Positions 1-64,000 of a stretch of DNA of 64,000 bases are shown here, one piece after another (position 1 is the stretch's first letter; the number at the start of each line of letters is the position of its first letter). Made by a program: the position numbers and the translations under genes. Below the pieces are notes generated by a model. The model was not told the DNA's origin. It did no database searches and saw only the letters and a program-made list of their open reading frames with translations. Origin of the DNA: an uncultured Candidatus Saccharibacteria bacterium (GTDB lineage Bacteria; Patescibacteriota; JABMPQ01; JAQVVF01); assembly GCA_964574655.1 (NCBI GenBank), contig CAZNOH010000001.1, forward strand, positions 201,852 to 265,851. The letters run 5' to 3'.

Positions 1-906
1 AATTTTGCATTTAATTTTGTTTTAAAAATAAAATATTATTTCAGAGATAGTTTGAACAAAATTCTGCCAGAGCCGGAAGGCTCGTTGATTGATGGTTTGC
101 TTTTGGGAAATAAAAGTGGTTTGCCAAAGGAATTATTAGACAAATTTAATTTAGTTGGTGTTTCACATGTGATTGTTGTTTCTGGCTATCATGTGACAGT
201 GATTTCTTCATTGCTTTTGTATTTTGGGATATTAATTTTTGATCGTAAAAAAGCGTTTTGGTTGGCTGTATTGGGGTTAATATTTTTTGTATTGTTAACT
301 GGAATCCAAGCTTCAGCGATTAGAGCCTCAATTATGGGTGGATTAGTTGTTGTAGCATTAAATTCTGGCAGGATGTCAAATATCAGGAACGTTCTACTTT
401 TTTCGGCAATTGTAATTGTTGCTTTTAATCCGTTGCTTTTGTCTTTTGACGTTGGATTTCAACTATCATTTTTGGCGACAATTGGCATTGTCTATTTTAC
501 GCCAATTATTTTGCGATATTTAAAAAAGATGCCAAATGTTTTTAAGTTAAGAGAGATATTAGCAACGACTTTTGCAGCGCAATTTTTGGTGTTGCCAATA
601 ATATTTAACAATTTTGAAAGGCTATCATTAATTTCGCCTCTGGCGAATTTAATGATTTTGCCGATAATTCCAATAACGATGCTGGTTGGTTTTTTAGGAG
701 GATTGGTTGGAATGATATTTTTGCCTTTGGGAAAATTATTGGGATTGATTACTTGGTTGTTTGTTTCGTATATGATTGAAATTGTGGAATTTTTTTCACA
801 ATTTGATTGGGCAGCAATTGAAGTAAAAAAGATTTGGTTTGGATTTGTGGTTTTATATTATGTTATGATTTATATTATCTGGAGAGTTTTAAGAAAGAAA
901 TCTTAA
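1..906 (+). CDS. comEC: ComEC/Rec2-type competence membrane channel, Competence-domain part. 5' partial: frame 1 is open to the window edge.
   Basis: Multi-TM protein with the GVSHVIVVSGYHVTVI motif typical of the ComEC Competence domain. No stop in frame between position 1 and 52. Confidence 0.55.
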   Translation, partial: NFAFNFVLKIKYYFRDSLNKILPEPEGSLIDGLLLGNKSGLPKELLDKFNLVGVSHVIVVSGYHVTVISSLLLYFGILIFDRKKAFWLAVLGLIFFVLLTGIQASAIRASIMGGLVVVALNSGRMSNIRNVLLFSAIVIVAFNPLLLSFDVGFQLSFLATIGIVYFTPIILRYLKKMPNVFKLREILATTFAAQFLVLPIIFNNFERLSLISPLANLMILPIIPITMLVGFLGGLVGMIFLPLGKLLGLITWLFVSYMIEIVEFFSQFDWAAIEVKKIWFGFVVLYYVMIYIIWRVLRKKS

Positions 907-911
907 TAAAT

Positions 912-940
912 GTAGAGACGTAGCAATGCTACGTCTCTAT
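912..940. repeat. GTAGAGACG-loop-CGTCTCTAC hairpin element, copy 1
   Basis: gtagagacgtagcAATgctacgtctcta. A 29-nt string identical to this one occurs at 36995-37023. The element sits in the 42-bp in-frame gap between the two ComEC halves. Confidence 0.7.
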
Positions 941-948
941 GAAAAATT

Positions 949-1815
949 ATGATCAAAGTTAAAAATAAAAAAGTTGCATATAGCGTGATGGTTGTATTTG
1001 GATTATTGAATATTGTTTTGTGGCCAATGGTTTTTAAAGGCAATGATAAAAACTTAACAGCCTATTTTTTTGATGTCGGTCAAGGAGATGTAAGCTATTT
1101 TCGAACTGCAGATTCTCAAGATATTTTGATTGATGGCGGACCTGGCAGTAAAGTGCTGTCAAAATTGGGTGAGGCAATGCCATACTATGATAAAAAAATT
1201 GAGTTAATTATTCTGAGTCATGCTCATGCTGATCATATTGATGGTTTGGTTGATGTTTTAAAAAGATATGATGTTGATAAAATATTATATTATGCAACTG
1301 AAACTGATTATGCTGGTTATCAAGAATTAAAAAAAATAGTAAAAGAAAAAAATATTGCTTCGAAAAATGTTAAAGCTGGAGACGAAGTTTTATTAGGTCA
1401 GACAACGATTAAAATTTTATCTCCGATTAATTATGTTGAAGGCACTGATTTAAATGATTCTTCAATTGTTTTAAGGTTGATTTATGGGCAAAATTCTATT
1501 ATGATGACTGGTGATGCAGGATTAAAAACCGAGAAAGAAATTTTAAATAATAATGTAGATATAAAGAGTGATATTTTGAAGGTTGGCCATCATGGTAGCA
1601 AGTATTCAAGTTCAACTGATTTTTTAGAAAAGATTGCGCCAAGCTATGGTATAATTATGGTGGGTTTGAAAAATTCTTATCATCATCCGCATCAAACAAC
1701 TTTGGATAATTTGAATAATTTAGGCATTAAAATTTTTAGGACTGATTTGGATCAAGATATTAAGTGTCTTGGGGATGGAATCGTTGTTAATTGCGAGAAA
1801 ATTACTAATTACTAA
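949..1815 (+). CDS. Metallo-beta-lactamase-fold hydrolase, ComEC C-terminal-domain-like. N-terminal TM helix.
   Basis: HxHxDH motif in ILSHAHADHIDG, and later a GHHGS motif. Same reading frame as the upstream ComEC part. Confidence 0.65.
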   Translation: MIKVKNKKVAYSVMVVFGLLNIVLWPMVFKGNDKNLTAYFFDVGQGDVSYFRTADSQDILIDGGPGSKVLSKLGEAMPYYDKKIELIILSHAHADHIDGLVDVLKRYDVDKILYYATETDYAGYQELKKIVKEKNIASKNVKAGDEVLLGQTTIKILSPINYVEGTDLNDSSIVLRLIYGQNSIMMTGDAGLKTEKEILNNNVDIKSDILKVGHHGSKYSSSTDFLEKIAPSYGIIMVGLKNSYHHPHQTTLDNLNNLGIKIFRTDLDQDIKCLGDGIVVNCEKITNY

Positions 1816-1925
1816 TTTTTAATTACTAATTAATTTAAAATGAACTAATTTTCAATATTTTTCTGGGTATTTAGAAATTAGGTATTTGGAATTGATTAGA
1901 AATTAGAAATTGAAAATTAGAAATT

Positions 1926-2645
1926 ATGATAAAAATATCAATTGTTGTTCCAGCATATAACGAGGAAAAATATATTAAGCCCTGCATTGAATCTTTGATT
2001 AGTCAGGATTTTTTGGATTATGAATTAATTGTTAGTTTGAATGCTTGTACTGATCAGACGGAAAATGTTGTTTTGGATGTTGCGAGAAAAAATAATTTTA
2101 CTAATTTAAAAATTGTTAAAGAGAATAGAAAAGGTGTTTCTAATGCTCGTCAAACTGGAGCAGAAAATGCACAAGGTCAGATTATTGTCAGTTGCGATGC
2201 TGATACAGTTTATCCTACAGATTGGTTGAGTAGAATTGAAAAATATTTTGATGATCCAAAGACAGCATTATTTTATGGAAGCGTTAGAATGAACGGTGGG
2301 CCAGTATATTTAAGATTTTTAGCTAGATATGTTTACACTTGTTTTTTACATATTTCGAGATGGTTTGGAAAAGATAATGTAACTGGGATGAATTTTGCTT
2401 ATCGAAAAGATTTATTTATAAAAGCAGGCGGATATGATTTGAATTTAAAATCAGCTGAAGATGTTTTTCTTGGACAAAAATTAAAAAAATATGGTAAAGT
2501 TGTTTTTGATCCAAAAATTTTTGTATATACATCACCAAGGCGTTTTCAAAAAGGTTTTTGGCGTTTTTTATGGTTTCATGTAAAGAATTATTGGAATGTG
2601 TTCGTGCTGAAAAAGCAACCGAGCGATTTTATTGATATAAGGTAA
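1926..2645 (+). CDS. Family 2 glycosyltransferase
   Basis: N-terminal SIVVPAYNEEKYI and a DxD region (SCDADT) typical of GT2. Confidence 0.7.
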   Translation: MIKISIVVPAYNEEKYIKPCIESLISQDFLDYELIVSLNACTDQTENVVLDVARKNNFTNLKIVKENRKGVSNARQTGAENAQGQIIVSCDADTVYPTDWLSRIEKYFDDPKTALFYGSVRMNGGPVYLRFLARYVYTCFLHISRWFGKDNVTGMNFAYRKDLFIKAGGYDLNLKSAEDVFLGQKLKKYGKVVFDPKIFVYTSPRRFQKGFWRFLWFHVKNYWNVFVLKKQPSDFIDIR

Positions 2646-2653
2646 CATTATGA

Positions 2654-2730
2654 TGCCAATATACGAATATAATGCTAATTTACGAATTGCGAATCGAACG
2701 AATTGGCAATTAGCATTATTGGCATTAGAT
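2654..2730. repeat. Post-stop array of ACGAAT/GCGAAT units and TGCCAAT/TGGCAAT words
   Basis: acgaat occurs 3 times plus gcgaat, at roughly 10-bp phase. The array starts 9 nt after the TAA stop at 2643-2645. Confidence 0.55.
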
Positions 2731-2753
2731 TAGTATATTAGCAACATATTTTT

Positions 2754-4058
2754 ATGAACATAGCTTTTTTTACCGACACTTATCATCCTTATGTTTCTGG
2801 TGTTGCTAATTCAATAGATTTATTTAAAGATGAGCTTGAAAAACAAGGTCATCAGGTTTTTATTTTTGCGCCATTATTAAAAGATGAAAATGGAAATATT
2901 CCGAAAGACGGTCCAAGAGTTTATCGCATTGAATCTTTGAAGCAGGATGTTTTTTCGGAATTTACAATGACCTTGCCTAATTTACCGCCGATTTTTCATG
3001 ATTTTTACAAATTCAAAATTGATGTTGTTCATTCTCATACTCCATTTTATATGGGAATGTATGCGAGCATTGTTGCTATTTTTTATAATATTCCGGTTGT
3101 TCATACCTATCACACTCTTTATGAAAAATATACTGGACATTCATTGTTCAAGAATTGGTATAGAGTGGATAAAGCAGTAATGAGTTTGGCAAAAGATGTT
3201 TCAGTATTTTATAGCCAGAGATGCGATGCTTTAATTTCGCCTTCTGAAAAAGTTAAAAAAATGTTGCAAGAATATGGGGTAAAAAATGATATTTCTGTTA
3301 TTCAAACAGGAATTGAATTGGAAAAATTTGATAATATTGAGAAAAATTATTTGAGATCGAAATTTAATATTCCAGCTGATAAAAAAATAGTAATGTATTT
3401 GGGCAGAGTAGCTCTTCCTAAAAATCCAATGTTTCTAGCGGAAATGTTTGAAAAAGTGGCTAAAGAAGATGAAAATTGCGTGATGGCGATAATAGGCTCT
3501 GGTCCAAGCTTAGATGATTTGAAAAAGGAATTTGAAAAAAAGAAATTGCAGGATAGAGTTATTTTTGGCGGATTTGCAAATCGAGATGAAGTGCCAAAGT
3601 GTTTTGCTGATGCATCAATTTTTGTTTTTGCATCAAAGACTGATACACAAAGTTTAGTTCTATTGGAAGCAGCAGCATCTGGTTTGCCGATTGTAATGTT
3701 AAAAGATGAAGGTTTGACTTCTGTTGTATCAGACTTAGAAAATGGCTTTGAAATTCCAAATGATGATTCAAATTTGTATTCCGAAAAAGTTTTGGAGCTG
3801 TTGCGAAATTCGGATTTACGTGCTAAGATGTCGACAAAGTCATTGGAATTAGCAAAATTATTTTCAATCCAAAATCAAACTCAGAAATTATTAAATTTAT
3901 ATTTAGAAACAATAGAATCACACGAGCAAGCTTCTTGGAGAAAGAGAATAAAAAGAGGATTGAATAAAGAAATAAATTTGAAAGATTTTTTTATGGAAGA
4001 TGGACAGTTCAGGATATTGAAAAAACTAAGAAAATTAATGGACAAAATTAAAGGTTAA
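2754..4058 (+). CDS. GT4 (group 1) glycosyltransferase, MGDG/glucosyl-diacylglycerol-synthase-like
   Basis: N-terminal FFTDTYHPYVSGV motif, and a C-terminal GT-B region with an E-x7-E-like segment (LLEAAASGLPIV). Confidence 0.65.
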   Translation: MNIAFFTDTYHPYVSGVANSIDLFKDELEKQGHQVFIFAPLLKDENGNIPKDGPRVYRIESLKQDVFSEFTMTLPNLPPIFHDFYKFKIDVVHSHTPFYMGMYASIVAIFYNIPVVHTYHTLYEKYTGHSLFKNWYRVDKAVMSLAKDVSVFYSQRCDALISPSEKVKKMLQEYGVKNDISVIQTGIELEKFDNIEKNYLRSKFNIPADKKIVMYLGRVALPKNPMFLAEMFEKVAKEDENCVMAIIGSGPSLDDLKKEFEKKKLQDRVIFGGFANRDEVPKCFADASIFVFASKTDTQSLVLLEAAASGLPIVMLKDEGLTSVVSDLENGFEIPNDDSNLYSEKVLELLRNSDLRAKMSTKSLELAKLFSIQNQTQKLLNLYLETIESHEQASWRKRIKRGLNKEINLKDFFMEDGQFRILKKLRKLMDKIKG

Positions 4059-4076
4059 ATTAAATAAAATAATTTT

Positions 4077-4559
4077 ATGCCAGACAAAATTGAAAGAACA
4101 TTAGTTATTATTAAGCCAGATGGTTTGCAAAGAAATCTTTTAGGCGAGGTGATTTCTCGTTTTGAAAAAAAAGGATTAAAAATTACGGCCTTAAAAATGA
4201 TGCAATTGAGTGATGTATTGCTAGATGAACATTATGCGCATCATAAAGATAAGCCATTTTTTAATGACTTAAAGGGTTTTATGAAAAGCGCGCCTTGCGT
4301 GGCAGTTGTTTTGGAAGGCTATGATGCAATATCAGCTGTTCGTTTGCTAGTAGGTCCAACAAAGGGCTATGAAGCTGATGCTGGCAGTATTAGAGGTGAC
4401 TTATGCATATCTGGATCAAGCAACATTGTTCATGCATCCGATAGTCCAGAAAATGCTGAGAAAGAGGTTTTTAGATTTTTCAATAATGATGAATTGTTTG
4501 AATATAAAAAAATTGATTATGATTATCTTTATTCTGAAAAGGAAAAGAAAGTAGAATAA
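4077..4559 (+). CDS. ndk: Nucleoside diphosphate kinase
   Basis: ERTLVIIKPDG and NIVHASDS (the active-site His region) are both conserved. Confidence 0.9.
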   Translation: MPDKIERTLVIIKPDGLQRNLLGEVISRFEKKGLKITALKMMQLSDVLLDEHYAHHKDKPFFNDLKGFMKSAPCVAVVLEGYDAISAVRLLVGPTKGYEADAGSIRGDLCISGSSNIVHASDSPENAEKEVFRFFNNDELFEYKKIDYDYLYSEKEKKVE

Positions 4560-4583
4560 TCTTTAGATAACGTAAATTATAAA

Positions 4584-4609
4584 TGAGCCAAAAGTTGGCT
4601 CATTTTTTT
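4584..4609 (+). terminator. Intrinsic terminator after ndk
   Basis: tgagccaa-aag-ttggctca stem followed by a T7 run. Confidence 0.6.
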
Positions 4610-4625
4610 ATCCACATAAATAGTC

Positions 4626-4653
4626 TTGACAGTATTTTTTAATCTGCTATACT
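4626..4653 (+). promoter_or_regulatory. Sigma70-like promoter: TTGACA, 16-bp spacer, TATACT
   Basis: The consensus hexamers lie upstream of the yerC-like gene. Confidence 0.45.
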
Positions 4654-4660
4654 TTATCTA

Positions 4661-4686
4661 AGTAAATCACTTTACTAAAGTAAATT
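4661..4686 (+). promoter_or_regulatory. Palindromic operator candidate AGTAAAtcacTTTACTaaAGTAAAT
   Basis: A perfect 6-bp dyad plus a third half-site lies between the promoter and the start codon of the TrpR-like regulator gene. Confidence 0.3.
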
Positions 4687-4692
4687 ATATTT

Positions 4693-5013
4693 ATGCCAAA
4701 ATGGCGCAATCGAAAAACTGATAATTTAATAAATGTGATTCTTGATTTGAAAAATCAAAAAGAAGCGCGGAATTTTTTTCGTGATCTTTTGACGGAGCCG
4801 GAATTGATTGAATTTGGTAATCGTTGGCAAGCGGTACAAATGTTGGATCGTAAAATTTCTTATACTAAAATTGTAAAACAGACTGGTTTGAGTTCTCGAA
4901 CAGTTGCAAGAATTTCTAAATGGCTGAATGATGGGATGAATGGCTATAGATTGTCTTTAGATAGATTAAATAAAAAAAATCATCATTACTCTTCTTATCT
5001 CAGGAAGAGCTAA
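4693..5013 (+). CDS. TrpR-like YerC/YecD family DNA-binding protein
   Basis: The HTH region TKIVKQTGLSSRTVARISKW resembles the YerC/YecD family. Confidence 0.6.
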   Translation: MPKWRNRKTDNLINVILDLKNQKEARNFFRDLLTEPELIEFGNRWQAVQMLDRKISYTKIVKQTGLSSRTVARISKWLNDGMNGYRLSLDRLNKKNHHYSSYLRKS

Positions 5014-5040
5014 TTTTGTTTTAAATACTAAATTAATAAT

Positions 5041-5066
5041 CTCTTCCTGAATTGGAAGAGTTTTTT
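5041..5066 (+). terminator. Intrinsic terminator
   Basis: ctcttcc-tgaatt-ggaagag stem followed by a T6 run. Confidence 0.55.
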
Positions 5067-5089
5067 ATTTATTAATTATTTTAAAAAAA

Positions 5090-5863
5090 ATGCAATTACC
5101 AAATCTAAAAATTGAATCAGAATTAATTTCAAAATATGTTTTATTGCCTGGCGATCCTGGTCGAGTTGATTTGATTGGAAAAAAATTAAAAAAGTTCAAG
5201 ATTTTTGGCCAGAATCGGGAATTTAGAATTGGCCAGGGATATTATAGAGGAATTTTAATAACAGTATGTTCAACAGGTATTGGTTGTCCTTCAACTGCTA
5301 TTGCAACTGAGGAATTAATAAAAGCGGGTGCAAAAGTTTTAATTCGTGTTGGTACATGTGGAGGAGCTTGGAAATTTGAAATAAAAGAAGGCAGTCTAAT
5401 AATTCCAACTGCTTCAATTCGAGATGAGGGGACAACTAAAGAATACATCGATCAATCTTTTCCGGCTGTTGCAAATTTTGAAGTAATTGATGCACTGATA
5501 GAATCAGCAAAAAAAAGGAAGCAAAAATATTTTGTTGGAATTAATAGAACGCATGACGCATTTTATGGAAATTTTGAATCTATAACGAAATGGGGTAAAT
5601 ATTTGTTGGATGATAAAAAGAATATTGATATGCCAATTTTATCTTCTGAGATGGAAAGTTCAGCTTTATTTGTTATTGCTTGTTTGAGAGGTGTTCGTGC
5701 TGGAGCGATATTGGCTGTAAATTCAAAACCTGAGCCACTGCTGGAAAGGCTGAAAGGCCAGAAGAAAAAAGTAATTACAGAATCAAGTTTAGATTTAACG
5801 AAAAAAACTGTTGAAAAAATGATTGATGTGGTTTTAGAGGCAATATTAATTTTAAATAAATAA
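5090..5863 (+). CDS. Nucleoside phosphorylase of the PNP/UDP family (DeoD/Udp-like)
   Basis: GDPGRVDLIG, STGIGCPS and the TCGG segment are characteristic of the PNP_UDP_1 fold. Confidence 0.65.
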   Translation: MQLPNLKIESELISKYVLLPGDPGRVDLIGKKLKKFKIFGQNREFRIGQGYYRGILITVCSTGIGCPSTAIATEELIKAGAKVLIRVGTCGGAWKFEIKEGSLIIPTASIRDEGTTKEYIDQSFPAVANFEVIDALIESAKKRKQKYFVGINRTHDAFYGNFESITKWGKYLLDDKKNIDMPILSSEMESSALFVIACLRGVRAGAILAVNSKPEPLLERLKGQKKKVITESSLDLTKKTVEKMIDVVLEAILILNK

Positions 5864-5865
5864 TT

Positions 5866-6501
5866 ATGAAAAAAGTTATTTGTTTTGATTTGTGGAAAAC
5901 TTTGGCTTATGAGCCATATTCTTTAGAAGGATATTTTGACTTGGCAATTAAAAAATATCCCAAGAAGGTTACCAATGCAAAAATATTAAGGTTGATTGAT
6001 GAAATTCCGATGAAAAATAGTTTTACTTTGAAAAAATCAGTCAGATTAATACTAGCTGAATTGGGAATTTGCGATGAAAAGTTGGTCAAACAGATAGTGA
6101 AGGCTTGGCAATATTCTTGTGATAATGCCGAACTGTTTTTTGATGCGTTGCCAATTTTAAAAAAATTAAGAAAAAAATATTTGTTAGTTTTAATTACAAA
6201 TACTTCGAAATATGGTTGGAATAGTATAAGTCGGAAGTTCAATTTGAATCAATATTTTGATTTTGTTGCAAAATCTTTTGAGTTAGGTTATGTGAAACCA
6301 GAAACAGAAATTTTTGAGTTTATTGAGAATAAATTCAAAATTTATGAATCAAATGTATTAATGATTGGTGATTCCAGAGAAAAAGATATTTTGCCAGCTG
6401 AAAAAAGAGGTTGGAAAGTAATTAGAATAGACAGAACAATCAAGAGAAAGAATAAGAAAGTAATAAAGACTTTGTTGGATTTAGAAGGAATTACTTTTTG
6501 A
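5866..6501 (+). CDS. HAD-superfamily hydrolase (subfamily IA-like)
   Basis: N-terminal FDLWKTL (DxD-type motif I) and C-terminal MIGDSxxxD. Confidence 0.6.
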   Translation: MKKVICFDLWKTLAYEPYSLEGYFDLAIKKYPKKVTNAKILRLIDEIPMKNSFTLKKSVRLILAELGICDEKLVKQIVKAWQYSCDNAELFFDALPILKKLRKKYLLVLITNTSKYGWNSISRKFNLNQYFDFVAKSFELGYVKPETEIFEFIENKFKIYESNVLMIGDSREKDILPAEKRGWKVIRIDRTIKRKNKKVIKTLLDLEGITF

Positions 6502-6586
6502 TTTTTACTTTTGATAAGGAATTATTTTGGAAGTCTGTTTTGCACCTTAAAAATTAACAATCTCCAAAAGAGGAGAGGAGGGAGAG

Positions 6587-7507
6587 ATGGAAGAGAAAAA
6601 AGGATCGTCGGGATGCCAAGTTCTGATTGGCGAGACTGTAGAAAAGAAAGGAAATAGAGATGCCTTGAAGTTGGAATTGGATGCTTATTTGCGATTGGAA
6701 AATATTTTGGGAGAGAAAAGTAATGTTTTGCCTAAGATTTTGGGATTTGTTGAAGATGAAAATAAGGCAGTATTAAAGTTGGAAAGACTACCTGGCAATG
6801 TTGATTTGGAACAATATATTTTAATAGTTTTTGATGAAGCAGAGAAAATTGAGAATATTAGAATTATGATCGGAAATGTTCTTGAAATGTTGGATGATTG
6901 GTTAGCAATAAAATCAACTGATGATCCAGAAATTTTGTTGTGTGAGATTGGGCAGGCATTGAATGTTGCTTGGGAAAAATATGTGCGACTTGGCGGAGAT
7001 CAAAACTTATTTGATTCTGTTGCGTTGAAAAGTTTTGTAACTGACAAAAAGATTAGAGAATTTCTTTTGACTGGTGTTTCTTTGGGACCATGCCATCGTG
7101 ATCTTTGTACTAACAATATTTGGCCATTGTCAGATAATTCAGTACAGGTTTTTGATCCCAGATGGCAACTGACAGGATCAAGCGTTACAAGCATTGGTCA
7201 TGTTGTTTTGGATCTAGCGTCATTTCGGATTAATTTGGAAAGATTGCAAGCAGATCGGTTCAAAAATGGTTTGTCATTATTGATTCCAATTGACATTGTT
7301 GATTCAAAAATTGATGAATGGATTAGGCAGAAACATTTTGTTAGAGAGTTGTACGATTTGGTATTGCTCAGAAGATATATTGCTTTTGCAGCGTGTAGGT
7401 GTGAGCATTGTATTCATCCATCGCGCTTGCATCGTTTTGAACTGATGGAAAAGCAAGCAGCAATAGTAGGGAATAAGTTGATTAATATTTTTGCAAGGAG
7501 ATCTTAG
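6587..7507 (+). CDS. Kinase-like phosphotransferase (APH / choline-kinase fold)
   Basis: An HRDLCTNN catalytic-loop-like motif. A strong SD (gaggagaggagggagag) precedes the ATG. GC is slightly higher than in neighbouring genes. Confidence 0.45.
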   Translation: MEEKKGSSGCQVLIGETVEKKGNRDALKLELDAYLRLENILGEKSNVLPKILGFVEDENKAVLKLERLPGNVDLEQYILIVFDEAEKIENIRIMIGNVLEMLDDWLAIKSTDDPEILLCEIGQALNVAWEKYVRLGGDQNLFDSVALKSFVTDKKIREFLLTGVSLGPCHRDLCTNNIWPLSDNSVQVFDPRWQLTGSSVTSIGHVVLDLASFRINLERLQADRFKNGLSLLIPIDIVDSKIDEWIRQKHFVRELYDLVLLRRYIAFAACRCEHCIHPSRLHRFELMEKQAAIVGNKLINIFARRS

Positions 7508-8110
7508 ATGCCTGTAGTTTGTTTTGATTTATGTAATACATTAATTACTGCTGGCAAGAAGCAAAGAGGCTACGAAATTATTTTGCAAAGATTTGGATTG
7601 CAGAAAGAACAGTTATATCCTTTTGTTCGTGATGTTTTGATGGTTAAGAAAGAAATTACCTATCGAGAAATGGTTGAAGAATTATTTCAACACCTTGGAT
7701 TAGAAAAGGAAGAATTGGCTAAATTAGAAACTGAAAGACTATGGGCAGAAGATAATAAAAGTTATGTTTGGCTATCGGGAGCGCAAGATTGTTTAGGGCA
7801 GTTGCATAAAAGAGGAATAAGATTAGTCTTGATTTCTAATTTGACATTTCCAGCTTGGCAGGAAATTGATTCCGGACTCGATGTCTCGTCTATGTTTGAC
7901 GAACTTTTCTTGTCATGTATGGTTGGTATATCAAAACCTAATCCGGATATTTTTCGAAAAGTAGTAGAACAATTTGCTTATGAAAAATTTTGGATGATTG
8001 GTGATAGTCAGTTAGATGATATTGAGCCGGCAAAATTGATGGATTGGCAGACTATTCTTGTGCCAAAATCAGCGACTGATTTTCCTTTAATTTTGAGGAG
8101 TTTGTTGTGA
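7508..8110 (+). CDS. HAD-superfamily hydrolase
   Basis: FDLCNTLI motif I and MIGDSQLDD motif. Start and stop overlap the neighbouring genes, suggesting an operon. Confidence 0.6.
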   Translation: MPVVCFDLCNTLITAGKKQRGYEIILQRFGLQKEQLYPFVRDVLMVKKEITYREMVEELFQHLGLEKEELAKLETERLWAEDNKSYVWLSGAQDCLGQLHKRGIRLVLISNLTFPAWQEIDSGLDVSSMFDELFLSCMVGISKPNPDIFRKVVEQFAYEKFWMIGDSQLDDIEPAKLMDWQTILVPKSATDFPLILRSLL

Positions 8111-8538
8111 TGAAAGTTTTAATTTTTGATATTGATTTGGATAAAGGACTGATGAAATCATTTGAAAATTTTGGTTTTGTTGTTTGCGATGTTGAAGAAA
8201 TGACGCAAAGTATTTTGGAATGGGAAGGCTGGAAGGATTTTGACAGATCGAGGACTGTATTGGTCTTTCCAGGTAATGGCGCGAATTTGTTGAAAAGATA
8301 CTTGTCTGAAGATTGGTTAGCTGGTTGGAAAACTGAAAGTGTTTTTGCAAAGCGGTTTTGGGAACCGGGGAGAGATCCTTATGTTATAGTTGAACGAATA
8401 TTTCCAAATCAGATGGCATTAGGTATTGAAAGAATTGTGTTGTTAGATGATGTTGTTTCTAGTGGGATGACATTTAGAAAAATGCGCAAGAAAAATAGTC
8501 CTTGGATTCCCAATGTATCATGGAGTGGCGTGACCTAG
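8107..8538 (+). CDS. Type I phosphoribosyltransferase, N-terminal 143 codons up to an in-frame TAG
   Basis: PRPP-binding motif IVLLDDVVSSGMTF. Confidence 0.55.
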   Translation: MMKVLIFDIDLDKGLMKSFENFGFVVCDVEEMTQSILEWEGWKDFDRSRTVLVFPGNGANLLKRYLSEDWLAGWKTESVFAKRFWEPGRDPYVIVERIFPNQMALGIERIVLLDDVVSSGMTFRKMRKKNSPWIPNVSWSGVT

Positions 8539-8739
8539 ATTATCCAAAAGGCAGCCAATACGATTGGGTTTGAAAATGTTTTTGCTGTTAAAACATTTGG
8601 AGAGAGCGATACAAAAGTGCCGATTATATCTTTGTCAACTTTGATTATGGAAAAGGATATTGCAGTTTCTTTTGCAAAACGTAATTTTTCTGCTGAACTT
8701 GGTTTGGAATTCTTAGCTTTATTGGAGAAATTAAGGTAG
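8107..8739 (+). pseudogene. Phosphoribosyltransferase interrupted by an in-frame TAG at 8536-8538 (nonsense pseudogene or readthrough candidate)
   Basis: The same frame stays open for 66 more codons after the TAG, to a second TAG at 8737. That is far longer than expected by chance in 30% GC DNA. The combined 210 aa matches the normal PRTase length. Confidence 0.4.
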
Positions 8740-8795
8740 AGTTTGTTCCTTGAAGACCTAGCAATAGGTCTTTTTTTATGATAGGATAATCTTTA

Positions 8796-8849
8796 ATGTG
8801 GATTCTTTTCTTGACAAGATATTCTAATAGTATATAATGAATTATATGA
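8796..8849 (+). promoter_or_regulatory. Terminator-promoter module: gaatccatataatgtggattc hairpin, T-run, then TTGACA-17-TATAAT
   Basis: A near-identical 30-bp module (aatgtggattcttttcttgacaa) is reused at 12282-12336, and a related one at 13392-13444. Confidence 0.5.
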
Positions 8850-8855
8850 AAAATA

Positions 8856-8912
8856 TTAGCCGACAATTTCATATGCATTTCTGGTATTCAATGATTTTGA
8901 GTCGGCTTTTTA
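8856..8912 (+). ncRNA. Candidate small RNA (about 57 nt): promoter-proximal transcript ending in a hairpin plus U-run
   Basis: Begins a few nt after the -10 box. The agccgac...gtcggct stem is followed by a T5 run. It contains no ORF. Confidence 0.25.
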
Positions 8913-8946
8913 TTGCGTAAGTTTATACTAAATATTTTATAAAAAA

Positions 8947-9160
8947 GCTGGCTCAAAATTTGGGCCAGTTTTTGTTTGAATCGCGAATATACACAAATGC
9001 GAATATAAGTTTTAATAAATATTATGTTAAATATCAGTCGACAATTTAATTTTTATATGTGGTATTACCATTTCATTTTTATGAGTCGGCTTTTGCGTTT
9101 ATAAGATAATTATTATTTTAAATATATTGTGCAAAGACCGGCTCTAAAGGCCGGTTTTTG
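8947..9160 (+). repeat. Cluster of three more hairpin + T-run units
   Basis: The units are ctggctc..gggccag+T5 (8948-8974), gtcgac..gtcggc+T4 (9036-9094, a paralog of the 8867-8912 hairpin with a G-U-compatible change), and accggc..gccggt+T5 (9133-9158). Confidence 0.45.
8980..9008. repeat. CGCGAAT / CACAAAT / GCGAAT phased units (same family as the r-protein-operon spacer arrays)
   Basis: tcgcgaatatacacaaatgcgaatat. Confidence 0.4.
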
Positions 9161-9180
9161 ATTGTTCTTTACAACAAGAG

Positions 9181-9250
9181 GATCCACCTACGCTTGCGAG
9201 CTTTGGTGGATAAGTCCGCCTTCGTCCTGTGGGACTTTGGCGGACAAGGG
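9181..9250 (+). repeat. GGCGGACAAG hairpin/leader element, copy A
   Basis: ccacc..ggtgg and gtccgcc..ggcggac stems, followed by a purine-rich SD and an ATG. Homologous copies occur at 12211-12262, 12396-12447 and 17885-17950. Confidence 0.5.
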
Positions 9251-9260
9251 AGAAAAGGAA

Positions 9261-10979
9261 ATGCAAGGGATAACAGGACAACAGCATAGCTCTAATGAAC
9301 AAGAAAATTTTGGAAGAAGCTTGGAAAGAGAATATTTGGAACAAGGTTTGTATTGGGGTAGGATTGGTAGTAAGCCAAAAGATTATACTGCGCGGATTGG
9401 AATGGAAACTTATCCATTGAGTGGAAGCGAGGTTGAAACTTTGAGAAGACTGGGAATTTTAATTCCTAGATTTTTAGAAGGATGTGTTGATTTAGCGAGA
9501 AGATCTGTGTCTGGTGAATATCCATGGCTCTGGCAGGATTTGTGTTTTGGGAGATCGGATTTGCAAATTGCTATTTGGAAAAGAGAGCTTGAAAGAAAAG
9601 ATATCGTGTTGGCAAAGAGAGTAAGAATCGATGCGATTCGCACTGACAAAGGCTTGAGAATTAATGAGTTTACTTTAGGAGCGACTGGATCTGGATATAG
9701 CGGCTTAATTGATCTGATTTCTCGTAAGTTTTTTACGGGAAAGAATTTTTTTGAACCAATTGCCAAAAAATATGTTGAGGCAATACATGATCTGTTGCCA
9801 AACGGTGGTTTTGTTGGTATTCTTTTGACTCCATGGCGAGAATTATATGGGCCGGAGCAGTTTGCTTTGACTGGCTTGCTAAATGAATTTGGGAAAATCT
9901 TTGGTCTAAAATTTGCATTTGCATTTACTTATGAGGCTGAAGCAAGAGAAGGTGGCGTGTATTTGAGAGGCGAAAAATTGGATTTGATTGAAAGAGTTTT
10001 TAAAGAGTATACAGAAATTGATAAATTGATCTTGAATAGACTGGTAGGGCTTGCTGCAAAAATTGAGAAGCAGATTATTGATGCATATTTTGAAGGAAAG
10101 GTATTGTTGCATCCAAATCTTTTGACTTTTCTTGATTATAAAGAGTTGATGGCTTGGTTGTTTGACGAAGAGTTAGAATCAGAATGGAGAAAATATTTGA
10201 CAGACGACATGTTTGAGGAACTGAAAAATATTTTTGCTTACACAATTATTTTTAGGCCAGGTAGTTTTGTTTGGAAAGGCAAGAAATATGAAGAATCAGC
10301 CATGAGAGATTTAGAAAGCCAAATAGTGAAAAACATGGAATTTGAATTTGAAGGTAAAAGATTGATGCTGTTTTGTAATAATGGAGTGCAAACAAATGTT
10401 TGGACTGGTGAAAGTCTTATCGATGGTTTGGGAAATCTTGATGTGATAATTGATTGGCTAAATAAGATTGAATGTGGGAGCTATACTTGTCCAAAACAAA
10501 TAGCAGATCAAATTACTTTTTTTGCTAAGTCAGACCGTTTAATTATGATTGAAAAAGAAAGTGGGAGATGGAAGTTGAAGATCGTACAAGTTAAGAATGT
10601 TTTGTACTCTGATATTGTTTTGAAATTGTCTGGTGGAGATAACCAAGCAGCAGGTGGACACGGGATTGCTATTAGTAGATTGATGCCAAGAAAAATATGG
10701 AGTCGACATGTTAGTAATTTTTTGAAGCTAGCTCAAGTAAGAACTGTTGTTGCTCAAGAATATTGTGAGATGGCAGTTGATGAGATGATGGTCTTTGATC
10801 CAGTGACCAAAAAAGTGAGTAAAGAAAATGTAAGAACAAGAATTTGTGTTTGGTACTGGCTTGATAATGATGCGAGCAATTCTAGTTTTGGAGGAAATAC
10901 GGTAACTTGCATTCCAATCTCTGACGGCTATATTGTGCATGGCCGGTCTAATTCGGCGATGACGGCTTGTTCTTTTTAA
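9261..10979 (+). CDS. Hypothetical 572-aa protein (possible ATP-dependent ligase-like enzyme; not recognisable from sequence alone)
   Basis: Long ORF with an SD (aagggagaaaaggaa) 6 nt upstream. I chose 9261 over the ORF-track start at 9162, which lies inside the repeat element. GC is higher than in its neighbours. Confidence 0.5.
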   Translation: MQGITGQQHSSNEQENFGRSLEREYLEQGLYWGRIGSKPKDYTARIGMETYPLSGSEVETLRRLGILIPRFLEGCVDLARRSVSGEYPWLWQDLCFGRSDLQIAIWKRELERKDIVLAKRVRIDAIRTDKGLRINEFTLGATGSGYSGLIDLISRKFFTGKNFFEPIAKKYVEAIHDLLPNGGFVGILLTPWRELYGPEQFALTGLLNEFGKIFGLKFAFAFTYEAEAREGGVYLRGEKLDLIERVFKEYTEIDKLILNRLVGLAAKIEKQIIDAYFEGKVLLHPNLLTFLDYKELMAWLFDEELESEWRKYLTDDMFEELKNIFAYTIIFRPGSFVWKGKKYEESAMRDLESQIVKNMEFEFEGKRLMLFCNNGVQTNVWTGESLIDGLGNLDVIIDWLNKIECGSYTCPKQIADQITFFAKSDRLIMIEKESGRWKLKIVQVKNVLYSDIVLKLSGGDNQAAGGHGIAISRLMPRKIWSRHVSNFLKLAQVRTVVAQEYCEMAVDEMMVFDPVTKKVSKENVRTRICVWYWLDNDASNSSFGGNTVTCIPISDGYIVHGRSNSAMTACSF

Positions 10980-10999
10980 GGATTGTTCTTTTATGGATT

Positions 11000-11033
11000 G
11001 GTTAACAAATGTAAAATTTTGTTAACCTTTTTT
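11000..11033 (+). terminator. Intrinsic terminator
   Basis: ggttaacaaa..ttgttaacc stem followed by a T6 run. Confidence 0.55.
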
Positions 11034-11130
11034 GAAAATTACTAAATTTAAGATATACTAAATTGTTAAATTGTTCAATTGTTAATTCGAAAAAATATTG
11101 TATGGTAAAAAATGATGTTAATTAAATTTT

Positions 11131-12210
11131 ATGACAAAACAAGAAAAAGAAGCATTGAAAACTTTTTTAAGTTTAATAAAAATTGATAGTGAAACAGGCA
11201 ATGAAAAATTGGTTGCTGATTTTATTATTAATTATTTAAGAAAAATTAATGTTAATGCAATCAAAGATAAATTTGGAAATGTTATTGCAAAGATAAAAGG
11301 AAAAGGTGAACCAATTATTTTGTGTGCTCATATGGATACGGTAGCGCCTGGAAAAAATATAAAGCCAATAGTTAAGAATGGCGTGATTAGGAGCGATGGC
11401 AAGACAATTTTGGGAGCTGATGACAAGGCTGGTATTGCTGGTATTCTTTTTGCAGTTAAAAATTCAAGAAATAAAAAAAATAATAAACCTTTAGAATTGA
11501 TTTTTACAGTTGAAGAAGAAATTGGCTGTGTTGGCGCAAGAAATTTGGTTTTTAATACTATTAAGTCTAAGAAGGCAATAATTGTTGACAGTTCATCACG
11601 TTGTGGTTTTATTACAATTGGCGCTCCTTTTATTCAAAGTTTTTCAGGTGAAATCATTGGTAAAATGGCGCACTCGCGCGCACCAGAGGAAGGAATAAAT
11701 GCAATTAATTGTTTTGCGGAATTTGTAAAAATGTTTAGACCAGGAAGAATCAGTAAATATTGTGTTTCAAATATTGGCTTTGTTTCTGGTGGAAGAGGCG
11801 GTAACGTGATTTGCGATCAAATAAATTTTGTCGGCGAGATTAGAGCAATAGATAATGATGTTTTCAGAAAACGAGTTATTATTCTTAAAAAAATATTAAA
11901 AAATGCTTGCAGAAAATTTGGTGCAAAGTATAAACTAAAAATGGAGGAAAGCGTTGTTGGTTATGATCATAAGAAGAATAGCGCTTTGGTTAAAATGATT
12001 TGTAATGGGATAAAAAAAACTGGTTTAAAAGTATCATACGAAAAAAGAATGGGAGCAACTGATGCTAATGTATTTTGTGAAAAAGGAATAGAGGCTTTGA
12101 GTATTGGTTATGGTCGAGAAAAATGTCATAGTGTGAAAGAAAATATCAGGGTTTCGGATCTGGTAAAAATAGCGGGAATTCTTGAAAATCTGATACGCCT
12201 ATGTCCATAG
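11131..12210 (+). CDS. M20-family metallopeptidase (ArgE/DapE/PepT-like)
   Basis: CAHMDTV and GADDKAGIAG metal-ligand motifs. Confidence 0.7.
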   Translation: MTKQEKEALKTFLSLIKIDSETGNEKLVADFIINYLRKINVNAIKDKFGNVIAKIKGKGEPIILCAHMDTVAPGKNIKPIVKNGVIRSDGKTILGADDKAGIAGILFAVKNSRNKKNNKPLELIFTVEEEIGCVGARNLVFNTIKSKKAIIVDSSSRCGFITIGAPFIQSFSGEIIGKMAHSRAPEEGINAINCFAEFVKMFRPGRISKYCVSNIGFVSGGRGGNVICDQINFVGEIRAIDNDVFRKRVIILKKILKNACRKFGAKYKLKMEESVVGYDHKKNSALVKMICNGIKKTGLKVSYEKRMGATDANVFCEKGIEALSIGYGREKCHSVKENIRVSDLVKIAGILENLIRLCP

Positions 12211-12262
12211 GACTTTCACCTTCGCTTCTGCTTCGGTGGACAAGTTGGCGGACAAGGAAAAT
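12211..12262 (+). repeat. GGCGGACAAG element, copy B, immediately after the TAG stop
   Basis: ggactttcaccttcgcttctgcttcggtggacaagttggcggacaagg. Confidence 0.5.
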
Positions 12263-12281
12263 TAAGATAGTGTCATAAAAA

Positions 12282-12373
12282 AGAATCCATATAATGTGGA
12301 TTCTTTTCTTGACAAAATATTTAATTAAGATATACTAGCGGATATGTTCTTTGACATCTAATGTCATTTTTTT
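12282..12373 (+). promoter_or_regulatory. Reused terminator-promoter module (TTGACA-17-TATACT) followed by a short tgacat-cta-atgtca + T7 terminator/attenuator
   Basis: Shares a 30-bp identity with 8796-8826. Confidence 0.45.
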
Positions 12374-12395
12374 ATTCTCAAAATGGCGCCCTAGA

Positions 12396-12447
12396 ATAGG
12401 GCAAAAGTCCGCCAAAGGATATTGGCGGTATTCGGAGGGAAAGGGAA
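12396..12447 (+). repeat. GGCGGACAAG-family leader, copy C: gtccgcc..ggcgg hairpin plus SD (ggagggaaaggga)
   Basis: Same architecture as copy A, immediately upstream of an ATG. Confidence 0.45.
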
Positions 12448-13374
12448 ATGGAGTTTGGAACGTTCGTAGATCTGGTGCGGATGGCTGGCGGTTGCAGAGA
12501 TGTTGAAGGGAATGAAATGCATGGAATGCAAGTGATCGAGCGGGTGGCAAAGGAAAATGATTTGAACCTAGAGAGAGTTATTCAGTTTTTTCAGGAGTAT
12601 GGACTGAGATGCGATTGTCAGGTTCCTTGTCTAGTAATTTCGAATGGCATGCTTCGAATGGCTTGGTTAACGATGACGATGGGCAGAAGTATTGAGATTG
12701 GTTTGCCTAGTGGTTTGGGACAAGAAAGGACACCCACAAGACGTTTTGATGCGTCTTCGTGTGAAGAGGGGGCGTGAGATGCAGGTTGGAACTTTCTATC
12801 AAGAGCTGAATGCTCGTCGTGGCGGATGTTGCAAAGATGGAAAACACAGTTTGCAAAGAACTGAAGAAGTGATTGCAGAATATAATGCAACGCAGAAACG
12901 TGGATCTGGCAGAATCTATTTTGGAAGGGTGATGGTTTTCTTCAGAGCCTTGAGAATTGAATGCGATTGTCAAGTTCTGGCGAGATTCAATCCTTTTCAA
13001 GATCTTATGTGCGTTCAGAATTGGAATTTGGCGATTTTGCCAAGCAGTAGCAGTCCTGTTGGATCAGAAGGCAAAGGTTTTTTTTATCTATTGCAAAGCA
13101 GAAGGGCAAAATTCGGTGAACTGAAAATTGAACCTGTTTTGACTCTAGAGAGAGGTGACTATTGAGACAAGGCCAAATGGTAGATCGAATACTTTCGGCA
13201 TTGGTCTTTAGCCTATTTAGCAATCAGTTGCCAGTTGATTTCGTTTTCATGATGAATCAGGCAAGACGAAAAGAAGGTGTTCCTCTCGAACGATGCGAGA
13301 AAGCTGTTTCGACAGTTCGGATTCAGAGGAATCCAAGAGATAAAAGATTTCATTTTTTGAAACTTCGCGGTTAG
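12448..13374 (+). pseudogene. Frame-disrupted GC-richer gene remnant encoding repeated (L/I)xCDCQV motifs
   Basis: ORFs in frames 1, 2, 1 (12448-12777, 12692-13165, 13162-13374) overlap end to end. There is an internal DNA duplication (gatgcgattgtcaggttcc at 12605 and gaatgcgattgtcaagttct at 12960). A strong SD precedes the first ATG. Confidence 0.3.
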
Positions 13375-13416
13375 TTTGTTCTTTTTCATAAAGCTACATT
13401 AATGTGGCTTTTTTTA

Positions 13417-13444
13417 TTGACAAAATAGAAAAATGTTATAATAT
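13417..13444 (+). promoter_or_regulatory. Promoter TTGACA..TATAAT, preceded by a hairpin + T-run
   Basis: Third copy of the terminator-promoter module architecture. Confidence 0.4.
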
Positions 13445-13534
13445 ATATTGATGTTTGGACGATAATCATTCTTAGAGGAAAGATCTTTAGAAAATTATTT
13501 CGTGATAGTAGGAACCCAAAAAAGGAGGGAGAGA

Positions 13535-14191
13535 ATGTCAGAGAACAAGACTCGATTTTCTAGTATCGTGTTATTTGTTTTGATAAGCGTTTTGTTATCT
13601 TGCGAACAAGATCAGAGTCAAAACCAAAGTATTTCTTTGTCGGAAGATCAGTTTGGAAGCGTGTCAGGTGCAGTATATATTAAGTTCCCGGGAGGAGGAG
13701 TCATTCCTTATTTAGCTATAAAAGAAGGTCGAGAAATACGATGTTTATTTACTGAAGAAGGGAGGTTTCTATATGAATGTACTGGACAATACAATGATTT
13801 TGATACGGAATTGAGAATACAGTATAGCTATAAGGGTAACAATAGCGATCTTATGGATGCTTGTAGATCTAATCCTCTATGTCAATACGAGGGAGTTGAT
13901 GCGGTAGATTTTGACGGGACATATTCTTTTTCCAATTTGTTAATTGGCAAATACGAAGTTAAGGTAGGCGCTCTTCATATTGAGAAAGAAAGTAAATTTG
14001 TCAATTCTGAATGTTTTGCTATTAAGGACAATGGTGACAAATTGTCTGTAGAAGGTGTTAATTTGAATTTCTCTGTGTGGGGTAGCAGTTTTTATCAAAC
14101 AGTTGGTAGTGAGACAATTGCTGATATCACAGTTCTGGCAAAGTATTGGGCTACTCGGTATCCGACATTGAGATGCGAAGTAATTGAATAG
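13535..14191 (+). CDS. Secreted / lipoprotein-like Cys-containing hypothetical protein
   Basis: The SD aaaaaggaggga precedes the ATG at 13535. The signal peptide carries an LLSC lipobox-like motif, and the mature part has 8 Cys. Confidence 0.5.
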   Translation: MSENKTRFSSIVLFVLISVLLSCEQDQSQNQSISLSEDQFGSVSGAVYIKFPGGGVIPYLAIKEGREIRCLFTEEGRFLYECTGQYNDFDTELRIQYSYKGNNSDLMDACRSNPLCQYEGVDAVDFDGTYSFSNLLIGKYEVKVGALHIEKESKFVNSECFAIKDNGDKLSVEGVNLNFSVWGSSFYQTVGSETIADITVLAKYWATRYPTLRCEVIE

Positions 14192-14299
14192 AAAATTTCT
14201 TTGCTTGGATCTATAATAATTTTTGTTTTTTTGTGTAAGAAGTTATGTATTAGCTTCTTTTTTTTGTTGATTGTGAGGTTGTTAAAGCGTATAATAATA

Positions 14300-14455
14300 T
14301 TTGTGTCGGGGACTAGTATACCGGCAGGCAGGTATGCCCAATGGGGTGGGTAGTGAAGTTTTAGAATTTTTATTCTAATATCGGGGAATAGTATATCGGT
14401 AGTACGCATGTACGGGGTACATGTAGGGGGAGTCCAATTCTCCCTTCCCCGAAAG
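14300..14455. repeat. GC-rich tandemly duplicated structured element (ncRNA candidate)
   Basis: Two diverged copies of about 75 nt (tcggggactagtataccggcaggcagg... and tcggggaatagtatatcggtagtacgc...). Contains the perfect hairpins catgtac-ggg-gtacatg and ggggag..ctccc(t)tcccc. Not coding. Confidence 0.3.
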
Positions 14456-14473
14456 TTATAAATGTAATTAAAC

Positions 14474-14502
14474 TTGACATTTTTTTTGATTTTTGTTATG
14501 AT
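14474..14502 (+). promoter_or_regulatory. Promoter TTGACA-17-TATGAT
   Basis: Consensus hexamers about 75 bp upstream of the ATP-grasp gene. Confidence 0.45.
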
Positions 14503-14578
14503 ATCCTAACAATCAAATAATCAATTTTTTCTAAAAAGACAGTCTTGTACAGAGTGTCTTTTTATATAGATTTACATT

Positions 14579-15577
14579 ATGAAAAAGATACCATATTCAA
14601 AATTTAATTGCACAGGAGCATTGTTGTCGGCGGCCAAAAAAAAGGGCGTTAGTGTTGAGTTGGTTGATGAAGTTAGAGGCTTGAGGATTTTTAGTAAAAA
14701 AGGTAAAAATGTCTATGTAAAATGGCATGTGCCTGATTTGAATAGTCATATTTCTTGCAATATATCTGGCAACAAAGCTTTGGCAAAATTAATTTATAAT
14801 AAAAACAAAATTCCGAATCCAAAAGGTTGGATTTTAAAAAACATGCGCAAGACTTTGCAGATGATTGATCAAGGAATTATCAAATTTCCAGTTGTAGTCA
14901 AGCCAATAGATGGCAGTCAAGGTCATGCAGTAACTGTTGAAATAAAAGATAAGGAATGTTTAATTGGTGCAATTAAAGAAGTTTATAAATACAATCGTCG
15001 TAAAAAAGGTAGGAAAAATTCTTTTTTGATAGAAGAATATCTTTCGGGCTGTGATTATCGTCTTTTGGTGATGGACGGAAAGGTGCTGACATCATTACGC
15101 CGTGAGCCGGCTTATGTTGATTGTGATGGTAAGCAGACAATTAGAGAGTTGATTAGTGAGTATAATAATCAGCCAGGAGTAGGGAAGGATCAGCCATTAT
15201 GTCCAATTGTGAAGGATTTTGAATTTAGAAGGAATTTGAGAGAAAAAAGTATAACTGAAGAAAGCATTATTTTAAAAGGTAAAAAAGTTTATTTGAGACA
15301 GAATGCTAATGTCAGTACAGGAGGCAGATCTTTTGAATGTGATGATGAAGTCAATCCTGAATATAAAAAACTGGCAGTGAAAATTGCTGATATTTTTCAA
15401 TTGAGATTTTGCGCAGTTGATTTAATTGCAGTTGATATTAAAAAGTTTGAAAAATTTGGCATAATTGAAACAAATTATATGCCGGGTTTTGATATTCATG
15501 AGGTGCCGTATCAAGGCAAGCCATTTCGTGTGGCTGAGTCTTTGATGGATGCGATGTTTGATTCGTCTTTGTCTTGA
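14579..15577 (+). CDS. ATP-grasp ligase (RimK / cyanophycin-synthetase-N-domain-like)
   Basis: PVVVKPIDGSQGHAV, EEYLSGCDYRLLV and NANVSTGG are ATP-grasp motifs. Confidence 0.6.
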   Translation: MKKIPYSKFNCTGALLSAAKKKGVSVELVDEVRGLRIFSKKGKNVYVKWHVPDLNSHISCNISGNKALAKLIYNKNKIPNPKGWILKNMRKTLQMIDQGIIKFPVVVKPIDGSQGHAVTVEIKDKECLIGAIKEVYKYNRRKKGRKNSFLIEEYLSGCDYRLLVMDGKVLTSLRREPAYVDCDGKQTIRELISEYNNQPGVGKDQPLCPIVKDFEFRRNLREKSITEESIILKGKKVYLRQNANVSTGGRSFECDDEVNPEYKKLAVKIADIFQLRFCAVDLIAVDIKKFEKFGIIETNYMPGFDIHEVPYQGKPFRVAESLMDAMFDSSLS

Positions 15578-15599
15578 GTTAAGTAGCTTTCCGATTCTA

Positions 15600-15628
15600 T
15601 TGACAAACCCTAAAATATTTGCTATACT
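15600..15628 (+). promoter_or_regulatory. Promoter TTGACA-17-TATACT
   Basis: Consensus hexamers upstream of the helicase gene. Confidence 0.5.
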
Positions 15629-15679
15629 TAAAATAATTAGAAATCAGGGTGTTTTCACCCATAGATTCGAGCCTCGCTC

Positions 15680-17041
15680 ATGCATTTTATTAAATATGTG
15701 ACGTTGCAGGAATCGGATCACATATTTATGTTAAATGAAGCAAAGCTTTCAAAGAAAGCGACATTTTTAAATCTTGGATTAGTCCCGGATCTTTTAAGTG
15801 CGTTAGAAAAACAACAATTTACAATTCCTACTCCAATTCAGGAGAAGGCTATTCCAGTTGCTATTTCCGAAAAAGATATTATTGGTATCGCTCAAACAGG
15901 TACTGGCAAGACATTGGCTTTTGGTTTGCCAATGATGCAAAGAATTGCTAAAACAAATGGACAAGGTTTGATTCTTTTGCCAACTAGAGAATTGGCAATG
16001 CAAGTTGAAGAATCATTATTAAAAATTGCTAGAACTCTTGGTCTTAAAACTGCAATATTAGTTGGTGGCGCATCAATGAGTATGCAAAGACAAAGAATTT
16101 ATAGCCATCCACATATTATTATTGGTACGCCTGGCCGTATTATTGATCATCTGCAAAGACGCAATTTGAATTTGAGCAAAGTTAATACTTTGGTTTTAGA
16201 TGAAGCTGATAGAATGTTGGACATGGGTTTTGCACCTCAAATCAAAGAAGTATTAGAAACTGTACCAACAAATAGACAAACAATGTTATTTTCTGCAACA
16301 ATGCCTGGAAGAATAGTTGCAATTGCTGCAAAGTACATGAAAAGCCCGATTAGAATTGAAGTAGCTCAATCTGGTACTGCAGCTGAAAAAGTAGAACAAG
16401 AAATGTTTGTTGTTAATCCACATCAAAAAAGATTGTTAGTATCAAAATTGTTAAAACAATACAAAGGAACTGTATTAATTTTTACTAGAACTAAATTTGG
16501 TGCAAGTAAATTATGCAGATTTTTAATTACTTCTGGATTCAGCGCTTCTGAAATTCATTCAAATAAAAGCTTTGCGCAAAGACAGGTTGCTTTGAATTTA
16601 TTCAAACAAGGAAGATCAAGAATATTGGTTGCAACTGATGTTGCATCACGCGGTATTGATGTTTCTGATATTGAATTAGTTATTAACTATGATTTGCCTG
16701 ATGATCCAGAAGATTATGTACATAGAATTGGTAGAACTGGCAGAGCTGGAAAGGGCGGAAAGGCAATTTCATTTGCTTTGCCAACCCAAAAACATAAAGT
16801 TGTGCAAGTAGAAAGACTAATTAGAAATAATATTACTATTTCTAAAACTCCAGAATTAGAACAGTCAATTCAACAAGCGACAAATTCTTTTCGTCCAACA
16901 CAAATTAAGACTCCCATTCAAGGAAGAGGCAGATCTAGTTTTCAAGGACAAGGACGCGGACAAAAGCAAGCTAGCGGACAAGGCAATAGACGTTTTCCAA
17001 AAAGAAATGGCGGACAATTTAATTATGGAACTGGTTGGTAA
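15680..17041 (+). CDS. DEAD-box ATP-dependent RNA helicase with a C-terminal RGG/GQG-rich tail
   Basis: Q-motif, AQTGTGKT, DEAD, SAT and HRIGRTGR motifs. An alternative start is at 15728 (MLNEAK). Confidence 0.85.
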   Translation: MHFIKYVTLQESDHIFMLNEAKLSKKATFLNLGLVPDLLSALEKQQFTIPTPIQEKAIPVAISEKDIIGIAQTGTGKTLAFGLPMMQRIAKTNGQGLILLPTRELAMQVEESLLKIARTLGLKTAILVGGASMSMQRQRIYSHPHIIIGTPGRIIDHLQRRNLNLSKVNTLVLDEADRMLDMGFAPQIKEVLETVPTNRQTMLFSATMPGRIVAIAAKYMKSPIRIEVAQSGTAAEKVEQEMFVVNPHQKRLLVSKLLKQYKGTVLIFTRTKFGASKLCRFLITSGFSASEIHSNKSFAQRQVALNLFKQGRSRILVATDVASRGIDVSDIELVINYDLPDDPEDYVHRIGRTGRAGKGGKAISFALPTQKHKVVQVERLIRNNITISKTPELEQSIQQATNSFRPTQIKTPIQGRGRSSFQGQGRGQKQASGQGNRRFPKRNGGQFNYGTGW

Positions 17042-17045
17042 TTTA

Positions 17046-17095
17046 GCAAGCGCTGATTTTACGCTGATTCTGAACGCTGATAAACGCTGATGATT
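17046..17095. repeat. Post-stop ACGCTGAT array (4 units)
   Basis: caaGCGCTGATtttACGCTGATtctgaACGCTGATaaACGCTGATgat. Starts 5 nt after the TAA stop. Unit spacings are 11, 13 and 10 bp. Confidence 0.7.
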
Positions 17096-17165
17096 TTAAT
17101 ATTTATTTATTTTGTGATAAAATATATCTAGATTAATTTAGGTATATTTTTTTAACATAAATATT

Positions 17166-17354
17166 ATGCCAAAAAGAAAAGGCGTATTTAGAACAAAAAT
17201 GGAACGAAAGGGCAAAAAATTGTATGCCAAGCGGGAAAGAACTGGAGAATTCAAAGACATCCAGAATATTTCCAAATGTGTGAAGGGCGAAATAAAACAG
17301 CACTCGAAGAAAAAAGTTAAGCCTGGCTATGGTTTTCGCGGTGAGACAAAATAA
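17166..17354 (+). CDS. Small, very basic hypothetical protein (62 aa)
   Basis: Lys/Arg-rich ORF in an AT-rich context. No recognisable family. Confidence 0.3.
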   Translation: MPKRKGVFRTKMERKGKKLYAKRERTGEFKDIQNISKCVKGEIKQHSKKKVKPGYGFRGETK

Positions 17355-17455
17355 ATTTTATTATTTTTTTAGATATTAGATATTCTAAAAATATAGTCTT
17401 GTTATTTGTTAAAAATCTAATAAAATATAATTATTGCTTATAACATAAAAAATAT

Positions 17456-17884
17456 ATGGCATTGTTAGAATTAATAAAAAACATAGTTGCGGAATTACCA
17501 GCAGAATTAAAAGAAAAAAACGGAAAATATGAATTTGAATTGAAAATTGCTGAGCGAAAAGTTTTTTTATCAAACAAGAAATTAATGTATATCGGAAAAT
17601 TTAGAATTGAGGAGGAAAAGAAAGAGCTAATCTTTTCTGAAATGTTAAAAGAAACTGGATTCGGATTATCTGGGGGTGGAATTGACGAGACTCCTGGATT
17701 TAGTTTTAAGACGGAAACTTATAAAACTGGAATTGGTCCAAGAAATGGAAAAATAGAAGAGCAGTCAGAATTATTTAAGAAGAAATATGATTATAAATTT
17801 GATTTTCAAGCAATAAGAAGTCAAATTGAACAAGCAGCTAAAGATGCTGGCTATAATTTTAAATATCAAATAATTGGAGTATAA
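17456..17884 (+). CDS. Hypothetical protein
   Basis: 142-aa ORF with typical codon usage. Confidence 0.4.
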   Translation: MALLELIKNIVAELPAELKEKNGKYEFELKIAERKVFLSNKKLMYIGKFRIEEEKKELIFSEMLKETGFGLSGGGIDETPGFSFKTETYKTGIGPRNGKIEEQSELFKKKYDYKFDFQAIRSQIEQAAKDAGYNFKYQIIGV

Positions 17885-17950
17885 TCCGCCTTTGTCCTGC
17901 CCTCGTTTTACTACGGCAGGCAAGCCTGTGGGACTACGGCGGACAAGAAG
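17885..17950 (+). repeat. GGCGGACAAG element, copy D (nested hairpins), directly after the stop
   Basis: tccgcc..ggcgga outer stem and cctgcc..ggcagg inner stem. Contains the gggact..ggcggacaag motif. Confidence 0.5.
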
Positions 17951-18024
17951 TTAAAGTATTTTTTTTGTAGTGAGTCTTTAAAAAAGTTTTGTAGTGTGTT
18001 TTAGAGGTTTATAATATTAACAGA

Positions 18025-18957
18025 ATGATTTTCGAAGCAATCATAGTTATTTTGGGCTTATGCGTTTTTGAAATAATATCCAGCGTTGATAATGCAATTG
18101 TTAATGCCCATGTTTTAAAAACAATGCCGGAAAAATTCCGGAAGATTTTTTTGTTTTGGGGAATATTAATTGCTGTTTTTTTAGTTAGAGGCATTTTGCC
18201 ATTTTTGATTGTCTGGCTGGCTAATACAGACTTGGGACTTGTGGAAGTGATTAAATTTTCTTTTTCCAATGATCCGGCAATCAAGGATGCTTTAGAGGAA
18301 AGCAAGCCTTTATTATTATCAGGTGGCGGGATTTATCTTTTATTTGTAGCTTTGTCATGGCTATTTTTGGAAAAAAAGAAATATGCGTTTTTAGTTGAAC
18401 ATATTATTTTCCATCAAGGAGTTTGGTTCTATGCAATTGCATCTGTGTTTTTTACAGTGATGATTGGATTGTCAGTAAGTATGGGAAATCCGGCGATGGC
18501 TTTGTCAACTTCAATTGGCGCTACCGCTTTTTTTATTACTGACGGATTAAAAAAGAATGCTGAAGAAAAAGGAAAACAGTTATTAAAATCAAGCGACATG
18601 GGTGCTTGGAGCAAGATTATGTATTTGGAAGTGTTAGATGCGTCTTTTTCAATTGATGGCGTGATTGGCGCGTTTGCTTTTACGATTTATGTTCCTTTGA
18701 TTTTGATTGGTAATGGTTTGGGAGCTTTTGTAGTTAGAGAGATTACAATACGAGGAATTAATTTAATTTCAAAATTTGCATATTTGAAAAATGGCGCGAT
18801 GTATTCAATTGGAGTACTAGGCGCTGTTATGATTTTAGAGTCTTTTGGCAAAGAATTTCCTTTTTGGTTTGCTCCATTGGCGACAGTTTCTCTTTTAGCA
18901 TTCTTTTTGTATCTTTCTTATAGAGAAGGCAAAAAACAAAAACTCATTAAAGTTTAG
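18025..18957 (+). CDS. Integral membrane protein (TerC / DUF475-like)
   Basis: Multiple TM helices and the N-terminal EIISSVDNAIV motif. Confidence 0.45.
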   Translation: MIFEAIIVILGLCVFEIISSVDNAIVNAHVLKTMPEKFRKIFLFWGILIAVFLVRGILPFLIVWLANTDLGLVEVIKFSFSNDPAIKDALEESKPLLLSGGGIYLLFVALSWLFLEKKKYAFLVEHIIFHQGVWFYAIASVFFTVMIGLSVSMGNPAMALSTSIGATAFFITDGLKKNAEEKGKQLLKSSDMGAWSKIMYLEVLDASFSIDGVIGAFAFTIYVPLILIGNGLGAFVVREITIRGINLISKFAYLKNGAMYSIGVLGAVMILESFGKEFPFWFAPLATVSLLAFFLYLSYREGKKQKLIKV

Positions 18958-18975
18958 CAAGAATAATTATTAAAT

Positions 18976-19005
18976 AAAAAACGGATTCTGAAAAGATCCG
19001 TTTTT
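18976..19005. terminator. Bidirectional terminator between convergent genes
   Basis: A-run, acggat-loop-atccgt stem, T-run. Confidence 0.55.
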
Positions 19006-19016
19006 ATTTTTAAAGT

Positions 19017-19853
19017 TTATTTGGCTGGCTTGTTTGGCGGAATTAATTTTGTTTTTTCTTTAGGAATGAAAAATGAAATAAAAAAAGCAATCACGCTAAT
19101 ACTTAACAGCAAAATAGCTTCGATTAAATAAGGTTTGATGAAAACAATTTTCAGATTATTTAAAACATCTAAAGCAATTTGGGCGATATTTTGCGAGCCC
19201 AGAAAAATATATTTTGATGGATCTAAAAAATAGGCAATTAGATAAAAAATTAGATATGTTAATCCTAAGCTAAAAATTAAATAGGCTGGTAATCTAAATT
19301 TTCCGCGATTATTTTGTTTAAAAAGAATTATTAATAATAAATATAATAATGAAAGTCCGAAGAATGTAAAAGTAAGAATTGGCAAAATAGTAATAAACGG
19401 CTGGAATATTAAAATAGTTCCAGGAATAGTAATCGAATAGTTTTGAGGGATTGTTCCTTGTGGCAGAAAATCAATTGGAATATTATATTGGCCTAAAAAA
19501 TCTTTTTGAAAACCAGATAGATCAATGACAATTGTTTTTTTGCCATTTCTTAAAACATCAATAAAAAAGAAATCAATTGTTGGTTCAACGGTTTTTTGGA
19601 TAGTTTCTTTTGAAACTTTAATTTCGACAATTTGTGTTATATCTAAATTTTTCTCTTTTGAAAAACTGGATAATAGCTGATTAATATTAATTTTTGATAA
19701 GCGTTCATGAGCATTAGCATCAGTTAGAGCTTTCTTATAAACATCTGGCGAAAGCATGGTATGAGTAATGTTGAGAAATAAAAAAGCCAAACCTAAAGTT
19801 GGCAAAAAAAGCATTGAAGCAACGACGAGTAAAAATCTTTTCATAGATAACAC
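19017..19853 (-). CDS. Membrane protein, hypothetical
   Basis: Signal/TM N-terminus and several C-terminal TM helices. Confidence 0.45.
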   Translation of the reverse strand: MLSMKRFLLVVASMLFLPTLGLAFLFLNITHTMLSPDVYKKALTDANAHERLSKININQLLSSFSKEKNLDITQIVEIKVSKETIQKTVEPTIDFFFIDVLRNGKKTIVIDLSGFQKDFLGQYNIPIDFLPQGTIPQNYSITIPGTILIFQPFITILPILTFTFFGLSLLYLLLIILFKQNNRGKFRLPAYLIFSLGLTYLIFYLIAYFLDPSKYIFLGSQNIAQIALDVLNNLKIVFIKPYLIEAILLLSISVIAFFISFFIPKEKTKLIPPNKPAK

Positions 19854-20066
19854 GCTAATTTTTTCTAATGATACTAATAAACACTAATATTATACATTAA
19901 AATAATGTATAATTAAAATATGAAAAACTATGCTTCAAGTAAAACCCATCATGGAAAGGTAGTTTATAGAACATCGCATAGATTGAGAGTTTTGCTGTCG
20001 GAAAAATTAAAACTGGAAAAAGATTATAAAAAAATAAAAAATTAAAAAAAATAATCAATAATTGTT

Positions 20067-20339
20067 ATGGCAAAAAAAATTTTTACAGTTGAAGAAACCA
20101 AACAAATAGGTGAACAATTGGGAATTGATTGGACAAAATTTGATGTTGATCAATTTCAAAGAGGCTTGGATGTTGAATTAGAACATGGAAAAATTGATAT
20201 ACATACTAATGTTACCAATGACGATCCTGTTATGACTGGAAAAATAGCTTTGGCGCATTTAAATGAATTTCCTGATTATTATGATAGATTGGAAAGAATG
20301 GAAAAAGAAGGTGATGCTTTTTGGGAAGGAAAAAGCTAA
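20067..20339 (+). CDS. Hypothetical small protein
   Basis: 90-aa ORF. Confidence 0.35.
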   Translation: MAKKIFTVEETKQIGEQLGIDWTKFDVDQFQRGLDVELEHGKIDIHTNVTNDDPVMTGKIALAHLNEFPDYYDRLERMEKEGDAFWEGKS

Positions 20340-20408
20340 ATTGTTAGATTATTGATTTTTTAATAAAGATGTGCTAGCTTATCAGGTTGATAAATTAGTA
20401 TATTTAAG

Positions 20409-20675
20409 ATGATAAAAATGAGTTTAAGCAAAATTAAAGAGCACAGCATAGAATTAAGAGATGAGGCTTTGAAAAAAGTGAGCGGATATATTGTTGCTGC
20501 TTTTGGTTTGATAATTGGTTTGGCTTGGAATGATGCGATAAAATCTTTAATAGATTATATTTTTCCGCAACGAGATAATGTTTGGGCAAAGTTTATTTAT
20601 GCGGGTGCTTTGACTATTATAATGGTACTTGGCGCGGTATTTTTGGTAAGGTTGTTTAGAAAAGATAAAAAATAA
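20409..20675 (+). CDS. Small two-TM membrane protein, hypothetical
   Basis: 88-aa ORF with two hydrophobic helices. Confidence 0.4.
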   Translation: MIKMSLSKIKEHSIELRDEALKKVSGYIVAAFGLIIGLAWNDAIKSLIDYIFPQRDNVWAKFIYAGALTIIMVLGAVFLVRLFRKDKK

Positions 20676-20710
20676 ATGTTATATTGTCAAATTGCTAAAT
20701 TGTTAATAAA

Positions 20711-20740
20711 AAAACGGGACTGAATAATGTCTCGTTTTTT
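20711..20740. terminator. Bidirectional terminator
   Basis: A-run, cgggac..gtctcg stem, T-run. Confidence 0.5.
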
Positions 20741-20764
20741 ATTTTTGATCTTTATGTTTTTATG

Positions 20765-22720
20765 CTATGGGGCGATTCTAGTTCGTTGATTATTTTGATC
20801 TGGCATTGGCCAAGGCATGTTGTTGGTTGGAAAATTTAATTCCCAGGCATTAATTTTATTGCCAATATTTGAAATGATATCAATTCGATTATTGTTATCT
20901 AGATCAGTCAAAATCGCAGTTGGAAAATAACCAAATTGGCTAGGATCATCGCCATTAACATCAATTTTTTGGAAGGCTAATTCAGCTGTATCTATTATAT
21001 ATAGAGAATTATCTATCCCTAAGACAATTTCTAAGTTGTTATCAGCATTTAAATTAGCTAGCAAAGGTTCGCTAAATTTTAATCCAGGCATGTGTGCAGT
21101 TAGGAAAGTGGAGCCGTCGGAATTTATTATTTTCAAGGTAGCAAAATTTTCATTGTTGTTTCTATAAACTAGAACTAATTCTTTGTTTTGATCTTGATTA
21201 ATGTCAGCGCTGGAAATTTTTATAGGACTATCTGAAGCTGGATTGGATGTGATTTGTTTTGGAAATCCTGATAATGAGCTGCCATTATTGCGAATTGCGT
21301 TAAGATAAAGACCATTTTGAGAGTGTTGTCCAAGAACAATTATCTCTTTTGTTCCATCATTATTTAGATCAGATAGTGTCAGTGAATTATCTTTTGAAAC
21401 AATGTTTTTAAGATTAGGTAACGATAATCCATTCGGAAGGTTTGCGATGTTATTGTTGTTTTTGTCAAAAATTTGTAGGAATGGAGGACCAGCAGTAAAG
21501 TCTAGAGTAATAATTTTTGGATTAATATTGCTAGAATTGTCGACTAAAATTGTTGTGCCTTTTTTGCGAGAGTCTAGAAGTTGATTTCCTTGATTATTAA
21601 GAATGTAGCTAGTGTTATTATTGCCAAAAATAACATTCGTGTTTTGATTATTCTCAAAATTAGCTATAACGATGTTGCTGTTGCTTCCTTCAAAAACTTT
21701 AGGCCAATTTGGAATATTTTCGGCATTTTGATTCAAGGAGTAAAAATAATTATTTCTGAATTGGAATAGAATAACATTGTTTAGTGTAGAGGTGATTATT
21801 TCGTTGTTAAAACCAACAGAAATTGGTTGTGCCCAGATTTCAGGTTCTTGAATTTTTCTGGAAAAAGGATTGGTAGGCACTTGGACTGTAGCGTGAGGTA
21901 TAGAGATTCCGTTATTTTTTGGTCCACAGTAGTTGCAGGCAGAAAAATCTAGTGGCCATTTTTGGTTAAAGTTGGTGTTGTTGGAATTGAGGCAATTTAA
22001 TCTTAAAGTTAACTTGCCTTCAAAAAGACTTTGGCTCAAAATTTCTTTGTTTTCTTGATTATCGATATTGGCAGCAATAATAGTATTCAATCTTTCTGAT
22101 TCATGACTTTTTTCTTTTGGCCAGCCTGGTTTGTTGACTAAATTGATGTTAGCTAAATTGTTATCTAATTCAGCAATCGGCTCTGCTGGCTGTTGATTTT
22201 CGATATCTTCAAATTCGTCATCAATTGGATCATCAATTGATACATTGCCATTAGCTGATTCGTTTTGATTCAAGCTAGCATTTTCACCAGGTGTATTGGT
22301 ATTGGCATTAGTATTTGGTTCGTTAGTTGGCTGATTAGTATTTTGATTAGTATTGTTATCGTTGTTGGTTTGATTCGGACAATATAATTTGATTGTTTTA
22401 TCATAATAAGATTTGCAGGCTTTTTTCTTTATTATTTTGTATGATTTATAGCATTTCTTGCTTTTCTTTAATTTTTTTATTGCTAGTTTTTGTATTGATT
22501 TATTTTTTGAGCAAAATGAAACAACTGTATATTTTTTGTATGAACTTTGGCATTCGTTAGATCTGATAATTTTAAAGGCATTTTTGCATTTAGATTTAGG
22601 ATAATTTTTATTATAAAAAATTCCGGCAGCTAAACTTAGGCCGGAAATTATAAATGCTATTAAGGCGATAGAAATTATTGTTTTTGTTTTTTGTTTGATT
22701 TTTATTTTTGTTTTAGCCAT
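20765..22720 (-). CDS. Secreted FG-GAP/VCBS-like beta-propeller repeat protein, Asn-rich, with an N-terminal Lys/Cys-rich module
   Basis: TM/signal N-terminus and repeated DxNxDxxxEIV motifs (DLNNDGTKEIIV, DINQDQNKELVLV, NLNADNNLEIVLG, DLDNNNRIDII). Confidence 0.55.
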   Translation of the reverse strand: MAKTKIKIKQKTKTIISIALIAFIISGLSLAAGIFYNKNYPKSKCKNAFKIIRSNECQSSYKKYTVVSFCSKNKSIQKLAIKKLKKSKKCYKSYKIIKKKACKSYYDKTIKLYCPNQTNNDNNTNQNTNQPTNEPNTNANTNTPGENASLNQNESANGNVSIDDPIDDEFEDIENQQPAEPIAELDNNLANINLVNKPGWPKEKSHESERLNTIIAANIDNQENKEILSQSLFEGKLTLRLNCLNSNNTNFNQKWPLDFSACNYCGPKNNGISIPHATVQVPTNPFSRKIQEPEIWAQPISVGFNNEIITSTLNNVILFQFRNNYFYSLNQNAENIPNWPKVFEGSNSNIVIANFENNQNTNVIFGNNNTSYILNNQGNQLLDSRKKGTTILVDNSSNINPKIITLDFTAGPPFLQIFDKNNNNIANLPNGLSLPNLKNIVSKDNSLTLSDLNNDGTKEIIVLGQHSQNGLYLNAIRNNGSSLSGFPKQITSNPASDSPIKISSADINQDQNKELVLVYRNNNENFATLKIINSDGSTFLTAHMPGLKFSEPLLANLNADNNLEIVLGIDNSLYIIDTAELAFQKIDVNGDDPSQFGYFPTAILTDLDNNNRIDIISNIGNKINAWELNFPTNNMPWPMPDQNNQRTRIAP

Positions 22721-22732
22721 ATCGTTATTATG

Positions 22733-22906
22733 TTATTTTGTTCTGTATATTGTTTTGATGCATTTTGTGCAGGCTTTTATTCTTTCACCTTTATATTCAA
22801 TTTTTTGCAAATTTAAATATTGCCTTCTTTTGTTGGCGATGTTAGAATGAGAACGTGATACTGCTTTTTTTGATCCGCGTTTGCAGATTTCGCAACGTTT
22901 TGCCAT
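22733..22906 (-). CDS. rpmB: Ribosomal protein L28 (57 aa; not in the ORF track because it is under 60 aa)
   Basis: Reverse-strand translation gives MAKRCEICKRGSKKAVSRSHSNIANKRRQYLNLQKIEYKGERIKACTKCIKTIYRTK. The MAKxCxxC, SHSN and KRRxxPNLQ motifs are conserved. Confidence 0.8.
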   Translation of the reverse strand: MAKRCEICKRGSKKAVSRSHSNIANKRRQYLNLQKIEYKGERIKACTKCIKTIYRTK

Positions 22907-22986
22907 ATGGTTTGAATAATTAAAGTTTAATTTGTATTTGTAATAATAACAGAGTATTATTGTTTTGACAAGCGAATTTTATATCT

Positions 22987-23010
22987 AGGGGCTTAAAATT
23001 TTAAGCCCCT
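22987..23010. promoter_or_regulatory. Perfect 24-bp palindrome AGGGGCTTAAAATTTTAAGCCCCT between the divergent rpmB and M50-protease starts, overlapping a TTGACA at 22965
   Basis: Perfect dyad. Same AGGGGC..GCCCCT family as the terminators at 44811 and 46453, but no gene ends here. Confidence 0.35.
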
Positions 23011-23031
23011 ACAAAATTAATTATTATTTTT

Positions 23032-23658
23032 ATGATAATTTCATTACTTTTAACAAATCCGATAATGTTTTTTGCTTGGGCAGTGTCAATGGTTTTTGCT
23101 ATCACTATTCATGAATTTTCTCACGCATTGGCTGGGACTTTGCTTGGCGATCCAACTGCAAAAAATCAAGGTAGACTGACTTTGAATCCTTTGTCGCATT
23201 TAGATATTTGGGGGACATTGCTTATGCTTTTTGTTGGTTTTGGCTGGGGAAAACCAGTGCCTTTTAATCCTTATAATTTGAAGAATCAAAGAATCGGGCC
23301 GGCAATCGTGGCATTGGCTGGACCTTTTTCTAATTTAGTTATGGTTTTTGTGTTTGCATTGCTTTTGAAATTTGCTTATCCTTTGACTGGATTAGGCGAG
23401 GGAAATGCTCTGTATGATTTTTTATATACATTCATTTTAATCAATGCCTTGCTTTTGTCTTTTAATGTTATACCAGTCCCGCCTTTAGATGGGTCAAGGT
23501 TGTTGTTTGCGTTACTTCCTCCTTCAGCTGAAAATATAAAAATGTTTTTAGATAAATATGGCTTTTTTGTTCTTATTGGATTGTTGTTGTTTGCTGGGAG
23601 TTTGTTTTCTAGATATTTTTATTGGATAATTGGATTTGTAGATAGGTTTTTGGCTTGA
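23032..23658 (+). CDS. Site-2 protease / M50-family membrane zinc metalloprotease
   Basis: HEFSHAL (HExxH) in a TM helix, and a later PVPPLDG motif. Confidence 0.7.
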   Translation: MIISLLLTNPIMFFAWAVSMVFAITIHEFSHALAGTLLGDPTAKNQGRLTLNPLSHLDIWGTLLMLFVGFGWGKPVPFNPYNLKNQRIGPAIVALAGPFSNLVMVFVFALLLKFAYPLTGLGEGNALYDFLYTFILINALLLSFNVIPVPPLDGSRLLFALLPPSAENIKMFLDKYGFFVLIGLLLFAGSLFSRYFYWIIGFVDRFLA

Positions 23659-23761
23659 ACGAATTTATAATTTCTAATTTTTATTAAATTTTTAATTTCT
23701 AATTTCTAATGAACGGAACGAACGGTTTAGAAATTTAAGCATTAGAAATTTAATAGAAATT

Positions 23762-23790
23762 AGAAATTGAAAATTAGAAATTCAGAGAAC
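23762..23790. repeat. TAGAAATT word array
   Basis: The 28-bp string tagaaattagaaattgaaaattagaaatt is identical to 1898-1925. The surrounding 23690-23790 region is an inverted arrangement of tttctaatt / ttagaaatt words around gaacggaacgaacgg. Confidence 0.5.
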
Positions 23791-23946
23791 TGTTGACAAT
23801 CAAATTATTATTTGATAATATCTGTTTATCATCAACCTTCATTCTATATTATATATAGAATGTGTTTGTAATAAGAGCTTGTTTAAAATTTATATTTAAC
23901 AAGATTGTATCTTGATATCACGGTTGACAAGTAAAAAATATTCATT

Positions 23947-24399
23947 ATGCCGACAATAAATCAATTAGTTAAACGAAGGAGAAAATCTGGAAAAATAAAA
24001 TCTAAAGCACCTGCATTGCAGAGGGATTTTAATAAAATTAAAAAAGAATATGTAGTTCTAGAAACTGGCAATCCTTTTAAAAGAGGTGTTTGTACTAAAG
24101 TTACAACAACTACTCCAAAGAAACCAAACTCTGCTTTGAGAAAAATTGCTAGAGTTAGATTGACAAATGGCATGGAAGTTACTGCCTACATTCCTGGTGA
24201 AGGACATAATTTGCAAGAACACTCAATTGTTATAGTTCGCGGTGGCAGAGTAAAAGATTTGCCTGGTGTTAAATATCACATTGTTCGCGGAGTTTTAGAT
24301 ACAGCTGGCGTTGAAGGCAGAATGCAACAAAGAAGCAAGTATGGTGCAAAGAAAAGTGCTGGTGGAAAAAAGACAAAGGCTGTTGCTAAAGCAAAATAA
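23947..24399 (+). CDS. rpsL: Ribosomal protein S12 with a Lys/Ala-rich C-terminal extension of about 25 aa
   Basis: [31 protein letters not shown]. Confidence 0.95.
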
Positions 24400-24425
24400 T
24401 TAGAAATAATAATAAGTAATTTGAT

Positions 24426-24896
24426 ATGGCAAGAAGAAAAAGACAATATAAAAGAGAATTAAAACCAGATCCAAAATATGGTAATTTAGTTGTATCTAAA
24501 TTTATCAACAGTATCATGAAAAGAGGTAAAAAGGGTGCAGCTAGAAAAATAGTCTATAATGCAATGAGCTTAATATTCACTAGATCAAAAAAAGATCCAG
24601 TAGAAATTTTTGATTTAGCTTTAAAAAATGTTGCTCCTGATTTGGAAATAAAGGGCAGAAGAATCGGCGGCGCTAATTATCAGATTCCTTATGAAGTAAG
24701 AGGCGATCGCAAGCAAACTTTAGCTTTTAGATGGATTCTTGATGCTGCAAGAAGTAAAAAAGGTCAGCCAATGTCAGTTAGATTGGCTACTGAAATAATG
24801 GATGCTTCAAAAAGTCAGGGATTGGCTGTTAGAAAGAAAGAAGATTCCCACAGAATGGCAAGAGCAAATAAAGCTTTTGCGCATTTTGCACGATAA
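24426..24896 (+). CDS. rpsG: Ribosomal protein S7
   Basis: Typical S7 sequence. Confidence 0.95.
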   Translation: MARRKRQYKRELKPDPKYGNLVVSKFINSIMKRGKKGAARKIVYNAMSLIFTRSKKDPVEIFDLALKNVAPDLEIKGRRIGGANYQIPYEVRGDRKQTLAFRWILDAARSKKGQPMSVRLATEIMDASKSQGLAVRKKEDSHRMARANKAFAHFAR

Positions 24897-24909
24897 GATG
24901 CTAATTTAC

Positions 24910-24995
24910 AAATCTCATGCCAATCTACTAATTGCTAATATTAATCTAACGATTTGCAATTTGTAGATTGGCATTTTTATTTGTAGATTGGCATC
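24910..24995. repeat. Hairpin element tgccaatctac..gtagattggca with a second gtagattggcat copy
   Basis: A 12-bp inverted repeat flanks a loop of about 40 nt. The 3' arm is tandemly duplicated. Confidence 0.4.
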
Positions 24996-25176
24996 ATGTT
25001 TTATCCTGTGCATTAATAATCTTGCATGATTTTTGTAAGATGTTATATTACAAATAACAAGACAATTTTTGTTTGGTCGACTTGTCAAAAAGATTGTTAA
25101 AAATTTTAATTCGCCTTTGCTTATGCTTTGGCGGATAATAAAAAACAAAATAATAAATAATAATTAATAAATTTTT

Positions 25177-25611
25177 ATGAAAAAAGTTTTTGCATTATTG
25201 GTAATGTTGACTCTTTTATTAAGTTTCAATGTTGCTTTAGCGCAGACTGATTTAAATGAATTGGATTTTAATTACACGACTACAACAACATTAAATGAAG
25301 CTGATGCTGAAGCGTTAGCTGGGTTGGGAGTAGGAATGGGCGTTTTTGGAATCGTAATTGCGATTATTGCTGGTTTGATTGGTTTGTTTTTCTTGATTTT
25401 CTGGATAATGATGTTAGTTGATTGTATCAAAAGAGAATTTCCAAACAGAGGTGTTTGGTTGGCTGTATTGATCATTACATTCTTTATTGGATGGTCTTGG
25501 TTAGCATGTATTTTGTATTATTTCATGGTCAAGAAAAAGAATGTTGGAACAATGAAAGGCGGATCGCAAACTCCTCAAGCTCCATCTGCTCCAGAGGCAC
25601 CGAAACAATAA
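25177..25611 (+). CDS. Secreted/membrane protein with a PLD-nuclease-N-terminal-like (PLDc_N) TM module
   Basis: Signal peptide, then LVDCIKREF..WLAVLIITFFIGW. Confidence 0.45.
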   Translation: MKKVFALLVMLTLLLSFNVALAQTDLNELDFNYTTTTTLNEADAEALAGLGVGMGVFGIVIAIIAGLIGLFFLIFWIMMLVDCIKREFPNRGVWLAVLIITFFIGWSWLACILYYFMVKKKNVGTMKGGSQTPQAPSAPEAPKQ

Positions 25612-25798
25612 GATTTTAGAAAAGTTAGATATAAAAAGCCCTTGTGATGAACGGGGGCTTTTTAGTTATAAAGTTCATAAAGTTTTTAAAGTTATAAAGT
25701 CGTTGACGTCATAAATTTTACGTATTTTACAAATTTAACACAGAGACACAAATAAAAAACTCACATAAGTGAGTGAAATTAAAGTGCAAATTGTTGAA

Positions 25799-26008
25799 TT
25801 AGATTGGATGATGTGTGGTGTCGACTTTCATTGCTTTTCTTTCGAAGACGCCGGCATCGTATTTTGGTTTGCAGGATGGACATTCGAGGATGTGATGGAG
25901 ATATGCTGTGAATTGATTGCGAGGCGGTGGTGATAGACGGCCGAAGTTGAAAGCAAATTCTAAAATGTACGGCCGTACTTCTTGACAAGTTGGTTGTGGT
26001 TTGGGCAT
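25799..26008 (-). CDS. Small GC-richer hypothetical protein (69 aa) with a CxxC pair
   Basis: A strong minus-strand SD ggagaggaggaaga lies 7 nt upstream of the ATG. A TTGACT..TAACAT promoter lies on the minus strand at about 26060-26090. Confidence 0.4.
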   Translation of the reverse strand: MPKPQPTCQEVRPYILEFAFNFGRLSPPPRNQFTAYLHHILECPSCKPKYDAGVFERKAMKVDTTHHPI

Positions 26009-26088
26009 CGGATCTTCCTCCTCTCCTTGTCGGTCTGACTGATTCTGATGTTATGCTTTTTTTATTGATAAGTCAAGATTAATTGGTC

Positions 26089-26116
26089 TTGCAAGATTTT
26101 TATTTTGTATTATAAT
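26089..26116 (+). promoter_or_regulatory. fusA promoter TTGCAA-16-TATAAT
   Basis: Consensus hexamers about 95 bp upstream of fusA. Confidence 0.5.
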
Positions 26117-26213
26117 CAATATGTAAAAAACTAGAAATATAAAAATATAAAAATAGACGGAGAGTCTTGATTATATTTTTAGGTTTTTATTTTTTTATAT
26201 TTTTAACACAATT

Positions 26214-28322
26214 ATGCCACGAGAATACTCACTTGAAAAAACAAGAAATATCGGAATCATTGCTCATATAGATGCAGGAAAAACAACTGTTACTGAGCGT
26301 GTTTTGTTTTTTACTGGAATCTCACATAAGATTGGCGAGGTTCATGAAGGTGCTGCAATTATGGATTGGATGGAGCAAGAACAAGAAAGAGGTATCACGA
26401 TTACTGCTGCAGCAACAACTTGTTTTTGGTCTCCGATCTGGAAGAAAGAACCTGACAAACATCGGATTAATATTATTGATACTCCTGGACATGTTGATTT
26501 TACCGTAGAAGTTGAGCGATCATTGCGTGTTTTGGATGGTGCAGTTGTTGTTTTTGATGGCAAGATGGGTGTTGAGCCTCAATCAGAAACAGTTTGGCAT
26601 CAAGCTGACAAGTATCACGTGCCAAGAATTTGCTTTTTAAACAAAATCAATTTAGTTGGCGGAGATTTTTATAAAAGCTTAGATTCAATTCATGACAGAT
26701 TATCTAAAAATGCGCATTCAGTAATGTTGCCAATTGGTTCTGGAGAAGATATCAAAGGAGCTGTTGATCTTGTACTCATGAAAGCATATTATAATGTTGA
26801 AGAAGATGGATTAAAATTATCTGAACCATCAGAAATTCCTGCTGACATGAAAGAGAGCGCAGAAAAATATCGAGCAGAATTAATTGAAAAAATTGTTGAA
26901 TTTGATGATAAGTTGATGGGAAAATATTTGGAAGGCCAGGAATTGACCGAAGAAGAAGTAAGACTAGCTTTAAGAAAAGCAACATTGACTGGAAAGTTTT
27001 TTCCAGTTTTGGGTGGTGATGGCAGAAAGGCTATTATCAAAAAAGTTTTGGATTATGTAGTCGATTGTTTGCCTAGTCCTTTAGATGTGCCACCAATAAT
27101 TGCTTTTGATCCAGAAGATGAAACTAAAAAAATAGAAAGGAAAGTTTCTGATACAGAGCCATTTACAGCTTTGGCTTTCAAAGTTGCAACTGATCCTTTT
27201 GTAGGAAAATTAATTTATTTTAGAGTTTACGCCGGGACATTAATTGCTGGCTCTTATATTCTAAATTCTTCATCTGATAAAAAGGAGAGAGTCGGTAGAA
27301 TCGTTCGTATGCATGCTAACAAGAGAGAAGAAGTTGACGAGGTTTATGCCGGAGACATTGCTGCAATCGTTGGTTTGAAAGGCACGACTACTGGTGATAC
27401 TTTGTGTGATGTGAATAATCCAATCTTTTTGGAAAAAATTACATTTCCAGAGCCAGTTATTTCTATTGCAATTGAGCCAAAAACAAAAGCTGATCAAGAA
27501 AAAATGTCACTTGCTTTACGTGCTTTGGCGGAAGAAGATCCGACTTTTAAAGTTCATACTGATGAAGAAACAACTCAGACAATTATTTCAGGCATGGGTG
27601 AATTGCATTTAGATGTTTTGGTTGATAGAATGAAAAGGGAATTTAAAGTTGAAGCAAATATTGGTAATCCTCAAGTTGCTTATAGAGAGACAATTACTGC
27701 AACTTCTGAAGCTGAGGGAAAATATATTAGACAATCTGGCGGTCATGGACAATACGGACATGTTTGGCTTAGACTTGAACCAAATGAAAAAAATAAAGGT
27801 TTTGAATTTATCAATGAAATTAAGGGCGGTACGATTCCTCACGAATTTATTCCAGCTGTAGAAAAAGGCGCAAAAGAAGCTTTGACAGAGGGTGTTATTG
27901 CTGGATATCCAGTTATTGATCTTAAAGCAACTTTGTATGATGGATCTTTCCATGATGTTGATTCTTCAGAAGCTGCATTTAAAATAGCTGCATCAATGGC
28001 TTTGAAGGAAGGTGAAAGAAGAGCAAAGCCAGTATTACTTGAACCAATAATGAAAGTTGAGGCAATGATTGCAGCAGAATATATGGGTGATGTTGTCGGT
28101 GATTTGAATTCAAAAAGAGCACAGATTCAAAAAATGGAAGATCGAGAAAATTTGAAAATCATATCTGCAATGGTCCCATTGGCATCAATGTTTGGCTATG
28201 CAACAACAATAAGATCTATTACTTCAGGACGTGGAAATTTTTCAATGGAATTTGATCATTATGAGCCAGTTCCGAAAAATGTAGAGCTGCAAATAGTTGA
28301 AGGGCGGGTTGGAAAAAAGTAA
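26214..28322 (+). CDS. fusA: Elongation factor G
   Basis: AHIDAGKTT and DTPGHVDF G-domain motifs over the full 702-aa length. Confidence 0.97.
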
Positions 28323-28452
28323 AAAGTCAAAAGTAAAAAGGTAAAAGTTGCAAGTAAAAAGTAAAAAATTATTAAATAAAAATTTCTAAATTGTTAGCAA
28401 TCAAGTTTAACAATTTAACAATTGAGCAATTTAACAATTCAAAAATAAAATT

Positions 28453-28818
28453 ATGACAATCAATGTTTTAGATCCAGAAGAATTTCCAGCAATTTTGAGA
28501 TTATTGAAATCAACTGGCGGAAAATATATCATTGTTGAAAATGGAAAACCGTCTTTTGCAATGATGACAATCTCTGAGTATGAAAAATTGTTGAACAAAA
28601 AAGAAAAAACAGAAAAATGCTGTTCAGGAAAATTGTTGCTTGATAAAATTAATCATGATATTGCTGATTGGAAGATGAAACAAGATGAAGAAAATAAAAA
28701 ATATTTTGATTATGAATTGCCGAAAAAAAGCTATAAAAAAGATGTTTTGGTTGAAGAAGATTTGAGCTACTATTATGATGTTGAGGAAGAGCAAAAAGAT
28801 GAAAGATTTGATTTTTAA
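28453..28818 (+). CDS. Orphan Phd/YefM-like antitoxin-fold protein with an acidic C-terminal tail
   Basis: The N-terminal ILRLLKSTGGKYIIVENGKPSFAMMTISEYEKLL matches the YefM pattern. No toxin gene is adjacent. Confidence 0.4.
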   Translation: MTINVLDPEEFPAILRLLKSTGGKYIIVENGKPSFAMMTISEYEKLLNKKEKTEKCCSGKLLLDKINHDIADWKMKQDEENKKYFDYELPKKSYKKDVLVEEDLSYYYDVEEEQKDERFDF

Positions 28819-28868
28819 TCATCGCAGAATGACGCAGAATCGTACGCAGAAAGTGCAGAATCTTTTTC
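28819..28868. repeat. Post-stop CGCAGAAT array (4 units; periods 10, 11 and 10 bp)
   Basis: atCGCAGAATgaCGCAGAATcgtaCGCAGAAAgTGCAGAATc. Starts 1 nt after the TAA stop. Confidence 0.65.
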
Positions 28869-29059
28869 GATTAGTTATTAACAAAAAGGTCTTGCCTTAT
28901 ATCATAAATGTTGTTATAATGCTTCTTACAAAATAGATTTTCGGAAAAAGTATTTTTTATTTTTGCATAATTTATTTAGGTTAGAAATATAGAGGATTTA
29001 GTATTTGACAATATAATTTTTTATGTATATACTTAAAATAATAATTAAATTCTAAAAAA

Positions 29060-30253
29060 ATGGCAGAAAAATTTGACAGATCAAAACCACATCTAAATGT
29101 TGGTACAATCGGCCATGTTGATCATGGAAAAACTACTTTAACAGCAGCTATTTTGAAGGTTATCAATGCTACTGGCAAAGGAAAAGCACAAGAGAGAACA
29201 GTTGATCAAATTGACTCAGCTCCAGAAGAGCGCGAGAGAGGAATTACAATTGCAACTGCTCATTGTGAGTATGAAACAGAAAAAAGACATTATGCTCACG
29301 TAGATTGTCCAGGACATGCTGATTACATTAAGAATATGATTACTGGTGCAGCTCAAATGGACGGTGCTATTTTGGTTGTATCTGCTGCTGACGGACCAAT
29401 GCCTCAAACAAGAGAACATATTTTATTGGCTTACCAGGTTGGTGTTCCATATATTGTTGTTTTCTTAAATAAAGTTGACCAAGTTGATGATCCAGAAATG
29501 GTTTCTTTAGTTGAAGAAGAAGTTAGGGAATTATTAAATAAATATCATTTTCCTGGAGATGAAGTTCCAATTGTCAAAGGTTCAGCTTTAAAAGCTTTAG
29601 AAGATCCATCAGGTGAAGCTGGCAAACCAGTTTTGGAATTATTAGAAAAGTTAGATTCTTATATTCCTGAACCAAAAAGAGATGTTGATAAACCATTATT
29701 GATGCCTATTGAAGACGTATTTTCAATTGAAGGTCGTGGAACTGTTGTTACTGGTAGAATTGAGAGAGGCATGGTTAAGATTAATGATACAGTAGAAATT
29801 GTTGGTTTAAAACCAACTCAAAAGACTGTTGCTACAGGCATTGAAATGTTCAATAAATCTTTGGATGAAGGCAAGGCTGGCGATAATGCAGGTATTTTGC
29901 TTCGTGGTACAAAGAAAGAAGACGTTCAAAGAGGACAAGTGTTAGCAAAGCCTGGTTCAATTACTCCACATACTGAATTTGAAGCAGAAAGCTATATTTT
30001 GAAGAAAGAAGAAGGCGGACGCCATACTGCATTCACAAATGGCTATAAACCTCAATTCTATGTTAGGACTACCGATGTTACTGGAGAGGTAACATTGCCT
30101 TCTGGAACTGAAATGGTAATGCCTGGTGATACAGTAAATGGTATGAAAGTTAAATTAGTTGCTCCTGTTGCTATGGAAGAAAAAATGAAATTTGCTATTC
30201 GCGAGGGTGGCAAGACTGTTGGTGCAGGCGTTGTAACAAAAATTGTTAAATAA
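29060..30253 (+). CDS. tuf: Elongation factor Tu
   Basis: [17 protein letters not shown] and NKVD motifs. Confidence 0.97.
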
Positions 30254-30265
30254 ATGATTTCATAA

Positions 30266-30289
30266 TAGGGAACAAATTTTTGTTCCCTA
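30266..30289 (+). terminator. Perfect palindrome hairpin tagggaacaaa|tttgttcccta after tuf (attenuator/terminator-like; no clean T-run)
   Basis: 11-bp stem. Confidence 0.4.
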
Positions 30290-30309
30290 TTAATTATTAT
30301 TAAGCCCTT

Positions 30310-30657
30310 TTGATGCCAAAGACTAAAGAAAAAGTAAAGAAAGAAGAAGTTTCTTCTCCAAGAATAAGAATCAAAATTAAGGCGTTTGATCACAAGATTA
30401 TTGACAAGTCTGCAGAGCAGATAATTGAAACTGCAAAGAGATCTGGTGCAGAGGTTATCGGCCCTATTCCACTTCCTACTGAAAAACATAGGGATACTGT
30501 TTTGAAATCCACTTTTGTTCATAAAGACGCTCGTGAACAATTTGAGATTAGAATCCACAAGAGATTGATTGATATTGTAAAGCCGACACCGAAAACTATC
30601 GAAGCTTTGTCGAACCTTAATTTACCAGCAGGTGTTGATGTAGAAATAAAGATGTGA
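30310..30657 (+). CDS. rpsJ: Ribosomal protein S10 (N-terminal extension)
   Basis: [15 protein letters not shown] motif. Confidence 0.9.
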
Positions 30658-30735
30658 TGTTTTATTTGAATGCGTTTTCGAATGAGTGCAAATGTGTTTT
30701 AGAATGCTTGAGAAAGAGTTTGTGAATGTTTTAAA
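30658..30735. repeat. GAATG phased array in an atypical 220-nt S10-L3 spacer
   Basis: gaatg or caaatg at 30668, 30680, 30690, 30702 and 30724, with periods of 10-12 bp. Confidence 0.55.
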
Positions 30736-30879
30736 CATTTTTGTTAACTATTTTTTTAGATATAAAGTAGTATTTAGCAAATAAATAGGCGAGTGAATCG
30801 CTTTGGATTTGTTAACCTAATTTATTTAGGTCTTTATTTATTTTTTAAATAAATATTGTTAATATATATATTTTAAGCA

Positions 30880-31488
30880 ATGAAATTTATATTTGGTGAA
30901 AAAATTGGAATGAGCAGAATGTATAACGAAGGTAAGCTAGAAGCTGTTACCTTGGTTAAAATTGATGATTGTGTTATAACAAGGCTTTTGGATATGAAAA
31001 AAGATGGTTATTCTGCTGTTCAGGTCGGTTATTACATAGTTAAAAAAGGCGATGGCAGAGTAAAAGGCGCTTTAAATAAGGCTGGTATAAAGGAAAATCT
31101 AAGTAATTTTGCTGAATTCAGAGTTGATGACTTGACTTCATATAAAATCGGTGGTAAAATTAATATTTCACAGTTCAAAAAGGGTGATTTATTGTCTATT
31201 TCTGGGCTTTCAAAAGGCAAAGGTTTCGCAGGCGTAATGAAGCGACATGGTTTTCATGGTGCTTCACATTCACACGGCCATAAGCATGATTGGAGAGCTC
31301 CTGGTTCTATTGGTTGTGGTTTTCCTCAGCACGTTGTGAAGGGTAAAAGAATGGCAGGCAGAATGGGCGGGGATAATGTAACTTTGAAGAATTCATCAAT
31401 TTTGGATATCAGTTTAGATGAGAATGTTTTAGCTATAAAAGGGGCTTTGCCCGGAAAGATTGGTACATGGCTAAAGATTTGTGGCTAA
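30880..31488 (+). CDS. rplC: Ribosomal protein L3
   Basis: Typical L3 (GKGFAGVMKRHGF). Confidence 0.9.
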   Translation: MKFIFGEKIGMSRMYNEGKLEAVTLVKIDDCVITRLLDMKKDGYSAVQVGYYIVKKGDGRVKGALNKAGIKENLSNFAEFRVDDLTSYKIGGKINISQFKKGDLLSISGLSKGKGFAGVMKRHGFHGASHSHGHKHDWRAPGSIGCGFPQHVVKGKRMAGRMGGDNVTLKNSSILDISLDENVLAIKGALPGKIGTWLKICG

Positions 31489-31489
31489 A

Positions 31490-31545
31490 GTTCTTAAAGT
31501 TATAAAGTTGTAAAGTTATAAAGTCGAACTGCTAAATTGTTAAAT
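31490..31545. repeat. TAAAGTT (5 units, 9-bp period) followed by TAAATTGTTAA (2 units) word array
   Basis: taaagttcttaaagttataaagttgtaaagttataaagtcg..ctaaattgttaaattgtta. Confidence 0.5.
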
Positions 31546-31568
31546 TGTTATGGTGTTAAAGTTAATTT

Positions 31569-32180
31569 ATGTTAAATATTGATGTATTGAACAGAGAAGG
31601 AAAGAAAGTCGGAACAGTGGATTTAGATCCAAAGATTTTTGGCGTGGAAATCAAAATTGCAGTTGTTCATCGCGCAGTTGTAGCTCAATTAAGCAAGAAA
31701 GAAATTACTTCAAAAACAAAAGATAGAGCTGAAGTAAGCGGTGGTGGTATCAAGCCTTGGAAGCAAAAAGGCACAGGTCGCGCTCGTGTTGGTTCCATTC
31801 GTTCTCCGTTATGGAAGGGCGGAGGCAAAACATTTGGTCCTGTTATGACTAAAAATGATGTCAAAAAAATCAATAGGAAAGAAAAAAGAAAAGCTTTGCA
31901 TATGGCGCTTTCTGATAAATTTAATTTAAAGAAATTAATCGTTCTTGATGAACTGAAGATGGAAGCAATCAAGACTAAAGAATTTGTTAAAATTTTAAAG
32001 AATATTAAGGCTGAAAAGAGTACTTTGGTAATGTTGAAGGACAATGATGAAAAGACGATGAAGTCAATAAGAAATATTGCTAGTGTGAAGCCTTTGCTGT
32101 CTAATCTTTTGAATGTTTATGATGTTGTAAAGTATGATAAATTAGTTTTAGATAAGAACGCTTTAGCAATGATTAAATAA
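31569..32180 (+). CDS. rplD: Ribosomal protein L4
   Basis: Typical L4. Confidence 0.9.
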   Translation: MLNIDVLNREGKKVGTVDLDPKIFGVEIKIAVVHRAVVAQLSKKEITSKTKDRAEVSGGGIKPWKQKGTGRARVGSIRSPLWKGGGKTFGPVMTKNDVKKINRKEKRKALHMALSDKFNLKKLIVLDELKMEAIKTKEFVKILKNIKAEKSTLVMLKDNDEKTMKSIRNIASVKPLLSNLLNVYDVVKYDKLVLDKNALAMIK

Positions 32181-32197
32181 TTTTTGAAGTTAATTGT

Positions 32198-32599
32198 ATG
32201 GCTTTATTAGATGTATTCAAAAAAGGAAAGAAGAAAGAAAAAGAAGTTTCTGCAAAGAAGAAAGTTTTAGCTACAAAAAGTTCTGAAAAAATGCAAAAGG
32301 CTGTTAATATTTATAGCGCTGCATATAAAAATTTATTGAAACCAGTAGTTTCAGAAAAGTGCGCAAATTTGAATATCTCCAATAAATATGTATTTCAAGT
32401 AAAGAAGTCAGCATCTAAGAATGATATTGCAAAAGCGATTTTCGCAGTTTATGGAATTAAGCCAGTCAAGGTTAATGTTATAAATTTATCTGGAAAATCA
32501 AGAAGATATGGCAGAAGTATCGGCAAGACTATAGACAAAAAGAAGGCAATTGTAACTTTGCCAGCAGGCAAGAGCATTAAGATTTATGAAGGAGTATAA
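32198..32599 (+). CDS. rplW: Ribosomal protein L23 (Lys-rich N-terminal extension)
   Basis: The C-terminal part is typical L23. Confidence 0.85.
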   Translation: MALLDVFKKGKKKEKEVSAKKKVLATKSSEKMQKAVNIYSAAYKNLLKPVVSEKCANLNISNKYVFQVKKSASKNDIAKAIFAVYGIKPVKVNVINLSGKSRRYGRSIGKTIDKKKAIVTLPAGKSIKIYEGV

Positions 32600-32689
32600 T
32601 AAATAATTTTCAATTACCAATTTCCAATTTTCAATTGTTTCATGCGAAGTTGTAAATTGATTATTGAAAATTGAGAATTTAATTTTAAT

Positions 32690-33520
32690 ATGCCAATTAA
32701 GACTTACAGACCAATTACGCCTTCAAGACGATATATTACGACCGTTGATTTTTCAATGTTGTCAAAAAAAGAGCCTGAAAAAAGCTTGACTGTGGCATTG
32801 CAAAAACATAGCGGTAGAAATAATCGTGGTAAAATTACAGTTCGTCATAGAGGCGGAGGCAGCAAAAGAAAGTATAGAATGATTGATTTCAGAAGATCAA
32901 ATTTTGATATTGAGGGAGAGATTAAGAGTTTAGAATATGATCCAAACAGATCTGCTTTTATTGCGTTAGTTCAATATTCTGATGGCTCTAAGACATATAT
33001 TTTAGCGCAAGAGAATTTGAAAATTGGTGATAAGATCATGAGTTCTTTAAAAAAGCTTGAAGCAAATATTGGAAACAGATATCCATTAAAATATATTCCT
33101 ACTGGCACTCTTGTTTCAGAAGTTGAATTTGCGCCAATGAAAGGCGGTCAAATGGTTAGAAGTGCCGGTTCAGCTGCTCAGCTTTTGGCGATTGAAGGTA
33201 AATTCGCTCAATTGAAGTTTCCTTCTGGAGAAGTAAGAAATGTATTGATTGATTCTTCTGCAACGATTGGCAGAGTTGGCAATATTGATCATGGCAATAT
33301 TACAATTGGTAATGCTGGAAGGGTTAGAAATATGGGTCGAAGACCTCAGGTAAGAGGCAAGGCGATGAATCCAAAAGATCATCCACATGGCGGTGGTGAA
33401 GGTAGAAATTCAATTGGTTTGGTTCATCCGAAGACAAAATGGGGTAAGCCAGCATTGGGTGTTAAGACAAGAAAGCCTAACAAATTGTCTAGCAAACTAA
33501 TTTTGAAGAGAAGAAAATAA
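32690..33520 (+). CDS. rplB: Ribosomal protein L2
   Basis: Typical L2 (GRNNRGKITVRHRGGG..HPHGGGEG). Confidence 0.95.
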   Translation: MPIKTYRPITPSRRYITTVDFSMLSKKEPEKSLTVALQKHSGRNNRGKITVRHRGGGSKRKYRMIDFRRSNFDIEGEIKSLEYDPNRSAFIALVQYSDGSKTYILAQENLKIGDKIMSSLKKLEANIGNRYPLKYIPTGTLVSEVEFAPMKGGQMVRSAGSAAQLLAIEGKFAQLKFPSGEVRNVLIDSSATIGRVGNIDHGNITIGNAGRVRNMGRRPQVRGKAMNPKDHPHGGGEGRNSIGLVHPKTKWGKPALGVKTRKPNKLSSKLILKRRK

Positions 33521-33548
33521 TTTTTAAGATACTAAGTTATATATCATT

Positions 33549-33908
33549 ATGTCACGAAGTTTAAAGAAGGGTTTATGGTGCGATCCTAAGCTTTTGAAGA
33601 AAATTAAGAATCTACGAAAAGAAGATAGAACTATCCTTAAGACTTGGTCTAGATCTTCGACTATTTTTCCTGAGATGGTAGGCTATACTCTTGGTGTTCA
33701 TAATGGAAAAGAACATATTCCAGTATTGTTGACAGAAGAAATGGTTGGACATAGATTAGGTGAATTTTCTCCAACTAGACGATTTGAAGTTCATGGCGGT
33801 AGAATTGCTAAGGAAGAAGCAGCAGCAGCTCAAGCAACTGAAACACAGAAATTAGCAGCCACAAAAGAAGGAGAAGGCGAAGTTGAGAAAAAAGAAGTTA
33901 AAGAATAA
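33549..33908 (+). CDS. rpsS: Ribosomal protein S19 (acidic/Ala C-terminal extension)
   Basis: [18 protein letters not shown]. Confidence 0.9.
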
Positions 33909-33919
33909 TTAATCTATAT

Positions 33920-34423
33920 ATGTCAGTTAAAGCAACATTAAAACATTTACATATTGCACCAAGAAAAGCGAAATTAGTAGTCAATCTAATTCGTGGTTTG
34001 GATGTTTCTGATGCAGAAGATCAATTAAGATTTTTAAATAAGAAATCTTCTGACTTGGTTTTGAAATTGTTATTATCAGTTGCTAGCAATGCAGTCCATA
34101 ATTTTAATATGGAAAAAGATAATTTGTTTGTTTTAAAGATTTTTGTTAATGAAGCACCGACTTTGAAAAGATTCCGTCCTCGAGCTTTTGGAAGAGCTTA
34201 TACAATAAGAAGAAGAACTAGCCATATTGAAATAGAATTGGAAGAAAAGATCAAAGGCAAGAAAGCTAAAAAGATTAAAAAGCAAGAAATCAAAGCAGAA
34301 GAGAAGCAAGAAAAGAAGGTAAGCAAGGAAAAGGGATGGGATAAGAATAAAGATCAGAAACGAGGAATATTCGGAAGAAAATCGGGTAAAAGTAATAAGA
34401 TTTTTCAAAGAAAGGCAATGTAG
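33920..34423 (+). CDS. rplV: Ribosomal protein L22 (Lys-rich C-terminal extension of about 50 aa)
   Basis: The L22 core plus a KKAKKIKK tail. Confidence 0.9.
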   Translation: MSVKATLKHLHIAPRKAKLVVNLIRGLDVSDAEDQLRFLNKKSSDLVLKLLLSVASNAVHNFNMEKDNLFVLKIFVNEAPTLKRFRPRAFGRAYTIRRRTSHIEIELEEKIKGKKAKKIKKQEIKAEEKQEKKVSKEKGWDKNKDQKRGIFGRKSGKSNKIFQRKAM

Positions 34424-34424
34424 A

Positions 34425-34492
34425 GTGAACGCTGATATGACGCTGATTTCTAACCTGCCTACCGGCAGGCAGGCGCTGATCTGATGCTGATT
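34425..34492. repeat. Post-stop ACGCTGAT array with an embedded cctgcc-tacc-ggcagg hairpin
   Basis: gaACGCTGATatgACGCTGATttctaa[cctgcctaccggcagg]caGGCGCTGATctGATGCTGAT. Confidence 0.6.
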
Positions 34493-34536
34493 AAATCGTA
34501 ATTAAATTTTTATATTTTAGTTTTTCAAGTAAACAT

Positions 34537-35175
34537 ATGGGACATAAAATTAGTCCAATTAGTTTCAGAATTGGTGGTTTGCAAACTTGGTCATCGAAGT
34601 GGTTTTCAGATAGCAAAAAGTATAAGGATTATTTGATTAGCGATGTTAAGCTAAGAAGAATGATTTTTGAAAAATTGAAAAATGCAGCTTTATCTTTAAT
34701 TGAAATTGAAAGAACAACACAGTCAATAACTTTTACTTTACATTCTTCAAGACCTGGAATTATAATCGGCCGTGGTGGAACAGAAATAGAAGAAATGAAA
34801 AAAGAGATTGCAAAGAATGTTGGTCCTGGAATTAAGATTGATATTAATATTAAGGAAATAAGAGAGCCAGAAGCAGATGCAGCAACAGTTGGCGTTTTGA
34901 TAGCTGAACAAATTGAAAAAAGAATTTCTTTTAGAAGAGTTATCAAAAGAGCTTTGGAGAGAACAATGCAGAATAGAAATGTAAAAGGTTGTAAGATTAT
35001 GATTTCTGGCAGATTGGATGGATCTGAAATGTCAAGACGCGAATGGGTAGCAGAAGGAAAATTGCCTTTGCATACTTTGAGAGCTAATATTGATTTTGCG
35101 AAGAGGGTTGCTCGTACTACAATGGGCGCGACTGGAATAAAGGTTTGGATTTATAAGGGCGAAGTTTTTAAGTAA
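34537..35175 (+). CDS. rpsC: Ribosomal protein S3
   Basis: KH and S3-C domains. Confidence 0.95.
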
Positions 35176-35260
35176 TCGCGAATGTGCACGAATGTGCCAC
35201 AAATTTCACTACTTGCTATTTGTGTCATTCGTGATAAATTTGTGTAAATTAGAGAATTAT
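35176..35260. repeat. ATCGCGAATG / CACGAATG / CACAAATT phased array with inverted copies (cattcgtg, aaatttgtg) downstream
   Basis: Immediately after the S3 TAA stop. Homologous to the arrays at 36617 and 38384. Confidence 0.6.
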
Positions 35261-35668
35261 ATGTTAATGCCGAAAAAAGTAAAACATAGGAAGTGGCAAA
35301 AAGGAAGCAATAAGAGGATTGAAGTACGAGGAAGCCGATTGAGTTTTGGTATGTTTGGTTTGAAAGCTTTAGAAGGAAAATGGTTAACAGCAAGACAAAT
35401 TGAAGCTTCTAGACGTGCAATGACAAGATTTATTCAACGTGGTGGAAAAGTATGGATCAGAATATTTCCTGATAAGCCGGTAACTACAAAAGGTGCTGAA
35501 ACTCCAATGGGTAAGGGCAAAGGTGCAGTTGATCATTTTGTTGTTTCTGTTGCGCCAGGAAAGATTTTGTTTGAAATGGATGGAGTTAAAGAAAAGGTTG
35601 CTCGCGAGGCTTTGAGATTAGCAGCAAATAAATTGCCTATCAAGACTAAATTTATAATGGAATTATAA
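35261..35668 (+). CDS. rplP: Ribosomal protein L16
   Basis: Start taken at [11 protein letters not shown] (the ORF track's 35192 start is upstream and inside the repeat array). Confidence 0.9.
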
Positions 35669-35670
35669 TT

Positions 35671-35868
35671 ATGAAAGTTAAAGAAATCAGAGAAAAAAAA
35701 GATAAGGAACTAGTAAAAATGCTGGCTGAAAAAAGAGAGAGCCTGCGCGATATTAGATTTAAGATTGCTTCAAGTCAGTATAAGAATGTTAAAGAAATTT
35801 CTTTTTTGAAAAAAGACGTTGCAAAGGTTTTGACAGTAATGAACGAAAGAGCATTAATCAAAGCTTAA
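35671..35868 (+). CDS. rpmC: Ribosomal protein L29
   Basis: KELREKKDKEL..LRFK. Confidence 0.85.
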   Translation: MKVKEIREKKDKELVKMLAEKRESLRDIRFKIASSQYKNVKEISFLKKDVAKVLTVMNERALIKA

Positions 35869-35948
35869 GTGTTTTATTGTTAAATTGCTAAATTGTTAAA
35901 TGTGAATAATGTAAGAGAATAGAAATACGTGAATAAATTATAAATATT

Positions 35949-36209
35949 ATGGAAAAAAATTTAGATAAGAAGAAAATGCCACGCCAATTGAAAGGCACTG
36001 TTGTATCAGACAAAATGGAAAAATCCATTGTTGTTGAGGTTGAAAGAATTAAGGCTCATCCAATTTATAAAAAGAGATATCATGTTTCTCTGAAAGTAAA
36101 GGCTCATGATGCAGATAACAAGGCTAAGGTTGGAGATGTTGTATTGATTGAACAATGCAGGCCTTTAAGTTCTGACAAGCATTATAGATTAAAGAAAGTA
36201 TGCAAATAG
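35949..36209 (+). CDS. rpsQ: Ribosomal protein S17
   Basis: GTVVSDKMEKSIVV..YKKRY. Confidence 0.9.
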   Translation: MEKNLDKKKMPRQLKGTVVSDKMEKSIVVEVERIKAHPIYKKRYHVSLKVKAHDADNKAKVGDVVLIEQCRPLSSDKHYRLKKVCK

Positions 36210-36240
36210 CCTTAGCGAATGGGCACATACGAATATACTA
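36210..36240. repeat. Post-stop GCGAATG / ACGAATA units
   Basis: ccttaGCGAATGggcacatACGAATAtac. Confidence 0.45.
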
Positions 36241-36250
36241 ATAAATTGTT

Positions 36251-36616
36251 ATGATACAGACTCAATCAAAATTGAAAGTCGCAGACAATTCCGGAGCAAG
36301 GATTATCCGTTGTATTAGAGTACACAGAGGATTTAAGAGAAGATATGCAAGAATGGGCGACACTATTACAGCTGTTGTTTTAGAAGCTATTCCAGGTGGA
36401 ATTGTAAAGAATAAAGAGGTAGTGCAGGCTGTTGTAATTAGGCAGAAAAAAGAATTGCGCCGAGAAGATGGTACATACATCAGATTTGATGATAATGCAG
36501 CAGTAATCATTGATGGAAAGGAACCAAAAGGTACTAGGATTTTTGGTCCAGTTGCTCGTGAATTGAGAAAGGGTGATTTTACAAAAATCATTTCTTTGGC
36601 AGTCGAAGTATTATAA
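36251..36616 (+). CDS. rplN: Ribosomal protein L14
   Basis: [16 protein letters not shown]. Confidence 0.95.
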
Positions 36617-36658
36617 ATCGCGAATTTACACAAATTTTTCACGAATATCGCAAATATT
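36617..36658. repeat. Post-stop ATCGCGAATT / ACACAAATT / CACGAATATCGCAAAT array
   Basis: Starts at the first nucleotide after the L14 TAA stop. Confidence 0.55.
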
Positions 36659-36675
36659 ATATCCAATAAATTTTT

Positions 36676-36984
36676 ATGAGAATCAAAAAAGGCGACAACG
36701 TATTAGTAATATCAGGTAAGGACCGAGGCAAGGTTGGCAAGGTGCTTTCTGTTTTGCCTAAATTGGATAAGATCATCGTTGAGAATGTCAATAAGGTGTC
36801 AAAGCATACAGAATCTAAAAGACAGGATAAGAAAGGACAGAAATTGCAAGTAGATTCGCCAATCAATATTTCTAATGTTTTGTTTAAGTGTCCAAAATGC
36901 AATAAGGCTGTTAGGACTGGAATTAAAATTGGCGAAGATAAGAAAAAATTCAGAATTTGCAAGAAGTGCAAAGAAACTATTTAA
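36676..36984 (+). CDS. rplX: Ribosomal protein L24 (KOW) with a C-terminal zinc ribbon (CPKC..CKKC)
   Basis: KKGDNVLVISGKDRGKVGKV. Confidence 0.9.
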   Translation: MRIKKGDNVLVISGKDRGKVGKVLSVLPKLDKIIVENVNKVSKHTESKRQDKKGQKLQVDSPINISNVLFKCPKCNKAVRTGIKIGEDKKKFRICKKCKETI

Positions 36985-36994
36985 TTTATACAAG

Positions 36995-37023
36995 GTAGAG
37001 ACGTAGCAATGCTACGTCTCTAC
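36995..37023. repeat. GTAGAGACG hairpin element, copy 2 (identical to copy 1)
   Basis: gtagagacgtagcAATgctacgtctctac. Confidence 0.7.
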
Positions 37024-37033
37024 AAAAATAATT

Positions 37034-37729
37034 ATGACAGAATTACAAAAAAAATATAATGAGAAGATTGTGCCTTTTATGAAGGAGAAGTTTGGTTATA
37101 AAAATGTAAATGAAATTCCAAGGATCTCTAAGATTGTTTTGAATATTGGTGCAGGAAAGACCTTGAAAGATCCAAAATTAATTGATATAATGATTGATAA
37201 CCTGAAAAGAATCAGCGGACAGGCTCCAGTTAAGACTCGCGCTGCAAAATCAATCGCTGGATTTGGCATTAAAGAAGGTCAAGTAGTAGGTTTGGCAGTA
37301 AATATGCGCGGTGCTAGAATGTATGAATTTTTGAACAAGTTTGTCAATGTCGCTCTACCAAGATTTAGAGATTTTCAAGGTTTGTCTCCGGAAGCGTTTG
37401 ATGGACAAGGAAATTACAATATTGGAATAAAGGAACAAATTGTTTTTCCAGAAATAAAGGCTGATGAAATTGAAAAGGTGCATGGATTAGAAGTAACCAT
37501 TGCAACAACTGCTGAAACCGATGAAGAGGGGTTGGAACTTTTAAAAGCTATCGGATTTTTATTTAGAAAACGCGGTGAAAGAGCAAAGGAAGAAGCGTTG
37601 AAAGAAGTCAGCAGAAAAGAATCGGTCATGAAGAGATATGATGCAATGAAAAAGAAACAAACTGTAGTTGGAGTAATTCCATCTGCTAAGGTAAAGTCTG
37701 AAGCTCCAAAGAAAGAAAAGTCTAAATAA
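37034..37729 (+). CDS. rplE: Ribosomal protein L5 (C-terminal extension)
   Basis: Typical L5 core. Confidence 0.9.
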   Translation: MTELQKKYNEKIVPFMKEKFGYKNVNEIPRISKIVLNIGAGKTLKDPKLIDIMIDNLKRISGQAPVKTRAAKSIAGFGIKEGQVVGLAVNMRGARMYEFLNKFVNVALPRFRDFQGLSPEAFDGQGNYNIGIKEQIVFPEIKADEIEKVHGLEVTIATTAETDEEGLELLKAIGFLFRKRGERAKEEALKEVSRKESVMKRYDAMKKKQTVVGVIPSAKVKSEAPKKEKSK

Positions 37730-37749
37730 TATTTTTTTAAATAACTATT

Positions 37750-37935
37750 ATGGCACGAGAGGCATTAATCGCTAAAGCAAAAAAGAAACCTAAATTTTCG
37801 ACTCGTATTGTAAGACGATGTGAATTGTGTGGTCGAAAACATGGATATATGAGACGCTATGGAATGTGTAGAATTTGTTTTAGAGAGCTTGCTAGCAAGG
37901 GAGAAATTCCTGGAGTTAGAAAAGCATCCTGGTAG
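37750..37935 (+). CDS. rpsN: Ribosomal protein S14, zinc-binding type Z
   Basis: 61 aa with a CxxC..CxxC motif. Confidence 0.9.
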
Positions 37936-37943
37936 AATATTTA

Positions 37944-37972
37944 GTAGAGACGTTGCATTGCAACGTCTGTAC
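37944..37972. repeat. GTAGAGACG hairpin element, copy 3
   Basis: gtagagacgttgcATTgcaacgtctgtac. The inner stem changed tagc/gcta to ttgc/gcaa, which is compensatory. Confidence 0.65.
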
Positions 37973-37996
37973 AAAAGTTTATAAAGTAATAAATTT

Positions 37997-38383
37997 ATGG
38001 TAGATCCTATTGCGGATATGTTAACACAAATTAGAAACGCTCAGGCAGTAAAGAAACCTGAAGTCACTTTATCTTATTCAAAGGTAAAGCTTGGAGTTGC
38101 AAAAATCTTGAAAGAAGAAGGCTACATTGCTGATTTTTCAATTTTGGAAAAAAACAAGTTTTTGAAGATGGTTTTGAAATATTTAGAAAATGGAAAGCCA
38201 CTTATTCAAAATATTAAGAGGGTAAGTACTCCTGGACAACGGATTTATGTTGGCAGCAAAGATATCAGAAAAATTTTAGGCGGTTTAGGAACTTCAATAG
38301 TTTCTACATCGAGAGGTATTATGACAGGCAAGGAAGCAAGAAAGAAGAACTTAGGCGGTGAAGCTATTTGCGAAATATTTTAG
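37997..38383 (+). CDS. rpsH: Ribosomal protein S8
   Basis: DPIADMLTQIRNA. Confidence 0.9.
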   Translation: MVDPIADMLTQIRNAQAVKKPEVTLSYSKVKLGVAKILKEEGYIADFSILEKNKFLKMVLKYLENGKPLIQNIKRVSTPGQRIYVGSKDIRKILGGLGTSIVSTSRGIMTGKEARKKNLGGEAICEIF

Positions 38384-38440
38384 TTAACATCGCGAATCTG
38401 CACGAATGCCTTACGGCCACAAATTGCACGAATAGATATT
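38384..38440. repeat. Post-stop ATCGCGAATC / CACGAATG / CCACAAATT / CACGAATA array
   Basis: Collinear with 35177-35207 apart from a ccttacgg insertion. Confidence 0.6.
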
Positions 38441-38485
38441 TGTTAATTTAGTTAGTGATTTATTAAGTGTAAATTAGAGAAATTT

Positions 38486-39034
38486 ATGTCAAGAATTGGA
38501 AAATTACCGATTCAGATTCCAGAAGGTGTGGAAGTAAAAATTGTTGATAATACCATAACTGTAAAAAAAGAAAAAAATCAGTTACAGTTTTCTTTGAATC
38601 CAAAAGTTATTGTTACAAGTGATGCTAAAGAAATAAAGGTTGAAGTAAAGAAAGAAGTAAACAGAAATCTTTGGGGTGTTACGAGATCAATTATCAATAA
38701 CATGGTTATTGGTATAACAAAAGGATTTGAAAAGAAGTTGGAAATAGAAGGAATTGGTTTTAATGCACAGGTTAATGGCGATAAATTAGTCATGAAATTA
38801 GGTTTTTCTCATCCGATTGAATACCTTGCTCCTAAAGGAATAAAATTTGAAGTGAAGAAAAATTTGATTACAGTTTCTGGAATAGATAAACAATCAGTAG
38901 GTCAAGCAGCAGCCGAGATAAGAGAATTCAAAAAACCTGAACCATATAAAGGAAAGGGAATCCATTATCTTGGCGAGCATATTATTAGAAAAGAAGGAAA
39001 GAAAGCTGTTGCCTCAGAAGGCGGAGCTAAATAA
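38486..39034 (+). CDS. rplF: Ribosomal protein L6
   Basis: SRIGKLPI. Confidence 0.9.
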   Translation: MSRIGKLPIQIPEGVEVKIVDNTITVKKEKNQLQFSLNPKVIVTSDAKEIKVEVKKEVNRNLWGVTRSIINNMVIGITKGFEKKLEIEGIGFNAQVNGDKLVMKLGFSHPIEYLAPKGIKFEVKKNLITVSGIDKQSVGQAAAEIREFKKPEPYKGKGIHYLGEHIIRKEGKKAVASEGGAK

Positions 39035-39048
39035 TTATATAAGAGTTT

Positions 39049-39393
39049 ATGAATAAAAAATTACTTAGAACGAGAAGACATAAAAGAATAAGATCAAGAA
39101 TGGATGGTTTAGCAAAGAAACCTAGATTGGTTGTATTTAGAAGCAATAAGCATATTCATGCTCAATTGATTGATGATTCTGTTAGTAAAACTTTAGTTGC
39201 TGCAGCTGATTTAGAATTAAAAGATTTAAAGAAGAAAAAGAGTGAAATAGCTTTTGCAGTCGGAGAGTTGGCAGCAAAAAAAGCAATAGAAAAAAATATT
39301 TCAGAAGTTGTTTTTGATAGAGGCGGATATAAATATACGGGAAGAGTTAAGGCTTTGGCTGATGGCGCAAGAAAAGGCGGACTCAAGTTCTAA
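39049..39393 (+). CDS. rplR: Ribosomal protein L18
   Basis: RLVVFRSNKHIHAQLID..FDRGGYKYTGR. Confidence 0.9.
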   Translation: MNKKLLRTRRHKRIRSRMDGLAKKPRLVVFRSNKHIHAQLIDDSVSKTLVAAADLELKDLKKKKSEIAFAVGELAAKKAIEKNISEVVFDRGGYKYTGRVKALADGARKGGLKF

Positions 39394-39473
39394 TAACTAA
39401 ATAACTAAATTAAAAAATAACTAAATTGCGAATTATTACGAATTATAAATTACTTAATTACTGAATTAAATAA

Positions 39474-40103
39474 ATGGATAGAAATAATAAGAGAAATTTT
39501 AGAGGGGACAAAGAATTTGATCAAGAATTAGTTGATCTTGCTAGAGTTACCAGAATAGTTGCTGGTGGACGTCGTTTTAGATTTAGAGCAACATTGGTAA
39601 TCGGAAATAAAAAGGGTTCAGTTGGCATGGGAATTGGAAAGGGTGTTGATGTATCATCTGCAATTGCAAAAGCATTGGCAATAGCAAGAAAAAACATGAT
39701 AAAGGTTTTGATTATTGACAATACTATTCCATACGAAATTTGGGTAAAATATTGTGGCGCAAAGGTTTTTTTGAAACCTGCAAAAGTTGGTACAGGAGTT
39801 ATTGCTGGCGGTGCTGTTCGTACAGTTATGGATTTGGCTGGTATTAGAAATATAACAGCAAAAATGTATGGATCAAACAACACTCCTAATAACGTAAGAG
39901 CAACTTTGATGGCTTTAGAAAAAATGAGAAAGCCTGAAGATATAGCTTCTGCTAGAGGTAAGAAAATTGAAGATTTGCTTGGAAAGAAGAAAGAAGTAAA
40001 GTCAGAAGAAAAAAAAGTTGTTGCTTTCGCTGATGCTACATTGATCAGGGAAGTTAAGAAAGTAGCTGAAATTAAAAAGATTGCTAAAGTTGTTAAAAAA
40101 TAA
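39474..40103 (+). CDS. rpsE: Ribosomal protein S5 (C-terminal extension). No L30 gene follows.
   Basis: VTRIVAGGRRFRFRATLVIGN. Confidence 0.9.
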   Translation: MDRNNKRNFRGDKEFDQELVDLARVTRIVAGGRRFRFRATLVIGNKKGSVGMGIGKGVDVSSAIAKALAIARKNMIKVLIIDNTIPYEIWVKYCGAKVFLKPAKVGTGVIAGGAVRTVMDLAGIRNITAKMYGSNNTPNNVRATLMALEKMRKPEDIASARGKKIEDLLGKKKEVKSEEKKVVAFADATLIREVKKVAEIKKIAKVVKK

Positions 40104-40123
40104 GATATTGGATATTAATTATT

Positions 40124-40669
40124 ATGAAATTATACGAATTAAAACCTGCAAAAGGATCAACAAAGAAAAGAAAGATTGTTGGACGTGGAAATGGATCTGG
40201 TCACGGAACATTTTCTGGGAGAGGATGCAAAGGTCAGAAAGCTAGATCAGGCTATAGCAGACGTCCAAGCTTTGAAGGCGGTAGGACTCCTTTATATATG
40301 CAGATTCCTAAAAAAAGAGGATTCAAAAGTTTATCAGCAAAACCAGAAATTGTTAATGTTTTAGCTTTGGAGAAAAAATTTAATGACAATGATAATATTG
40401 ATAAGAAAAAGATGGCTGAAGCTGGTTTGATTAAATCTGTTGATGTAGATGTGAAAGTTTTAGGCGATGGTGATATTAAGAAAAAATTAAATATTTCAGC
40501 TGAATATTTTTCAGAATCTGCAAAAGAAAAGATTGAAAAGGCTGGAGGCAGTGTTAAGATTATTGAGAAGATTAAAAAAGAAAAGGTTAAAGATAAAAAA
40601 ACTGTAGTAGTACAAAATAAAGTAAAAAAAGAAAAGGCAAAAGTTCCAAGCCTGCCTATTGGCAAGTAG
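40124..40669 (+). CDS. rplO: Ribosomal protein L15 (long Lys-rich C-terminal extension)
   Basis: LKPAKGSTKKRKIVGRGNGSGHG. Confidence 0.85.
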   Translation: MKLYELKPAKGSTKKRKIVGRGNGSGHGTFSGRGCKGQKARSGYSRRPSFEGGRTPLYMQIPKKRGFKSLSAKPEIVNVLALEKKFNDNDNIDKKKMAEAGLIKSVDVDVKVLGDGDIKKKLNISAEYFSESAKEKIEKAGGSVKIIEKIKKEKVKDKKTVVVQNKVKKEKAKVPSLPIGK

Positions 40670-40721
40670 GTCAAAAGTAATATAATTTTACTTTTTATTA
40701 TTAGCTTGTTAATTCTCCTTC

Positions 40722-42002
40722 ATGTTTGAGAAGATAGCCCAAATTTTTAAAATAAAAGAGCTGCGAAATAAAATTATATTCGCCTTAGCTCTTTTAATTG
40801 TTTTTAGATTTGCTGCTCATATTCCAGTTCCTGGTGTTGATGCTGCAGCCTTAAAAAGTTTTTTTGAAAGCAATCAGATTTTTGGTTTGTTAAATATGTT
40901 TACTGGTGGCGGTATGGAAAACTTTTCAATTGTAGCTATGGGCGTTGGTCCTTATATTACATCTTCTATTATTATGCAATTGTTAGTAATGGTTGTTCCA
41001 GCTTTGGAAAAATTGCAAAAAGAAGAAGGCGAGGATGGCAGGAGAAAAATGAATCAAATCACTAGATGGTTGACTATTCCTTTGGCAGCATTACAGTCTT
41101 ATTCAATGATAGTTTTATTGCAGAAAACCGGGCAGAATATTTTGGGCACATTAGATCCTTTTAAGTTGGTGACGATGATTGTAACGCTAACAGCTGGAAC
41201 TGTATTTTTAATGTGGCTTGGCGAGTTGATTACTGAAAAAGGCATTGGCAATGGTGTTTCATTGATCATTTTTGGTGGTATAGTTTCAGCCATACCTTTG
41301 GCAATCCAACAGACATTTGTGAATTTTGAGCAGTCAAAATTGTTAGAATTAGTTATTTTTGCAGTGATAGCTGTAGTTGTAATTGCCGGAATTGTTTTTA
41401 TAACAGAAGGTCATAGAAACATTCCAGTTCAATATGCAAGAAGAGTTCGTGGTATGAAAATGTACGGCGGGACAACTTCACATTTGCCTTTGAAAGTTAA
41501 TCAAGCAGGTGTTATTCCAATTATTTTTGCGATGTCATTAATGTTGCTTCCTGGTATGATTGCCAATTTTTTGGTCAGTGTGAATAATGCTATGGTCAAA
41601 GGCATTGCTCAAAATGTAGCTGATTTGTTTAACAACAATTTTTTTTACGGCGCGTTATATTTTGTGATGGTTATTTTCTTCACTTATTTTTATACTGCAG
41701 TTACATTTGATCCAAAGCAAATTTCTGAACATTTACAAAAGCAAGGTGGATTTATTCCAGGAATAAGGCCAGGTACTCATACAAGAGGATATTTGACAAA
41801 GACGATGACAAGAATTACTTTGACTGGCTCATTCTTTTTAGGTCTTGTTGCTGTTCTGCCATTTATTATGAAAGCAGCATTTGATATGCCGTCATTAGTA
41901 ATCGGCGGTACTGGAATATTGATTGTGGTAAGTGTTGTAATTGAAACTGTCAGGCAAATTGAATCAGAAATGGTGATGAGGGATTACGAATCTTTTTATT
42001 AA
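40722..42002 (+). CDS. secY: Preprotein translocase SecY
   Basis: 10-TM topology, MFTGG and IPGIRPG motifs. Confidence 0.95.
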   Translation: MFEKIAQIFKIKELRNKIIFALALLIVFRFAAHIPVPGVDAAALKSFFESNQIFGLLNMFTGGGMENFSIVAMGVGPYITSSIIMQLLVMVVPALEKLQKEEGEDGRRKMNQITRWLTIPLAALQSYSMIVLLQKTGQNILGTLDPFKLVTMIVTLTAGTVFLMWLGELITEKGIGNGVSLIIFGGIVSAIPLAIQQTFVNFEQSKLLELVIFAVIAVVVIAGIVFITEGHRNIPVQYARRVRGMKMYGGTTSHLPLKVNQAGVIPIIFAMSLMLLPGMIANFLVSVNNAMVKGIAQNVADLFNNNFFYGALYFVMVIFFTYFYTAVTFDPKQISEHLQKQGGFIPGIRPGTHTRGYLTKTMTRITLTGSFFLGLVAVLPFIMKAAFDMPSLVIGGTGILIVVSVVIETVRQIESEMVMRDYESFY

Positions 42003-42076
42003 AACAAGCGCTGAATTAAAAATTTTTGTGACAAAATTTTTAATGCTGATTTCGAACGCTGATTTGACGCTGATAG
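42003..42076. repeat. Post-stop CGCTGAT array (AGCGCTGAAT..AATGCTGAT..AACGCTGAT..GACGCTGAT)
   Basis: Starts 3 nt after the secY TAA stop and is followed by a terminator. Confidence 0.6.
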
Positions 42077-42127
42077 AAGGTGGAAACCTTCTTTTTTCTT
42101 GACAAGATTAAAGATAAGGAGTATTTT
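42074..42127 (+). promoter_or_regulatory. Terminator (agaaggt-gga-aaccttct + T6) fused to a TTGACA promoter at 42099
   Basis: Hairpin + T-run, then TTGACA-17-TATTTT. Confidence 0.45.
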
Positions 42128-42314
42128 TTAAATTGATGATAAATATTTACAAAAATTTTAATTTAGTTCCAACTCCTACTGGTTTTTGTGGGCTAGTTTG
42201 ATTTTGTTTTAAATAATTTAAAATAAGAACAGACTGGCTCAGATAGCCAGTTTTTTGTACTTTGAGAAACAAGTCTAGTGCATAAGTTTTATGTGCTAGA
42301 CAAAGGAGGAGAAG

Positions 42315-42656
42315 ATGCGAGAAACAGCATGCAGGGTTATCAGGTCGTTGAAAGGAGATCTGTTTCTGTTTGTCGGAAAAATAAGGAAAACGGAAAGGCG
42401 TTGTCCAAAATGCGAGAAACAAGGAATGCCGGTTATTTTGCCTAATGGTAAAAAATATTGTTGTCTTTATTGCGGTTTCGAAATTGATGTTGATATTGCA
42501 AAAAAAATGTATGAGGTTTTGAGCAATTTTAATGGTGCTGATCCAAGGCAAATGAGTGAGGAAACAGCGGCGATAATCATTGCAATGGATCAAGTATTAA
42601 GCTGGTTCTTGCGTGGATATCGTTGGAACAATTATAATCCGAATGACTTGCGTTGA
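42315..42656 (+). CDS. Small zinc-ribbon protein (CPKC..CxxxC) of unknown function, inserted between secY and adk
   Basis: Strong SD caaaggaggagaag. GC is higher than in its neighbours. Four Cys sit in CxxC-like spacing. Confidence 0.45.
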   Translation: MRETACRVIRSLKGDLFLFVGKIRKTERRCPKCEKQGMPVILPNGKKYCCLYCGFEIDVDIAKKMYEVLSNFNGADPRQMSEETAAIIIAMDQVLSWFLRGYRWNNYNPNDLR

Positions 42657-42665
42657 TCTTTCAAA

Positions 42666-42689
42666 AGAAGGCTAAAGCCTTCTTTTTTC
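42666..42689 (+). terminator. Intrinsic terminator
   Basis: agaaggct-aaa-gccttct stem followed by a T6 run. Confidence 0.6.
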
Positions 42690-42741
42690 TTGTTTTAATG
42701 AGCGAAGAATGATATATTGTTAAGTATAAATTAAGTTTTTT

Positions 42742-43425
42742 ATGCAAAAATCATTATTAATTTTATTTATGGGGCTTTCTGGTTCTGGCAAGGGAACTCA
42801 AGCCAAAATGATTGGTGAAGAATTTGATTTCAATTATATTGAGATGGGCGGAATTTTGCGAGAAGAAGTAAAAAAGCAGACTGATTTGGGAAAAAAGATT
42901 GATGTAATTATTCATAAAGAAGGAAAATTAGTGCCGGATGAAATGGCAAAAGAATTAATCAAAAAAGCTTTGTTTGAAAAAGATCATGGCGAGACAATTG
43001 TTTTAGACGGTTATCCAAGAACGAGCCAGCAGGTTATTGATTTAGATGAGATTCTAAAGGAAATGGGTTTGGGAAAAGAAATCGTTGTTTTTGATATTAA
43101 AATTTCTGATGAAGAGGCGATGAATAGGCTAACAAAAAGAAGAATTTGTGAAAAATGCAAGAATGTTTTGCCGGCAGATTCAAAAGACAAAGTTTGTCCA
43201 AAATGTAATGGTAAATTAATGCATCGTGGTGATGATAATCCAGAAAAAATCAGAGAGAGGCTAAAATGGGCACATGAAAAAGTTTATCCAGCTATTTTAG
43301 AATATAAAAAACGAGGAGTTTTGCAGGAAATTGATGGCGAAAGATCGATTAGTGTTGTGCATGAAGATATTAAAGAGCGTTTAATAAAAATAATCAATAA
43401 CCAATCACCAAAAAATAATCAATAA
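42742..43425 (+). CDS. adk: Adenylate kinase with a Cys4 zinc lid
   Basis: GLSGSGKGTQ P-loop, and CEKC..CPKC in the lid. Confidence 0.9.
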   Translation: MQKSLLILFMGLSGSGKGTQAKMIGEEFDFNYIEMGGILREEVKKQTDLGKKIDVIIHKEGKLVPDEMAKELIKKALFEKDHGETIVLDGYPRTSQQVIDLDEILKEMGLGKEIVVFDIKISDEEAMNRLTKRRICEKCKNVLPADSKDKVCPKCNGKLMHRGDDNPEKIRERLKWAHEKVYPAILEYKKRGVLQEIDGERSISVVHEDIKERLIKIINNQSPKNNQ

Positions 43426-43516
43426 CTAAATTTTAATAATCAAATCGTAAAAACTTATTATTTGGTTATTGTTTATTAGTTATTTTTTGATTATTGATTA
43501 TTGGTTATTCACATTT

Positions 43517-44272
43517 ATGAGCAAGATTATTATAAAAACTGATGAAGAGATTGAAATAATCCATGAAGGTGGCAGAAAGTTGGCGAGGATTATGGAAATT
43601 CTGAAAGAGGAAATTTCTAGGCCTGGTTATTTGACAAAGGGATTGGATAAAAGAATAAATGAGCTATGTGAAAAGTTTGGCGCAAAGCCTGCTTTTATGG
43701 GCTATCGTGGATATCCGGCAACTGTTTGCTTGTCTTTAAATGATGAAATAGTGCATTGTCCTCCTGGAGATAGAGTTATTAAAGAAGGCGATTTGGTAAG
43801 TCTAGATTTTGGTTTAAAATATAAGAATTTGTATACTGATAGTGCAATTAGTTTCGGTGTTGGGAAGATGACTTCTTTGGCTGAAAAGTTGATTAAAGTC
43901 ACCGAAGCTTCCTTATATAAGGGTATTGAGCAAGTTAGACCAAATGGACATATTGGTGATATTGGTCAGGCAGTTCAGCGATATGCAGAGGCTAATGGAT
44001 TTTCAGTTGTGCGTGATTTAACTGGCCATGGAGTTGGAAAACAAGTCCATGAGCCACCGCAAGTTTTAAATTATGGCAGAGAAGGAATTGGTCCAATTAT
44101 GAAAAAAGGAATGGTTATAGCAATTGAGCCAATGGTTAATGTTGGTGATTGGAGAATCAAACAAGGAGCAGATGGTTGGTCAATAATGACAGCGGACGGT
44201 GAATTATCTGCCCATTTTGAGCATACAGTGGCTGTAATTGATGATGGATATGAAATATTAACAAAAGAGTAA
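43517..44272 (+). CDS. map: Methionine aminopeptidase type I
   Basis: Start taken at MSKIIIKTDEEIE. The metal ligands (D, D, H, E, E) are in context. Confidence 0.9.
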   Translation: MSKIIIKTDEEIEIIHEGGRKLARIMEILKEEISRPGYLTKGLDKRINELCEKFGAKPAFMGYRGYPATVCLSLNDEIVHCPPGDRVIKEGDLVSLDFGLKYKNLYTDSAISFGVGKMTSLAEKLIKVTEASLYKGIEQVRPNGHIGDIGQAVQRYAEANGFSVVRDLTGHGVGKQVHEPPQVLNYGREGIGPIMKKGMVIAIEPMVNVGDWRIKQGADGWSIMTADGELSAHFEHTVAVIDDGYEILTKE

Positions 44273-44274
44273 AA

Positions 44275-44415
44275 ATCCTAAATCCTAAGCTCAAAATCCT
44301 AAACAAACTCAAATGACTAAAGTAAAAAAATACAAAATCTGATGTCGGTTTTTGAAATTTGGTTATTTTAATTTTGGATTTATTTAGGATTTAGAATTTA
44401 GTATTTAGAGTTTTT
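44275..44415. repeat. Long AT-rich imperfect palindrome built from AATCCTAA words (forward 3 units, then inverted ttaggattt / tagaattt / tagtattt)
   Basis: Spans the whole map-ruvX spacer. Confidence 0.45.
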
Positions 44416-44796
44416 ATGACAATATTAGGAATAGATTTTGGTGGCAAGCATATTGGATTAGCAAAAGGCGATGATCAAAATAAAATTGCATTGCCTTTTT
44501 TAAGTTTGGAAAATAATGGTTTAAATAAATTGATTGTTGAAATAAAAAGCTTGGTTGAAAAAGAAGAGATCGGTGAAGTTGTTGTTGGTTTGCCTTTAAA
44601 TATGTCAGGACAAAAAACCGATCAGACAAAAAAGACTGAATATTTTGCTGAAAAATTGAAGAAAGAAGTCAATATTAAAATTATTTTAGTTGATGAGAGA
44701 TTAACATCAATTGGAGTGAAAAAGCTTGGGAGTGATGTTGATGAACATCAGTTGGCAGCAAGAGAGATCTTGCAGGGATATTTGGATAAAAAATAA
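44416..44796 (+). CDS. ruvX: RuvX/YqgF Holliday-junction-resolvase-like pre-16S rRNA nuclease
   Basis: ILGIDFGGKHIGLA..VVGLPLNMSG. Confidence 0.75.
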   Translation: MTILGIDFGGKHIGLAKGDDQNKIALPFLSLENNGLNKLIVEIKSLVEKEEIGEVVVGLPLNMSGQKTDQTKKTEYFAEKLKKEVNIKIILVDERLTSIGVKKLGSDVDEHQLAAREILQGYLDKK

Positions 44797-44809
44797 AACT
44801 TTGTTTTTG

Positions 44810-44842
44810 TAGGGGCACAATATTTTGCGCCCCTATTTTTTT
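44810..44842 (+). terminator. Intrinsic terminator
   Basis: taggggcacaa..ttgcgccccta stem followed by a T7 run. Confidence 0.65.
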
Positions 44843-44929
44843 ATCTGTGCATAACTTTCTTGTGGGGGGGCTTATATATGTTAGGTTTAGGTCAAAGAAA
44901 TTTTTATATTAAAATAAATAAAAAAATCT

Positions 44930-46405
44930 ATGAGAAAGTTTTTAGTAACAAGTTTTTTTTGTGCTGTGTTTTTGTTTTGCTTTTGTGGAATAACGAAGGC
45001 GGCGGAATGGACGGATGTGACAGGAAATCTAACTGGAACATCTATTCATTCTATGATTCAGGCTTCTGATGGTTCTATTTACGCTGGAGGCTATGAGGGT
45101 GATGAGCATGCTAGAGTTTGGAGATATTCGGCTGGTTCTTGGGCTGATATTACTGGAATTTTATCTGGATATCGTGTTTGGTCTCTGGTTCAATCTTCTG
45201 ATAGTTCCATATATGCAGCTAGTGCTGATAAGGTTTGGAGATATTTAGCAGGTTCTTGGACAGATACTGGAACATTAAATGGTGCTTCTGTTGTTTCTCT
45301 GATTCAAGCTTCTGATGGTTCGATATATGCTGGAGGTGAAACTAATGTTGGTTCTGCTAGAGTTTTGAGATATTCAGCTGGTTCTTGGACGAATACTGGA
45401 TTGAGTGATGCTTTTTATGTTTATTCTCTGGTTCAAGCTTTTGATGGTTCGATATATGCTGGAGGTAAAACTAATGTTGGTTCTGCTAGAGTTTGGAAAT
45501 ATTCAGCTGGTTCTTGGACGAATGTTACCGGTGTTTTAGTTGGAACGAGTGTTAATTCTTTGATTCAAGCTTCTGACGGTTCGATATATGCTGGAGGTTA
45601 TAGTGCTGGTGATGGTAGAGATTATGCTAAAGTTTGGAAATATTCAGCTGGTTCTTGGACAGATTTTACTGGAACTTTATCAGGATTTGATATTGGTTCT
45701 TTTATCCAAGCTTCTGATGGATCTATATATGTTAGTTCCGATGATAAAGTTTGGAAATATTCAGCAGGTTCTTGGGTCGAGATTACTTATGGAACATTAG
45801 ACGGAAATTTGTTGAGTCCTTTGATTCAGGTTTCTGATGGTTCGATATTTGTAGGAGGTAGTAATTATTATGTTGCCAAAGTTTGGAAATATACTGTTAG
45901 TCAAGAAGAGCAAGAGCAGGAGCAAGCACAACAAAATCTAGAATCAGGTGACAAAATCATTTTAGAATCAGCCTTGAATCAGCAAACAATTTCCGGCCAA
46001 GATCTAACAATCAGCTTTACAAAGCTTCCAACCAAATTAACTAAAAACAGCGCGTATTGGATGAAATGGAATCAGCTAAGCAAGTATCCAAACAAGACAT
46101 TCTTAAAGAATTGGAAATTAAAGACTAATCTATACAAATACAAAGTCAAGAAAAGCTCTCAGAAATACAAGATCAAAGTATCATTCAAATTCACTAAGAA
46201 GCAATTAAAGAAATACTTGAAGAAAAACAAATTGGCGACAAAATCTAATATTACTTTGAAATACAAACAAGGAACATCTTCTTGGAAAAACTTTACTTCT
46301 GTCTTTACTGATGCCAAGCTAATTAAAAAGGACAAGAAATTTATTGTTAAATACTTTACGCATTATCCGGTTAAGACTCAATATTTTGCGATTGGAGTGA
46401 AATAG
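44930..46405 (+). CDS. Secreted tandem-repeat (beta-propeller-like) protein with a Lys-rich C-terminal domain
   Basis: A signal peptide, then about 9 copies of a roughly 40-aa repeat (VWKYSAGSWT[DN]xTG..SLIQASDGSIYAGG), a QEEQEQEQ linker and a basic tail. Confidence 0.5.
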   Translation: MRKFLVTSFFCAVFLFCFCGITKAAEWTDVTGNLTGTSIHSMIQASDGSIYAGGYEGDEHARVWRYSAGSWADITGILSGYRVWSLVQSSDSSIYAASADKVWRYLAGSWTDTGTLNGASVVSLIQASDGSIYAGGETNVGSARVLRYSAGSWTNTGLSDAFYVYSLVQAFDGSIYAGGKTNVGSARVWKYSAGSWTNVTGVLVGTSVNSLIQASDGSIYAGGYSAGDGRDYAKVWKYSAGSWTDFTGTLSGFDIGSFIQASDGSIYVSSDDKVWKYSAGSWVEITYGTLDGNLLSPLIQVSDGSIFVGGSNYYVAKVWKYTVSQEEQEQEQAQQNLESGDKIILESALNQQTISGQDLTISFTKLPTKLTKNSAYWMKWNQLSKYPNKTFLKNWKLKTNLYKYKVKKSSQKYKIKVSFKFTKKQLKKYLKKNKLATKSNITLKYKQGTSSWKNFTSVFTDAKLIKKDKKFIVKYFTHYPVKTQYFAIGVK

Positions 46406-46451
46406 CAAGCGCTGATTAAACGCTGATTTCCAACGCTGATTTAACGCTGAT
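46405..46451. repeat. Post-stop ACGCTGAT array (4 units; spacings 11, 13 and 11 bp)
   Basis: caaGCGCTGATtaaACGCTGATttccaACGCTGATttaACGCTGATa. Confidence 0.7.
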
Positions 46452-46481
46452 AGGGGCATAGAATTGTGCCCCTATTTTTTT
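46452..46481 (+). terminator. Intrinsic terminator
   Basis: aggggcatagaattgtgcccct stem followed by a T8 run. Confidence 0.65.
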
Positions 46482-46504
46482 TATTTAAAATTTGTTATTA
46501 TTTA

Positions 46505-46551
46505 AGCAAGCGCTGATTTAATGCAGATGCTAACGCTGATTTGGCGCTGAT
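46505..46551. repeat. Second ACGCTGAT array, tandem to the first (degenerate second unit ATGCAGAT)
   Basis: caaGCGCTGATttaATGCAGATgctaACGCTGATttgGCGCTGATa, then a T-rich run. Confidence 0.65.
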
Positions 46552-46578
46552 ATTTTTATTTTTTTATATTTTTAACGC

Positions 46579-47322
46579 ATGAAACTTTCGATAATCATTC
46601 CGGCATATAATGAAGAAAAAAGAATAACAATAACTTTAAATTCTATTAAAGAATATTTGAATAAGCAAGATTATGATTGGGAAGCTATTGTTGTTGATGA
46701 TGGAAGCAAAGACAAGACTCGTGAAGTTGTGAAAAATCTTGATGGTTTTGTTTTGAATGAAAAAAGAGAAAATAAAGGCAAGGGTTATTCAATAAAAGAA
46801 GGGATGCTTTTGGCATCAGGGGATTTTTGTCTTTTTATGGATGCTGATAATGCAACAAAAATCAATGAATTAGATCATTTTTGGAAATATTTTGATCCTC
46901 CTGCGTCCCGAGGGACTTCGGAGGACAAGTCCGATTATGATGTTGTGATTGGTTCTCGTGATATTAAAGGATCAAAGTTAGCAGTGTCTCAAGCTTGGTA
47001 TAAAGAGCTGGCTGGAAAAATCGGTAATTTGTTGATTCAAATCGTAGCCTTGCCTGGTATTCATGATACTCAATGCGGATTTAAGATTTTTAAGCGAGAA
47101 GTTGTGAGAGATGTTTTTCCAATCCAGAAATTAGGCGGATGGGGATTTGATGTTGAAATTTTGGCATTAGCCAAAAAGTTTGGTTATAAAATAAAAGAAG
47201 AGCCGATAACTTGGTTTAATGCTGCTGGAAGCAAAGTAAGTACGGGAGATTATTTGAAAGTTTTTTCTGACCTATTTAAAGTGAGATGGTGGCTGTGGAC
47301 GAATAAATATAAAAAAATGTAG
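46579..47322 (+). CDS. Family 2 glycosyltransferase (dolichyl/polyprenyl-phosphate glycosyltransferase-like)
   Basis: SIIIPAYNEEKRI, DDGSKDKT and a DAD motif. Confidence 0.7.
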   Translation: MKLSIIIPAYNEEKRITITLNSIKEYLNKQDYDWEAIVVDDGSKDKTREVVKNLDGFVLNEKRENKGKGYSIKEGMLLASGDFCLFMDADNATKINELDHFWKYFDPPASRGTSEDKSDYDVVIGSRDIKGSKLAVSQAWYKELAGKIGNLLIQIVALPGIHDTQCGFKIFKREVVRDVFPIQKLGGWGFDVEILALAKKFGYKIKEEPITWFNAAGSKVSTGDYLKVFSDLFKVRWWLWTNKYKKM

Positions 47323-47347
47323 AGACGAGGCAATGTCTCGTCTTTAC
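47319..47347. repeat. GTAGAGACG hairpin element, copy 4
   Basis: gtagagacgaggCAATgtctcgtctttac. Confidence 0.6.
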
Positions 47348-47366
47348 AAAGTTTTAAAGTATTGCT

Positions 47367-47831
47367 ATGTTTCAAAGTTTTCCGCCAGTGATTAAGGCGA
47401 TCTTGATATCAATTTTTGGCGATATTAAGATTGTTGTTCCTTTTTATGCTACTCAAGATGTTTTGTCTTGGTGGAATGTATTGATGGTTTCAGCAATTGG
47501 CAATTCTATTTCAGCAGTTTTTCTTTTAACAGTTTTGGTTTTGTTATCAGATTTTTTGAGACGTAAATTTGTTTTTTGGGAGAAATTCTTTTCAAAACTT
47601 TTTAAAAATACAAAATTAAAACATAAGAAAAATTTTGATAAATGGGGTATATTAGCAGTTCTTTTAGCGGCAGCAATTCCTTTGCCTGGTTTTGGCGGAT
47701 GGACGGCTTCGATAGTGGCATTTGTTTTTGGAATAAAATATAGAAAAGCAGTGCTATTTATTATCTTGGGTATTATTTTAGAAGCTGGAATTATGACTTT
47801 AATCAGTTTTGGGATTAAGAATATATTTTAA
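47367..47831 (+). CDS. Small integral membrane protein, hypothetical
   Basis: Four predicted TM helices. Confidence 0.4.
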   Translation: MFQSFPPVIKAILISIFGDIKIVVPFYATQDVLSWWNVLMVSAIGNSISAVFLLTVLVLLSDFLRRKFVFWEKFFSKLFKNTKLKHKKNFDKWGILAVLLAAAIPLPGFGGWTASIVAFVFGIKYRKAVLFIILGIILEAGIMTLISFGIKNIF

Positions 47832-47878
47832 CGAGCGCTGATTTTACGCTGATTTTTAACGCTGATTTGACGCTGATA
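47832..47878. repeat. Post-stop ACGCTGAT array (4 units; spacings 11, 13 and 11 bp)
   Basis: cgaGCGCTGATtttACGCTGATttttaACGCTGATttgACGCTGATa. Confidence 0.7.
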
Positions 47879-47930
47879 TTTATTTTTTATGATGGCTGGC
47901 ATGAATTCAAGTTTAAATTTTTAAAATGTT

Positions 47931-48692
47931 ATGCGAAATAAATTAATAGTTGGCAATTGGAAAATGAATTTAACTTTGGAAGAAGCTCGAAGGTTGACTT
48001 TGGATGTTAGGCAAGGATTAACAAATTTAAGTGAAAAAGTGGAAGTTGCAGTTTGTCCTTCCTTTGTTCACTTGGCTAATGTTCATTATCAATTGCCTTC
48101 TAGTATAAAATTAGGGGCTCAGGATGTGTTTTGGAAAGGAAATGGAGCTTATACTGGCGAGATTTCTTGTGATCAACTTTTGGATTTAGGCTGTTCTTAT
48201 GTAATTGTTGGTCATTCTGAAAGAAGAAAAAATCTGAAAGAAACAGATGTTATAATTAACGATAAAGTCTTAGAATGTTTGAGAAAAGGTTTGAAGCCAA
48301 TAATTTGTGTTGGAGAAACAAAAGACGAAAAAGAAAAAGGAATGACAGAGGAAAAAGTGACACAGCAAGTTGAAGTAGCTTTAGAAGGTGTGAAAAGTAA
48401 GGATGTCGTGAATGTAACAATAGCCTATGAACCAATCTGGGCAATAGGATCAGGAAATTCTGCTGAACCATCCGATGCTCAAGCTGTAATTTTTAGAATA
48501 AGAGATATTTTGAGAAATAATTATTCAGAAAAAGAATCAGAAATGATAAGGATTTTGTATGGGGGAAGTGTAGATCCGCAAAATGTTGCGTCTTTTGTTT
48601 TGGAAAAAGATATTGATGGCGTGTTGGTTGGTGGAGCGAGTATTAAAGCTAATGAATTTGTGGGAATTGTAAAACAGGTTTTAAAAATCTAA
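47931..48692 (+). CDS. tpiA: Triosephosphate isomerase
   Basis: VGNWKMN and IVGHSERR, with the AYEPIWAIGSG motif. Confidence 0.9.
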   Translation: MRNKLIVGNWKMNLTLEEARRLTLDVRQGLTNLSEKVEVAVCPSFVHLANVHYQLPSSIKLGAQDVFWKGNGAYTGEISCDQLLDLGCSYVIVGHSERRKNLKETDVIINDKVLECLRKGLKPIICVGETKDEKEKGMTEEKVTQQVEVALEGVKSKDVVNVTIAYEPIWAIGSGNSAEPSDAQAVIFRIRDILRNNYSEKESEMIRILYGGSVDPQNVASFVLEKDIDGVLVGGASIKANEFVGIVKQVLKI

Positions 48693-48838
48693 TGTCCAAG
48701 AAACAAGAAACAAACAAATCTCAAATTAAAATAACCAATTACCAAACTCGTCGTCGAAGGGTTTGATTATTGGTTATTGAATATTGGAATTTGTTTGTAT
48801 TTTGTATCTTGGTTATTAAATCTTATTTATAAATCATT

Positions 48839-49678
48839 ATGATAGTTTCATCACAAATCTTGTTAAAAAAGGCACAGCAAGGTCATTATGCAATTGGTGC
48901 TTTTAATACTTCTGATTTAGAAATTACAAAAGGAATTGTGGTAGCAGCTGAAGAGTTGAATGCGCCAATAATTTTGCAGACTTCTGAAGGCGAAATAAAG
49001 CATGCAGGATCTGAAGTATTTTTTGATTCAATGAAAATTTTTGCTGAGAAATCAAAAGCACAAATTAATTTAAATTTAGATCATGGAAAAAGTTTTGAAA
49101 TGTGCAAATGGGCAGTAGATAGCGGTTATAATTCTGTAATGATTGATGGATCTAGATTATTTTTAGATGAAAATATAAAACTAACAAAACAAGTCGTTGA
49201 TTACGCGCATTCTAAAAGCGTAGTTGTTGAAGGCGAGATTGGTCTTGTTCCTACTCCTAGCAAAGGCGAAGATGTTAGAATTTTAAAAGCTGATTCAGTT
49301 GAATGCAAAAAATTTATAGAAGAAACTGGTGTTGATTTTTTAGCAGTTGGCATTGGTAATGTTCATGGTGAAAATAAAGGTCAGCCAGTTTTGGATTTTG
49401 AAAGATTAAAAGAAATTAAAGAAGTCGTTGATGTGCCTTTAGTGTTACATGGCGGATCAGGTATTTCTGATGATGATATAAAAAAAGCTGTGTCTTTAGG
49501 AATTTGTAAGATTAATGTTAATACGGAATTGCGTCAGGCTTTTGCTAAGGCTTTGCGGGAAACTTTGGAAGATAAAGATGTAATCAAGCCTTATGATATT
49601 ATGGATCCGGTTGAGGATCGTATTAAAGAAGTTGTAATGAAAAAGATTGAAATTTTTGGAAGTAAAAATAAGGCGTAG
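48839..49678 (+). CDS. fba: Class II fructose/tagatose-bisphosphate aldolase
   Basis: GAFN, LDHG and VLHGGSG motifs. Confidence 0.85.
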   Translation: MIVSSQILLKKAQQGHYAIGAFNTSDLEITKGIVVAAEELNAPIILQTSEGEIKHAGSEVFFDSMKIFAEKSKAQINLNLDHGKSFEMCKWAVDSGYNSVMIDGSRLFLDENIKLTKQVVDYAHSKSVVVEGEIGLVPTPSKGEDVRILKADSVECKKFIEETGVDFLAVGIGNVHGENKGQPVLDFERLKEIKEVVDVPLVLHGGSGISDDDIKKAVSLGICKINVNTELRQAFAKALRETLEDKDVIKPYDIMDPVEDRIKEVVMKKIEIFGSKNKA

Positions 49679-49781
49679 ATATTTGGGATATTACTGATAT
49701 TAAGATATTCGGAAATTATTACCCAACTTTAGTTGGGGTTCGGTAAGCTTTAGTTTGCAGATATTTTAAGTAGTAAAAAAT

Positions 49782-50156
49782 ATGAATATCGAAAAAAAAG
49801 GGAAAGAATTATATAGCCAATATGAAACTACAAGAAGAATGATGGAGTCATCCAAATTTTATGCTGACGTATATAATCAATGGAAAGGTTGTACAGGTTT
49901 TGGCGGTAGAACGAAAGATTGGGTTCAAGAACTAAAGCCGATGACACAATATGAAGAAAGAATTAGAGCTACAGCTGATCAGGAAGAAGCACAAATAATT
50001 CTTGATTTAAGCGATCCAGAAAGGGTTGTAGCTTATAATCAACTCGTTGATGAATTTAATGCTGACTTAGAAAGGATTCGAGAAACTAAAGATCAAAAAG
50101 CAGCCCAAGATTATATGTCTAAAGCAATAGCTATAATTTATAATCAATCAAAGTAA
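49782..50156 (+). CDS. Hypothetical protein
   Basis: 124-aa ORF. Confidence 0.35.
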   Translation: MNIEKKGKELYSQYETTRRMMESSKFYADVYNQWKGCTGFGGRTKDWVQELKPMTQYEERIRATADQEEAQIILDLSDPERVVAYNQLVDEFNADLERIRETKDQKAAQDYMSKAIAIIYNQSK

Positions 50157-50196
50157 AAGTATTTGCGATTGCCTTTAATCAAAAGTATTAGAAAAT

Positions 50197-50288
50197 TCTA
50201 CCTGGCTTTAGCCAAGGGGTTGGAGAGCCTTAGCTCTCATTTCTTGTGAACTAAAGTTCATGAACCCCTTGGCTAAAGCCAGGTAGAA
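50197..50288 (+). repeat. 92-nt three-hairpin palindromic element, copy 1 (ncRNA or MITE-like candidate)
   Basis: A perfect 26-bp outer inverted repeat (ttctacctggctttagccaaggggtt / aaccccttggctaaagccaggtagaa) encloses two inner hairpins, gagagc-ctta-gctctc and tgaact-aa-agttca. Confidence 0.6.
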
Positions 50289-50303
50289 ATATCTGAATTT
50301 AGT

Positions 50304-51350
50304 ATGACCAAAACAAATTTTTTAGAATTGATAAATTTTTTACAAAAAAACCATAAAGTCTATGGGCCGGTTTTGGATAGGTCTGGCAGATTATTAGTAA
50401 AAGAAATTAAGGATCCAGAAAAAATAATTTTGAATGGCAGATTAACACATTATTCTTTTAAAAATTTATTTTTGCCATCTCATGAAACTTTATTTGATTA
50501 TGATCATCAAAAATTGAAAGAGCCAAATTTAAGCTATAAAAAACAAGCAATTGTTGGAATGACAATATCCGATTTGGAGGCTTTAGAATTATATGATCAA
50601 GTATTCGTAAAAGATCCATATTATCAGGAAAGACGAAGACAGACTTTAGTTATTGGATATAGTTTAGCGGGTAAAAAAAGTTTTTCTGAGGAATTAATTT
50701 ATGAACAGCAGTTTGAAGAAGATATTTTAGAACATGTGAAGTTTGATGTGTTTTGCGAATTGCGCGAATCTGGAACGAATGACACTAATAATTCTAGTGA
50801 TTTTTGTAAGGTTTTTGCTGGATCGGAGAATGGAATTAAGATTTTGGATGGATTTGGGTATAAGGATTATGAAAATATAAAATATGTTGGGCCAATTAGA
50901 GAACCCGCCTTTGCTTCCGAAGAGGCTGTGGTGGGCAAGGGAGGGTTGGATAAGACAATGATGGCGGTTTATAATAAAATGAGAAAAGGCTATGCCAAAA
51001 AAGTTTGGGAAGATATTGGAAAAAGGTGTATAGAGTGCGGACAATGTACTCTGGTTTGTCCAACTTGTTATTGTTTTAGAATTGATGATGAGCCAAGCTT
51101 GGATAGAGGAAAAGGCAAAAGAGTAAGATGCTGGGATGCTTGTATGTATCATGAATTTTCGGAAATTTCTGGAAAGACAAGATTATTAAAAAGTACTGAA
51201 CAGAGGATGTGGTTTTGGTTTTATCATAAATTTGTTAGAATTCCAGAAAAATATAAAATACCAGGATGTGTTAAATGTGGAAGATGCTCTCGTGTTTGTC
51301 CGGTTGATATTGATTTTATGAAGGTGCTACAAGACATTTTGAAGAGTTGA
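50304..51350 (+). CDS. Group-3 [NiFe] hydrogenase (sulfhydrogenase-type) beta subunit, a 2x[4Fe-4S] protein (AsrA-like)
   Basis: CIECGQCTLVCPTCYC and CVKCGRCSRVCP cluster motifs. Gene context with the gamma and NiFe subunit genes. Confidence 0.6.
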   Translation: MTKTNFLELINFLQKNHKVYGPVLDRSGRLLVKEIKDPEKIILNGRLTHYSFKNLFLPSHETLFDYDHQKLKEPNLSYKKQAIVGMTISDLEALELYDQVFVKDPYYQERRRQTLVIGYSLAGKKSFSEELIYEQQFEEDILEHVKFDVFCELRESGTNDTNNSSDFCKVFAGSENGIKILDGFGYKDYENIKYVGPIREPAFASEEAVVGKGGLDKTMMAVYNKMRKGYAKKVWEDIGKRCIECGQCTLVCPTCYCFRIDDEPSLDRGKGKRVRCWDACMYHEFSEISGKTRLLKSTEQRMWFWFYHKFVRIPEKYKIPGCVKCGRCSRVCPVDIDFMKVLQDILKS

Positions 51351-51467
51351 AAATCAGCTGAATTGATTTTAGAGTTTTGCTAAATAATTTAGTGTTAAAT
51401 TGTTCAATTGCTAGATTGTTAACGTAAAATCGTTGTAGCAATTTAACAATGTAGCAATTTAACAATT

Positions 51468-52310
51468 TTGATGTTTAATCCATATCAAACAAAATTGGTT
51501 GTAATAAAAAGAGTAATTAAAGAATCTTCTGATGTAAAAAGATTTGTTTTGGAATTTGAAAATAAGTTAGATAAAGAAAATTTTGATTTTATACCAGGAC
51601 AGTTTATTAAGGTTTCAATTCCAGGCTTATGCGATGCGCCGTTTACTTTTGGTTCTAGTCCAAAAAATAGAGATAATTTTGAAATTGCAGTTAGGGGAGT
51701 TGGAAATTTGACCAATTTTCTGAATAGAATGCAAATAGGACAAAAAATAGGAATAAGAGGACCGTATGGAAATGGTTTTCCAATGGATTTAATTAAGAAA
51801 AGAAATACTTTGATTGTGTCTGGCGGTTGTGGTTTTGTGCCTTTTAAATCGATGATAGAAGATTATCTAATTGACAAAAAAAGTTATAAATCTAAGTTCC
51901 AAATTTTTTACGGAGCGAGGTCTTTTGACGAGCTGTTGTTTAAAAGAGATTTTGAAAAATGGGAAAGTAGCGGTATAGATTTAAAGATAACTGTTGATAA
52001 GAATGATGAGAAGTGTGATATTTCTAAATATGGTTGCAATGTTGGTTTGGTAACTGAATTAATTAAAAATGAGGATTTGGTAGAAAAACCAGTTGTCTTG
52101 GTTTGTGGTCCGTCAATAATGGTAAAATTTGTAGTAATGGAATTAGATAAACTGTCTATCCCCCATTCTGATATTTTTGTTTCGTTAGAGGGAAGAATGG
52201 AATGCGGAATAGGAGTGTGTGAGCATTGCGCAATTGGTCCTTATTATGTTTGCAAAGATGGACCAGTGTTTAGTTGGGATAAGATTGAATGGATTCCAAA
52301 CATAGTTTGA
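51468..52310 (+). CDS. Hydrogenase gamma subunit: FAD/NAD(P)-binding oxidoreductase with a C-terminal [2Fe-2S] (AsrB/PyrK-like)
   Basis: FNR-like fold (RxYS-type motif, GGCG) and a C-terminal CGIGVCEHCAIG. Confidence 0.6.
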   Translation: MMFNPYQTKLVVIKRVIKESSDVKRFVLEFENKLDKENFDFIPGQFIKVSIPGLCDAPFTFGSSPKNRDNFEIAVRGVGNLTNFLNRMQIGQKIGIRGPYGNGFPMDLIKKRNTLIVSGGCGFVPFKSMIEDYLIDKKSYKSKFQIFYGARSFDELLFKRDFEKWESSGIDLKITVDKNDEKCDISKYGCNVGLVTELIKNEDLVEKPVVLVCGPSIMVKFVVMELDKLSIPHSDIFVSLEGRMECGIGVCEHCAIGPYYVCKDGPVFSWDKIEWIPNIV

Positions 52311-52411
52311 AGTAAAAATTAAAAAGTAAAAAGGTAAAGGTTGCAAGTAAAAAGTAAAAAGTTACGCGACGATTTTTTTACTTTTTAATTTTAACTTTTG
52401 ACTTTTTTAAC

Positions 52412-53695
52412 ATGTGTTTAACAATGCCTGGAAAAGTAAGTAAAATTAATGGAAACTTTGCGATAGTTGAGGGAAATTTTGGATTGAGAAGTGTCAATAT
52501 TATGGCATTAGGAAAAATTAAGATTGGTGATTGGCTTTTGGCGACAACTGGTTTAGCTGTTAAAAAAATTAATGAAAACGAGGCGCAGGAATTAATTGAT
52601 TTATTGAAAAGTCATGATGCGGTTGACAGCAACAAGATAGATAAAAAATTATTGAATGTTTTAGAAAATGCAAGAAAAAGGAATTTGAATAGAGACGAGA
52701 TTGTTTTTTTATTAAGTTTAAAAAAAAAGAAAGATATTGAGGCTTTGTTTTCAGAAGCTGATGTGATTAGAAAAAGTTATTTAAAAGATTTTATATGCAT
52801 TCATGGCATAATTGAATTTTCAAATTATTGTGAGAATAATTGTTCATATTGCGGATTGAGATTTGAAAATAAGAAATTAAAAAGATACAGAATGTCTTTT
52901 AAGGAGATTGTTGAAGTAATTGATGAAGCAGTAAATAAAATAGGTTATAAAATGTTGGTATTGCAGAGCGGAGTTGATAAAGGATGGAGCGATGCGAAAT
53001 TAATTGAATTAATAAAATTGATTAAAAAAAAGCATCGAGTTTTTATTCTGATAAGTATTGGTGAACGGAGTTTGGAATGTTATAGAAAGATGAAAAAAGC
53101 AGGAGCTGATGGAGTTTTGTTTAGATTTGAGACAGCAAATAAAGATCTTTATCACAAATTGCATTTATCTAAGACATTGAAAGGCAATTTTAAGAAGCGA
53201 TTAAAATTAATTGGTGAATTAAAGAAAATGGGTTATTATATTTCTTCAGGGTCAATGATTGGATTACCTGGTCAAACAATTGGTGATTTGGCAAACGATG
53301 TTTTAATGATGAAAAAGTTGAAAGTAGGAATGGTCTCAATGGGTCCCTTTGTCCCATGTAAAAATACTCCATTTGAGAAAGAAAAAAAAGCTGAAACGAT
53401 GTTGAGTTTGAAAATGATAGCTATTTGTCGTATTTTAATGAAAGAAGCAAGGATACCAATTACTTCTGCTTTAGAGACAATTGGAGGCGAAGAGATTAGG
53501 AAAAAAGGATTGAGCTGTGGTGCGAATTCATTGATGTTCAATCTAACACCGCAAAAATATAGAAAAGATTATAAAATTTACAATAACAAATTTTATGGGA
53601 GAAACAAGAAATTAGAGAGAGCAGCTTTATTTCAGAATGAAGATAGCTGGAGGATGATCGAGCAAGAGTTTAGAAAAAAAATAGATAAATTTTGA
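52412..53695 (+). CDS. Fusion protein: N-terminal HypC/HupF-type [NiFe]-hydrogenase chaperone domain (about 75 aa) plus a radical-SAM HydE [FeFe]-hydrogenase maturase
   Basis: Starts MCLTMPGKV..GDWLL..G.A..KINENEA (the HypC signature with Cys2). The rest aligns along its length with HydE: IIEFSNYCENNCSYCGLR, KRYRM, LQSG, ETAN, GSMIGLPGQT, MGPFVP, CGANS. Confidence 0.7.
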   Translation: MCLTMPGKVSKINGNFAIVEGNFGLRSVNIMALGKIKIGDWLLATTGLAVKKINENEAQELIDLLKSHDAVDSNKIDKKLLNVLENARKRNLNRDEIVFLLSLKKKKDIEALFSEADVIRKSYLKDFICIHGIIEFSNYCENNCSYCGLRFENKKLKRYRMSFKEIVEVIDEAVNKIGYKMLVLQSGVDKGWSDAKLIELIKLIKKKHRVFILISIGERSLECYRKMKKAGADGVLFRFETANKDLYHKLHLSKTLKGNFKKRLKLIGELKKMGYYISSGSMIGLPGQTIGDLANDVLMMKKLKVGMVSMGPFVPCKNTPFEKEKKAETMLSLKMIAICRILMKEARIPITSALETIGGEEIRKKGLSCGANSLMFNLTPQKYRKDYKIYNNKFYGRNKKLERAALFQNEDSWRMIEQEFRKKIDKF

Positions 53696-53699
53696 GTAT

Positions 53700-55070
53700 A
53701 TGCTAATAATAGATCAGAGAAAAATTAAAGAGTTTTTAGATAATAAGAAAAACGTAGATGAAGATGAGGCAAAGCAGATTGTTAAAAAAGCAAAAAAAAA
53801 GAAAGGTCTTAATTTAGCAGAAGTGGCGATTTTATTGAATGTTAATGATGAGAAGTTAATTGCTGAAATGTTTAAGGCGGCGATTGAAATAAAAAAAGCG
53901 ATATATGGGAATAGATTGGTTCTATTTGCGCCACTATATATTTCGAACTATTGCGTTAATGATTGTGAATATTGTAGCTTTCATATTCGAAACAAAGCGT
54001 CAAGAAAAAAATTAACCTTGGATGAGGTTAGAAAACAAGTTGAAATTTTGGAAGATATGGGCCACAAGAGACTGCTTTTAGAATTTGGCGAAGATCCCAT
54101 TAATAATCCAATTGATTATGTGGTTGATGTAATAAAAACAATATATAATGTAAAAAGGGGTAATGGATCGATTAGAAGAGTGAATATTAATATAGCAGCA
54201 ACAACCGTCGAAAATTATAAAAAAATAAAAGAAGCTGGAATTGGAACTTACCAGCTTTTTCAAGAAACTTATCATCAACCAACCTATAAAAAATTGCATT
54301 GCGGTCCTAAAGCTGACTATGAACGGCAAATTACGGCTTTAGATCGAGCTTTTCAAGCGGGAATTGATGATTTAGGAATCGGTGTTTTATTCGGACTTTA
54401 TGATTATAAATTTGAAGTTTTAAGTTTGCTAATGCATGCCCAATATCTGGAAAAGAAGAATGGCGTAGGGCCTCATACAATTTCCGTACCGAGATTTCAG
54501 TCTGCAATGACTGTTGATTATAAGTCTAGATATAAAGTTTCCGATAAAGCTTTTTTAAAACTAGTAGCGATCTTGAGAATGGCAGTCCCATATACGGGAA
54601 TAATAATGTCAACCAGGGAAACTCCAGAGATTCGTAGAAAAGCGTTTGAAATTGGCGTATCACAAACTAGTGCAGGATCAAAAACTGCGCCAGGAGGATA
54701 TCTGAAAAAATCAAAAACTAGTGATTTGCAACAATTTTCTTTGCATGATAAAAGGTCACTGGATGAAGTTGTTTGTGATATTTGCGGGCTTGGATATTTA
54801 CCAAGTTTTTGCACAGCATGTTATCGTGTCGGGCGGACAGGCGATCAATTTATGGAATATGCAAAATCAGGAAAAATTCAGAGATTTTGTCAACCTAACG
54901 CGATAATGACTTTAAAGGAATATTTAGTTGATTATGCATCAAAAGATACAAAGAAAGCAGGTGAAGAATTGATTAATAGTGAATTAAAAAAGATGGATGT
55001 GAAAAAAAGAGCTTTGTTTAAGAGAAAGCTAAAATTGATCGAACAAGGAAAGAGGGATATATATATTTAG
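53700..55070 (+). CDS. Radical-SAM HydG (tyrosine lyase producing CO/CN ligands), [FeFe]-hydrogenase maturase type
   Basis: N-terminal PLYISNYCVNDCEYC (CX3CX2C) and a C-terminal CTACYRVGRTGDQFMEYAKSGKIQRFC, which is an exact CX2CX22C auxiliary-cluster motif. That motif separates HydG from ThiH. Confidence 0.7.
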   Translation: MLIIDQRKIKEFLDNKKNVDEDEAKQIVKKAKKKKGLNLAEVAILLNVNDEKLIAEMFKAAIEIKKAIYGNRLVLFAPLYISNYCVNDCEYCSFHIRNKASRKKLTLDEVRKQVEILEDMGHKRLLLEFGEDPINNPIDYVVDVIKTIYNVKRGNGSIRRVNINIAATTVENYKKIKEAGIGTYQLFQETYHQPTYKKLHCGPKADYERQITALDRAFQAGIDDLGIGVLFGLYDYKFEVLSLLMHAQYLEKKNGVGPHTISVPRFQSAMTVDYKSRYKVSDKAFLKLVAILRMAVPYTGIIMSTRETPEIRRKAFEIGVSQTSAGSKTAPGGYLKKSKTSDLQQFSLHDKRSLDEVVCDICGLGYLPSFCTACYRVGRTGDQFMEYAKSGKIQRFCQPNAIMTLKEYLVDYASKDTKKAGEELINSELKKMDVKKRALFKRKLKLIEQGKRDIYI

Positions 55071-55191
55071 AATTCATTATTTGTAAAATGAAGACGAAAT
55101 TTAATGTCCAATCTAAGTAAAAAATAGCAATGTTTTTTATGATTTTGTAAATAAGCGTTCTTTTTAAATTTCAAGGTAAAGGAGGAGAAAG

Positions 55192-55866
55192 ATGAGCAGC
55201 AATGATGGTTTGATTGAAGCAGCAAGATTTTCGTGGAATTGTTGTCCAGAAAATAGAGTTCTTTGCGATGGATTATACGGCTTTGTTGGAGGAAATGGCG
55301 GGCATGATGTTGCATGGATTCGAGGTCAACTAAAAAGTCTTTATTCATATTTTTATTATCTGTTGATTGCTAGGCAAAATGGAATTTCTGATCCTTTTGA
55401 TTTGCGAGTTGTTCAGGCACATTGGATTGGCAATGATTTGTTGAGGGTTGTGAAAGCTAGCGATGTTAAAGAATTATTATCAGCTACTAAAGAATTGAGC
55501 GCATTGCCGAGAGAAAAAGAAACGATGATGAGGTGGTTATTGAGCAAGCTTGTAAAATTAGGATCTTATCCTCATCATAGTTTTTATGCAACTGTTTATG
55601 AAAAGTTGAATCCCGCACTTGTCCGTCAAGGAAAAAGATGTTTTATAGACTGCGGCAAAGTGTTGGAATTGGAAGACGATCATTTTCTTATCGAAGTCAA
55701 TGGAGTTACGAGAAAATGCGGTTATGGTTTTCTGAAAGGAAAGATTGAAGTTGGAGATTTGGTTTTTATCCATTTGAATGAGGGTTGCAGGGTTGCAACT
55801 TTAGATGAAAAAACAAAATTAGATGATTGGTTTGTTGCTACAGAATGTACATTAAGGTTGCTTTAA
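55192..55866 (+). CDS. Hypothetical hydrogenase-cluster protein with 9 Cys; the C-terminal part has a weak HypC-barrel-like pattern
   Basis: Strong SD aaaggaggagaaag. Position between hydG and the NiFe small-subunit gene. No P-loop, so it is not HydF. Confidence 0.4.
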   Translation: MSSNDGLIEAARFSWNCCPENRVLCDGLYGFVGGNGGHDVAWIRGQLKSLYSYFYYLLIARQNGISDPFDLRVVQAHWIGNDLLRVVKASDVKELLSATKELSALPREKETMMRWLLSKLVKLGSYPHHSFYATVYEKLNPALVRQGKRCFIDCGKVLELEDDHFLIEVNGVTRKCGYGFLKGKIEVGDLVFIHLNEGCRVATLDEKTKLDDWFVATECTLRLL

Positions 55867-55923
55867 TTTAGATCCTTGATCTTTAATCATTGTGGTTAGA
55901 GATTTTTAACCTAAATTGAAATA

Positions 55924-56688
55924 ATGGAACAACAAAAATTAAAAGTAGCAATGGTTTCTTTGACTTCCTGCGAAGGATGTTATTTTAGCTTGCTTGATTT
56001 AGGAAATGAATTTTTAGAAATTGCTGACAAAATTGATTTAGTTAAATTTCGATTATTTGAAGAAAAAGAGCATTCTGAAAATGAAAAATATGATCTTGCG
56101 TTTGTGGAAGGCAGTCCGATTTCTAAAGAGAATTTTGATAAGTTGATTAATTTGAGATTGAGAACTAAAAAATTAATTATTTTGGGTGGATGTGCTCATA
56201 CTGGTGGAACATATGCAATGCGAAATCATACTGACAAAAAGAAAGCTTGTAAATATGTTTATCCTAAAACTAATAAAAAAGTTTTTAATCCAAAAATTTT
56301 AGAACTTTCTAAAGTTGTAAAAATTGACGGAATTATTCCAACTTGTCCGGTTAATCCTAGAGAATTTGTTAGATTTATGTCTTTTATCTTGAATAGTTTA
56401 ACGTTTAAAATTGTTGAAAGGCCAGTCTGTCATGAATGCCAATTAGCAGAGACTCCTTGTTTATTAAAAATGGGATTGCCTTGTTTTGGGCCAATGGCTC
56501 TTGGAGGTTGTGATGCGCCTTGTCCTCAAGCAGGAATGCCTTGTCAATTATGTCGTGGACCAATGAAAGAGATTGTTTGGGAAAATTTTGAAAAGAAAAT
56601 GAAAGAAATAATGGGTGCTGAAGTTTGGGAAAAAGATTATCATGAAATACTCGAGATTTTTAATGTGAAGGATAAAATTAATTGTTAA
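55924..56688 (+). CDS. [NiFe] hydrogenase small subunit, group 3 type (delta subunit; no Tat signal)
   Basis: N-terminal KVAMVSLTSCEGCYFSLLD, and more FeS Cys in the C-terminal half (CPVNPREF.., CHECQ, CFGPM..GGCDAPCP). Confidence 0.75.
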   Translation: MEQQKLKVAMVSLTSCEGCYFSLLDLGNEFLEIADKIDLVKFRLFEEKEHSENEKYDLAFVEGSPISKENFDKLINLRLRTKKLIILGGCAHTGGTYAMRNHTDKKKACKYVYPKTNKKVFNPKILELSKVVKIDGIIPTCPVNPREFVRFMSFILNSLTFKIVERPVCHECQLAETPCLLKMGLPCFGPMALGGCDAPCPQAGMPCQLCRGPMKEIVWENFEKKMKEIMGAEVWEKDYHEILEIFNVKDKINC

Positions 56689-56722
56689 ATTGTTTTATTG
56701 TTAAATCGTTAAATATTATTTT

Positions 56723-57052
56723 ATGGAAATTAAACAAGAGATTAAAAAACCAGAAGCTGTTAAAATAATTGTTGAAGATAACGGTAAAATTGTTGGCAGA
56801 GCTTATTTATATTTGATTAATAATGATTTGCATAAAGAGCCTTATGGATTGTTGGAGGATGTTTTTGTTGAAGAAAATCAAAGAGGAAAAGGAACTGGTA
56901 CGAAATTAGTTCAGGCAGTAATTGATGAAGCTAAGAAAAGAGATTGTTATAAATTAATTGCAACTAGTAGGAAATCAAGAGAGCAAGTACACGAATGGTA
57001 TTTGAAATTTGGTTTTGAAGATTATGGTTGTGAATTTAGGATGGAGTTATAA
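56723..57052 (+). CDS. GNAT-family N-acetyltransferase (small, 109 aa)
   Basis: Q/RxxGxG/A motif in NQRGKGTGTKLV. Confidence 0.5.
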   Translation: MEIKQEIKKPEAVKIIVEDNGKIVGRAYLYLINNDLHKEPYGLLEDVFVEENQRGKGTGTKLVQAVIDEAKKRDCYKLIATSRKSREQVHEWYLKFGFEDYGCEFRMEL

Positions 57053-57082
57053 AGTTGTAAAGTTTTTAAAGTTATAAAGTAA

Positions 57083-58387
57083 ATGAAAAAAATAATAAAA
57101 ATAAATCATCTAGCTAAAATGGAAGGGCATGCTTCGTTTGAAGGCAAGATTTTGGCAGGAAGAATTTTAGAAGCGCATATTATTACAGAAGAAGGCGCAA
57201 GATTAATTGAGGGAACATTGGTAGGCAGACATTATTCTGAAGCGTCGACGATTACTTCCAGAATTTGTGGGATCTGTCCAATTGTTCATCATCTAACAGC
57301 TGTGAAAGCTTTGGAAGAATGTTTTGATGTTAAAGTCAGCTCTGAAACTATAATGCTTAGAAAAGTTTTGGAATTAGCGCAAATAATTCATAGCCATACT
57401 TTGCATCTTTTCTTTTTGTCTTTACCTGATTTTTTGAATTATGATGATACAAAAAAGATGGCAGGTAGATATCCTAATGAAGCGCAGATGGCAATTGATA
57501 TTCGGAAATGGGCGACTGATTTATGTTTAGTAATTGGTGGTAGAATTACACATCCTTTGACAAATATGGTAGGCGGATTTAGGAAATGGCCCGAAGAAGA
57601 AAATTTAGAAAAATTTTTAGATGGTTCTGGTGATATTTTGGAGATGGCATTAAAAATCGCCCAATTATTTAGAGATTTAGATTATCCAAAGTTTGATAAT
57701 CTAGGAAACTTTATTGCGTTATCAAATGATACTGAATATGCAATCTATGAAGGCGAAGTTAAAATTTGGGAGACAAAGAAAAATTTAGCTAAAAAAATAT
57801 TTGGCAAGCAAATGAAAGGAATAAGTGCAACGAAATTTATTAAGAAAATTAAAGAAATAGAATTGCAAAATGAATTGGTAAAAAGAGTGAAGTATAATGG
57901 AAAGTCTTTTTTTTGTGGAGCATTAGCAAGGATTAATATCAATAAATATCTGTTGAATGAAGAGTCTTCAAAATTTTTAGAAACAACAAATATTGATTTT
58001 CCAACAGATAATACTTTTTATAATGTTTTAGCTCAAGCTGTTGAGGTTATTCATTGTGTTGAAGAAATCAGAAATTTATTGAGAGAATTAAAGAAGATAA
58101 ATTGGTTGAAGGCTAAAAATACGAGTTTTAAAATTAAGGCTGGCAAAGGAGTGGCTGCAATTGAGGCGCCGAGAGGGACTTTGTATCATTATTATGAAAC
58201 TGATAAAGATGGATATATTAAAAACTGTAATATAATTACGCCAACAGCGCAGTTTTTGGCAAAATTAGAAGATGATTTGAGTGTGTTTTTATCTGATGTT
58301 AAAAATTTGCCGGATTTGGAAAGAAAAAATAAAATAAAAATGATGATAAGGGCGTTTGATCCGTGTATTAGTTGCGCTACGCACTAA
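57083..58387 (+). CDS. [NiFe] hydrogenase large subunit (alpha), ending at the Ni-site His with no C-terminal extension
   Basis: N-terminal RICGICPIVHH (RxCGxC) and C-terminal DPCISCATH followed directly by a stop codon. Confidence 0.85.
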   Translation: MKKIIKINHLAKMEGHASFEGKILAGRILEAHIITEEGARLIEGTLVGRHYSEASTITSRICGICPIVHHLTAVKALEECFDVKVSSETIMLRKVLELAQIIHSHTLHLFFLSLPDFLNYDDTKKMAGRYPNEAQMAIDIRKWATDLCLVIGGRITHPLTNMVGGFRKWPEEENLEKFLDGSGDILEMALKIAQLFRDLDYPKFDNLGNFIALSNDTEYAIYEGEVKIWETKKNLAKKIFGKQMKGISATKFIKKIKEIELQNELVKRVKYNGKSFFCGALARININKYLLNEESSKFLETTNIDFPTDNTFYNVLAQAVEVIHCVEEIRNLLRELKKINWLKAKNTSFKIKAGKGVAAIEAPRGTLYHYYETDKDGYIKNCNIITPTAQFLAKLEDDLSVFLSDVKNLPDLERKNKIKMMIRAFDPCISCATH

Positions 58388-58419
58388 TTTTACAAATACA
58401 AAAAATAATTTAAAATATT

Positions 58420-58851
58420 ATGAAAAAACAAAATAGAAAAAAAATAAACAAGGATGTTACAGTCAGAAGTTTATCAGAAAAAATTGATAAGCGTTTTGAG
58501 CAAGTTGATAAGCGTTTTGATAAGATGATGAAAGTAATGGATAATAGATTTGGTGAGTTGTATAGTTTTTTACAAAAACACATGGTAACAAAAGAGGAAT
58601 TTAATGAAAGATTGTTGAAGTTGGAAAACAGAATTGAGAATATTGAACAAAATTATTCAACGAAGGATGATTTATTGAAAGTAAAAGATGAACTTTTGAC
58701 ATTAATGGATAAAATTATTAATGATTATAAAAAAGATAAACAAGAACATGCTTTTTTCAGTTATCATCTGGAAAGAATTGCAAAATTAGAATATCGGATT
58801 GATAAAATAGAGGGTAAGAAAGTTAAAGACTTAAAATTTACAAATGCATGA
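58420..58851 (+). CDS. Hypothetical coiled-coil protein
   Basis: 143 aa with heptad-like charged repeats. Confidence 0.35.
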   Translation: MKKQNRKKINKDVTVRSLSEKIDKRFEQVDKRFDKMMKVMDNRFGELYSFLQKHMVTKEEFNERLLKLENRIENIEQNYSTKDDLLKVKDELLTLMDKIINDYKKDKQEHAFFSYHLERIAKLEYRIDKIEGKKVKDLKFTNA

Positions 58852-59101
58852 CTTTCATGCGGCGGACAATTTATTAAAGATGGCACTTGAACATGCAAAG
58901 AAAAATAAACTGAGAAAAGTTGACAAAATTAAAATTGAATTAGGAAAATTTGTTGAGCATGGGCAAGAAATATTAGCAGATAATTTGAAATTTAATATTA
59001 AAATGTTGGCTAAAGGTACGATTGCTAAAAATGCAGAAATTGTTATTATTGAGAAACAAGGTGAAAGAGGCTATGAATTAGTAGAGATTGAAGGAGAATA
59101 G
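58844..59101 (+). CDS. Minimal HypA-like nickel metallochaperone lacking the zinc-finger domain
   Basis: MHDFHAADNLLKMALEHAKK parallels the HypA MHE-Ni site plus helix. The C-terminal YELVEIEGE parallels the HypA end. There are no Cys at all (HypA normally has CxxC..CxxC). Confidence 0.45.
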   Translation: MHDFHAADNLLKMALEHAKKNKLRKVDKIKIELGKFVEHGQEILADNLKFNIKMLAKGTIAKNAEIVIIEKQGERGYELVEIEGE

Positions 59102-59103
59102 AT

Positions 59104-59132
59104 GTAGAGACGTCCAATTTGGGCGTCTGTAC
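59104..59132. repeat. GTAGAGACG hairpin element, copy 5
   Basis: gtagagacgtccAATTTgggcgtctgtac. Confidence 0.55.
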
Positions 59133-59147
59133 TTAAAGATTTAAAGT

Positions 59148-60311
59148 ATGAATAAAAAAACAATCAAAGATATTGATGTCAAAAATAAAACAGTTTTAGT
59201 CAGAGCTGATTTTAATGTACCAATTAAAGATGGTAAGATTCTTGACGATTTTAAAATTAAAAAAAGCCTTGATACTATAAATTATTTGATTAAAAATAAT
59301 GCGAAAATTGTTTTGATGTCGCATTTGGGAAAGCCAAAAGGAAAGGTTGTTGAAGATTTAAGATTAGATTCGATTGCGAAAAGATTAAGTGAAATGTTAG
59401 AAAAAAAAGTTGAAAAATTAAATGACTGTATAGGGCAGGAAGTTAATGATAAGGTTAAGCAGGCGAAATTAGGTGATGTGATATTGTTAGAGAATGTTCG
59501 TTTTCATCCTGAAGAAGAGAAAAATGATCCAGAATTTGCTAAGAAATTGGCGAGTTTGGGAGAAATTTTTTGTGAAGATGGGTTTGGATCAGTACATCGC
59601 GCTCATGCATCTGTTTCAGGAATTGCTAAATTTTTGTCAGCTGTTGCAGGATTATTGTTGGAAAAAGAAGTTGATGTTTTGACAGAAGTTTTAGAGAAGC
59701 CAGATCATCCATATTTAGTGATTTTAGGTGGAGCAAAGATTTCAACAAAATTAAATTTGATTAATAAGCTAGCAAAACAGGCGGACAAGCTTTTGGTTGC
59801 AGGTGCATTGTCTAATACTATTTTTCTGGCGAATGGCGTGAATGTTGGCGGATCAATCGTGGAAAAAGAAATGCTAGAGCAAATTAAAAATACAGTTTTA
59901 AAAAATACTAACATTGATATTCCGATTGATGTAATTGTCGGAAAAGATAATGGCGATGGGACGAGAACTGTTGATATTGGGAATGGAATAAGCAGCGATG
60001 AATTTATTTATGATATTGGACCGAAAACAATTGATTTGTTTAAGAGAAAAATTGATAAAGCGAGATTAGTTGTTTGGAATGGGCCAATGGGAAAATTTGA
60101 GAATAAAAAATTTGCAAAAGGTACTGAGAATATTGCAAAAGAATTGGTAAGAGTTAAAAAAGCAGTTGTTGGCGGAGGAGAGACTTCAATGGCAATTCGA
60201 AAATTAGGCTTAGAAGATAAAATTTATTTTTTATCTACTGGTGGGGGAGCAATGCTGGAGTTTTTAGAGGGAAAACTAATGCCGGGAATAGAGTGCTTAT
60301 TAGATAAATAA
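59148..60311 (+). CDS. pgk: Phosphoglycerate kinase
   Basis: RADFNVP, and GGGA in the C-terminal domain. Confidence 0.95.
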   Translation: MNKKTIKDIDVKNKTVLVRADFNVPIKDGKILDDFKIKKSLDTINYLIKNNAKIVLMSHLGKPKGKVVEDLRLDSIAKRLSEMLEKKVEKLNDCIGQEVNDKVKQAKLGDVILLENVRFHPEEEKNDPEFAKKLASLGEIFCEDGFGSVHRAHASVSGIAKFLSAVAGLLLEKEVDVLTEVLEKPDHPYLVILGGAKISTKLNLINKLAKQADKLLVAGALSNTIFLANGVNVGGSIVEKEMLEQIKNTVLKNTNIDIPIDVIVGKDNGDGTRTVDIGNGISSDEFIYDIGPKTIDLFKRKIDKARLVVWNGPMGKFENKKFAKGTENIAKELVRVKKAVVGGGETSMAIRKLGLEDKIYFLSTGGGAMLEFLEGKLMPGIECLLDK

Positions 60312-60325
60312 AATTAATAATATTT

Positions 60326-61567
60326 ATGAAAATAATTAAGATTAGAGCCCGAGAAATTCTTGACTCAAGAGGTGAGCCAACTGTGGAAGTGCGTGTTGAT
60401 TTAGATGGCGGTAAATTTGGCATTGCTAGAGTTCCTTCTGGTGCTTCAACAGGAAAATATGAAGTATTAGAATTGAGAGATAAAGATAAAAAAAGATATG
60501 GCGGGAAAGGAGTGTTGAGAGCTTGCAAAAATGTTAATGATATTATTTCGCAAAGGCTGGTTGGATTATATGCAGATAAGCAAGAAAAAATTGATCGGAC
60601 TTTGATTGCATTAGATGGGACAAAAAATAAATCAAAATTAGGAGCAAATGCGATTCTTGGCGTGTCATTAGCATGTTGTGTAGCAGCAGCTAATTCTAAA
60701 GAAATCGAACTATATCAGTATATCGGCGAAATTTTTGGCAATGATAATTTTGTAATGCCGCAAGCATATTTTAATATTATCAATGGTGGAAAACATGCTG
60801 ACTCTGGATTAGATGTCCAGGAATTTATGATTGTGCCAAAAGCAGTTAATTTTTATGAAAAAGTGAGAGTTGGTTCAGAAATTTTTCATGCTTTGAAAGA
60901 TATTTTGCAAAGAAGAGAATATTCAATTAGTGTTGGTGACGAGGGTGGTTTTGCACCGAAATTAGATAGCAATGAACATGCAATTGAAACTATTTTGAAG
61001 GCAATCGAAGAGGCAGGATATAAGCCAGGAGCTGATGTAAATATTGCTTTAGATGTTGCTGCTTCTTCTTTCTATAGTAAGGAGAAGGGATATTGTTTGA
61101 ATTCTGGCAAGTGCATTGAATCAGATCATTTAATAGCGATGTTTTCGGATTGGATTAGCAAATATCCAATAAAAAGCATTGAAGATCCTCTCGCTCAAGA
61201 TGATTGGGAAGGTTTTAAAAAAATTACTGAAAAGTTAGGAGATAAAATTCAAATAATTGGTGATGATTTGTTTGTAACAAACATTGAAAGAGTAAAAAAA
61301 GGTATTGTTGAAAATTGCGCAAATTCTGTTTTGATAAAACCAAATCAAATTGGTACTTTGACGGAAACTTTTGAATGTATAAAATTAGCAAAATCAAAAG
61401 GCTATGCAACAATGGTTTCGCATCGTTCTGGCGAGACAACTGATACTTTTATTGCTGATCTTTGTGTTGGAACTAATGCCGCACAGATCAAGTCTGGTTC
61501 CTTGTCTCGTGGTGAAAGAGTTTGCAAATATAATCGGTTGATGGAGATTGAGGAGAAGCTTAAATAA
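60326..61567 (+). CDS. eno: Enolase
   Basis: ILDSRGEPTVEV, SHRSGETTD and IKPNQIGT motifs. Confidence 0.95.
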   Translation: MKIIKIRAREILDSRGEPTVEVRVDLDGGKFGIARVPSGASTGKYEVLELRDKDKKRYGGKGVLRACKNVNDIISQRLVGLYADKQEKIDRTLIALDGTKNKSKLGANAILGVSLACCVAAANSKEIELYQYIGEIFGNDNFVMPQAYFNIINGGKHADSGLDVQEFMIVPKAVNFYEKVRVGSEIFHALKDILQRREYSISVGDEGGFAPKLDSNEHAIETILKAIEEAGYKPGADVNIALDVAASSFYSKEKGYCLNSGKCIESDHLIAMFSDWISKYPIKSIEDPLAQDDWEGFKKITEKLGDKIQIIGDDLFVTNIERVKKGIVENCANSVLIKPNQIGTLTETFECIKLAKSKGYATMVSHRSGETTDTFIADLCVGTNAAQIKSGSLSRGERVCKYNRLMEIEEKLK

Positions 61568-61691
61568 TTTTTAATTTATAATTTCAAATTTTAAATAAAT
61601 TTTAAAATATTAATTTCAAAAATGTTTTTTGACGTTTGTTTTAAAATTATATTATTTAAAATTCAATTAAAATTTAAAATTTAAAATTTTT

Positions 61692-63281
61692 ATGATATAT
61701 AAACAAGCAGTTTTAATCATTTTGGATGGATTTGGTATTGCTCCACCAAGCAAGGGAAATTGTGTTATGCAAGCAAAGATGCCATATTATAATGAGTTAC
61801 TAAAAAATTATACTCATACAACAATTCAAGCTTCTGGCGAGGAAGTTGGTTTGCCATGGAGGGATATGGGAAATTCAGAAGTTGGTCATGGCAATTTGGG
61901 AGCAGGCAGAATTTCTTATCAAAGCTTGCCATTAATAAATACAGCAATTTTAAATAAGACTTTTTTTAAAAATGAAGCTTTAATGGGTGCGATTGAGCAT
62001 GTTAAAAAAAATAAGAGTAGTTTACATCTGATGGGTTTGGTCAGCTCTGGGGGTATTCATGCGCATATTGAACACTTGTTTGCGTTATTGAAATTAGCTA
62101 AGCAGAATAAAATAAAAAAAGTATATATTCATTGTTTTATGGATGGTAGAGATATGCCAAAGGATTCAGGCATAGATATGATTACAAAAATTGAAGAAGA
62201 AACGAGCGGATGGTTTTCAGTTGGCAAAATTGCAACAATGAGCGGTAGATATTATGTAATGGATCGTGATGATAATTGGGACAGAGTTGAAAAAGCTTAT
62301 AATGCGATGGTCGGAGCGTCGGAGCGTCGGAGCGTCGGAGCGTCGGAACCAAAGTTTTTTGCGAATCCAATTACGGCAATTAAAGATTCTTATGCTCACA
62401 AAGTTTATGATGAGCAGGTGGAGCCAGTTGTGATTGGAACAAAAGAAAAACCAGTAGCTAAGATTTCTAAAGGCGATTCAATAATATTTTTTAATTATAG
62501 AACTGATCGAGCCAGGCAAATTACTGAAGCTTTTGTTAGCGATGATTTTAAAGGTTTTAAACGTGAAAAAATAGAAGATTTATTTTTTGTTTGTTTTACA
62601 GAATATAAAAAAGGATTATGCAAAAATATTGCCTTTCAGCAGAAAGAAACTCCAAATGGTTTGTCAGAAACAATTAGCAAAAATAATTTAAAACAATTTC
62701 ATGTTGCAGAGACAGAAAAGTTTGCGCATGTGACTTTCTTTTTTAATTGCGGACAAGAAGAACCTTTTGCAGGAGAAATTCACAAAGTTGTAGCCTCGCC
62801 AAAAGTAGAATCTTATGACCAGAAACCAGAAATGTCGGCGCAAGGTGTAACTGAAGAAGTAATGAAAGCAATAAAAGAAAAATATAATTTTATCTTAATT
62901 AATTTCGCTAATCCAGATATGGTCGGGCATACCGGAAATATTTCTGCAACAATAAAGGGTTTGGATTTTGTTGATTCTTGTTTAAAAAAAATTGTGACAG
63001 AAGTTTTGAATAATAATGGCGTTGTAGTTTTGACAGCTGATCATGGTAATTGCGAGGAAAAAATTAATCTGCAAACTAGTAAATCAGAGAAACAACATAC
63101 TGCAAATCCAGTGCCTTTGATTTTAATTGGCAAAGGATTGGAACGAAAATCTGATAATACTGATTTGAGCTTGGAATCACCGACTGGAGCTTTAGCTGAT
63201 GTGGCGCCAACAATTTTAGCATTAATGGGAATTGAAAAACCGGTAGAGATGATAGGAATTGATTTAACTAAAGCGATATAA
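61692..63281 (+). CDS. gpmI: 2,3-bisphosphoglycerate-independent phosphoglycerate mutase (iPGM) carrying an internal GASERRSV repeat insertion
   Basis: iPGM motifs (LILDGFG, MGNSEVGH, ADHGN) and the full 529-aa length. Confidence 0.9.
   Translation: MIYKQAVLIILDGFGIAPPSKGNCVMQAKMPYYNELLKNYTHTTIQASGEEVGLPWRDMGNSEVGHGNLGAGRISYQSLPLINTAILNKTFFKNEALMGAIEHVKKNKSSLHLMGLVSSGGIHAHIEHLFALLKLAKQNKIKKVYIHCFMDGRDMPKDSGIDMITKIEEETSGWFSVGKIATMSGRYYVMDRDDNWDRVEKAYNAMVGASERRSVGASEPKFFANPITAIKDSYAHKVYDEQVEPVVIGTKEKPVAKISKGDSIIFFNYRTDRARQITEAFVSDDFKGFKREKIEDLFFVCFTEYKKGLCKNIAFQQKETPNGLSETISKNNLKQFHVAETEKFAHVTFFFNCGQEEPFAGEIHKVVASPKVESYDQKPEMSAQGVTEEVMKAIKEKYNFILINFANPDMVGHTGNISATIKGLDFVDSCLKKIVTEVLNNNGVVVLTADHGNCEEKINLQTSKSEKQHTANPVPLILIGKGLERKSDNTDLSLESPTGALADVAPTILALMGIEKPVEMIGIDLTKAI
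62311..62347 (+). repeat. Coding microsatellite: GC-rich 8-mer (tcggagcg) repeated 4.6 times
   Basis: tcggagcg x4 + tcgga, read directly from the sequence. It encodes GASERRSVGASERRSVGASE. Confidence 0.85.
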
Positions 63282-63299
63282 AGATATTAATTTTTAATT

Positions 63300-63866
63300 A
63301 TGAAAATAAAAATTGAAGTCAGTGCTCGACATATTCATTTGAGCCAAGAACATTTAGATCAACTTTTTGGAAAAGATCATAAATTAACAAAAAAGTTAGG
63401 TTTGTCGCAAGAAGGTGAATTTGCCTGTGAAGAAACTTTGAAAGTTGTGGGACCAAAAGGGAAAATTGAAAATGTCAGGATTATCGGACCTGTTCGATCA
63501 AAAACTCAAATAGAAGTTTCGAAAACAGATGGTTTTATGCTAGGCAATATTCCTCCTTTGTGTGTTTCTGGTGATGTTGTTGGTTCTGCACCTGTAAAAT
63601 TAGTTGGTCCTAACGGCTCCGTTGATTTATTGGAAGGCATGATCATTGTGATGAGACATGTTCATATATCTATTGGTAAAGCCAAAGAATTAAATTTAGA
63701 AAATGGGCAAAGAGTTTCTGTTTCTTGTCTAGGAGATCGAGGATTATTATTTGATAATGTTGTTGTTAGAGTTAAAGAAAATTTTCAATTCTTTTTTCAG
63801 ATTGATACTGATGAAGCAAATGCGGCTGGTGTTGAAAATGGAGATGTCGGGGAGTTAGTTGTTTAA
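63300..63866 (+). CDS. PduL-type phosphate acyl(acetyl/propanoyl)transferase
   Basis: Two internal repeats, each with an xRHxHxS motif (SARHIHLS and MRHVHISIG). The length of about 190 aa is typical of PduL. Confidence 0.65.
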   Translation: MKIKIEVSARHIHLSQEHLDQLFGKDHKLTKKLGLSQEGEFACEETLKVVGPKGKIENVRIIGPVRSKTQIEVSKTDGFMLGNIPPLCVSGDVVGSAPVKLVGPNGSVDLLEGMIIVMRHVHISIGKAKELNLENGQRVSVSCLGDRGLLFDNVVVRVKENFQFFFQIDTDEANAAGVENGDVGELVV

Positions 63867-63867
63867 T

Positions 63868-63957
63868 TTCTACCTGGCTTTAGCCAAGGGGTTTGAAAGC
63901 TTTAGCTTTCGTACCTGGAGCTAAAGCTCCACAACCCTTCAGCTAAAGCTGAGTAGA
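63868..63957 (+). repeat. 92-nt three-hairpin element, copy 2
   Basis: Its 5' outer arm is identical (26/26) to 50197-50222, and its 3' arm is diverged. The inner hairpins are gaaagc-ttta-gctttc and ggagc-taaa-gctcc: different sequences but the same structure as in copy 1. Confidence 0.6.
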
Positions 63958-64000
63958 AATTTGTAAATAATTTTATGAAAGAACAATTTGGTGAAAAAAT

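Follow-up and report, generated by a model that had tools for sequence, protein, structure and literature searches.

A HypC domain joined to a complete HydE maturase and encoded with HydG in a [NiFe]-hydrogenase operon of a Candidatus Saccharibacteria bacterium

An open reading frame of an uncultured Candidatus Saccharibacteria bacterium encodes a genuine two-domain maturase, in which a HypC chaperone domain is followed by a complete HydE. The gene lies next to hydG within a predicted group-3b [NiFe]-hydrogenase operon, and the presence of HypC-HydE and HydG within [NiFe] operons suggests an undescribed way of making CO/CN-bearing iron. The physical link between the [NiFe] and [FeFe] machineries that was pointed out in an earlier sequence-only reading stands, as a [NiFe]-type chaperone domain is joined to an [FeFe]-type maturase and this arrangement is conserved. 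HydE is, to our knowledge, known only from [FeFe]-hydrogenase assembly. The earlier reading knew of no description of such a fusion, and full-text literature searches likewise returned nothing on a HypC-HydE fusion, on HydE or HydG in [NiFe] operons or in CPR, or on DUF6390. A paper on CPR hydrogenases describes 3b operons with no mention of these genes (PMC10811913), and papers on anammox genomes were silent about hyp genes. Positions are numbered within the window, which is the whole stretch of DNA analysed (64 kb of a 654-kb source contig). The features of the fusion are:

52412..53695, + strand, HypC-HydE fusion ORF, 427 aa, ATG start
52412..52606, + strand, HypC domain of the fusion, residues 1-65, with the Cys2 codon at 52415-52417
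52607..52654, + strand, linker, about residues 66-81, joining the last residue matched by the HypC profile (65) to the first one aligned with TmHydE (82)
52655..53695, + strand, remodelled, complete HydE radical-SAM domain, residues 82-427, delimited by TIGR03956, TmHydE alignment, and Foldseek
52796-52798, + strand, codon of C129 in the HydE domain
52802-52804, + strand, codon of H131 in the HydE domain
52829-52852, + strand, codons of the CX3CX2C motif
53111-53113, + strand, codon of G234 in the HydE domain
53330-53332, + strand, codon of M307 in the HydE domain
53534-53536, + strand, codon of M375 in the HydE domain

Residues 1-65 cover the whole PF01455 (HupF_HypC) profile (positions 1-65 of 65) with 56.5 bits and E 3.1e-15, the gathering score being 28.5, and the same domain scores 51.6 bits with TIGR00074 of NCBIfam (cut-off 48). 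HypC of T. kodakarensis (PDB 2z1c) aligns with residues 1-64 of the fusion at E 1.2e-9, and 3vyr and 2ot2 are further PDB sequence matches. Residues 88-395 match the HydE model TIGR03956 with 280.7 bits and E 1.6e-83 (cut-off 254.6), whereas rival radical-SAM models stay below their cut-offs (PylB 166 vs 348, BioB 93 vs 225, and HmdB 89 vs 321). Residues 5-310 of T. maritima HydE (TmHydE) align with fusion residues 82-394 at E 1.7e-73. Both domains exceed curated cut-offs in this HMM annotation, which was proposed together with the fusion itself in the sequence-only reading. The AlphaFold model of the fusion has pLDDT 91.7 and pTM 0.91. In it, the HypC domain forms a five-stranded barrel (residues 6-53) and a helix (55-64) with pLDDT 82-93, the linker region follows with pLDDT of about 81 at residues 61-70 and 91 at 71-80, and the (beta-alpha)8 barrel comes after them. 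The top ten Foldseek matches are TmHydE throughout, with 40-43% identity and TM 0.85-0.90 on the target. The N-terminal helices of HydE are kept, with fusion residues 82-133 aligned with TmHydE 5-56, and HypC was therefore added to a complete HydE. The earlier suggestions that HypC takes the place of the N-terminal segment of HydE and that the radical-SAM core begins directly after the linker do not hold, because this segment is retained and its helices intervene.

The identical protein was found on two independent Logan assemblies besides the 654-kb contig, both PF01455 and PF04055 were present in 120 of the 120 best homologues (417-509 aa, down to 46% identity), 328 GTDB species genomes encode a relative, and conserved residues cross the junction between the domains. 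An artefact, with two genes joined by a chimeric contig (against which the first reading had warned) or by a lost stop codon, is already refuted by these results, and the fusion is real and widely conserved. Carriers are mostly Patescibacteria, where related CPR genomes had been suggested as the place to look, but the family also reaches beyond CPR to anammox Planctomycetota, Desulfobacterota-like MAGs, and one DPANN archaeon. HypC is the N-terminal domain in every fusion and always starts with (M)CL(T/S)xP; none of the 110 fused sequences departs from M1, C2, L3, or P6. In locus L064, HypC, HydE, and HydG form a triple fusion in a single ORF. A representative search with the HypC domain returned mainly standalone HypCs and few 50%-identity fusion clusters; it also confirmed an 881-aa triple fusion and gave a DUF6390-type match. 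Fusion ORFs of 445-501 aa were considered as longer variants and rejected, as all of them hold an internal MCLTIP start and the excess comes from the first-start-codon rule.

Active-site residues were compared between 120 canonical HydE and 110 fused sequences. The HydE substrate is the iron-bound [Fe(Cys)(CO)2(CN)], as is already established (PMC10114646); the first reading was right about an iron-bound species, but it is not the fusion that reveals it. Kept in the fusions are CX3CX2C (C140, C144, and C147, invariant), Q107, R159, E161, M224, M291, and T269. The equivalents of M224 and M291, through which HydE binds and steers the Fe(CO)2CN fragment (PMC10114646), are M307 in 109 and M375 in 110 of the 110 fusions. 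R54, T134, R155, and T269 contact CN ligands in the cavity where dimerisation of two Fe(I) units has been proposed (PMC11826987), and the S3 region is the exit of HydE towards HydF (PMC10114646). The first three of these residues are each present in 120/120 canonical HydE, a set skewed to TmHydE relatives (at least 56% identity), whereas in the fusions R54 is replaced by His (110/110), T134 by Phe (99/110), and R155 by Gly (110/110). The position of TmHydE H52 is occupied by a new invariant Cys, Cys129, in 110/110 fusions. Clade-specific substitutions lie at TmHydE H52, R54, A132, T134, R155, H160, G226, and P292. By these aligned residues, the upper substrate-side pocket of HydE is predicted to be canonical and the lower product-side cavity to be rebuilt. 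Of the 120 canonical HydE, 111-113 have the auxiliary-cluster cysteines C311, C319, and C322, against 0/110 fused proteins, so the C-terminal triad is indeed missing, as first read. The auxiliary cluster is confined to a subset of HydE and is not a defining feature.

The Met-Cys start is kept, so that the HypC domain can expose the free N-terminal cysteine used by HypCs to hold iron. Position 45, equivalent to E. coli His51 in an alignment made by eye over the VLVHVGFA segment, is Thr, Ile, or Ala and is His in 0/110 fusions; 11/110 have His one position before it. His51 matters for HypCD-bound iron and is kept by canonical HypC. The domain had been called a textbook HypC, which is correct for the full profile match and the Met-Cys start but not for the His51 equivalent.

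In the window, the operon is coded on one strand in the order beta, gamma, HypC-HydE, HydG, DUF6390-HypC', small subunit, GNAT, large subunit, HypA. Its neighbouring features are:

50304..51350, + strand, hydrogenase beta-like subunit (4Fe-4S dicluster, ShyB/HydB/AsrA-like), PF17179 Fer4_22 with 101 bits
51468..52310, + strand, hydrogenase gamma-like subunit (FAD/NAD-binding, 2Fe-2S), PF00970, PF00175, and PF10418
52305..52402, + strand, AT-rich heptad-repeat hairpin, intergenic, marking the left boundary of the hypC-hydE/hydG cassette
53700..55070, + strand, canonical HydG (tyrosine lyase making the Fe-CO/CN synthon), following the fusion after a gap of 4 nt
55192..55866, + strand, DUF6390 helical domain and C-terminal HypC-like domain, with C150 and H194 equivalent to C2 and H51 of HypC
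55924..56688, + strand, [NiFe]-hydrogenase small (delta) subunit, PF01058 with 67 bits, best NCBIfam matches sulfhydrogenase HydD and ShyD
56723..57052, + strand, GNAT acetyltransferase, flanked by the small- and large-subunit genes, PF00583 with 66 bits
57083..58387, + strand, [NiFe]-hydrogenase large (alpha) subunit, group-3b-like, without C-terminal extension, PF00374 with 117 bits
58844..59101, + strand, truncated HypA of 85 aa, reduced to the N-terminal nickel-binding domain and starting with MHD

Judged from its predicted genes, this is the operon of a group-3b [NiFe] hydrogenase, as all four subunits (alpha, beta, gamma, and delta) are present. Their best NCBIfam matches are sulfhydrogenase Shy/Hyd models, below equivalog cut-offs. 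For the beta-like subunit, these are AsrA, ShyB, and HydB, all sub-cut-off; the gamma-like subunit has 210 bits with NF006220 (cytochrome-c3 hydrogenase gamma, cut-off 395) and 189 with ShyC (cut-off 600). Homologues of the two occur in 31 and 30 related loci, respectively. The large subunit, with ShyA and HydA of sulfhydrogenases as its best matches, has RICGICPIVHH and DPCISCATH followed by a stop codon, and thus both CxxC ligand motifs. As it ends at the last ligand motif, no C-terminal cleavage should be needed. The truncated HypA covers positions 1-69 of 112 in PF01155 with 36.9 bits (gathering score 28.9), and a homologue of 84-95 aa follows the large subunit in at least 15 loci. HydG scores 612.7 bits with TIGR03955 (cut-off 312) and 595.6 bits with T. 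italicus HydG (4wcx), and its C-terminal CX2CX22C motif is readable in the sequence. No convincing solved-structure match was found for the DUF6390 N-terminal helical domain in a fold search. The GNAT gene has the same position in loci L085, L087, L089, and L090. The hairpin has an RNA fold of -27.8 kcal/mol (z -4.3), and AAGTAAAAAG heptads are enriched there (10 matches vs 0.25 expected). A scan for promoters and terminators was uninformative in the AT-rich DNA, with 59 promoter-like sites vs 45 expected.

The neighbourhood of each related fusion locus was surveyed over +/-10 kb. A [NiFe] large subunit is encoded no more than 10 kb away in 44 of the 80 related loci; among the 30 loci flanked by a full 8 kb on either side, it is found in 19. 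With the group-3b operon beside hydG in the window, this makes the [NiFe] association firmer than the sequence-only reading could know. HydG was found within 10 kb in 49/80 related loci and directly follows the fusion in 42 of the 71 whose sequence extends far enough downstream. Seven non-CPR loci have hypA and hypB directly beside the module: L019, L027, L049, L050, and L054 beside the fusion and hydG, L020 (a short contig) beside the fusion alone, and L038 beside hydG alone. The hydrogenase of L054 is group-1/2-like, and the link is therefore to [NiFe] enzymes generally, not to 3b alone.

We favour, with confidence only a little above even, the reading that HydG and HypC-HydE form a module, borrowed from [FeFe] maturation, that delivers CO/CN-ligated iron to the [NiFe] large subunit via HypC Cys2 and without HydF. 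HydG would make [Fe(Cys)(CO)2(CN)] from tyrosine, cysteine, and iron, as is established for the canonical enzyme. The HydE domain would then adenosylate the cysteine sulfur and strip the carbon backbone, as is established for TmHydE; the residues for this step are conserved here. The Fe-CO/CN fragment may pass the two conserved methionines into the lower cavity, where an invariant Cys129/His131 pair stands instead of the CN-holding Arg54/Thr134/Arg155. There, the Cys2 thiolate of HypC would take the fragment in cis, replacing HydF as acceptor, and the HypC domain would carry it to the apo large subunit, with nickel presumably added by the truncated HypA. HypC as a stand-in for HydF, an idea raised already in the first reading, fits two results, namely that no HydF motif lies nearby and that the exit cavity of HydE is rebuilt. 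The preferred reading also agrees with the lack of any HypD, HypE, HypF, HydF, or HydA match in the 1.34 Mb of neighbouring sequence surveyed.

It is possible, though unlikely, that the module supplies only some of the ligands, most plausibly CO, alongside HypD, HypE, and HypF encoded elsewhere, with the HypC domain docking on HypD as usual. The anaerobic source of CO is unresolved (PMC12134894), which leaves room for such a role. The product of HydG, (CO)2(CN), also mismatches the (CO)(CN)2 of the [NiFe] site in stoichiometry, a point against the preferred reading that would be eased if HypEF still give cyanide. Nine loci have an additional standalone HypC next to the fusion. The sister operon L085, with flanks about 80% identical, loses similarity to the window at about 52297, and in L085, L086, L087, and L090 the corresponding slot is filled by a plain hypC of 71-94 aa and a DUF6390 gene, and neither hydE nor hydG lies close by. 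These sister operons also count against the preferred reading, as the hydrogenase can evidently exist without the module in its operon; in these genomes hydEG are either encoded elsewhere or not required. Against partial supply, HypD, HypE, and HypF gave no tblastn match with E. coli queries in 1.34 Mb (the window and 87 loci), even where hypA/hypB adjoin the module, although the same searches recovered HypA in 10 loci, HypB in 7, HypC in 30, and the protease HycI in 4, with identities as low as about 27%. Motif searches of the neighbourhoods likewise gave no HypD. ORFs of 700-830 aa and clusters c15, c16, and c28 from Berkelbacteria-type loci were considered as HypF, HypD, and HypE and rejected; they are a PilB-like ATPase, pilus/secretion proteins, sensor kinases, and the like. 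The loss of the His51 equivalent in all 110 fused sequences argues against docking on HypD as usual, but it is also a counterpoint to the preferred reading. For a CPR genome, the source contig of only 654 kb would probably leave little room for a second pathway.

Clearly less probable is an ordinary role in making the H-cluster of an [FeFe] hydrogenase whose gene lies elsewhere, in which the HypC-like domain replaces HydF or serves as a tether and the position in the [NiFe] operon reflects co-regulation of hydrogen metabolism. The fully canonical HydG and the canonical upper pocket of HydE agree with it, incomplete maturase sets have been reported in archaea and others (PMC11216029), and 11 of the 30 fully flanked loci have no hydrogenase, and no [NiFe] gene, within 10 kb, which weighs against the preferred reading as well. 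It is opposed by the absence of HydA and HydF motifs from the window and 82 loci, by the [NiFe] subunits in 44/80 loci, and by hypA/hypB contiguous with the module in several of them. Moreover, HypC is a [NiFe]-specific chaperone family, and R54, T134, and R155, proposed to support the di-iron product, are all lost.

A shade more doubtful still is a drifted chemistry, in which the HydE-like domain acts on no Fe-CO/CN species, with the large subunit, or an intermediate bound to HypC, as a conceivable target of some other modification. The TIGR03956 cut-off is only barely exceeded, three positions that do not vary among canonical HydE are changed, and about nine loci, of Buchananbacteria type, have no adjacent HydG, which again is a counterpoint to the preferred reading. 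The 40-43% identity to TmHydE, the conserved SAM cluster with Q107, R159, E161, M224, M291, and T269, and HydG, immediately downstream in 42/71 loci and fused in frame in L064, argue against such drift.

Compared with known systems, the fusion resembles HydE of T. maritima (PDB 3CIW and 7O1O) in its (beta-alpha)8 radical-SAM fold, its cluster motif and pocket residues, and its genetic pairing with HydG. It differs by the added N-terminal HypC domain, the missing auxiliary-cluster triad, His/Phe/Gly for R54/T134/R155 in the CN-contacting cavity of S3 with Cys at H52, and a gene position in [NiFe] operons with HydF and HydA not found nearby. With HypC/HybG/HupF it shares the full-length profile match, the Met-Cys start and MCLxxP, the OB barrel with C-terminal helix, and encoding together with [NiFe] structural genes and HypA, but its HypC is covalently joined to an enzyme and lacks the His51 equivalent, and no fusion neighbourhood examined yielded HypD, the partner that HypC usually has. 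The proposed role is like that of HydF, in that an organometallic iron product would be taken at the HydE exit and passed to the apo-hydrogenase. There is no kinship in sequence or fold, as HydF is a GTPase with a [4Fe-4S] site, whereas here a single thiolate on an OB-fold domain, attached in cis, would act as acceptor. In NifB-NifX fusions, a radical-SAM cluster-building enzyme is joined to a cluster-carrier domain (PMC10114646). The design is alike, in that an enzyme building a metallocofactor by radical-SAM chemistry is tethered covalently to the carrier of its labile product, but cofactor, families, and domain order differ. The HypCDEF pathway would have the same end use, with CO/CN-ligated iron on HypC Cys2 brought to the [NiFe] large subunit; cyanide comes there from carbamoyl phosphate through HypF and HypE on the HypCD scaffold, whereas here HydG would derive the ligands from tyrosine.

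According to a 2025 review, HypA-F are presumed necessary for every [NiFe] hydrogenase, and where the CO ligand originates under anoxia is "the most pressing" open question of the field; the review mentions neither HydG nor radical SAM (PMC12134894). The fusion and HydG point to a concrete alternative, tyrosine-derived CO/CN on a HypC thiolate. If the preferred reading is true, the module supplies CO and at least one CN, ligands that elsewhere come from HypD, HypE, HypF, and an unknown anaerobic CO source. The clade-specific exchange of the CN-holding Arg/Thr/Arg for Cys/His/Gly gives specific targets for mutagenesis, and the HydE of the fusion is a natural contrast for the debated mono- or di-iron product of canonical HydE. 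In practice, a two-gene ligand module could ease heterologous production of [NiFe] hydrogenases. Even if the module only assists a conventional Hyp pathway, both maturation systems would be physically linked for the first time by the fusion, and if fusion genomes are without an [FeFe] hydrogenase, [FeFe]-type maturases would have been recruited to [NiFe] maturation rather than forming a bridge between the two machineries. More tentatively, and at less than even confidence, a second, HypDEF-independent route may exist in Patescibacteria, anammox bacteria, and some other anaerobes. In this route, CO and CN would both be tyrosine-derived via HydG, HydE with its rebuilt cavity (Cys129/His131 for Arg54/Arg155) would release mononuclear Fe-CO/CN and not a di-iron precursor, and the fused HypC would insert it directly into the large subunit. 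If so, the origin of the anaerobic CO ligand would be answered for these lineages, and the two hydrogenase maturation systems would be interchangeable at the level of the iron synthon.

The ORF at 52412..53695 (+ strand) starts with ATG and encodes 427 aa, with coordinates exactly as claimed in the sequence-only reading. Residues 1-65 match HupF_HypC of Pfam over its full length (PF01455; gathering score 28.5) with 56.5 bits and E 3.1e-15, and this domain scores 51.6 bits with NCBIfam TIGR00074 (cut-off 48). Residues 88-395 match the HydE equivalog TIGR03956 with 280.7 bits (cut-off 254.6), and rival radical-SAM families stay far under their own cut-offs (PylB 166 vs 348, BioB 93 vs 225, HmdB 89 vs 321). 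Among solved structures, residues 1-64 align to T. kodakarensis HypC (E 1.2e-9) and residues 82-394 to residues 5-310 of T. maritima HydE (TmHydE; E 1.7e-73). The AlphaFold model, with 110 homologues as input, is confident (pLDDT 91.7, pTM 0.91) and consists of a five-stranded barrel with a helix, then a (beta-alpha)8 barrel; all ten top Foldseek matches are TmHydE structures. Both sequence and fold identify the protein as a HypC-family domain joined to a HydE-family domain. The radical-SAM core had been thought to follow directly on a short linker, and this is to be corrected: HydE's own N-terminal helices are kept (residues 82-133), and HypC is appended to a complete HydE, the linker (66-81) being about 16 residues long. 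The description as a textbook HypC holds for the full profile match but not for the equivalent of E. coli HypC His51, which is absent (0/110 family members). The C-terminal Cys triad is absent, as had been read. Judged from the alignments, each domain is without one family-conserved feature (HypC His51; HydE R54/T134/R155 in TmHydE numbering), and the fusion is therefore filed as a distinct subfamily and not as the ordinary HydE of its NCBI annotation.

A chimeric join is dismissed, as the identical protein is encoded on two independent read-set assemblies and on a 654-kb contig. All of the nearest 120 homologues in a collection of 5.8 billion proteins carry both Pfam domains (417-509 aa, identity down to 46%), whereas the nearest 120 homologues of T. 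maritima HydE have the radical-SAM domain alone (120/120). When each GTDB species was scanned through one genome, 328 genomes encoded a relative. Most of these are Patescibacteria (Falkow-, Moran-, Buchanan-, Berkel-, Peregrini-, and Jorgensenbacteria). The others are anammox Brocadiales (Kuenenia, Wunengus), other Planctomycetota, groundwater 'Deltaproteobacteria', Syntrophales, Thermodesulfobacteriota, and one archaeon of Aenigmatarchaeota. The N-terminus of the family is (M)CL(T/S)xP with no exception. At about 10001-10153 of locus L070 (JBAZNP010000001.1), the HypC domain begins with ICLTIP, with ATC where all others have ATG; the ATC is a non-canonical start or else the result of a sequencing error. 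In locus L064 (10001-12646; CAVZGV010000006.1, Falkowbacteria MAG), HypC, HydE, and HydG are in frame in one ORF of 881 aa, and this triple fusion was also recovered as P0129 in the representative library.

Clade-specific invariants were sought by aligning 110 fused proteins with 120 canonical HydE, the latter being TmHydE relatives of at least 56% identity, including Clostridium, Thermoanaerobacter, Sporomusa, Carboxydothermus, and Desulfovirgula. Common to both sets are the CX3CX2C motif, Q107, R159, E161, T269, and the methionines M224 and M291. The main replacements are as follows (TmHydE position: canonical; fused, with Cys129, His131, and Gly234 in fusion numbering).

Residues of TmHydE replaced in the fused family
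R54: Arg 120/120; His131 110/110
T134: Thr 120/120; Phe 99/110
R155: Arg 120/120; Gly234 110/110
H52: His 89, Tyr 23, Phe 8 (n=120); Cys129 110/110

Further swaps are A132 to Phe, H160 to Phe, G226 to Ser, and P292 to Phe. The invariant cysteines of the fused family are exactly five: Cys2, Cys129, and the three SAM-cluster ligands. CN ligands are contacted by R54, T134, R155, and T269, in the cavity proposed as the site of dimerisation of two Fe(I) units (PMC11826987); this S3 region is the exit towards HydF, where mutation impairs maturation (PMC10114646). The fused HydE is thus canonical on its substrate side and rebuilt on its product side, around a potential Cys/His ligand pair.

From 50304 to 59101, every gene of the window is on the + strand. 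The genes are listed in their order.

Genes of the hydrogenase operon
from 50304, +: Fer4_22 beta-like subunit, first of the operon
between beta and fusion genes, +: FAD/NAD gamma-like subunit
52412..53695, +: HypC-HydE fusion
4 nt after the fusion, +: HydG
following HydG, +: DUF6390 protein with HypC-like C-terminal domain
after the DUF6390 gene, +: NiFe small subunit
56723-57052, +: GNAT acetyltransferase
57083-58387, +: NiFe large subunit, best matches sulfhydrogenase alpha subunits
58420-58851, +: probably coiled-coil ORF, 143 aa, Lys/Glu-rich, without family match
58844-59101, +: HypA, 85 aa, nickel-binding N-domain only (PF01155 profile positions 1-69 of 112)

HydG is canonical, with 612.7 bits for TIGR03955, 595.6 bits against the T. 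italicus HydG structure, and an intact CX2CX22C motif. RICGICPIVHH is present in the large subunit, whose last residues are ...DPCISCATH, which leaves no C-terminal extension for cleavage. The 143-aa ORF separates the large subunit gene from hypA, whose start it overlaps by 8 nt; in sister operons, its position is filled by non-homologous small ORFs. The short HypA (84-95 aa, MHD/MHE start, without zinc-finger domain) has homologues in at least 15 loci (protein cluster c5); its position shortly after the large subunit gene is conserved in Patescibacteria operons, and HypB did not turn up in these CPR loci. The GNAT gene between small and large subunit genes is also kept in L085, L087, L089, and L090, and a 157-aa version follows the large subunit in L040 and L053. 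Glycolysis genes flank the operon, with TIM and FBA at 47931-49678 and PGK, enolase, iPGM, and PTAC phosphotransacylase at 59148-63866. This synteny is common to many Patescibacteria loci and fits a role in disposal of fermentative reducing equivalents. The gap between gamma and fusion genes (52305-52402) contains AT-rich AAGTAAA-type heptad repeats, which fold into a long hairpin with perfect pairing (-27.8 kcal/mol, z -4.3). Similar heptads are at 28317-28368 (after a 702-aa ORF ending at 28322) and 6494-6510; the element is probably an intergenic terminator or repeat specific to this genome.

E. coli Hyp proteins were used as tblastn queries over 1.34 Mb of neighbourhoods. HypA matched 10 loci, HypB 7, HypC 30, and HycI 4, and HypD, HypE, and HypF matched none. 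Matches with as little as about 27% identity were recovered, so the sensitivity of the search sufficed for distant relatives. Neither tblastn nor motif search revealed HypD, HypE, HypF, HydF, or HydA in the 64-kb window, and H-cluster and HydF cluster motifs were absent from all loci searched. HypDEF, HydF, or an [FeFe] hydrogenase may be encoded elsewhere in the genomes, beyond the neighbourhoods covered.

For a census of the context, ORFs were called in 82 loci and labelled with the window's proteins; 80 loci carry the fusion. A NiFe large subunit is present in 44/80 of these. Of the 30 loci whose flanks reach 8 kb or more on each side, 19 have one and the other 11 have no hydrogenase within 10 kb. 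HydG is in 49/80, immediately downstream of the fusion in 42 of the 71 loci with enough downstream sequence, and not adjacent to it in about nine Buchananbacteria-type loci. The genes most often follow one another as beta, gamma, fusion, HydG, small subunit, large subunit, short HypA. Full-length hypA and hypB are directly beside the module of fusion and hydG in seven non-CPR loci: they adjoin both genes in L019, L027, L049, L050, and L054, the fusion alone in L020 (a short contig), and hydG alone in L038. The hydrogenase of the anammox locus L054 resembles group 1/2 enzymes, not 3b, so the module is associated with NiFe hydrogenases in general. Among 45 linked large subunits (the window's and 44 related), 36 end at DPCxxCxxH and eight have extensions of 7-14 residues, mostly in loci with a small protease-like gene (L011, L018, L030, L040; 123-128 aa, weak HycI similarity of 19 bits, under the gathering score). 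This gene is missing from the related L053 and L055, and a full HycI-type gene is present instead in L042 and L027. An extra standalone HypC (72-89 aa) is immediately upstream of the fusion in L039, L052, L056, L057, L061, L069, L077, L078, and L079, and these organisms thus have two HypC-type modules side by side. The His51-type histidine is retained in the standalone HypC of L052 and L075, the only two copies read.

In the syntenic clade of the window, the order is FBA, beta, gamma, a variable slot, small subunit, GNAT, large subunit, HypA, PGK. What fills the slot is HypC-HydE, HydG, and DUF6390 in the window, HypC-HydE (84% identical) and HydG alone in L089, and a plain HypC of 71-94 aa with DUF6390, without HydE or HydG, in L085, L086, L087, L090, and L091. 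Window and L085 DNA are about 80% identical on both sides of the slot, and 2.86 kb at window 52297-55157 replaces 0.28 kb in L085 (7684-7965). The module may have been cleanly exchanged, or it may be non-essential. The natural cassette swap within one syntenic clade could serve comparative genomics.

HydG makes [Fe(Cys)(CO)2(CN)], which HydE processes by radical attack on sulfur (PMC10114646), and HypC holds Fe(CN)2CO through Cys2 before handing it over to the large subunit (PMC12134894). For the module, we infer that the Fe-CO/CN fragment from the HydE domain would be trapped, mononuclear, at Cys129/His131 and then passed in cis to HypC Cys2, and from there to the large subunit. HydF would be dispensed with, and possibly HypDEF too; nickel would then be added by the truncated HypA, with no proteolysis required. 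This mechanism is supported by the domain identities, the kept catalytic residues, the operon tie to HydG and NiFe genes, the local absence of HypDEF, HydF, and HydA, and the rebuilt cavity. The ligand count is mismatched, as the HydG product has (CO)2(CN) and the NiFe site (CO)(CN)2. The nearest functional analogies are HydF, as acceptor of the HydE product, the HypCD scaffold, and NifB-NifX-type fusions, in which an enzyme is joined to its carrier. The proposed link between NiFe and FeFe maturation is strengthened by the genomic context (HydG, NiFe operon), and while the observed HypC-HydE fusion is confirmed, the sequence-only interpretation is partly supported overall.

Full-text literature searches revealed nothing on a HypC-HydE fusion, HydE/HydG in NiFe operons, or DUF6390. 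Neither HydG nor radical SAM appears in a 2025 review on how the NiFe cofactor is made, which names the anaerobic CO source as the most pressing open question (PMC12134894). The fusion module is of high interest because it makes a long-standing question directly testable.

Follow-up and report, generated by a model that had tools for sequence, protein, structure and literature searches.

The ORF under study, by its sequence a full-length and true HydG, lies amid the co-directional genes of a group 3b [NiFe] hydrogenase operon, immediately downstream of a gene in which a HypC domain is fused to a HydE-like radical SAM enzyme, and the fusion and hydG together form a widespread, conserved two-gene module tied to NiFe genes. 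HydG and HydE are taken to mark the maturation of FeFe hydrogenases exclusively, and public pipelines annotate these hydE and hydG genes as FeFe-maturation genes; HypCDEF are regarded as necessary for the NiFe cofactor. The presence of HydG and a HypC-fused HydE beside NiFe genes points to an undescribed assembly of the NiFe site, and we consider it reasonably likely that the module fills the 'maturation slot' of the group 3b operon and is not part of an FeFe system. The window referred to below is the whole 64-kb stretch of DNA that was analysed, and the features found in it are collected in Table 1.

Table 1. Hydrogenase operon and HydG features in the window.
Feature	Position	Strand	Basis or remarks
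Terminator-like hairpin, immediately 5' of hyhB	50223-50238		
hyhB, beta (Fe-S, AsrA-like) subunit	50304..51350	+	best NCBIfam AsrA, ShyB/HydB; Pfam Fer4_22 101 bits
hyhG, gamma (FAD/NAD(P)-binding) subunit	51468..52310	+	NF006220 210 bits, ShyC 189 bits
hypC::hydE fusion	52412..53695	+	HypC aa 1-71 (nt 52412-52624); HydE-like radical SAM aa 82-395
hydG	53700..55070	+	456 aa; TIGR03955 612.7 bits, 4WCX 595.6 bits
HydG radical SAM motif CVNDCEYC, CX3CX2C (C85, C89, C92)	53952..53975	+	aa 85-92, direct translation
HydG H246 codon	54435..54437	+	alignment to 4WCX and invariance; equals T. italicus His265
HydG C-terminal CX2CX22C (C371, C374, C397)	54810..54890	+	aa 371-397, direct translation
DUF6390 protein	55192..55866	+	novel helical N-terminal domain and internal HypC-like domain (Cys150, His194)
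hyhS, NiFe small (delta) subunit	55924..56688	+	HydD/ShyD 127/122 bits, PF01058 67 bits
Small GNAT acetyltransferase, hyhS/hyhL interval	56723..57052	+	PF00583 66.4 bits
hyhL, NiFe large subunit	57083..58387	+	ShyA 232 bits, PF00374 117 bits
hypA, short form of 85 aa limited to the nickel-binding MHxxH half at the N-terminus	58844..59101	+	PF01155 36.9 bits

As a tyrosine lyase of the radical SAM type, HydG generates CO and CN- on the dangler iron of its C-terminal [4Fe-4S] cluster, and the product that it releases is a synthon of the [Fe(Cys)(CO)2(CN)] type. The ORF scored 612.7 bits against the NCBIfam HydG equivalog TIGR03955 (residues 4-454; cut-off 312.15 bits), whereas with the ThiH model TIGR02351 (cut-off 380 bits) it fell short at 295.6 bits, the match covering residues 16-368 only. 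The same picture was obtained with phmmer against the PDB, where the ORF matched T. italicus HydG end to end (4WCX, 595.6 bits, query 4-455, 59.5% identity) and C. hydrogenoformans HydG at 396.4 bits (4RTB), while the alignment with ThiH (7PD1, 189.9 bits) ended at query residue 370. ThiH shares with the window HydG the radical SAM/BATS core and the chemistry of tyrosine C-alpha/C-beta cleavage, but it is without the C-terminal cluster domain, with which the last ~85 residues of the ORF, lying outside the ThiH match, aligned in both 4WCX and 4RTB. The HMM cut-offs and this C-terminal alignment rule out ThiH or another BATS enzyme, and the original prediction of a genuine HydG stood up in these comparisons with characterised HydG and ThiH as well as in the conservation of its ligands.

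The predicted motifs were likewise borne out by direct translation: the radical SAM CX3CX2C is present near the N-terminus, and the C-terminal motif, re-translated, reads CTAC-YRVGRTGDQFMEYAKSGKIQRF-C, a spacing of exactly CX2CX22C that aligns with the same motif of 4WCX and 4RTB. When the protein was shuffled 20,000 times with its composition preserved, both Cys motifs occurred together only once, ruling out chance spacing. The six cluster Cys and H246 were invariant in 62 HydGs (55 module-linked and 7 other). By alignment, which was also used to match the numbering, H246 pairs with the conserved His of the YHANHLE segment of 4WCX, and 'histidine(265)' of TiHydG is a conserved ligand of the dangler iron (PMC8855341). 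The original prediction had called CX2CX22C the dangler-iron site; the motif is indeed intact, but its Cys are the ligands of the auxiliary [4Fe-4S] cluster, and the dangler iron itself is bound by His and a free Cys (PMC10114646). Module-linked and other HydGs shared 85 invariant positions and differed in four discriminating columns (Q210, L286, A315 and F316), and in a rough NJ tree the module-linked HydGs formed a single clade, separate from the FeFe-linked ones. Judged by these residues the window HydG looks active and essentially canonical, with its CO/CN-forming site intact.

The gene preceding hydG, whose stop lies 4 nt before the hydG start codon, encodes both parts of the fusion above their family thresholds. 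Its N-terminus, which reads MCLTMPGKV and carries the key residues C2 and P6, matched PF01455 at 56.5 bits (residues 1-65; gathering score 28.5) and TIGR00074 at 51.6 bits (cut-off 48), and residues 88-395 matched the HydE model TIGR03956 at 280.7 bits, barely exceeding the cut-off of 254.6. Against structures, the fusion scored 250.9 bits with T. maritima HydE and 40.6 bits with TkHypC (2Z1C), and an AF2 model of it was confident (pLDDT 91.3, pTM 0.91). The fusion is not peculiar to the window, since 405 metagenome stretches encoded a relative, and the best 120 of 1986 homologues (E<=1e-10) all carried both PF01455 and PF04055. Cys2, the essential N-terminal residue in the HypC of the HypCDEF pathway (E. 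coli, T. kodakarensis), and Pro6 were conserved in 92 of 92 fusions. His51 of E. coli HypC is another conserved feature of this family, and as a counter-point the fused domains are without its equivalent, having Ile, Thr, Ala or Ser instead, unlike the adjacent standalone HypCs, which retained it in nine of nine cases within the fusion loci.

The HydE part has the radical SAM triad CX3CX2C (C140/C144/C147) and has in common with T. maritima HydE (3CIX/7O1O) Q107, L157, R159, E161, M224, M291, Y306 and K309, of which R159, M224 and M291 were retained in the fusions together with the SAM cluster Cys. In T. maritima HydE the pocket residues in contact with the substrate's CN ligands are R54, T134, R155 and T269 (PMC11826987). 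In all 92 fusions, compared with four canonical HydEs only, R54 was replaced by His, R155 by Gly and T134 by Phe, Tyr or Leu, so that of these four residues only T269 was retained, as Ser or Thr. The equivalents in the window are H131, G234 and L213, the last being Phe or Tyr in most fusions. Three residues, Cys129, Phe239 and Glu355, were new and invariant, the first forming with H131 a family-specific Cys-x-His.

The operon, as predicted, is one of NiFe type, and its order is hyhB-hyhG-[hypC::hydE-hydG-DUF6390]-hyhS-GNAT-hyhL-x-hypA(short), with short gaps and no convincing internal terminator; Rfam and tRNA scans gave nothing relevant. The large subunit carries both cofactor motifs, L1 RICGICPIVH (aa 60) and L2 DPCISCATH (aa 426), and terminates at the final His of L2, and HyhG contains the Pfam domains FAD_binding_6, NAD_binding_1 and DHODB_Fe-S_bind. 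With both large-subunit motifs and the small, beta and gamma subunits present, the hydrogenase is a group 3b [NiFe] enzyme; for all four subunits the best NCBIfam models were those of sulfhydrogenase subunits, all scoring below the equivalog cut-offs. The short HypA matched positions 1-69 of the 112 of PF01155 (gathering score 28.9) and was 55% identical to an 87-aa HypA of another locus (L020). The GNAT gene held the same position in four further loci (L106-L109). We also considered the DUF6390 protein as a hidden HypD, which found no support, its C-terminal domain being HypC-like and its N-terminal domain without a PDB match. The same four-subunit operon has been described in Patescibacteria as the CPR 'hyd1' group 3b clusters, a clade that the window hydrogenase fits; a family noted next to these clusters, 'fam002', included members that showed homology to hypC (Jaffe et al. 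2020, PMC7304191). In that paper fam002 was not recognised as HydE/HydG, and HydG, radical SAM and maturation have zero occurrences in the text.

The association of the module with NiFe genes was examined in 92 non-redundant loci of uncultured microbes that carry the fusion, together 1.07 Mb, from CPR bacteria, archaea (DPANN and others), Thermodesulfobacteriota and Planctomycetota. Among the 64 loci with enough downstream sequence, hydG lay directly 3' of the fusion in 49 and was not adjacent in 15; a scan of genome contigs with HydG yielded only 18 loci. NiFe large and small subunit genes occurred near the fusion in 21 of 31 well-flanked loci and did not adjoin the pair in the other 10, and HypA was present in 13 of the 31. 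The order seen in the window recurred in Falkowbacteria and other Patescibacteria loci. The slot content varied, with DJ-1/PfpI, a methyltransferase or DUF6390. Three loci (L039, L041 and L069) had the order hypA-hypB-[hypC::hydE]-hydG, in which the module occupies the position expected of hypCDE. The fusion and the breadth of this NiFe-tied module had been overlooked in the original prediction.

We find it fairly probable that the Fe-CO/CN unit comes from a tyrosine-based radical SAM route in which the tethered HypC passes it on to the NiFe large subunit. In such a route HydG would convert tyrosine, cysteine and Fe(II) into an iron-carbonyl-cyanide unit, which the modified HydE domain would accept, stripping or remodelling its cysteine ligand by 5'-deoxyadenosyl radical chemistry. 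An Fe(CO)x(CN)y fragment would then pass to Cys2 of the tethered HypC, possibly aided by Cys129/His131, and from there to apo-HyhL, after which nickel would be added by the short HypA; C-terminal proteolysis of HyhL would be unnecessary because the protein ends at the last His of the cofactor motif. We infer each of these transfer steps, as well as the final stoichiometry of 1 CO : 2 CN and the independence from HypD/E/F. With regard to the stoichiometry, a counter-point is that the known HydG product has 2 CO and 1 CN, the reverse of the 1 CO and 2 CN required at the NiFe site. Further counter-points to this route are the 15 loci in which hydG does not adjoin the fusion and the close relatives, described below, whose operons are without hydE/hydG.

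The proposed route would combine parts of two known systems. As in the HydE/HydF/HydG system (4WCX, 4RTB), a HydE-type gene lies directly 5' of hydG, and the window HydG has the same length, domain order, Cys motifs and dangler-iron His; unlike in that system, HydE is fused to HypC and the surrounding genes encode NiFe subunits and HypA/HypB. As in the Hyp pathway, HypA, and in some loci HypB, is available for nickel, and the large subunit to be matured is of the standard NiFe kind, having both CxxC motifs, but HypC forms one chain with a radical SAM enzyme, and the proposed source of the ligands is tyrosine and not carbamoyl phosphate. The module would also be a second accessory dedicated to diatomic ligands after HypX, which supplies CO aerobically to O2-tolerant NiFe hydrogenases; HypX however belongs to an unrelated family (formyl-THF/formyl-CoA decarbonylase), while here an oxygen-sensitive radical SAM protein would act in obligate anaerobes.

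A different explanation, which we regard as unlikely although it deserves consideration, is that HypCDEF are encoded elsewhere and that the module only contributes part of the cofactor, for example CO, or boosts maturation, with HypE/HypF making the cyanides. It would agree with the gene content of the closest relatives, where L106 and L107, with the same synteny and HyhL 90% identical to that of the window, and also L108 have a plain hypC and DUF6390 and no hydE or hydG in the operon, an absence that the original prediction had overlooked. These operons do not contain a HydG pseudogene, as the gaps are occupied by unrelated genes, and in a search of 5.8 billion proteins no HydG above 72% and no fusion above 61% identity was found beyond the window and L109. 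Since close relatives are without hydE/hydG in the operon, some lineages probably mature this type of hydrogenase in a way that does not involve the module. The auxiliary role would also fit the standalone, His-containing HypCs that adjoin the fusion in nine loci, for instance in Thermodesulfobacteriota, and the anaerobic source of CO of NiFe enzymes, which has been explicitly described as unresolved (PMC12134894). Against it, HypD, HypE and HypF were found in none of the 92 loci, even beside hypA and hypB, nor in the window (blastp with E. coli queries, E<=1e-4), although the same blastp detected HypA (27-32% identity) and HypB (48-50%), and HydG produces CN besides CO. A Pfam scan of the unannotated neighbours in Peregrinibacteria and archaeal loci returned methyltransferase-like and PP2C domains only, and no Hyp.

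Less likely still is the canonical explanation, in which the client of HydG and HydE is an FeFe hydrogenase whose gene, like that of HydF, lies elsewhere in the genome, and the position among NiFe genes and the fusion to HypC are functionally meaningless. The window HydG, which can hardly be told apart from FeFe-linked HydGs, and the 10 loci in which the pair lies apart from NiFe genes speak for it. When all window ORFs of at least 50 aa were compared by blastp with HydA, HydF and E. coli HypA-F references, only operon genes were matched, and none of HydA, HydF and HypB/D/E/F was detected in the window, in line with the predicted lack of a nearby FeFe hydrogenase; this view takes in ~10% of the 654-kb contig, and HydA, HydF or HypDEF could sit in the other ~590 kb. 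HydF and the H-cluster HydA were, however, absent from all 1.07 Mb around the 92 fusions as well, whereas in two canonical hydA-hydE-hydG-hydF clusters used as controls (L015 and L024) both adjoined hydE/hydG and HydE was without HypC. Moreover HydE is fused to a chaperone domain that is NiFe-specific and whose essential Cys2 is kept in every fusion, three CN-contact residues have been lost from the fused HydE pocket, and operons exist in which the module directly follows hypA and hypB, all of which speaks against the canonical explanation.

We think it improbable that the module makes some other product, organometallic or sulfur-containing, for another client (an Fe-S subunit or unknown enzyme), the HypC-like domain being a generic carrier. 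The remodelled HydE pocket with its new invariant Cys-x-His and Glu, the missing His51-equivalent and the variable slot content would all be compatible with such a role, but the only recurrent neighbours with a CO/CN-requiring cofactor are the NiFe subunits and HypA/HypB, and the CO/CN-forming site of HydG is fully intact. That the ORF is instead a ThiH-type 2-iminoacetate synthase for the thiamine thiazole, its Cys spacing being coincidental, can be practically dismissed: ThiH is its second-best family and many homologues are labelled '2-iminoacetate synthase' by JGI pipelines, but the ThiH match is partial and below the cut-off, the C-terminal 85 residues match the HydG cluster domain, and neither thiG, thiS nor thiF was recognised among the window ORFs, which were read by eye only.

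In a full-text literature search neither the occurrence of HydG/HydE in NiFe operons nor a HypC-HydE fusion nor DUF6390 was the subject of any paper (matches to 'hypE' being diluted by 'hyper...'), and only Jaffe 2020 mentions the hypC-like 'fam002'. A 2025 review names the anaerobic origin of the NiFe CO ligand as the most pressing open question and never mentions HydG (PMC12134894). The HypC-HydE fusion and HydG beside NiFe structural genes provide a concrete candidate route for this ligand. Tentatively, Fe(CN)2(CO) may be made without HypD/E/F or carbamoyl phosphate in many of the CPR bacteria and DPANN archaea, and also in some other anaerobes, HydG providing CO and CN- from tyrosine and HydE-HypC delivering the product to the large subunit. 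If true, a hybrid would join the maturation pathways as the third, the NiFe carbonyl would have a defined source under anaerobic conditions, and the module would offer a compact two-gene maturation cassette for the heterologous production of NiFe hydrogenases. Matches to hydE or hydG in metagenomes would then not necessarily imply an FeFe hydrogenase, and the module would be part of the reason why CPR and DPANN cells, ultra-small and poor in biosynthesis, can afford an active NiFe hydrogenase.

By sequence comparison the hydG product was confirmed as a genuine HydG, as the original prediction had held. It scored 612.7 bits against TIGR03955, the NCBIfam HydG equivalog (cut-off 312.15), over residues 4-454, whereas the ThiH model TIGR02351 gave 295.6 bits, under its cut-off of 380, with a match ending at residue 368. 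It aligned end-to-end with the HydG structures of T. italicus (4WCX, 595.6 bits, query residues 4-455) and C. hydrogenoformans (4RTB, 396.4 bits), and gave just 189.9 bits with the ThiH structure 7PD1, where the alignment stopped at residue 370. On the HMM cut-offs and the alignment of the C-terminal domain, ThiH was rejected as the identity and has almost no chance of being right. The exact spacing proposed for both cysteine motifs held on re-translation, and of 20,000 shuffled versions of the protein just one contained the two together.

Features of the hydrogenase operon in the window
Feature	Position	Strand	Remarks
hyhB (beta subunit)	50304-51350	+	sulfhydrogenase (group 3b) models score best
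hyhG (gamma subunit)	51468-52310	+	sulfhydrogenase (group 3b) models score best
hypC::hydE fusion	52412-53695	+	427 aa; PF01455, TIGR00074, TIGR03956
hydG	53700-55070	+	456 aa
HydG radical SAM motif CVNDCEYC	53952-53975	+	C85/C89/C92; direct translation
HydG C-terminal motif CTAC-22 residues-C	54810-54890	+	C371/C374/C397; re-translated
DUF6390 protein	55192-55866	+	
hyhS (small subunit)	55924-56688	+	sulfhydrogenase (group 3b) models score best
small GNAT	56723-57052	+	109 aa
hyhL (large subunit)	57083-58387	+	sulfhydrogenase (group 3b) models score best; RICGICPIVH and DPCISCATH
coiled-coil ORF	58420-58851	+	
HypA	58844-59101	+	85 aa

We aligned 55 HydGs adjoining a hypC::hydE gene with seven others, four of them from loci with FeFe-type genes or from solved structures. 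The site of the dangler iron, the extra Fe on the C-terminal cluster, was borne out as intact: the 85 invariant positions include the six cluster cysteines and H246, which aligns with the conserved 'histidine(265)' of T. italicus HydG, a dangler iron ligand (PMC8855341). Only four columns tell HydGs of the module (the hypC::hydE and hydG pair) from the others, and module HydG is essentially unchanged relative to known HydG. In a rough neighbour-joining tree the FeFe-linked HydGs fall outside a single clade of module-linked ones, an archaeal sequence being the one exception.

The placement of hydG inside a NiFe operon also stood, with hyhB/hyhG on one side and hyhS/hyhL on the other. From 50304 to past 59148 all genes lie on the + strand with short gaps, hydG starts 4 nt past the fusion stop codon, and the sole fitting terminator-like site is upstream of hyhB. 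HyhL ends at the His of DPCISCATH, so it has no C-terminal peptide for cleavage, and the operon has no maturation protease gene; an extension on the large subunit and a protease-like gene occur in the Peregrinibacteria/archaeal relatives L002, L005 and L014. No FeFe hydrogenase had been recognised nearby, and ORF comparison with reference proteins detected no HydA, HydF or HypB/D/E/F anywhere in the 64-kb window, the remainder of which contains genes for ribosomal proteins, translation and glycolysis. The window belongs to a contig of 654 kb, and the closest named relatives are Patescibacteria.

The short HypA has only the N-terminal nickel-binding half (MHDFH...), the half with the zinc finger being absent. 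Its gene shares 8 nt with the coiled-coil ORF before it, and forms of 84-91 aa recur in many CPR loci. The GNAT gene keeps its position between the subunit genes in the related loci L106-L109. Glycolysis genes flank the operon (tpiA and fba upstream, 47931-49678; pgk, directly after hypA, eno and iPGM downstream, 59148-63281), a synteny kept in many CPR loci, which suggests that H2 metabolism may be co-regulated with fermentation. Elsewhere, 8000-14500 has a G+C of 0.36-0.39 (about 0.31-0.33 in the rest of the window) and unusual ORFs (9162-10979, 605 aa with a TTG start; 12692-13165; 13502-14191) followed by tRNA-Pro (14381-14453), and may be a foreign insertion adjoining a tRNA. Every 2-kb bin of 1-64000 has a positive GC skew and almost all long ORFs run along the + strand, placing the whole window on one leading-strand replichore. 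A secreted-looking 491-aa protein (44930-46405, +) carries about eight propeller-like tandem repeats of about 30 aa ('SDGSIYAGG...VWKYSAGSWT') and then a lysine-rich tail.

In the fusion protein, residues 1-65 match HypC (PF01455, 56.5 bits; TIGR00074 over cut-off) and a HydE domain follows (TIGR03956, 280.7 bits where the cut-off is 254.6; T. maritima HydE structures, 250.9 bits); its AF2 model is confident overall (pLDDT 91.3, pTM 0.91). The family is large, with 1986 matches at E<=1e-10, both Pfam domains in all 120 best homologues, and relatives encoded on 405 stretches in a metagenome scan. The HydE domain retains the SAM cluster, Q107, L157, R159, E161, Y306, K309 (T. maritima numbering), and M224 and M291, between which QM/MM places the Fe(I) intermediates (PMC11826987). 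Three of the four residues reported as CN-ligand contacts are replaced in 92/92 fusions (R54 by His131, R155 by Gly234, T134 by Phe/Tyr/Leu), and Cys129, Phe239 and Glu355 are new invariant residues relative to a comparison set of only four canonical HydEs. The HypC domain keeps Cys2 and Pro6 in all 92 and lacks the equivalent of E. coli His51, retained by 9/9 standalone HypCs beside fusions.

HydG cleaves tyrosine and builds CO and CN- at the dangler Fe, its released product being [Fe(Cys)(CO)2(CN)], and in HydE a 5'-deoxyadenosyl radical attacks the cysteine sulfur to yield an Fe(I)(CO)2(CN)S species (PMC10114646, PMC8855341, PMC11826987). In the NiFe pathway, Fe(CN)2CO is held by HypC Cys2 and HypD Cys41 and then handed to the large subunit (PMC12134894). 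As the more likely reading, we infer that HydG would build an Fe-CO/CN unit, the modified HydE domain would process it and the tethered HypC domain would take it to HyhL, with Ni added afterwards by the short HypA and no protease needed. That the module amounts to a Hyp-independent NiFe maturation pathway has a credible but less than even chance. A second CN- from HydG could displace one CO, giving the 1 CO : 2 CN set.

All ORFs of 108 fetched loci were compared with the window operon proteins, HydA/HydE/HydF of the canonical FeFe cluster L024, and E. coli HypA-F plus HycI; HypA was detected at 27-32% and HypB at 48-50% identity. Among the 92 non-redundant fusion loci, 64 extend 1.5 kb or more past the fusion, and 49 of these have HydG directly 3' of it; genes for the NiFe large or small subunit are present in 21 of the 31 well-flanked loci (HypA in 13/31). 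The window's gene order recurs in Falkowbacteria and other Patescibacteria; Peregrinibacteria have hypC::hydE-hydG-hyhS-hyhL, and Thermodesulfobacteriota a divergent hyhLSGB beside hypC, hypC::hydE and hydG. In the order hypA-hypB-hypC::hydE-hydG the module takes the place usually held by hypCDE. Across 92 non-redundant fusion loci (1.07 Mb), HypD, HypE, HypF and HydF gave zero matches; an auxiliary role, such as CO supply, beside HypCDEF encoded outside the window is unlikely. The only 'HydA' match there was a ferredoxin-like segment in L018, and the canonical controls L015 and L024 cluster hydA, hydE without HypC, hydG and hydF; canonical maturation of a HydA encoded outside the window seems distinctly improbable. 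The pair stands alone in one Aenigmarchaeota genome and one Brocadiaceae MAG, and in 15/64 loci the fusion has no adjacent HydG, with unrelated genes filling the gaps. Among the rival readings, a different product or client for the module is very doubtful.

A variant CPR operon (L049, L057, L071, L090, L096, L099, L105) reads hyhB-hyhG-[small class I methyltransferase-like gene]-hypC::hydE-hyhS-hyhL-hypA-pgk, as in L096 (7524-15377), with no hydG within 10 kb; nine loci have a member of this methyltransferase-like family. In L020/L026 (11432-11944), L089, L097, L102 and L104 the place that DUF6390 has in the window, after hydG or the fusion, is taken by a DJ-1/PfpI family gene. The HydG of L024 (10001-12049, 682 aa) aligns twice by blastp with the HydG of the window, over residues 3-251 and 53-454 of the latter, and its N-terminal half appears duplicated.

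The HydG protein is already known, and NCBI names such genes 'FeFe hydrogenase maturase HydG/HydE'. Full-text literature searches turned up no account of HydG/HydE within NiFe operons, of a fusion between HypC and HydE, or of the DUF6390 protein. Jaffe et al. 2020 noted, but did not identify, a family homologous to hypC in the vicinity of group 3b hydrogenases of CPR (PMC7304191), and for a 2025 NiFe-cofactor review, which does not mention HydG, the most pressing open question is where the CO comes from under anaerobic conditions (PMC12134894). What is new is the so far undescribed wiring of known enzymes.

The slot between hyhG and hyhS differs in content between loci. L106 and L107, with the window's synteny (HyhL 90%, HyhS 85-86% identical), and the more distant L108 (HyhL 71%) have a standalone hypC and DUF6390, with hydE/hydG absent from the operon; L109 has hypC::hydE-hydG without DUF6390 (HydG 89% identical), and the window has both. 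DUF6390 (L106 8001-8672, L107 8001-8669, L108 718-1383) combines a helical N-terminal domain, without a PDB match, and an internal HypC-fold domain with C150 and H194 at HypC-like positions; C17, H77, H128, H129, C150 and H194 are invariant. Protein searches returned no further HydG above 72% or fusion above 61% identity beyond the window and L109, so L106-type organisms probably lack orthologues. Because the slot is variable and some loci carry the fusion without HydG, the module is, judging from gene content, a gain-and-loss cassette and no obligatory part of this hydrogenase type.

What the first reader, a model, noticed from the sequence alone, without database searches (positions are those of the whole stretch)
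55192..55866. Cys-rich orphan ORF with a strong SD between hydG and the NiFe small subunit
It is 224 aa with no recognisable family. It has 9 Cys including NCCPENRVLC, RCFIDCGK, RKCGYG and EGCRV.

Its C-terminal 60 aa show a HypC-like beta-barrel residue pattern (IEVNG.....KIEVGDLVFIHLNEGCRV).

It has a canonical GGAGG SD, unlike most neighbouring genes. Its position suggests a scaffold or carrier role, perhaps substituting for HydF or HypD.
Basis: inference. Interest (0 to 1): 0.55.

Follow-up and report, generated by a model that had tools for sequence, protein, structure and literature searches.

The report
HypC-like hydrogenase maturation accessory protein (DUF6390)
The "orphan" ORF is a real, conserved gene of the uncharacterised Pfam family DUF6390: an unknown-fold helical domain joined to a HypC-like domain, with four near-invariant Cys/His residues, found beside hypC in [NiFe]-hydrogenase gene clusters of several phyla, so it is most likely an unstudied hydrogenase-maturation helper.

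Summary
The ORF (55192-55866, +, 224 aa) and its GGAGG Shine-Dalgarno are real. It has 8 Cys, not 9, and it is not family-less: it passes Pfam's threshold for DUF6390.

Cys150 and His194 align with the HypC residues Cys2 and His51. The N-terminal 147 residues model confidently as an all-helical domain with no relative among solved structures.

Across about 140 distant relatives only His129, Cys150 and His194 (99-100%) and Cys17 (92%) are kept. Shortened 165-174-aa relatives keep all four while the barrel shrinks.

The gene sits directly after hypC inside [NiFe]-hydrogenase clusters in Patescibacteria, Chloroflexota, Actinomycetota and Sulfobacillus. The closest relatives of this operon have neither hydE nor hydG. 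In Mycobacterium and Sulfobacillus the family lies next to hypD, hypE and hypF. So it is not a general substitute for HypD or HydF.

Best reading: a hydrogenase-maturation accessory protein that binds a metal, probably the active-site iron, and works with HypC. This is inferred, not shown.

Separately, the neighbouring HypC-HydE fusion plus HydG recurs next to group 3b [NiFe]-hydrogenase genes in other lineages. That hints at a radical-SAM route to the iron's CO and CN ligands.

The parts
55181..55185 (+). GGAGG Shine-Dalgarno core, six bases before the ATG
   Evidence: Read directly. Only 6 of 69 likely genes in the window have a 5-mer SD core. Relatives lack this spacer because their gene overlaps or abuts the hypC stop codon.
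55192..55866 (+). DUF6390-family gene, 224 aa
   Evidence: ORF listing. Pfam PF19927 at 48.7 bits against cut-off 25. 517 relatives. AlphaFold2 model with pLDDT 95 and pTM 0.92.
55192..55632 (+). N-terminal all-helical domain (residues 1-147) with no known structural relative
   Evidence: Ten helices in the model. Modelled alone, pLDDT is 91.7. Best Foldseek match in the PDB has E 4.8 and probability 0.03. The family profile finds no PDB sequence for this part.
55633..55863 (+). C-terminal HypC-like beta-barrel plus helix (residues 148-224)
   Evidence: Pfam HupF_HypC E 2.8e-4, below threshold. hhalign against a HypC alignment gives probability 96.6%, E 5.5e-10. Foldseek top hits are 2z1c, 3vyr and 3vyt, TM 0.73-0.89 normalised to HypC. 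Family profile against PDB: HypC at 7e-5.
55240..55242 (+). Cys17 codon, candidate metal ligand
   Evidence: Cys in 129 of 140 relatives. Kept in the shortened forms.
55573..55578 (+). His128-His129 codons, candidate ligand
   Evidence: His129 is invariant (140 of 140) and His128 is present in 81%.
55639..55641 (+). Cys150 codon, aligned with HypC Cys2
   Evidence: Invariant in 140 of 140. Aligned with the 'MC' start of HypC.
55771..55773 (+). His194 codon, aligned with HypC His51
   Evidence: His in 138 of 140. Aligned with the His of the HypC 'VHVG' motif.
52412..53695 (+). HypC (residues 1-65) fused to HydE, the upstream partner gene
   Evidence: Pfam HupF_HypC 56.5 bits plus Radical_SAM. 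TIGR03956 HydE scores 280.7 against cut-off 254.6. CX3CX2C motif at residue 140. The top 120 homologues all share the fused architecture.
53700..55070 (+). HydG radical SAM tyrosine lyase
   Evidence: TIGR03955 scores 612.7 against cut-off 312. CX3CX2C at residue 85 and C-terminal CX2CX22C at residue 371.
50304..52310 (+). Group 3b hydrogenase beta (Fe-S) and gamma (FAD/NAD) subunits
   Evidence: Pfam Fer4_22, and FAD_binding_6 / NAD_binding_1 / DHODB_Fe-S_bind.
55924..56688 (+). [NiFe]-hydrogenase small (delta) subunit
   Evidence: Pfam Oxidored_q6. Best NCBIfam matches are sulfhydrogenase HydD and ShyD.
57083..58387 (+). [NiFe]-hydrogenase large (alpha) subunit
   Evidence: Pfam NiFeSe_Hases. 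Best NCBIfam matches are ShyA and HydA. RICGIC at residue 60; DPCISCATH forms the C-terminus.
58844..59101 (+). Short HypA (85 aa, no Cys)
   Evidence: Pfam HypA 36.9 bits against cut-off 28.9. An 85-aa orthologue is present in four relatives.

Best explanation
The ORF encodes a DUF6390-family accessory protein of [NiFe]-hydrogenase maturation. It has two domains: an N-terminal helical domain of unknown fold and a C-terminal HypC-type beta-barrel.

The barrel keeps the two residues aligned with the two that HypC is reported (from my knowledge of the literature) to use for iron handling, its Cys2 and His51, here Cys150 and His194. The cysteine is internal rather than N-terminal. The N-domain adds Cys17 and His129. 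I infer that these four residues form one Cys2His2 metal site at the domain interface.

The most likely mechanism is that the protein binds the iron atom destined for the active site, or its Fe(CN)2CO precursor. It would work together with the HypC encoded just upstream, either loading HypC or holding the iron until it is inserted into the apo large subunit.

Shown: the gene is real, its family, the fold of both domains, the homology to HypC, the conserved residues, and the genomic association. Inferred: that the four residues bind a metal, that the metal is iron, and the partnership with HypC.
For: Family and fold:
- Pfam DUF6390 above threshold.
- A confident two-domain model.
- The C-domain is homologous to HypC: hhalign 96.6%, E 5.5e-10, with Cys150 aligned to HypC Cys2 and His194 to His51.
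- Top Foldseek hits are HypC structures. The family profile hits HypC in the PDB at 7e-5 and real HypC ORFs in related loci.

Conserved residues:
- His129 and Cys150 are invariant, His194 99%, Cys17 92% across 140 diverged relatives. Mean column identity in a 114-sequence alignment of the family is 20%.
- Shortened relatives of 165-174 aa lose most of the barrel but keep all four residues.

Genomic context:
- HypC lies directly upstream in 48 of 73 genome loci. Stop/start overlaps of 3 or 7 bases are typical.
- Of 36 loci of at least 15 kb, 33 carry hydrogenase-related genes and 28 the large subunit.
- The order hypC-DUF6390-small subunit recurs in four further Patescibacteria-type lineages.
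- In Mycobacterium and Sulfobacillus the gene sits inside the hypFCDE block.

Possible division of labour:
- The Patescibacteria-type HypC proteins, free or fused, lack the His51 equivalent, while the DUF6390 C-domain keeps it.
Against: - No coordinates were available, so closeness of the four residues in the model was not measured.
- No experimental study of any family member was found.
- HypC, as I recall it, depends on its cysteine being N-terminal, which is not the case here, so the chemistry may differ.
- A Cys2His2 site would suit Ni, Zn or a [2Fe-2S] cluster as well as iron.
- 17 of 73 loci have no HypC within 10 kb.
- In many loci the gene is flanked by a family-5 ABC transporter or an EamA transporter, which could point to nickel instead.
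- Operons with HypC-HydE and HydG work without DUF6390 in the same locus, so it is not indispensable locally.
Confidence: 0.55

Rival explanations
1. In Patescibacteria, DUF6390 replaces the HypD scaffold. Cys17 would play the part of HypD Cys41 and Cys150 that of HypC Cys2, so Fe(CN)2CO is assembled on this one small protein. The CO and CN ligands would come from HydG and HypC-HydE where those are present.
For: - No HypB, HypD, HypE, HypF or maturation protease was found in the 64-kb window or in 275 kb of twelve Patescibacteria-type loci.
- These systems look stripped down. The large subunit has no C-terminal extension in 9 of 10 loci, and HypA is 85 aa with no zinc-site cysteines.
- Their HypC lacks the conserved His.
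- The window combines DUF6390 with a bona fide HydG and a HypC-HydE fusion.
Against: - The family coexists with and abuts hypD, hypE and hypF in Mycobacterium and Sulfobacillus. Thermomicrobium roseum, a cultured Chloroflexota member whose own DUF6390 status was not checked, keeps HypDE and HypF in its hydrogenase cluster.
- The protein has no [4Fe-4S] motif, no CxxC and no similarity to HypD.
- Only about 10 kb either side of each locus was seen, so hypDEF may lie elsewhere.
- The closest relatives have DUF6390 without hydE or hydG.
- The apparent 'one or the other' pattern in Patescibacteria-type loci comes from how the loci were chosen.
Confidence: 0.15
2. DUF6390 is a nickel chaperone or nickel acceptor. 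Its Cys/His site would take Ni from an adjacent importer and pass it to HypA or the large subunit, doing the work of HypB or SlyD where these are absent.
For: - A family-5 solute-binding protein with two permeases lies next to the gene in 23 of 36 long loci. An EamA transporter lies next to it in 7 of those 36, and also in L001.
- The Patescibacteria-type operons have HypA but no HypB.
- Cys/His sites are typical of nickel proteins (general knowledge).
Against: - The only detectable homology is to HypC, the iron-side chaperone, including the two residues aligned with HypC Cys2 and His51.
- The tightest linkage is to hypC, not hypA or hypB.
- HypB is present alongside it in 18 of the 80 loci, so it does not simply replace HypB.
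- Transporter genes commonly end hydrogenase accessory operons, so adjacency may be incidental.
Confidence: 0.15
3. DUF6390 is a specialised large-subunit chaperone, analogous to the HypC paralogues HupF, HoxL or HybG. It would hold or protect the apo large subunit, and the conserved Cys/His residues would be a structural zinc site or a docking surface rather than a cofactor carrier.
For: - It has a HypC-type fold.
- It co-occurs with a separate canonical HypC in almost every locus, as the specialised paralogues do (PMC12134894).
- It is common in clusters of oxygen-tolerant hydrogenases of aerobes, including the group-1h-like clusters of Chloroflexota and a Mycobacterium cluster.
Against: - It is also present with the anaerobic group 3b enzyme in Patescibacteria.
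- The shortened forms drop most of the barrel, the presumed interaction body, yet keep the four residues. That argues the site, not the barrel surface, is the functional core.
Confidence: 0.13

Closest known systems
HypC / HybG / HupF family of [NiFe]-hydrogenase chaperones (PF01455, TIGR00074)
   Same: The C-terminal domain has the same beta-barrel-plus-helix fold. It aligns with the conserved Cys and His, and the gene sits in hydrogenase accessory gene clusters.
   Different: - The cysteine is internal (residue 150), not residue 2.
- A 147-residue domain precedes it.
- Scores are below the family cut-offs: 21.4 against 28.5 bits and 13.5 against 48 bits.
- A separate true HypC is nearly always encoded as well.
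Pfam DUF6390 (PF19927), a family of unknown function
   Same: The protein scores above the curated threshold. NCBI already names its 73% relative a 'DUF6390 family protein'.
   Different: The Pfam match covers only residues 53-172. No function, fold or genomic association was found in the literature searched.
HypD, the [4Fe-4S] scaffold on which Fe(CN)2CO is built
   Same: Possibly analogous in offering a cysteine that faces the HypC-type cysteine.
   Different: No sequence similarity, no Fe-S or CxxC motifs, and about 150 residues shorter. It is encoded next to a real hypD in Mycobacterium.
HydF, the GTPase scaffold of [FeFe]-hydrogenase maturation
   Same: In this window only, the gene follows hydE and hydG, the position a hydF gene might be expected to occupy.
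   Different: No GTPase P-loop and no Pfam match. The family is not linked to hydE/hydG in other genomes.
236-aa N-terminally extended HypC-like protein of the Mycobacterium intracellulare plasmid hydrogenase cluster
   Same: The same design principle: a long N-terminal extension before a HypC domain.
   Different: The N-terminal parts are unrelated. Only the HypC part aligns, at probability 36%. Both proteins occur in the same cluster.

Membership tests
DUF6390 (PF19927) | Score at or above Pfam's gathering threshold (25 bits) | tested here: met
   48.7 bits, E 8.9e-13.
DUF6390 (PF19927) | Full-length similarity to other members | tested here: met
   Profile search hits of 220-250 aa are aligned over positions ~2-220. 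Pfam precomputed PF19927 on all 8 close hits.
HypC/HybG/HupF (PF01455, TIGR00074) | Score above the curated family thresholds | tested here: not met
   PF01455 21.4 bits against 28.5; TIGR00074 13.5 bits against 48.
HypC/HybG/HupF (PF01455, TIGR00074) | OB-type beta-barrel followed by a C-terminal helix | tested here: met
   Foldseek: 2z1c, 3vyr, 3vyt and 3vys with TM 0.64-0.89 normalised to HypC, rmsd 1.4 A over 53 residues for 3vyt.
HypC/HybG/HupF (PF01455, TIGR00074) | Cysteine as the first residue after the initiator Met (MC...) | tested here: not met
   The aligned cysteine is residue 150, preceded by a 147-residue domain.
HypC/HybG/HupF (PF01455, TIGR00074) | Conserved histidine equivalent to E. 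coli His51 | tested here: met
   His194 aligns with it and is kept in 138 of 140 relatives.
HypC/HybG/HupF (PF01455, TIGR00074) | Binds Fe(CN)2CO and interacts with HypD and the apo large subunit | not testable with these tools
   Needs biochemistry.
HypD | Sequence similarity to HypD and its cysteine-rich [4Fe-4S] and CxxC motifs | tested here: not met
   No tblastn hit with E. coli HypD in the window. phmmer with three HypD sequences found nothing. The protein has no CxxC.
HydF | GTPase domain with a Walker A P-loop | tested here: not met
   No G-x4-GK[ST] motif and no GTPase Pfam match.
[NiFe]-hydrogenase accessory gene (operational class) | Consistent placement within hydrogenase structural and hyp gene clusters across distant taxa | tested here: met
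   33 of 36 long loci carry hydrogenase-related genes. Four more Patescibacteria-type lineages and two plasmids agree.

The most novel reading that the evidence does not exclude
Patescibacteria-type group 3b [NiFe] hydrogenases are matured without HypD, HypE and HypF. A minimal kit would do the job: a His-less HypC, DUF6390, a short HypA and, in some lineages, HydG plus a HypC-HydE fusion. HydG would supply both CO and CN from tyrosine. DUF6390 would provide the Cys/His iron site on which, or through which, Fe(CN)2CO reaches the large subunit. That would be a second, radical-SAM-based route to the [NiFe] cofactor, and it would give a source for the CO ligand under anoxic conditions.
Probability: 0.15. 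Interest if true: 0.9.

Novelty: new variant of a known kind. Interest (0 to 1): 0.6.

Why it matters
Current reviews describe [NiFe]-hydrogenase maturation as needing six Hyp proteins. They list the anaerobic origin of the CO ligand and the path of the iron as unresolved (PMC12134894).

DUF6390 is a widespread, tightly hypC-linked protein with a HypC-type domain and an invariant Cys/His set, and no study of it was found. It is therefore a concrete, testable candidate for a missing step. It occurs in the clusters of the atmospheric-H2-oxidising enzymes of soil Chloroflexota and in Actinomycetota hydrogenase clusters, as well as in the fermentative enzymes of ultra-small Patescibacteria.

The neighbouring HypC-HydE fusion and HydG tie [FeFe]-type ligand-making enzymes physically to a [NiFe] chaperone. 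If that link is functional, it crosses a boundary between two maturation systems thought to be separate.

Tried and rejected
- **Literature.** A full-text search for 'DUF6390' returned nothing. Searches for a HypC-HydE fusion or for HydG with [NiFe] enzymes in Patescibacteria found nothing relevant. Searches for M. smegmatis locus tags near hypD found no mention of the gene.
- **Genome scan with the 114-sequence alignment.** A 20-sequence subset worked but is biased toward Chloroflexota.
- **Metagenome scan.** It gave only 7 loci.
- **N-domain fold search.** No match. The family profile against PDB sequences hit only HypC.
- **Absence of HypD/E/F within 10 kb in 80 of 80 genome loci.** I do not count this as evidence that HypD is missing. 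Cultured relatives carry hypDEF, and only 20 kb per genome was seen.
- **'DUF6390 or HydE/HydG, never neither' in Patescibacteria-type loci.** Rejected as evidence, because the loci were retrieved by searching for exactly those proteins.
- **Promoter and terminator scan of the operon.** No terminator lies between hydG and the ORF, and no promoter signal stands out. It was uninformative.
- **Model coordinates.** They are not exposed, so distances between the four residues could not be measured.

Full report
**1. The observation**

The ORF exists as described: ATG at 55192, stop ending at 55866, + strand, 224 aa. GGAGG lies at 55181-55185, six bases before the start codon. Such a site is rare here: 6 of 69 likely genes have a 5-mer core, and none of the 16 neighbours checked does.

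The protein has 8 cysteines, not 9. Three independent assemblies reproduce the order HypC-HydE, HydG, this ORF, small subunit, so the arrangement is not a mis-assembly.

The window is AT-rich (33% G+C). It carries ribosomal and translation genes (EF-G, EF-Tu, SecY) and glycolysis genes. The 73% relative of the ORF is annotated as from a Patescibacteria MAG.

**2. Identity**

The claim of 'no recognisable family' is wrong. Pfam DUF6390 matches at 48.7 bits against a threshold of 25. A sub-threshold HupF/HypC match covers residues 155-206 at E 2.8e-4.

A word-indexed search found 8 relatives at 41-100% identity. A profile built from them found 517 cluster representatives at E <= 1e-3 among 1.84 billion proteins. 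The family is therefore sizeable and uncharacterised, and no paper in the library mentions it.

**3. Architecture**

AlphaFold2 with a 114-sequence alignment gave a very confident model (pLDDT 95, pTM 0.92). It has ten helices in residues 5-145, then a five-stranded barrel and a long helix in residues 152-221.

- **C-terminal domain.** Foldseek against the PDB returned HypC structures as the top hits. These were 2z1c, the HypC-HypD complex 3vyr, and the HypC-HypD-HypE complexes 3vyt and 3vys, with TM up to 0.89 normalised to HypC, covering only the C-terminal domain. hhalign of the family's C-terminal region against a 55-sequence HypC alignment gave probability 96.6% and E 5.5e-10. It places Cys150 on the N-terminal 'MC' cysteine of HypC and His194 on the 'VHVG' histidine. 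The family profile also hits HypC in the PDB (7e-5) and true HypC ORFs in related loci.
- **N-terminal domain.** Modelled alone (pLDDT 91.7), it has no structural relative; the best match has E 4.8.

**4. Conserved residues**

In 140 relatives of 195-275 aa, Cys150 and His129 are invariant, His194 is 99%, Cys17 92% and His128 81%. The other six cysteines of this protein are not conserved. A 114-sequence alignment of the family has a mean column identity of 20%.

Relatives of 165-174 aa keep the N-domain and reduce the barrel to roughly 'C-x(9-13)-H-L-G' plus the last helix, retaining all four residues. The conserved core is therefore a Cys/His tetrad, not 'cysteine richness'.

**5. Genomic context**

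*Patescibacteria-type relatives.* Relatives at 73, 59 and 44% identity, and a fourth more distant lineage, share this order: beta, gamma, a stand-alone 71-94-aa HypC, DUF6390, small subunit, large subunit. A GNAT gene sits between the subunit genes and an 85-aa HypA follows in the three closer lineages. There is no hydE or hydG. In the 73% relative the hypC stop and the DUF6390 start share a base.

In this window, hydE has become fused to hypC and hydG is inserted. This leaves a 121-base gap before DUF6390, and that gap is where the Shine-Dalgarno site lies.

*Genome collection.* A scan returned 576 confirmed matches. The best 80 loci come from Chloroflexota, Actinomycetota, Dormibacterota and Armatimonadota.
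- HypC lies directly upstream in 48 of 73 usable loci, typically with 3- or 7-base overlaps.
- 33 of 36 loci of at least 15 kb contain hydrogenase-related genes, and 28 contain the large subunit.
- These clusters look like group 1h. The large subunit is about 600 aa with RICGICGDNH and DPCLPCGVH motifs, and DUF5947, DUF6084 and NifU-Rieske genes are present.
- A family-5 ABC transporter or an EamA transporter often flanks the gene.

*Annotated plasmids.*
- Mycobacterium intracellulare: hypF, hypC, a 236-aa HypC-like gene, SIS, hypE, hypC, hypD, DUF6390.
- Sulfobacillus acidophilus: hypF, hypC, hypD, hypE, tatA, DUF6390, then a hydrogenase.

**6.

The carrier or scaffold notion and the HypC resemblance stand. 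Substitution for HydF is not supported: there is no GTPase motif and no linkage to hydE/hydG outside this genome.

Substitution for HypD is refuted as a family-wide statement, because the gene abuts hypD in Mycobacterium. It remains open for Patescibacteria.
- No HypB, D, E, F or protease was detected in the window or in 275 kb of twelve such loci.
- Nine of ten large subunits end exactly at DPCxxCxxH, with nothing to cleave.
- HypA is 85 aa and lacks the zinc-site cysteines, with no Cys in four of five orthologues.
- HypC lacks the histidine that DUF6390 retains.

Only about 10 kb on each side of each locus was visible, so absence from the genome is not shown.

**7. Mechanism**

I commit to this: DUF6390 is a maturation accessory protein that binds a metal through Cys17, His129, Cys150 and His194 and cooperates with HypC.

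Because its only homology is to the iron-side chaperone, including the two residues aligned with HypC Cys2 and His51, iron or the Fe(CN)2CO precursor is the most likely cargo.

- That it is a hydrogenase accessory factor: about 0.85.
- The specific iron-site mechanism: about 0.4.
- Rivals: a HypD replacement in Patescibacteria, a nickel chaperone suggested by the neighbouring transporters, and a large-subunit chaperone with a structural site.

**8. The neighbours**

HydG here is bona fide: TIGR03955 at 612.7 bits, with both CX3CX2C and the C-terminal CX2CX22C motif. The HypC-HydE fusion is not a one-off. All 120 best homologues, down to 46% identity, share the architecture.

Of seven such loci examined, five have HydG immediately downstream and group 3b hydrogenase genes alongside, including one MAG labelled Deltaproteobacteria. 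Two have the fusion alone. No [FeFe] hydrogenase or HydF was seen in the window.

A 2025 review of [NiFe] cofactor biosynthesis does not mention HydG or radical SAM enzymes. This suggests, but does not show, that HydG-made CO and CN can feed a [NiFe] enzyme through a HypC domain.

**9. Verdict**

The finding is a real gene with a partly correct interpretation. It is a member of a catalogued but unstudied family. The evidence here places that family among [NiFe]-hydrogenase maturation factors, as a new architectural variant of the HypC theme.

Noticed in passing
window 52412-55070; loci L092, L093, L102, L104: A HypC domain fused to HydE, followed by a bona fide HydG, sits inside a group 3b [NiFe]-hydrogenase operon. 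All 120 best homologues share the fusion, and five of seven loci examined repeat HydG plus the [NiFe] subunits. This may be a radical-SAM route to the [NiFe] iron ligands. No literature on it was found.
   Followed up: partly
window 52412-52610; HypC genes of L001, L003, L004, L090, L097: The Patescibacteria-type HypC proteins, free or fused to HydE, lack the conserved histidine (E. coli His51). They have VQN, ATT or EQN in its place, whereas the DUF6390 C-domain keeps it.
   Followed up: partly
window 57083-58387: The large subunit ends exactly at ...DPCISCATH with no C-terminal extension. The same is true in 9 of 10 related loci, and no maturation protease gene lies nearby. Proteolytic processing seems to be skipped.
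   Followed up: partly
window 58844-59101: HypA is only 85 aa. It starts MHD and has no cysteine, so it lacks the zinc-binding domain. An 85-aa orthologue is present in four relatives.
   Followed up: partly
window 56723-57052: A 109-aa GNAT acetyltransferase gene sits between the small- and large-subunit genes. It keeps that position in L001, L003 and L090. Its role is unknown.
   Followed up: no
L097 8226-9914 (- strand): A 562-aa protein fuses a small-subunit-like N-terminus to a large subunit with RICGIC and DPCITCAVH motifs. It lies next to a HypC and a 169-aa shortened DUF6390.
   Followed up: no
window 47931-63281: The hydrogenase operon is embedded among glycolysis genes: tpi and fba upstream, pgk, eno and gpmI downstream. 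This synteny is kept in L001 and L090.
   Followed up: no
L001 7892-8398 and 6991-7887: One relative carries two DUF6390 genes in tandem, a 168-aa shortened form and the 222-aa form, preceded by an EamA transporter gene inserted after hypC.
   Followed up: partly
L088 11070-11780: The Mycobacterium plasmid cluster also encodes a 236-aa protein with an unrelated ~180-residue N-terminal extension before a HypC domain. This is a second, independent 'extension plus HypC' design in the same cluster as DUF6390.
   Followed up: partly
window 58420-58851: A 143-aa lysine- and glutamate-rich ORF with no family match lies between the large subunit and hypA. L090 has two unannotated ORFs in the same place.
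   Followed up: no
window 51468-51473: The listed TTG start of the gamma subunit is immediately followed by ATG (MMFNPY...). The true start is probably the ATG at 51471.
   Followed up: no
window 9162-10979: A 605-aa ORF has no Pfam match at E <= 1e-5.
   Followed up: no
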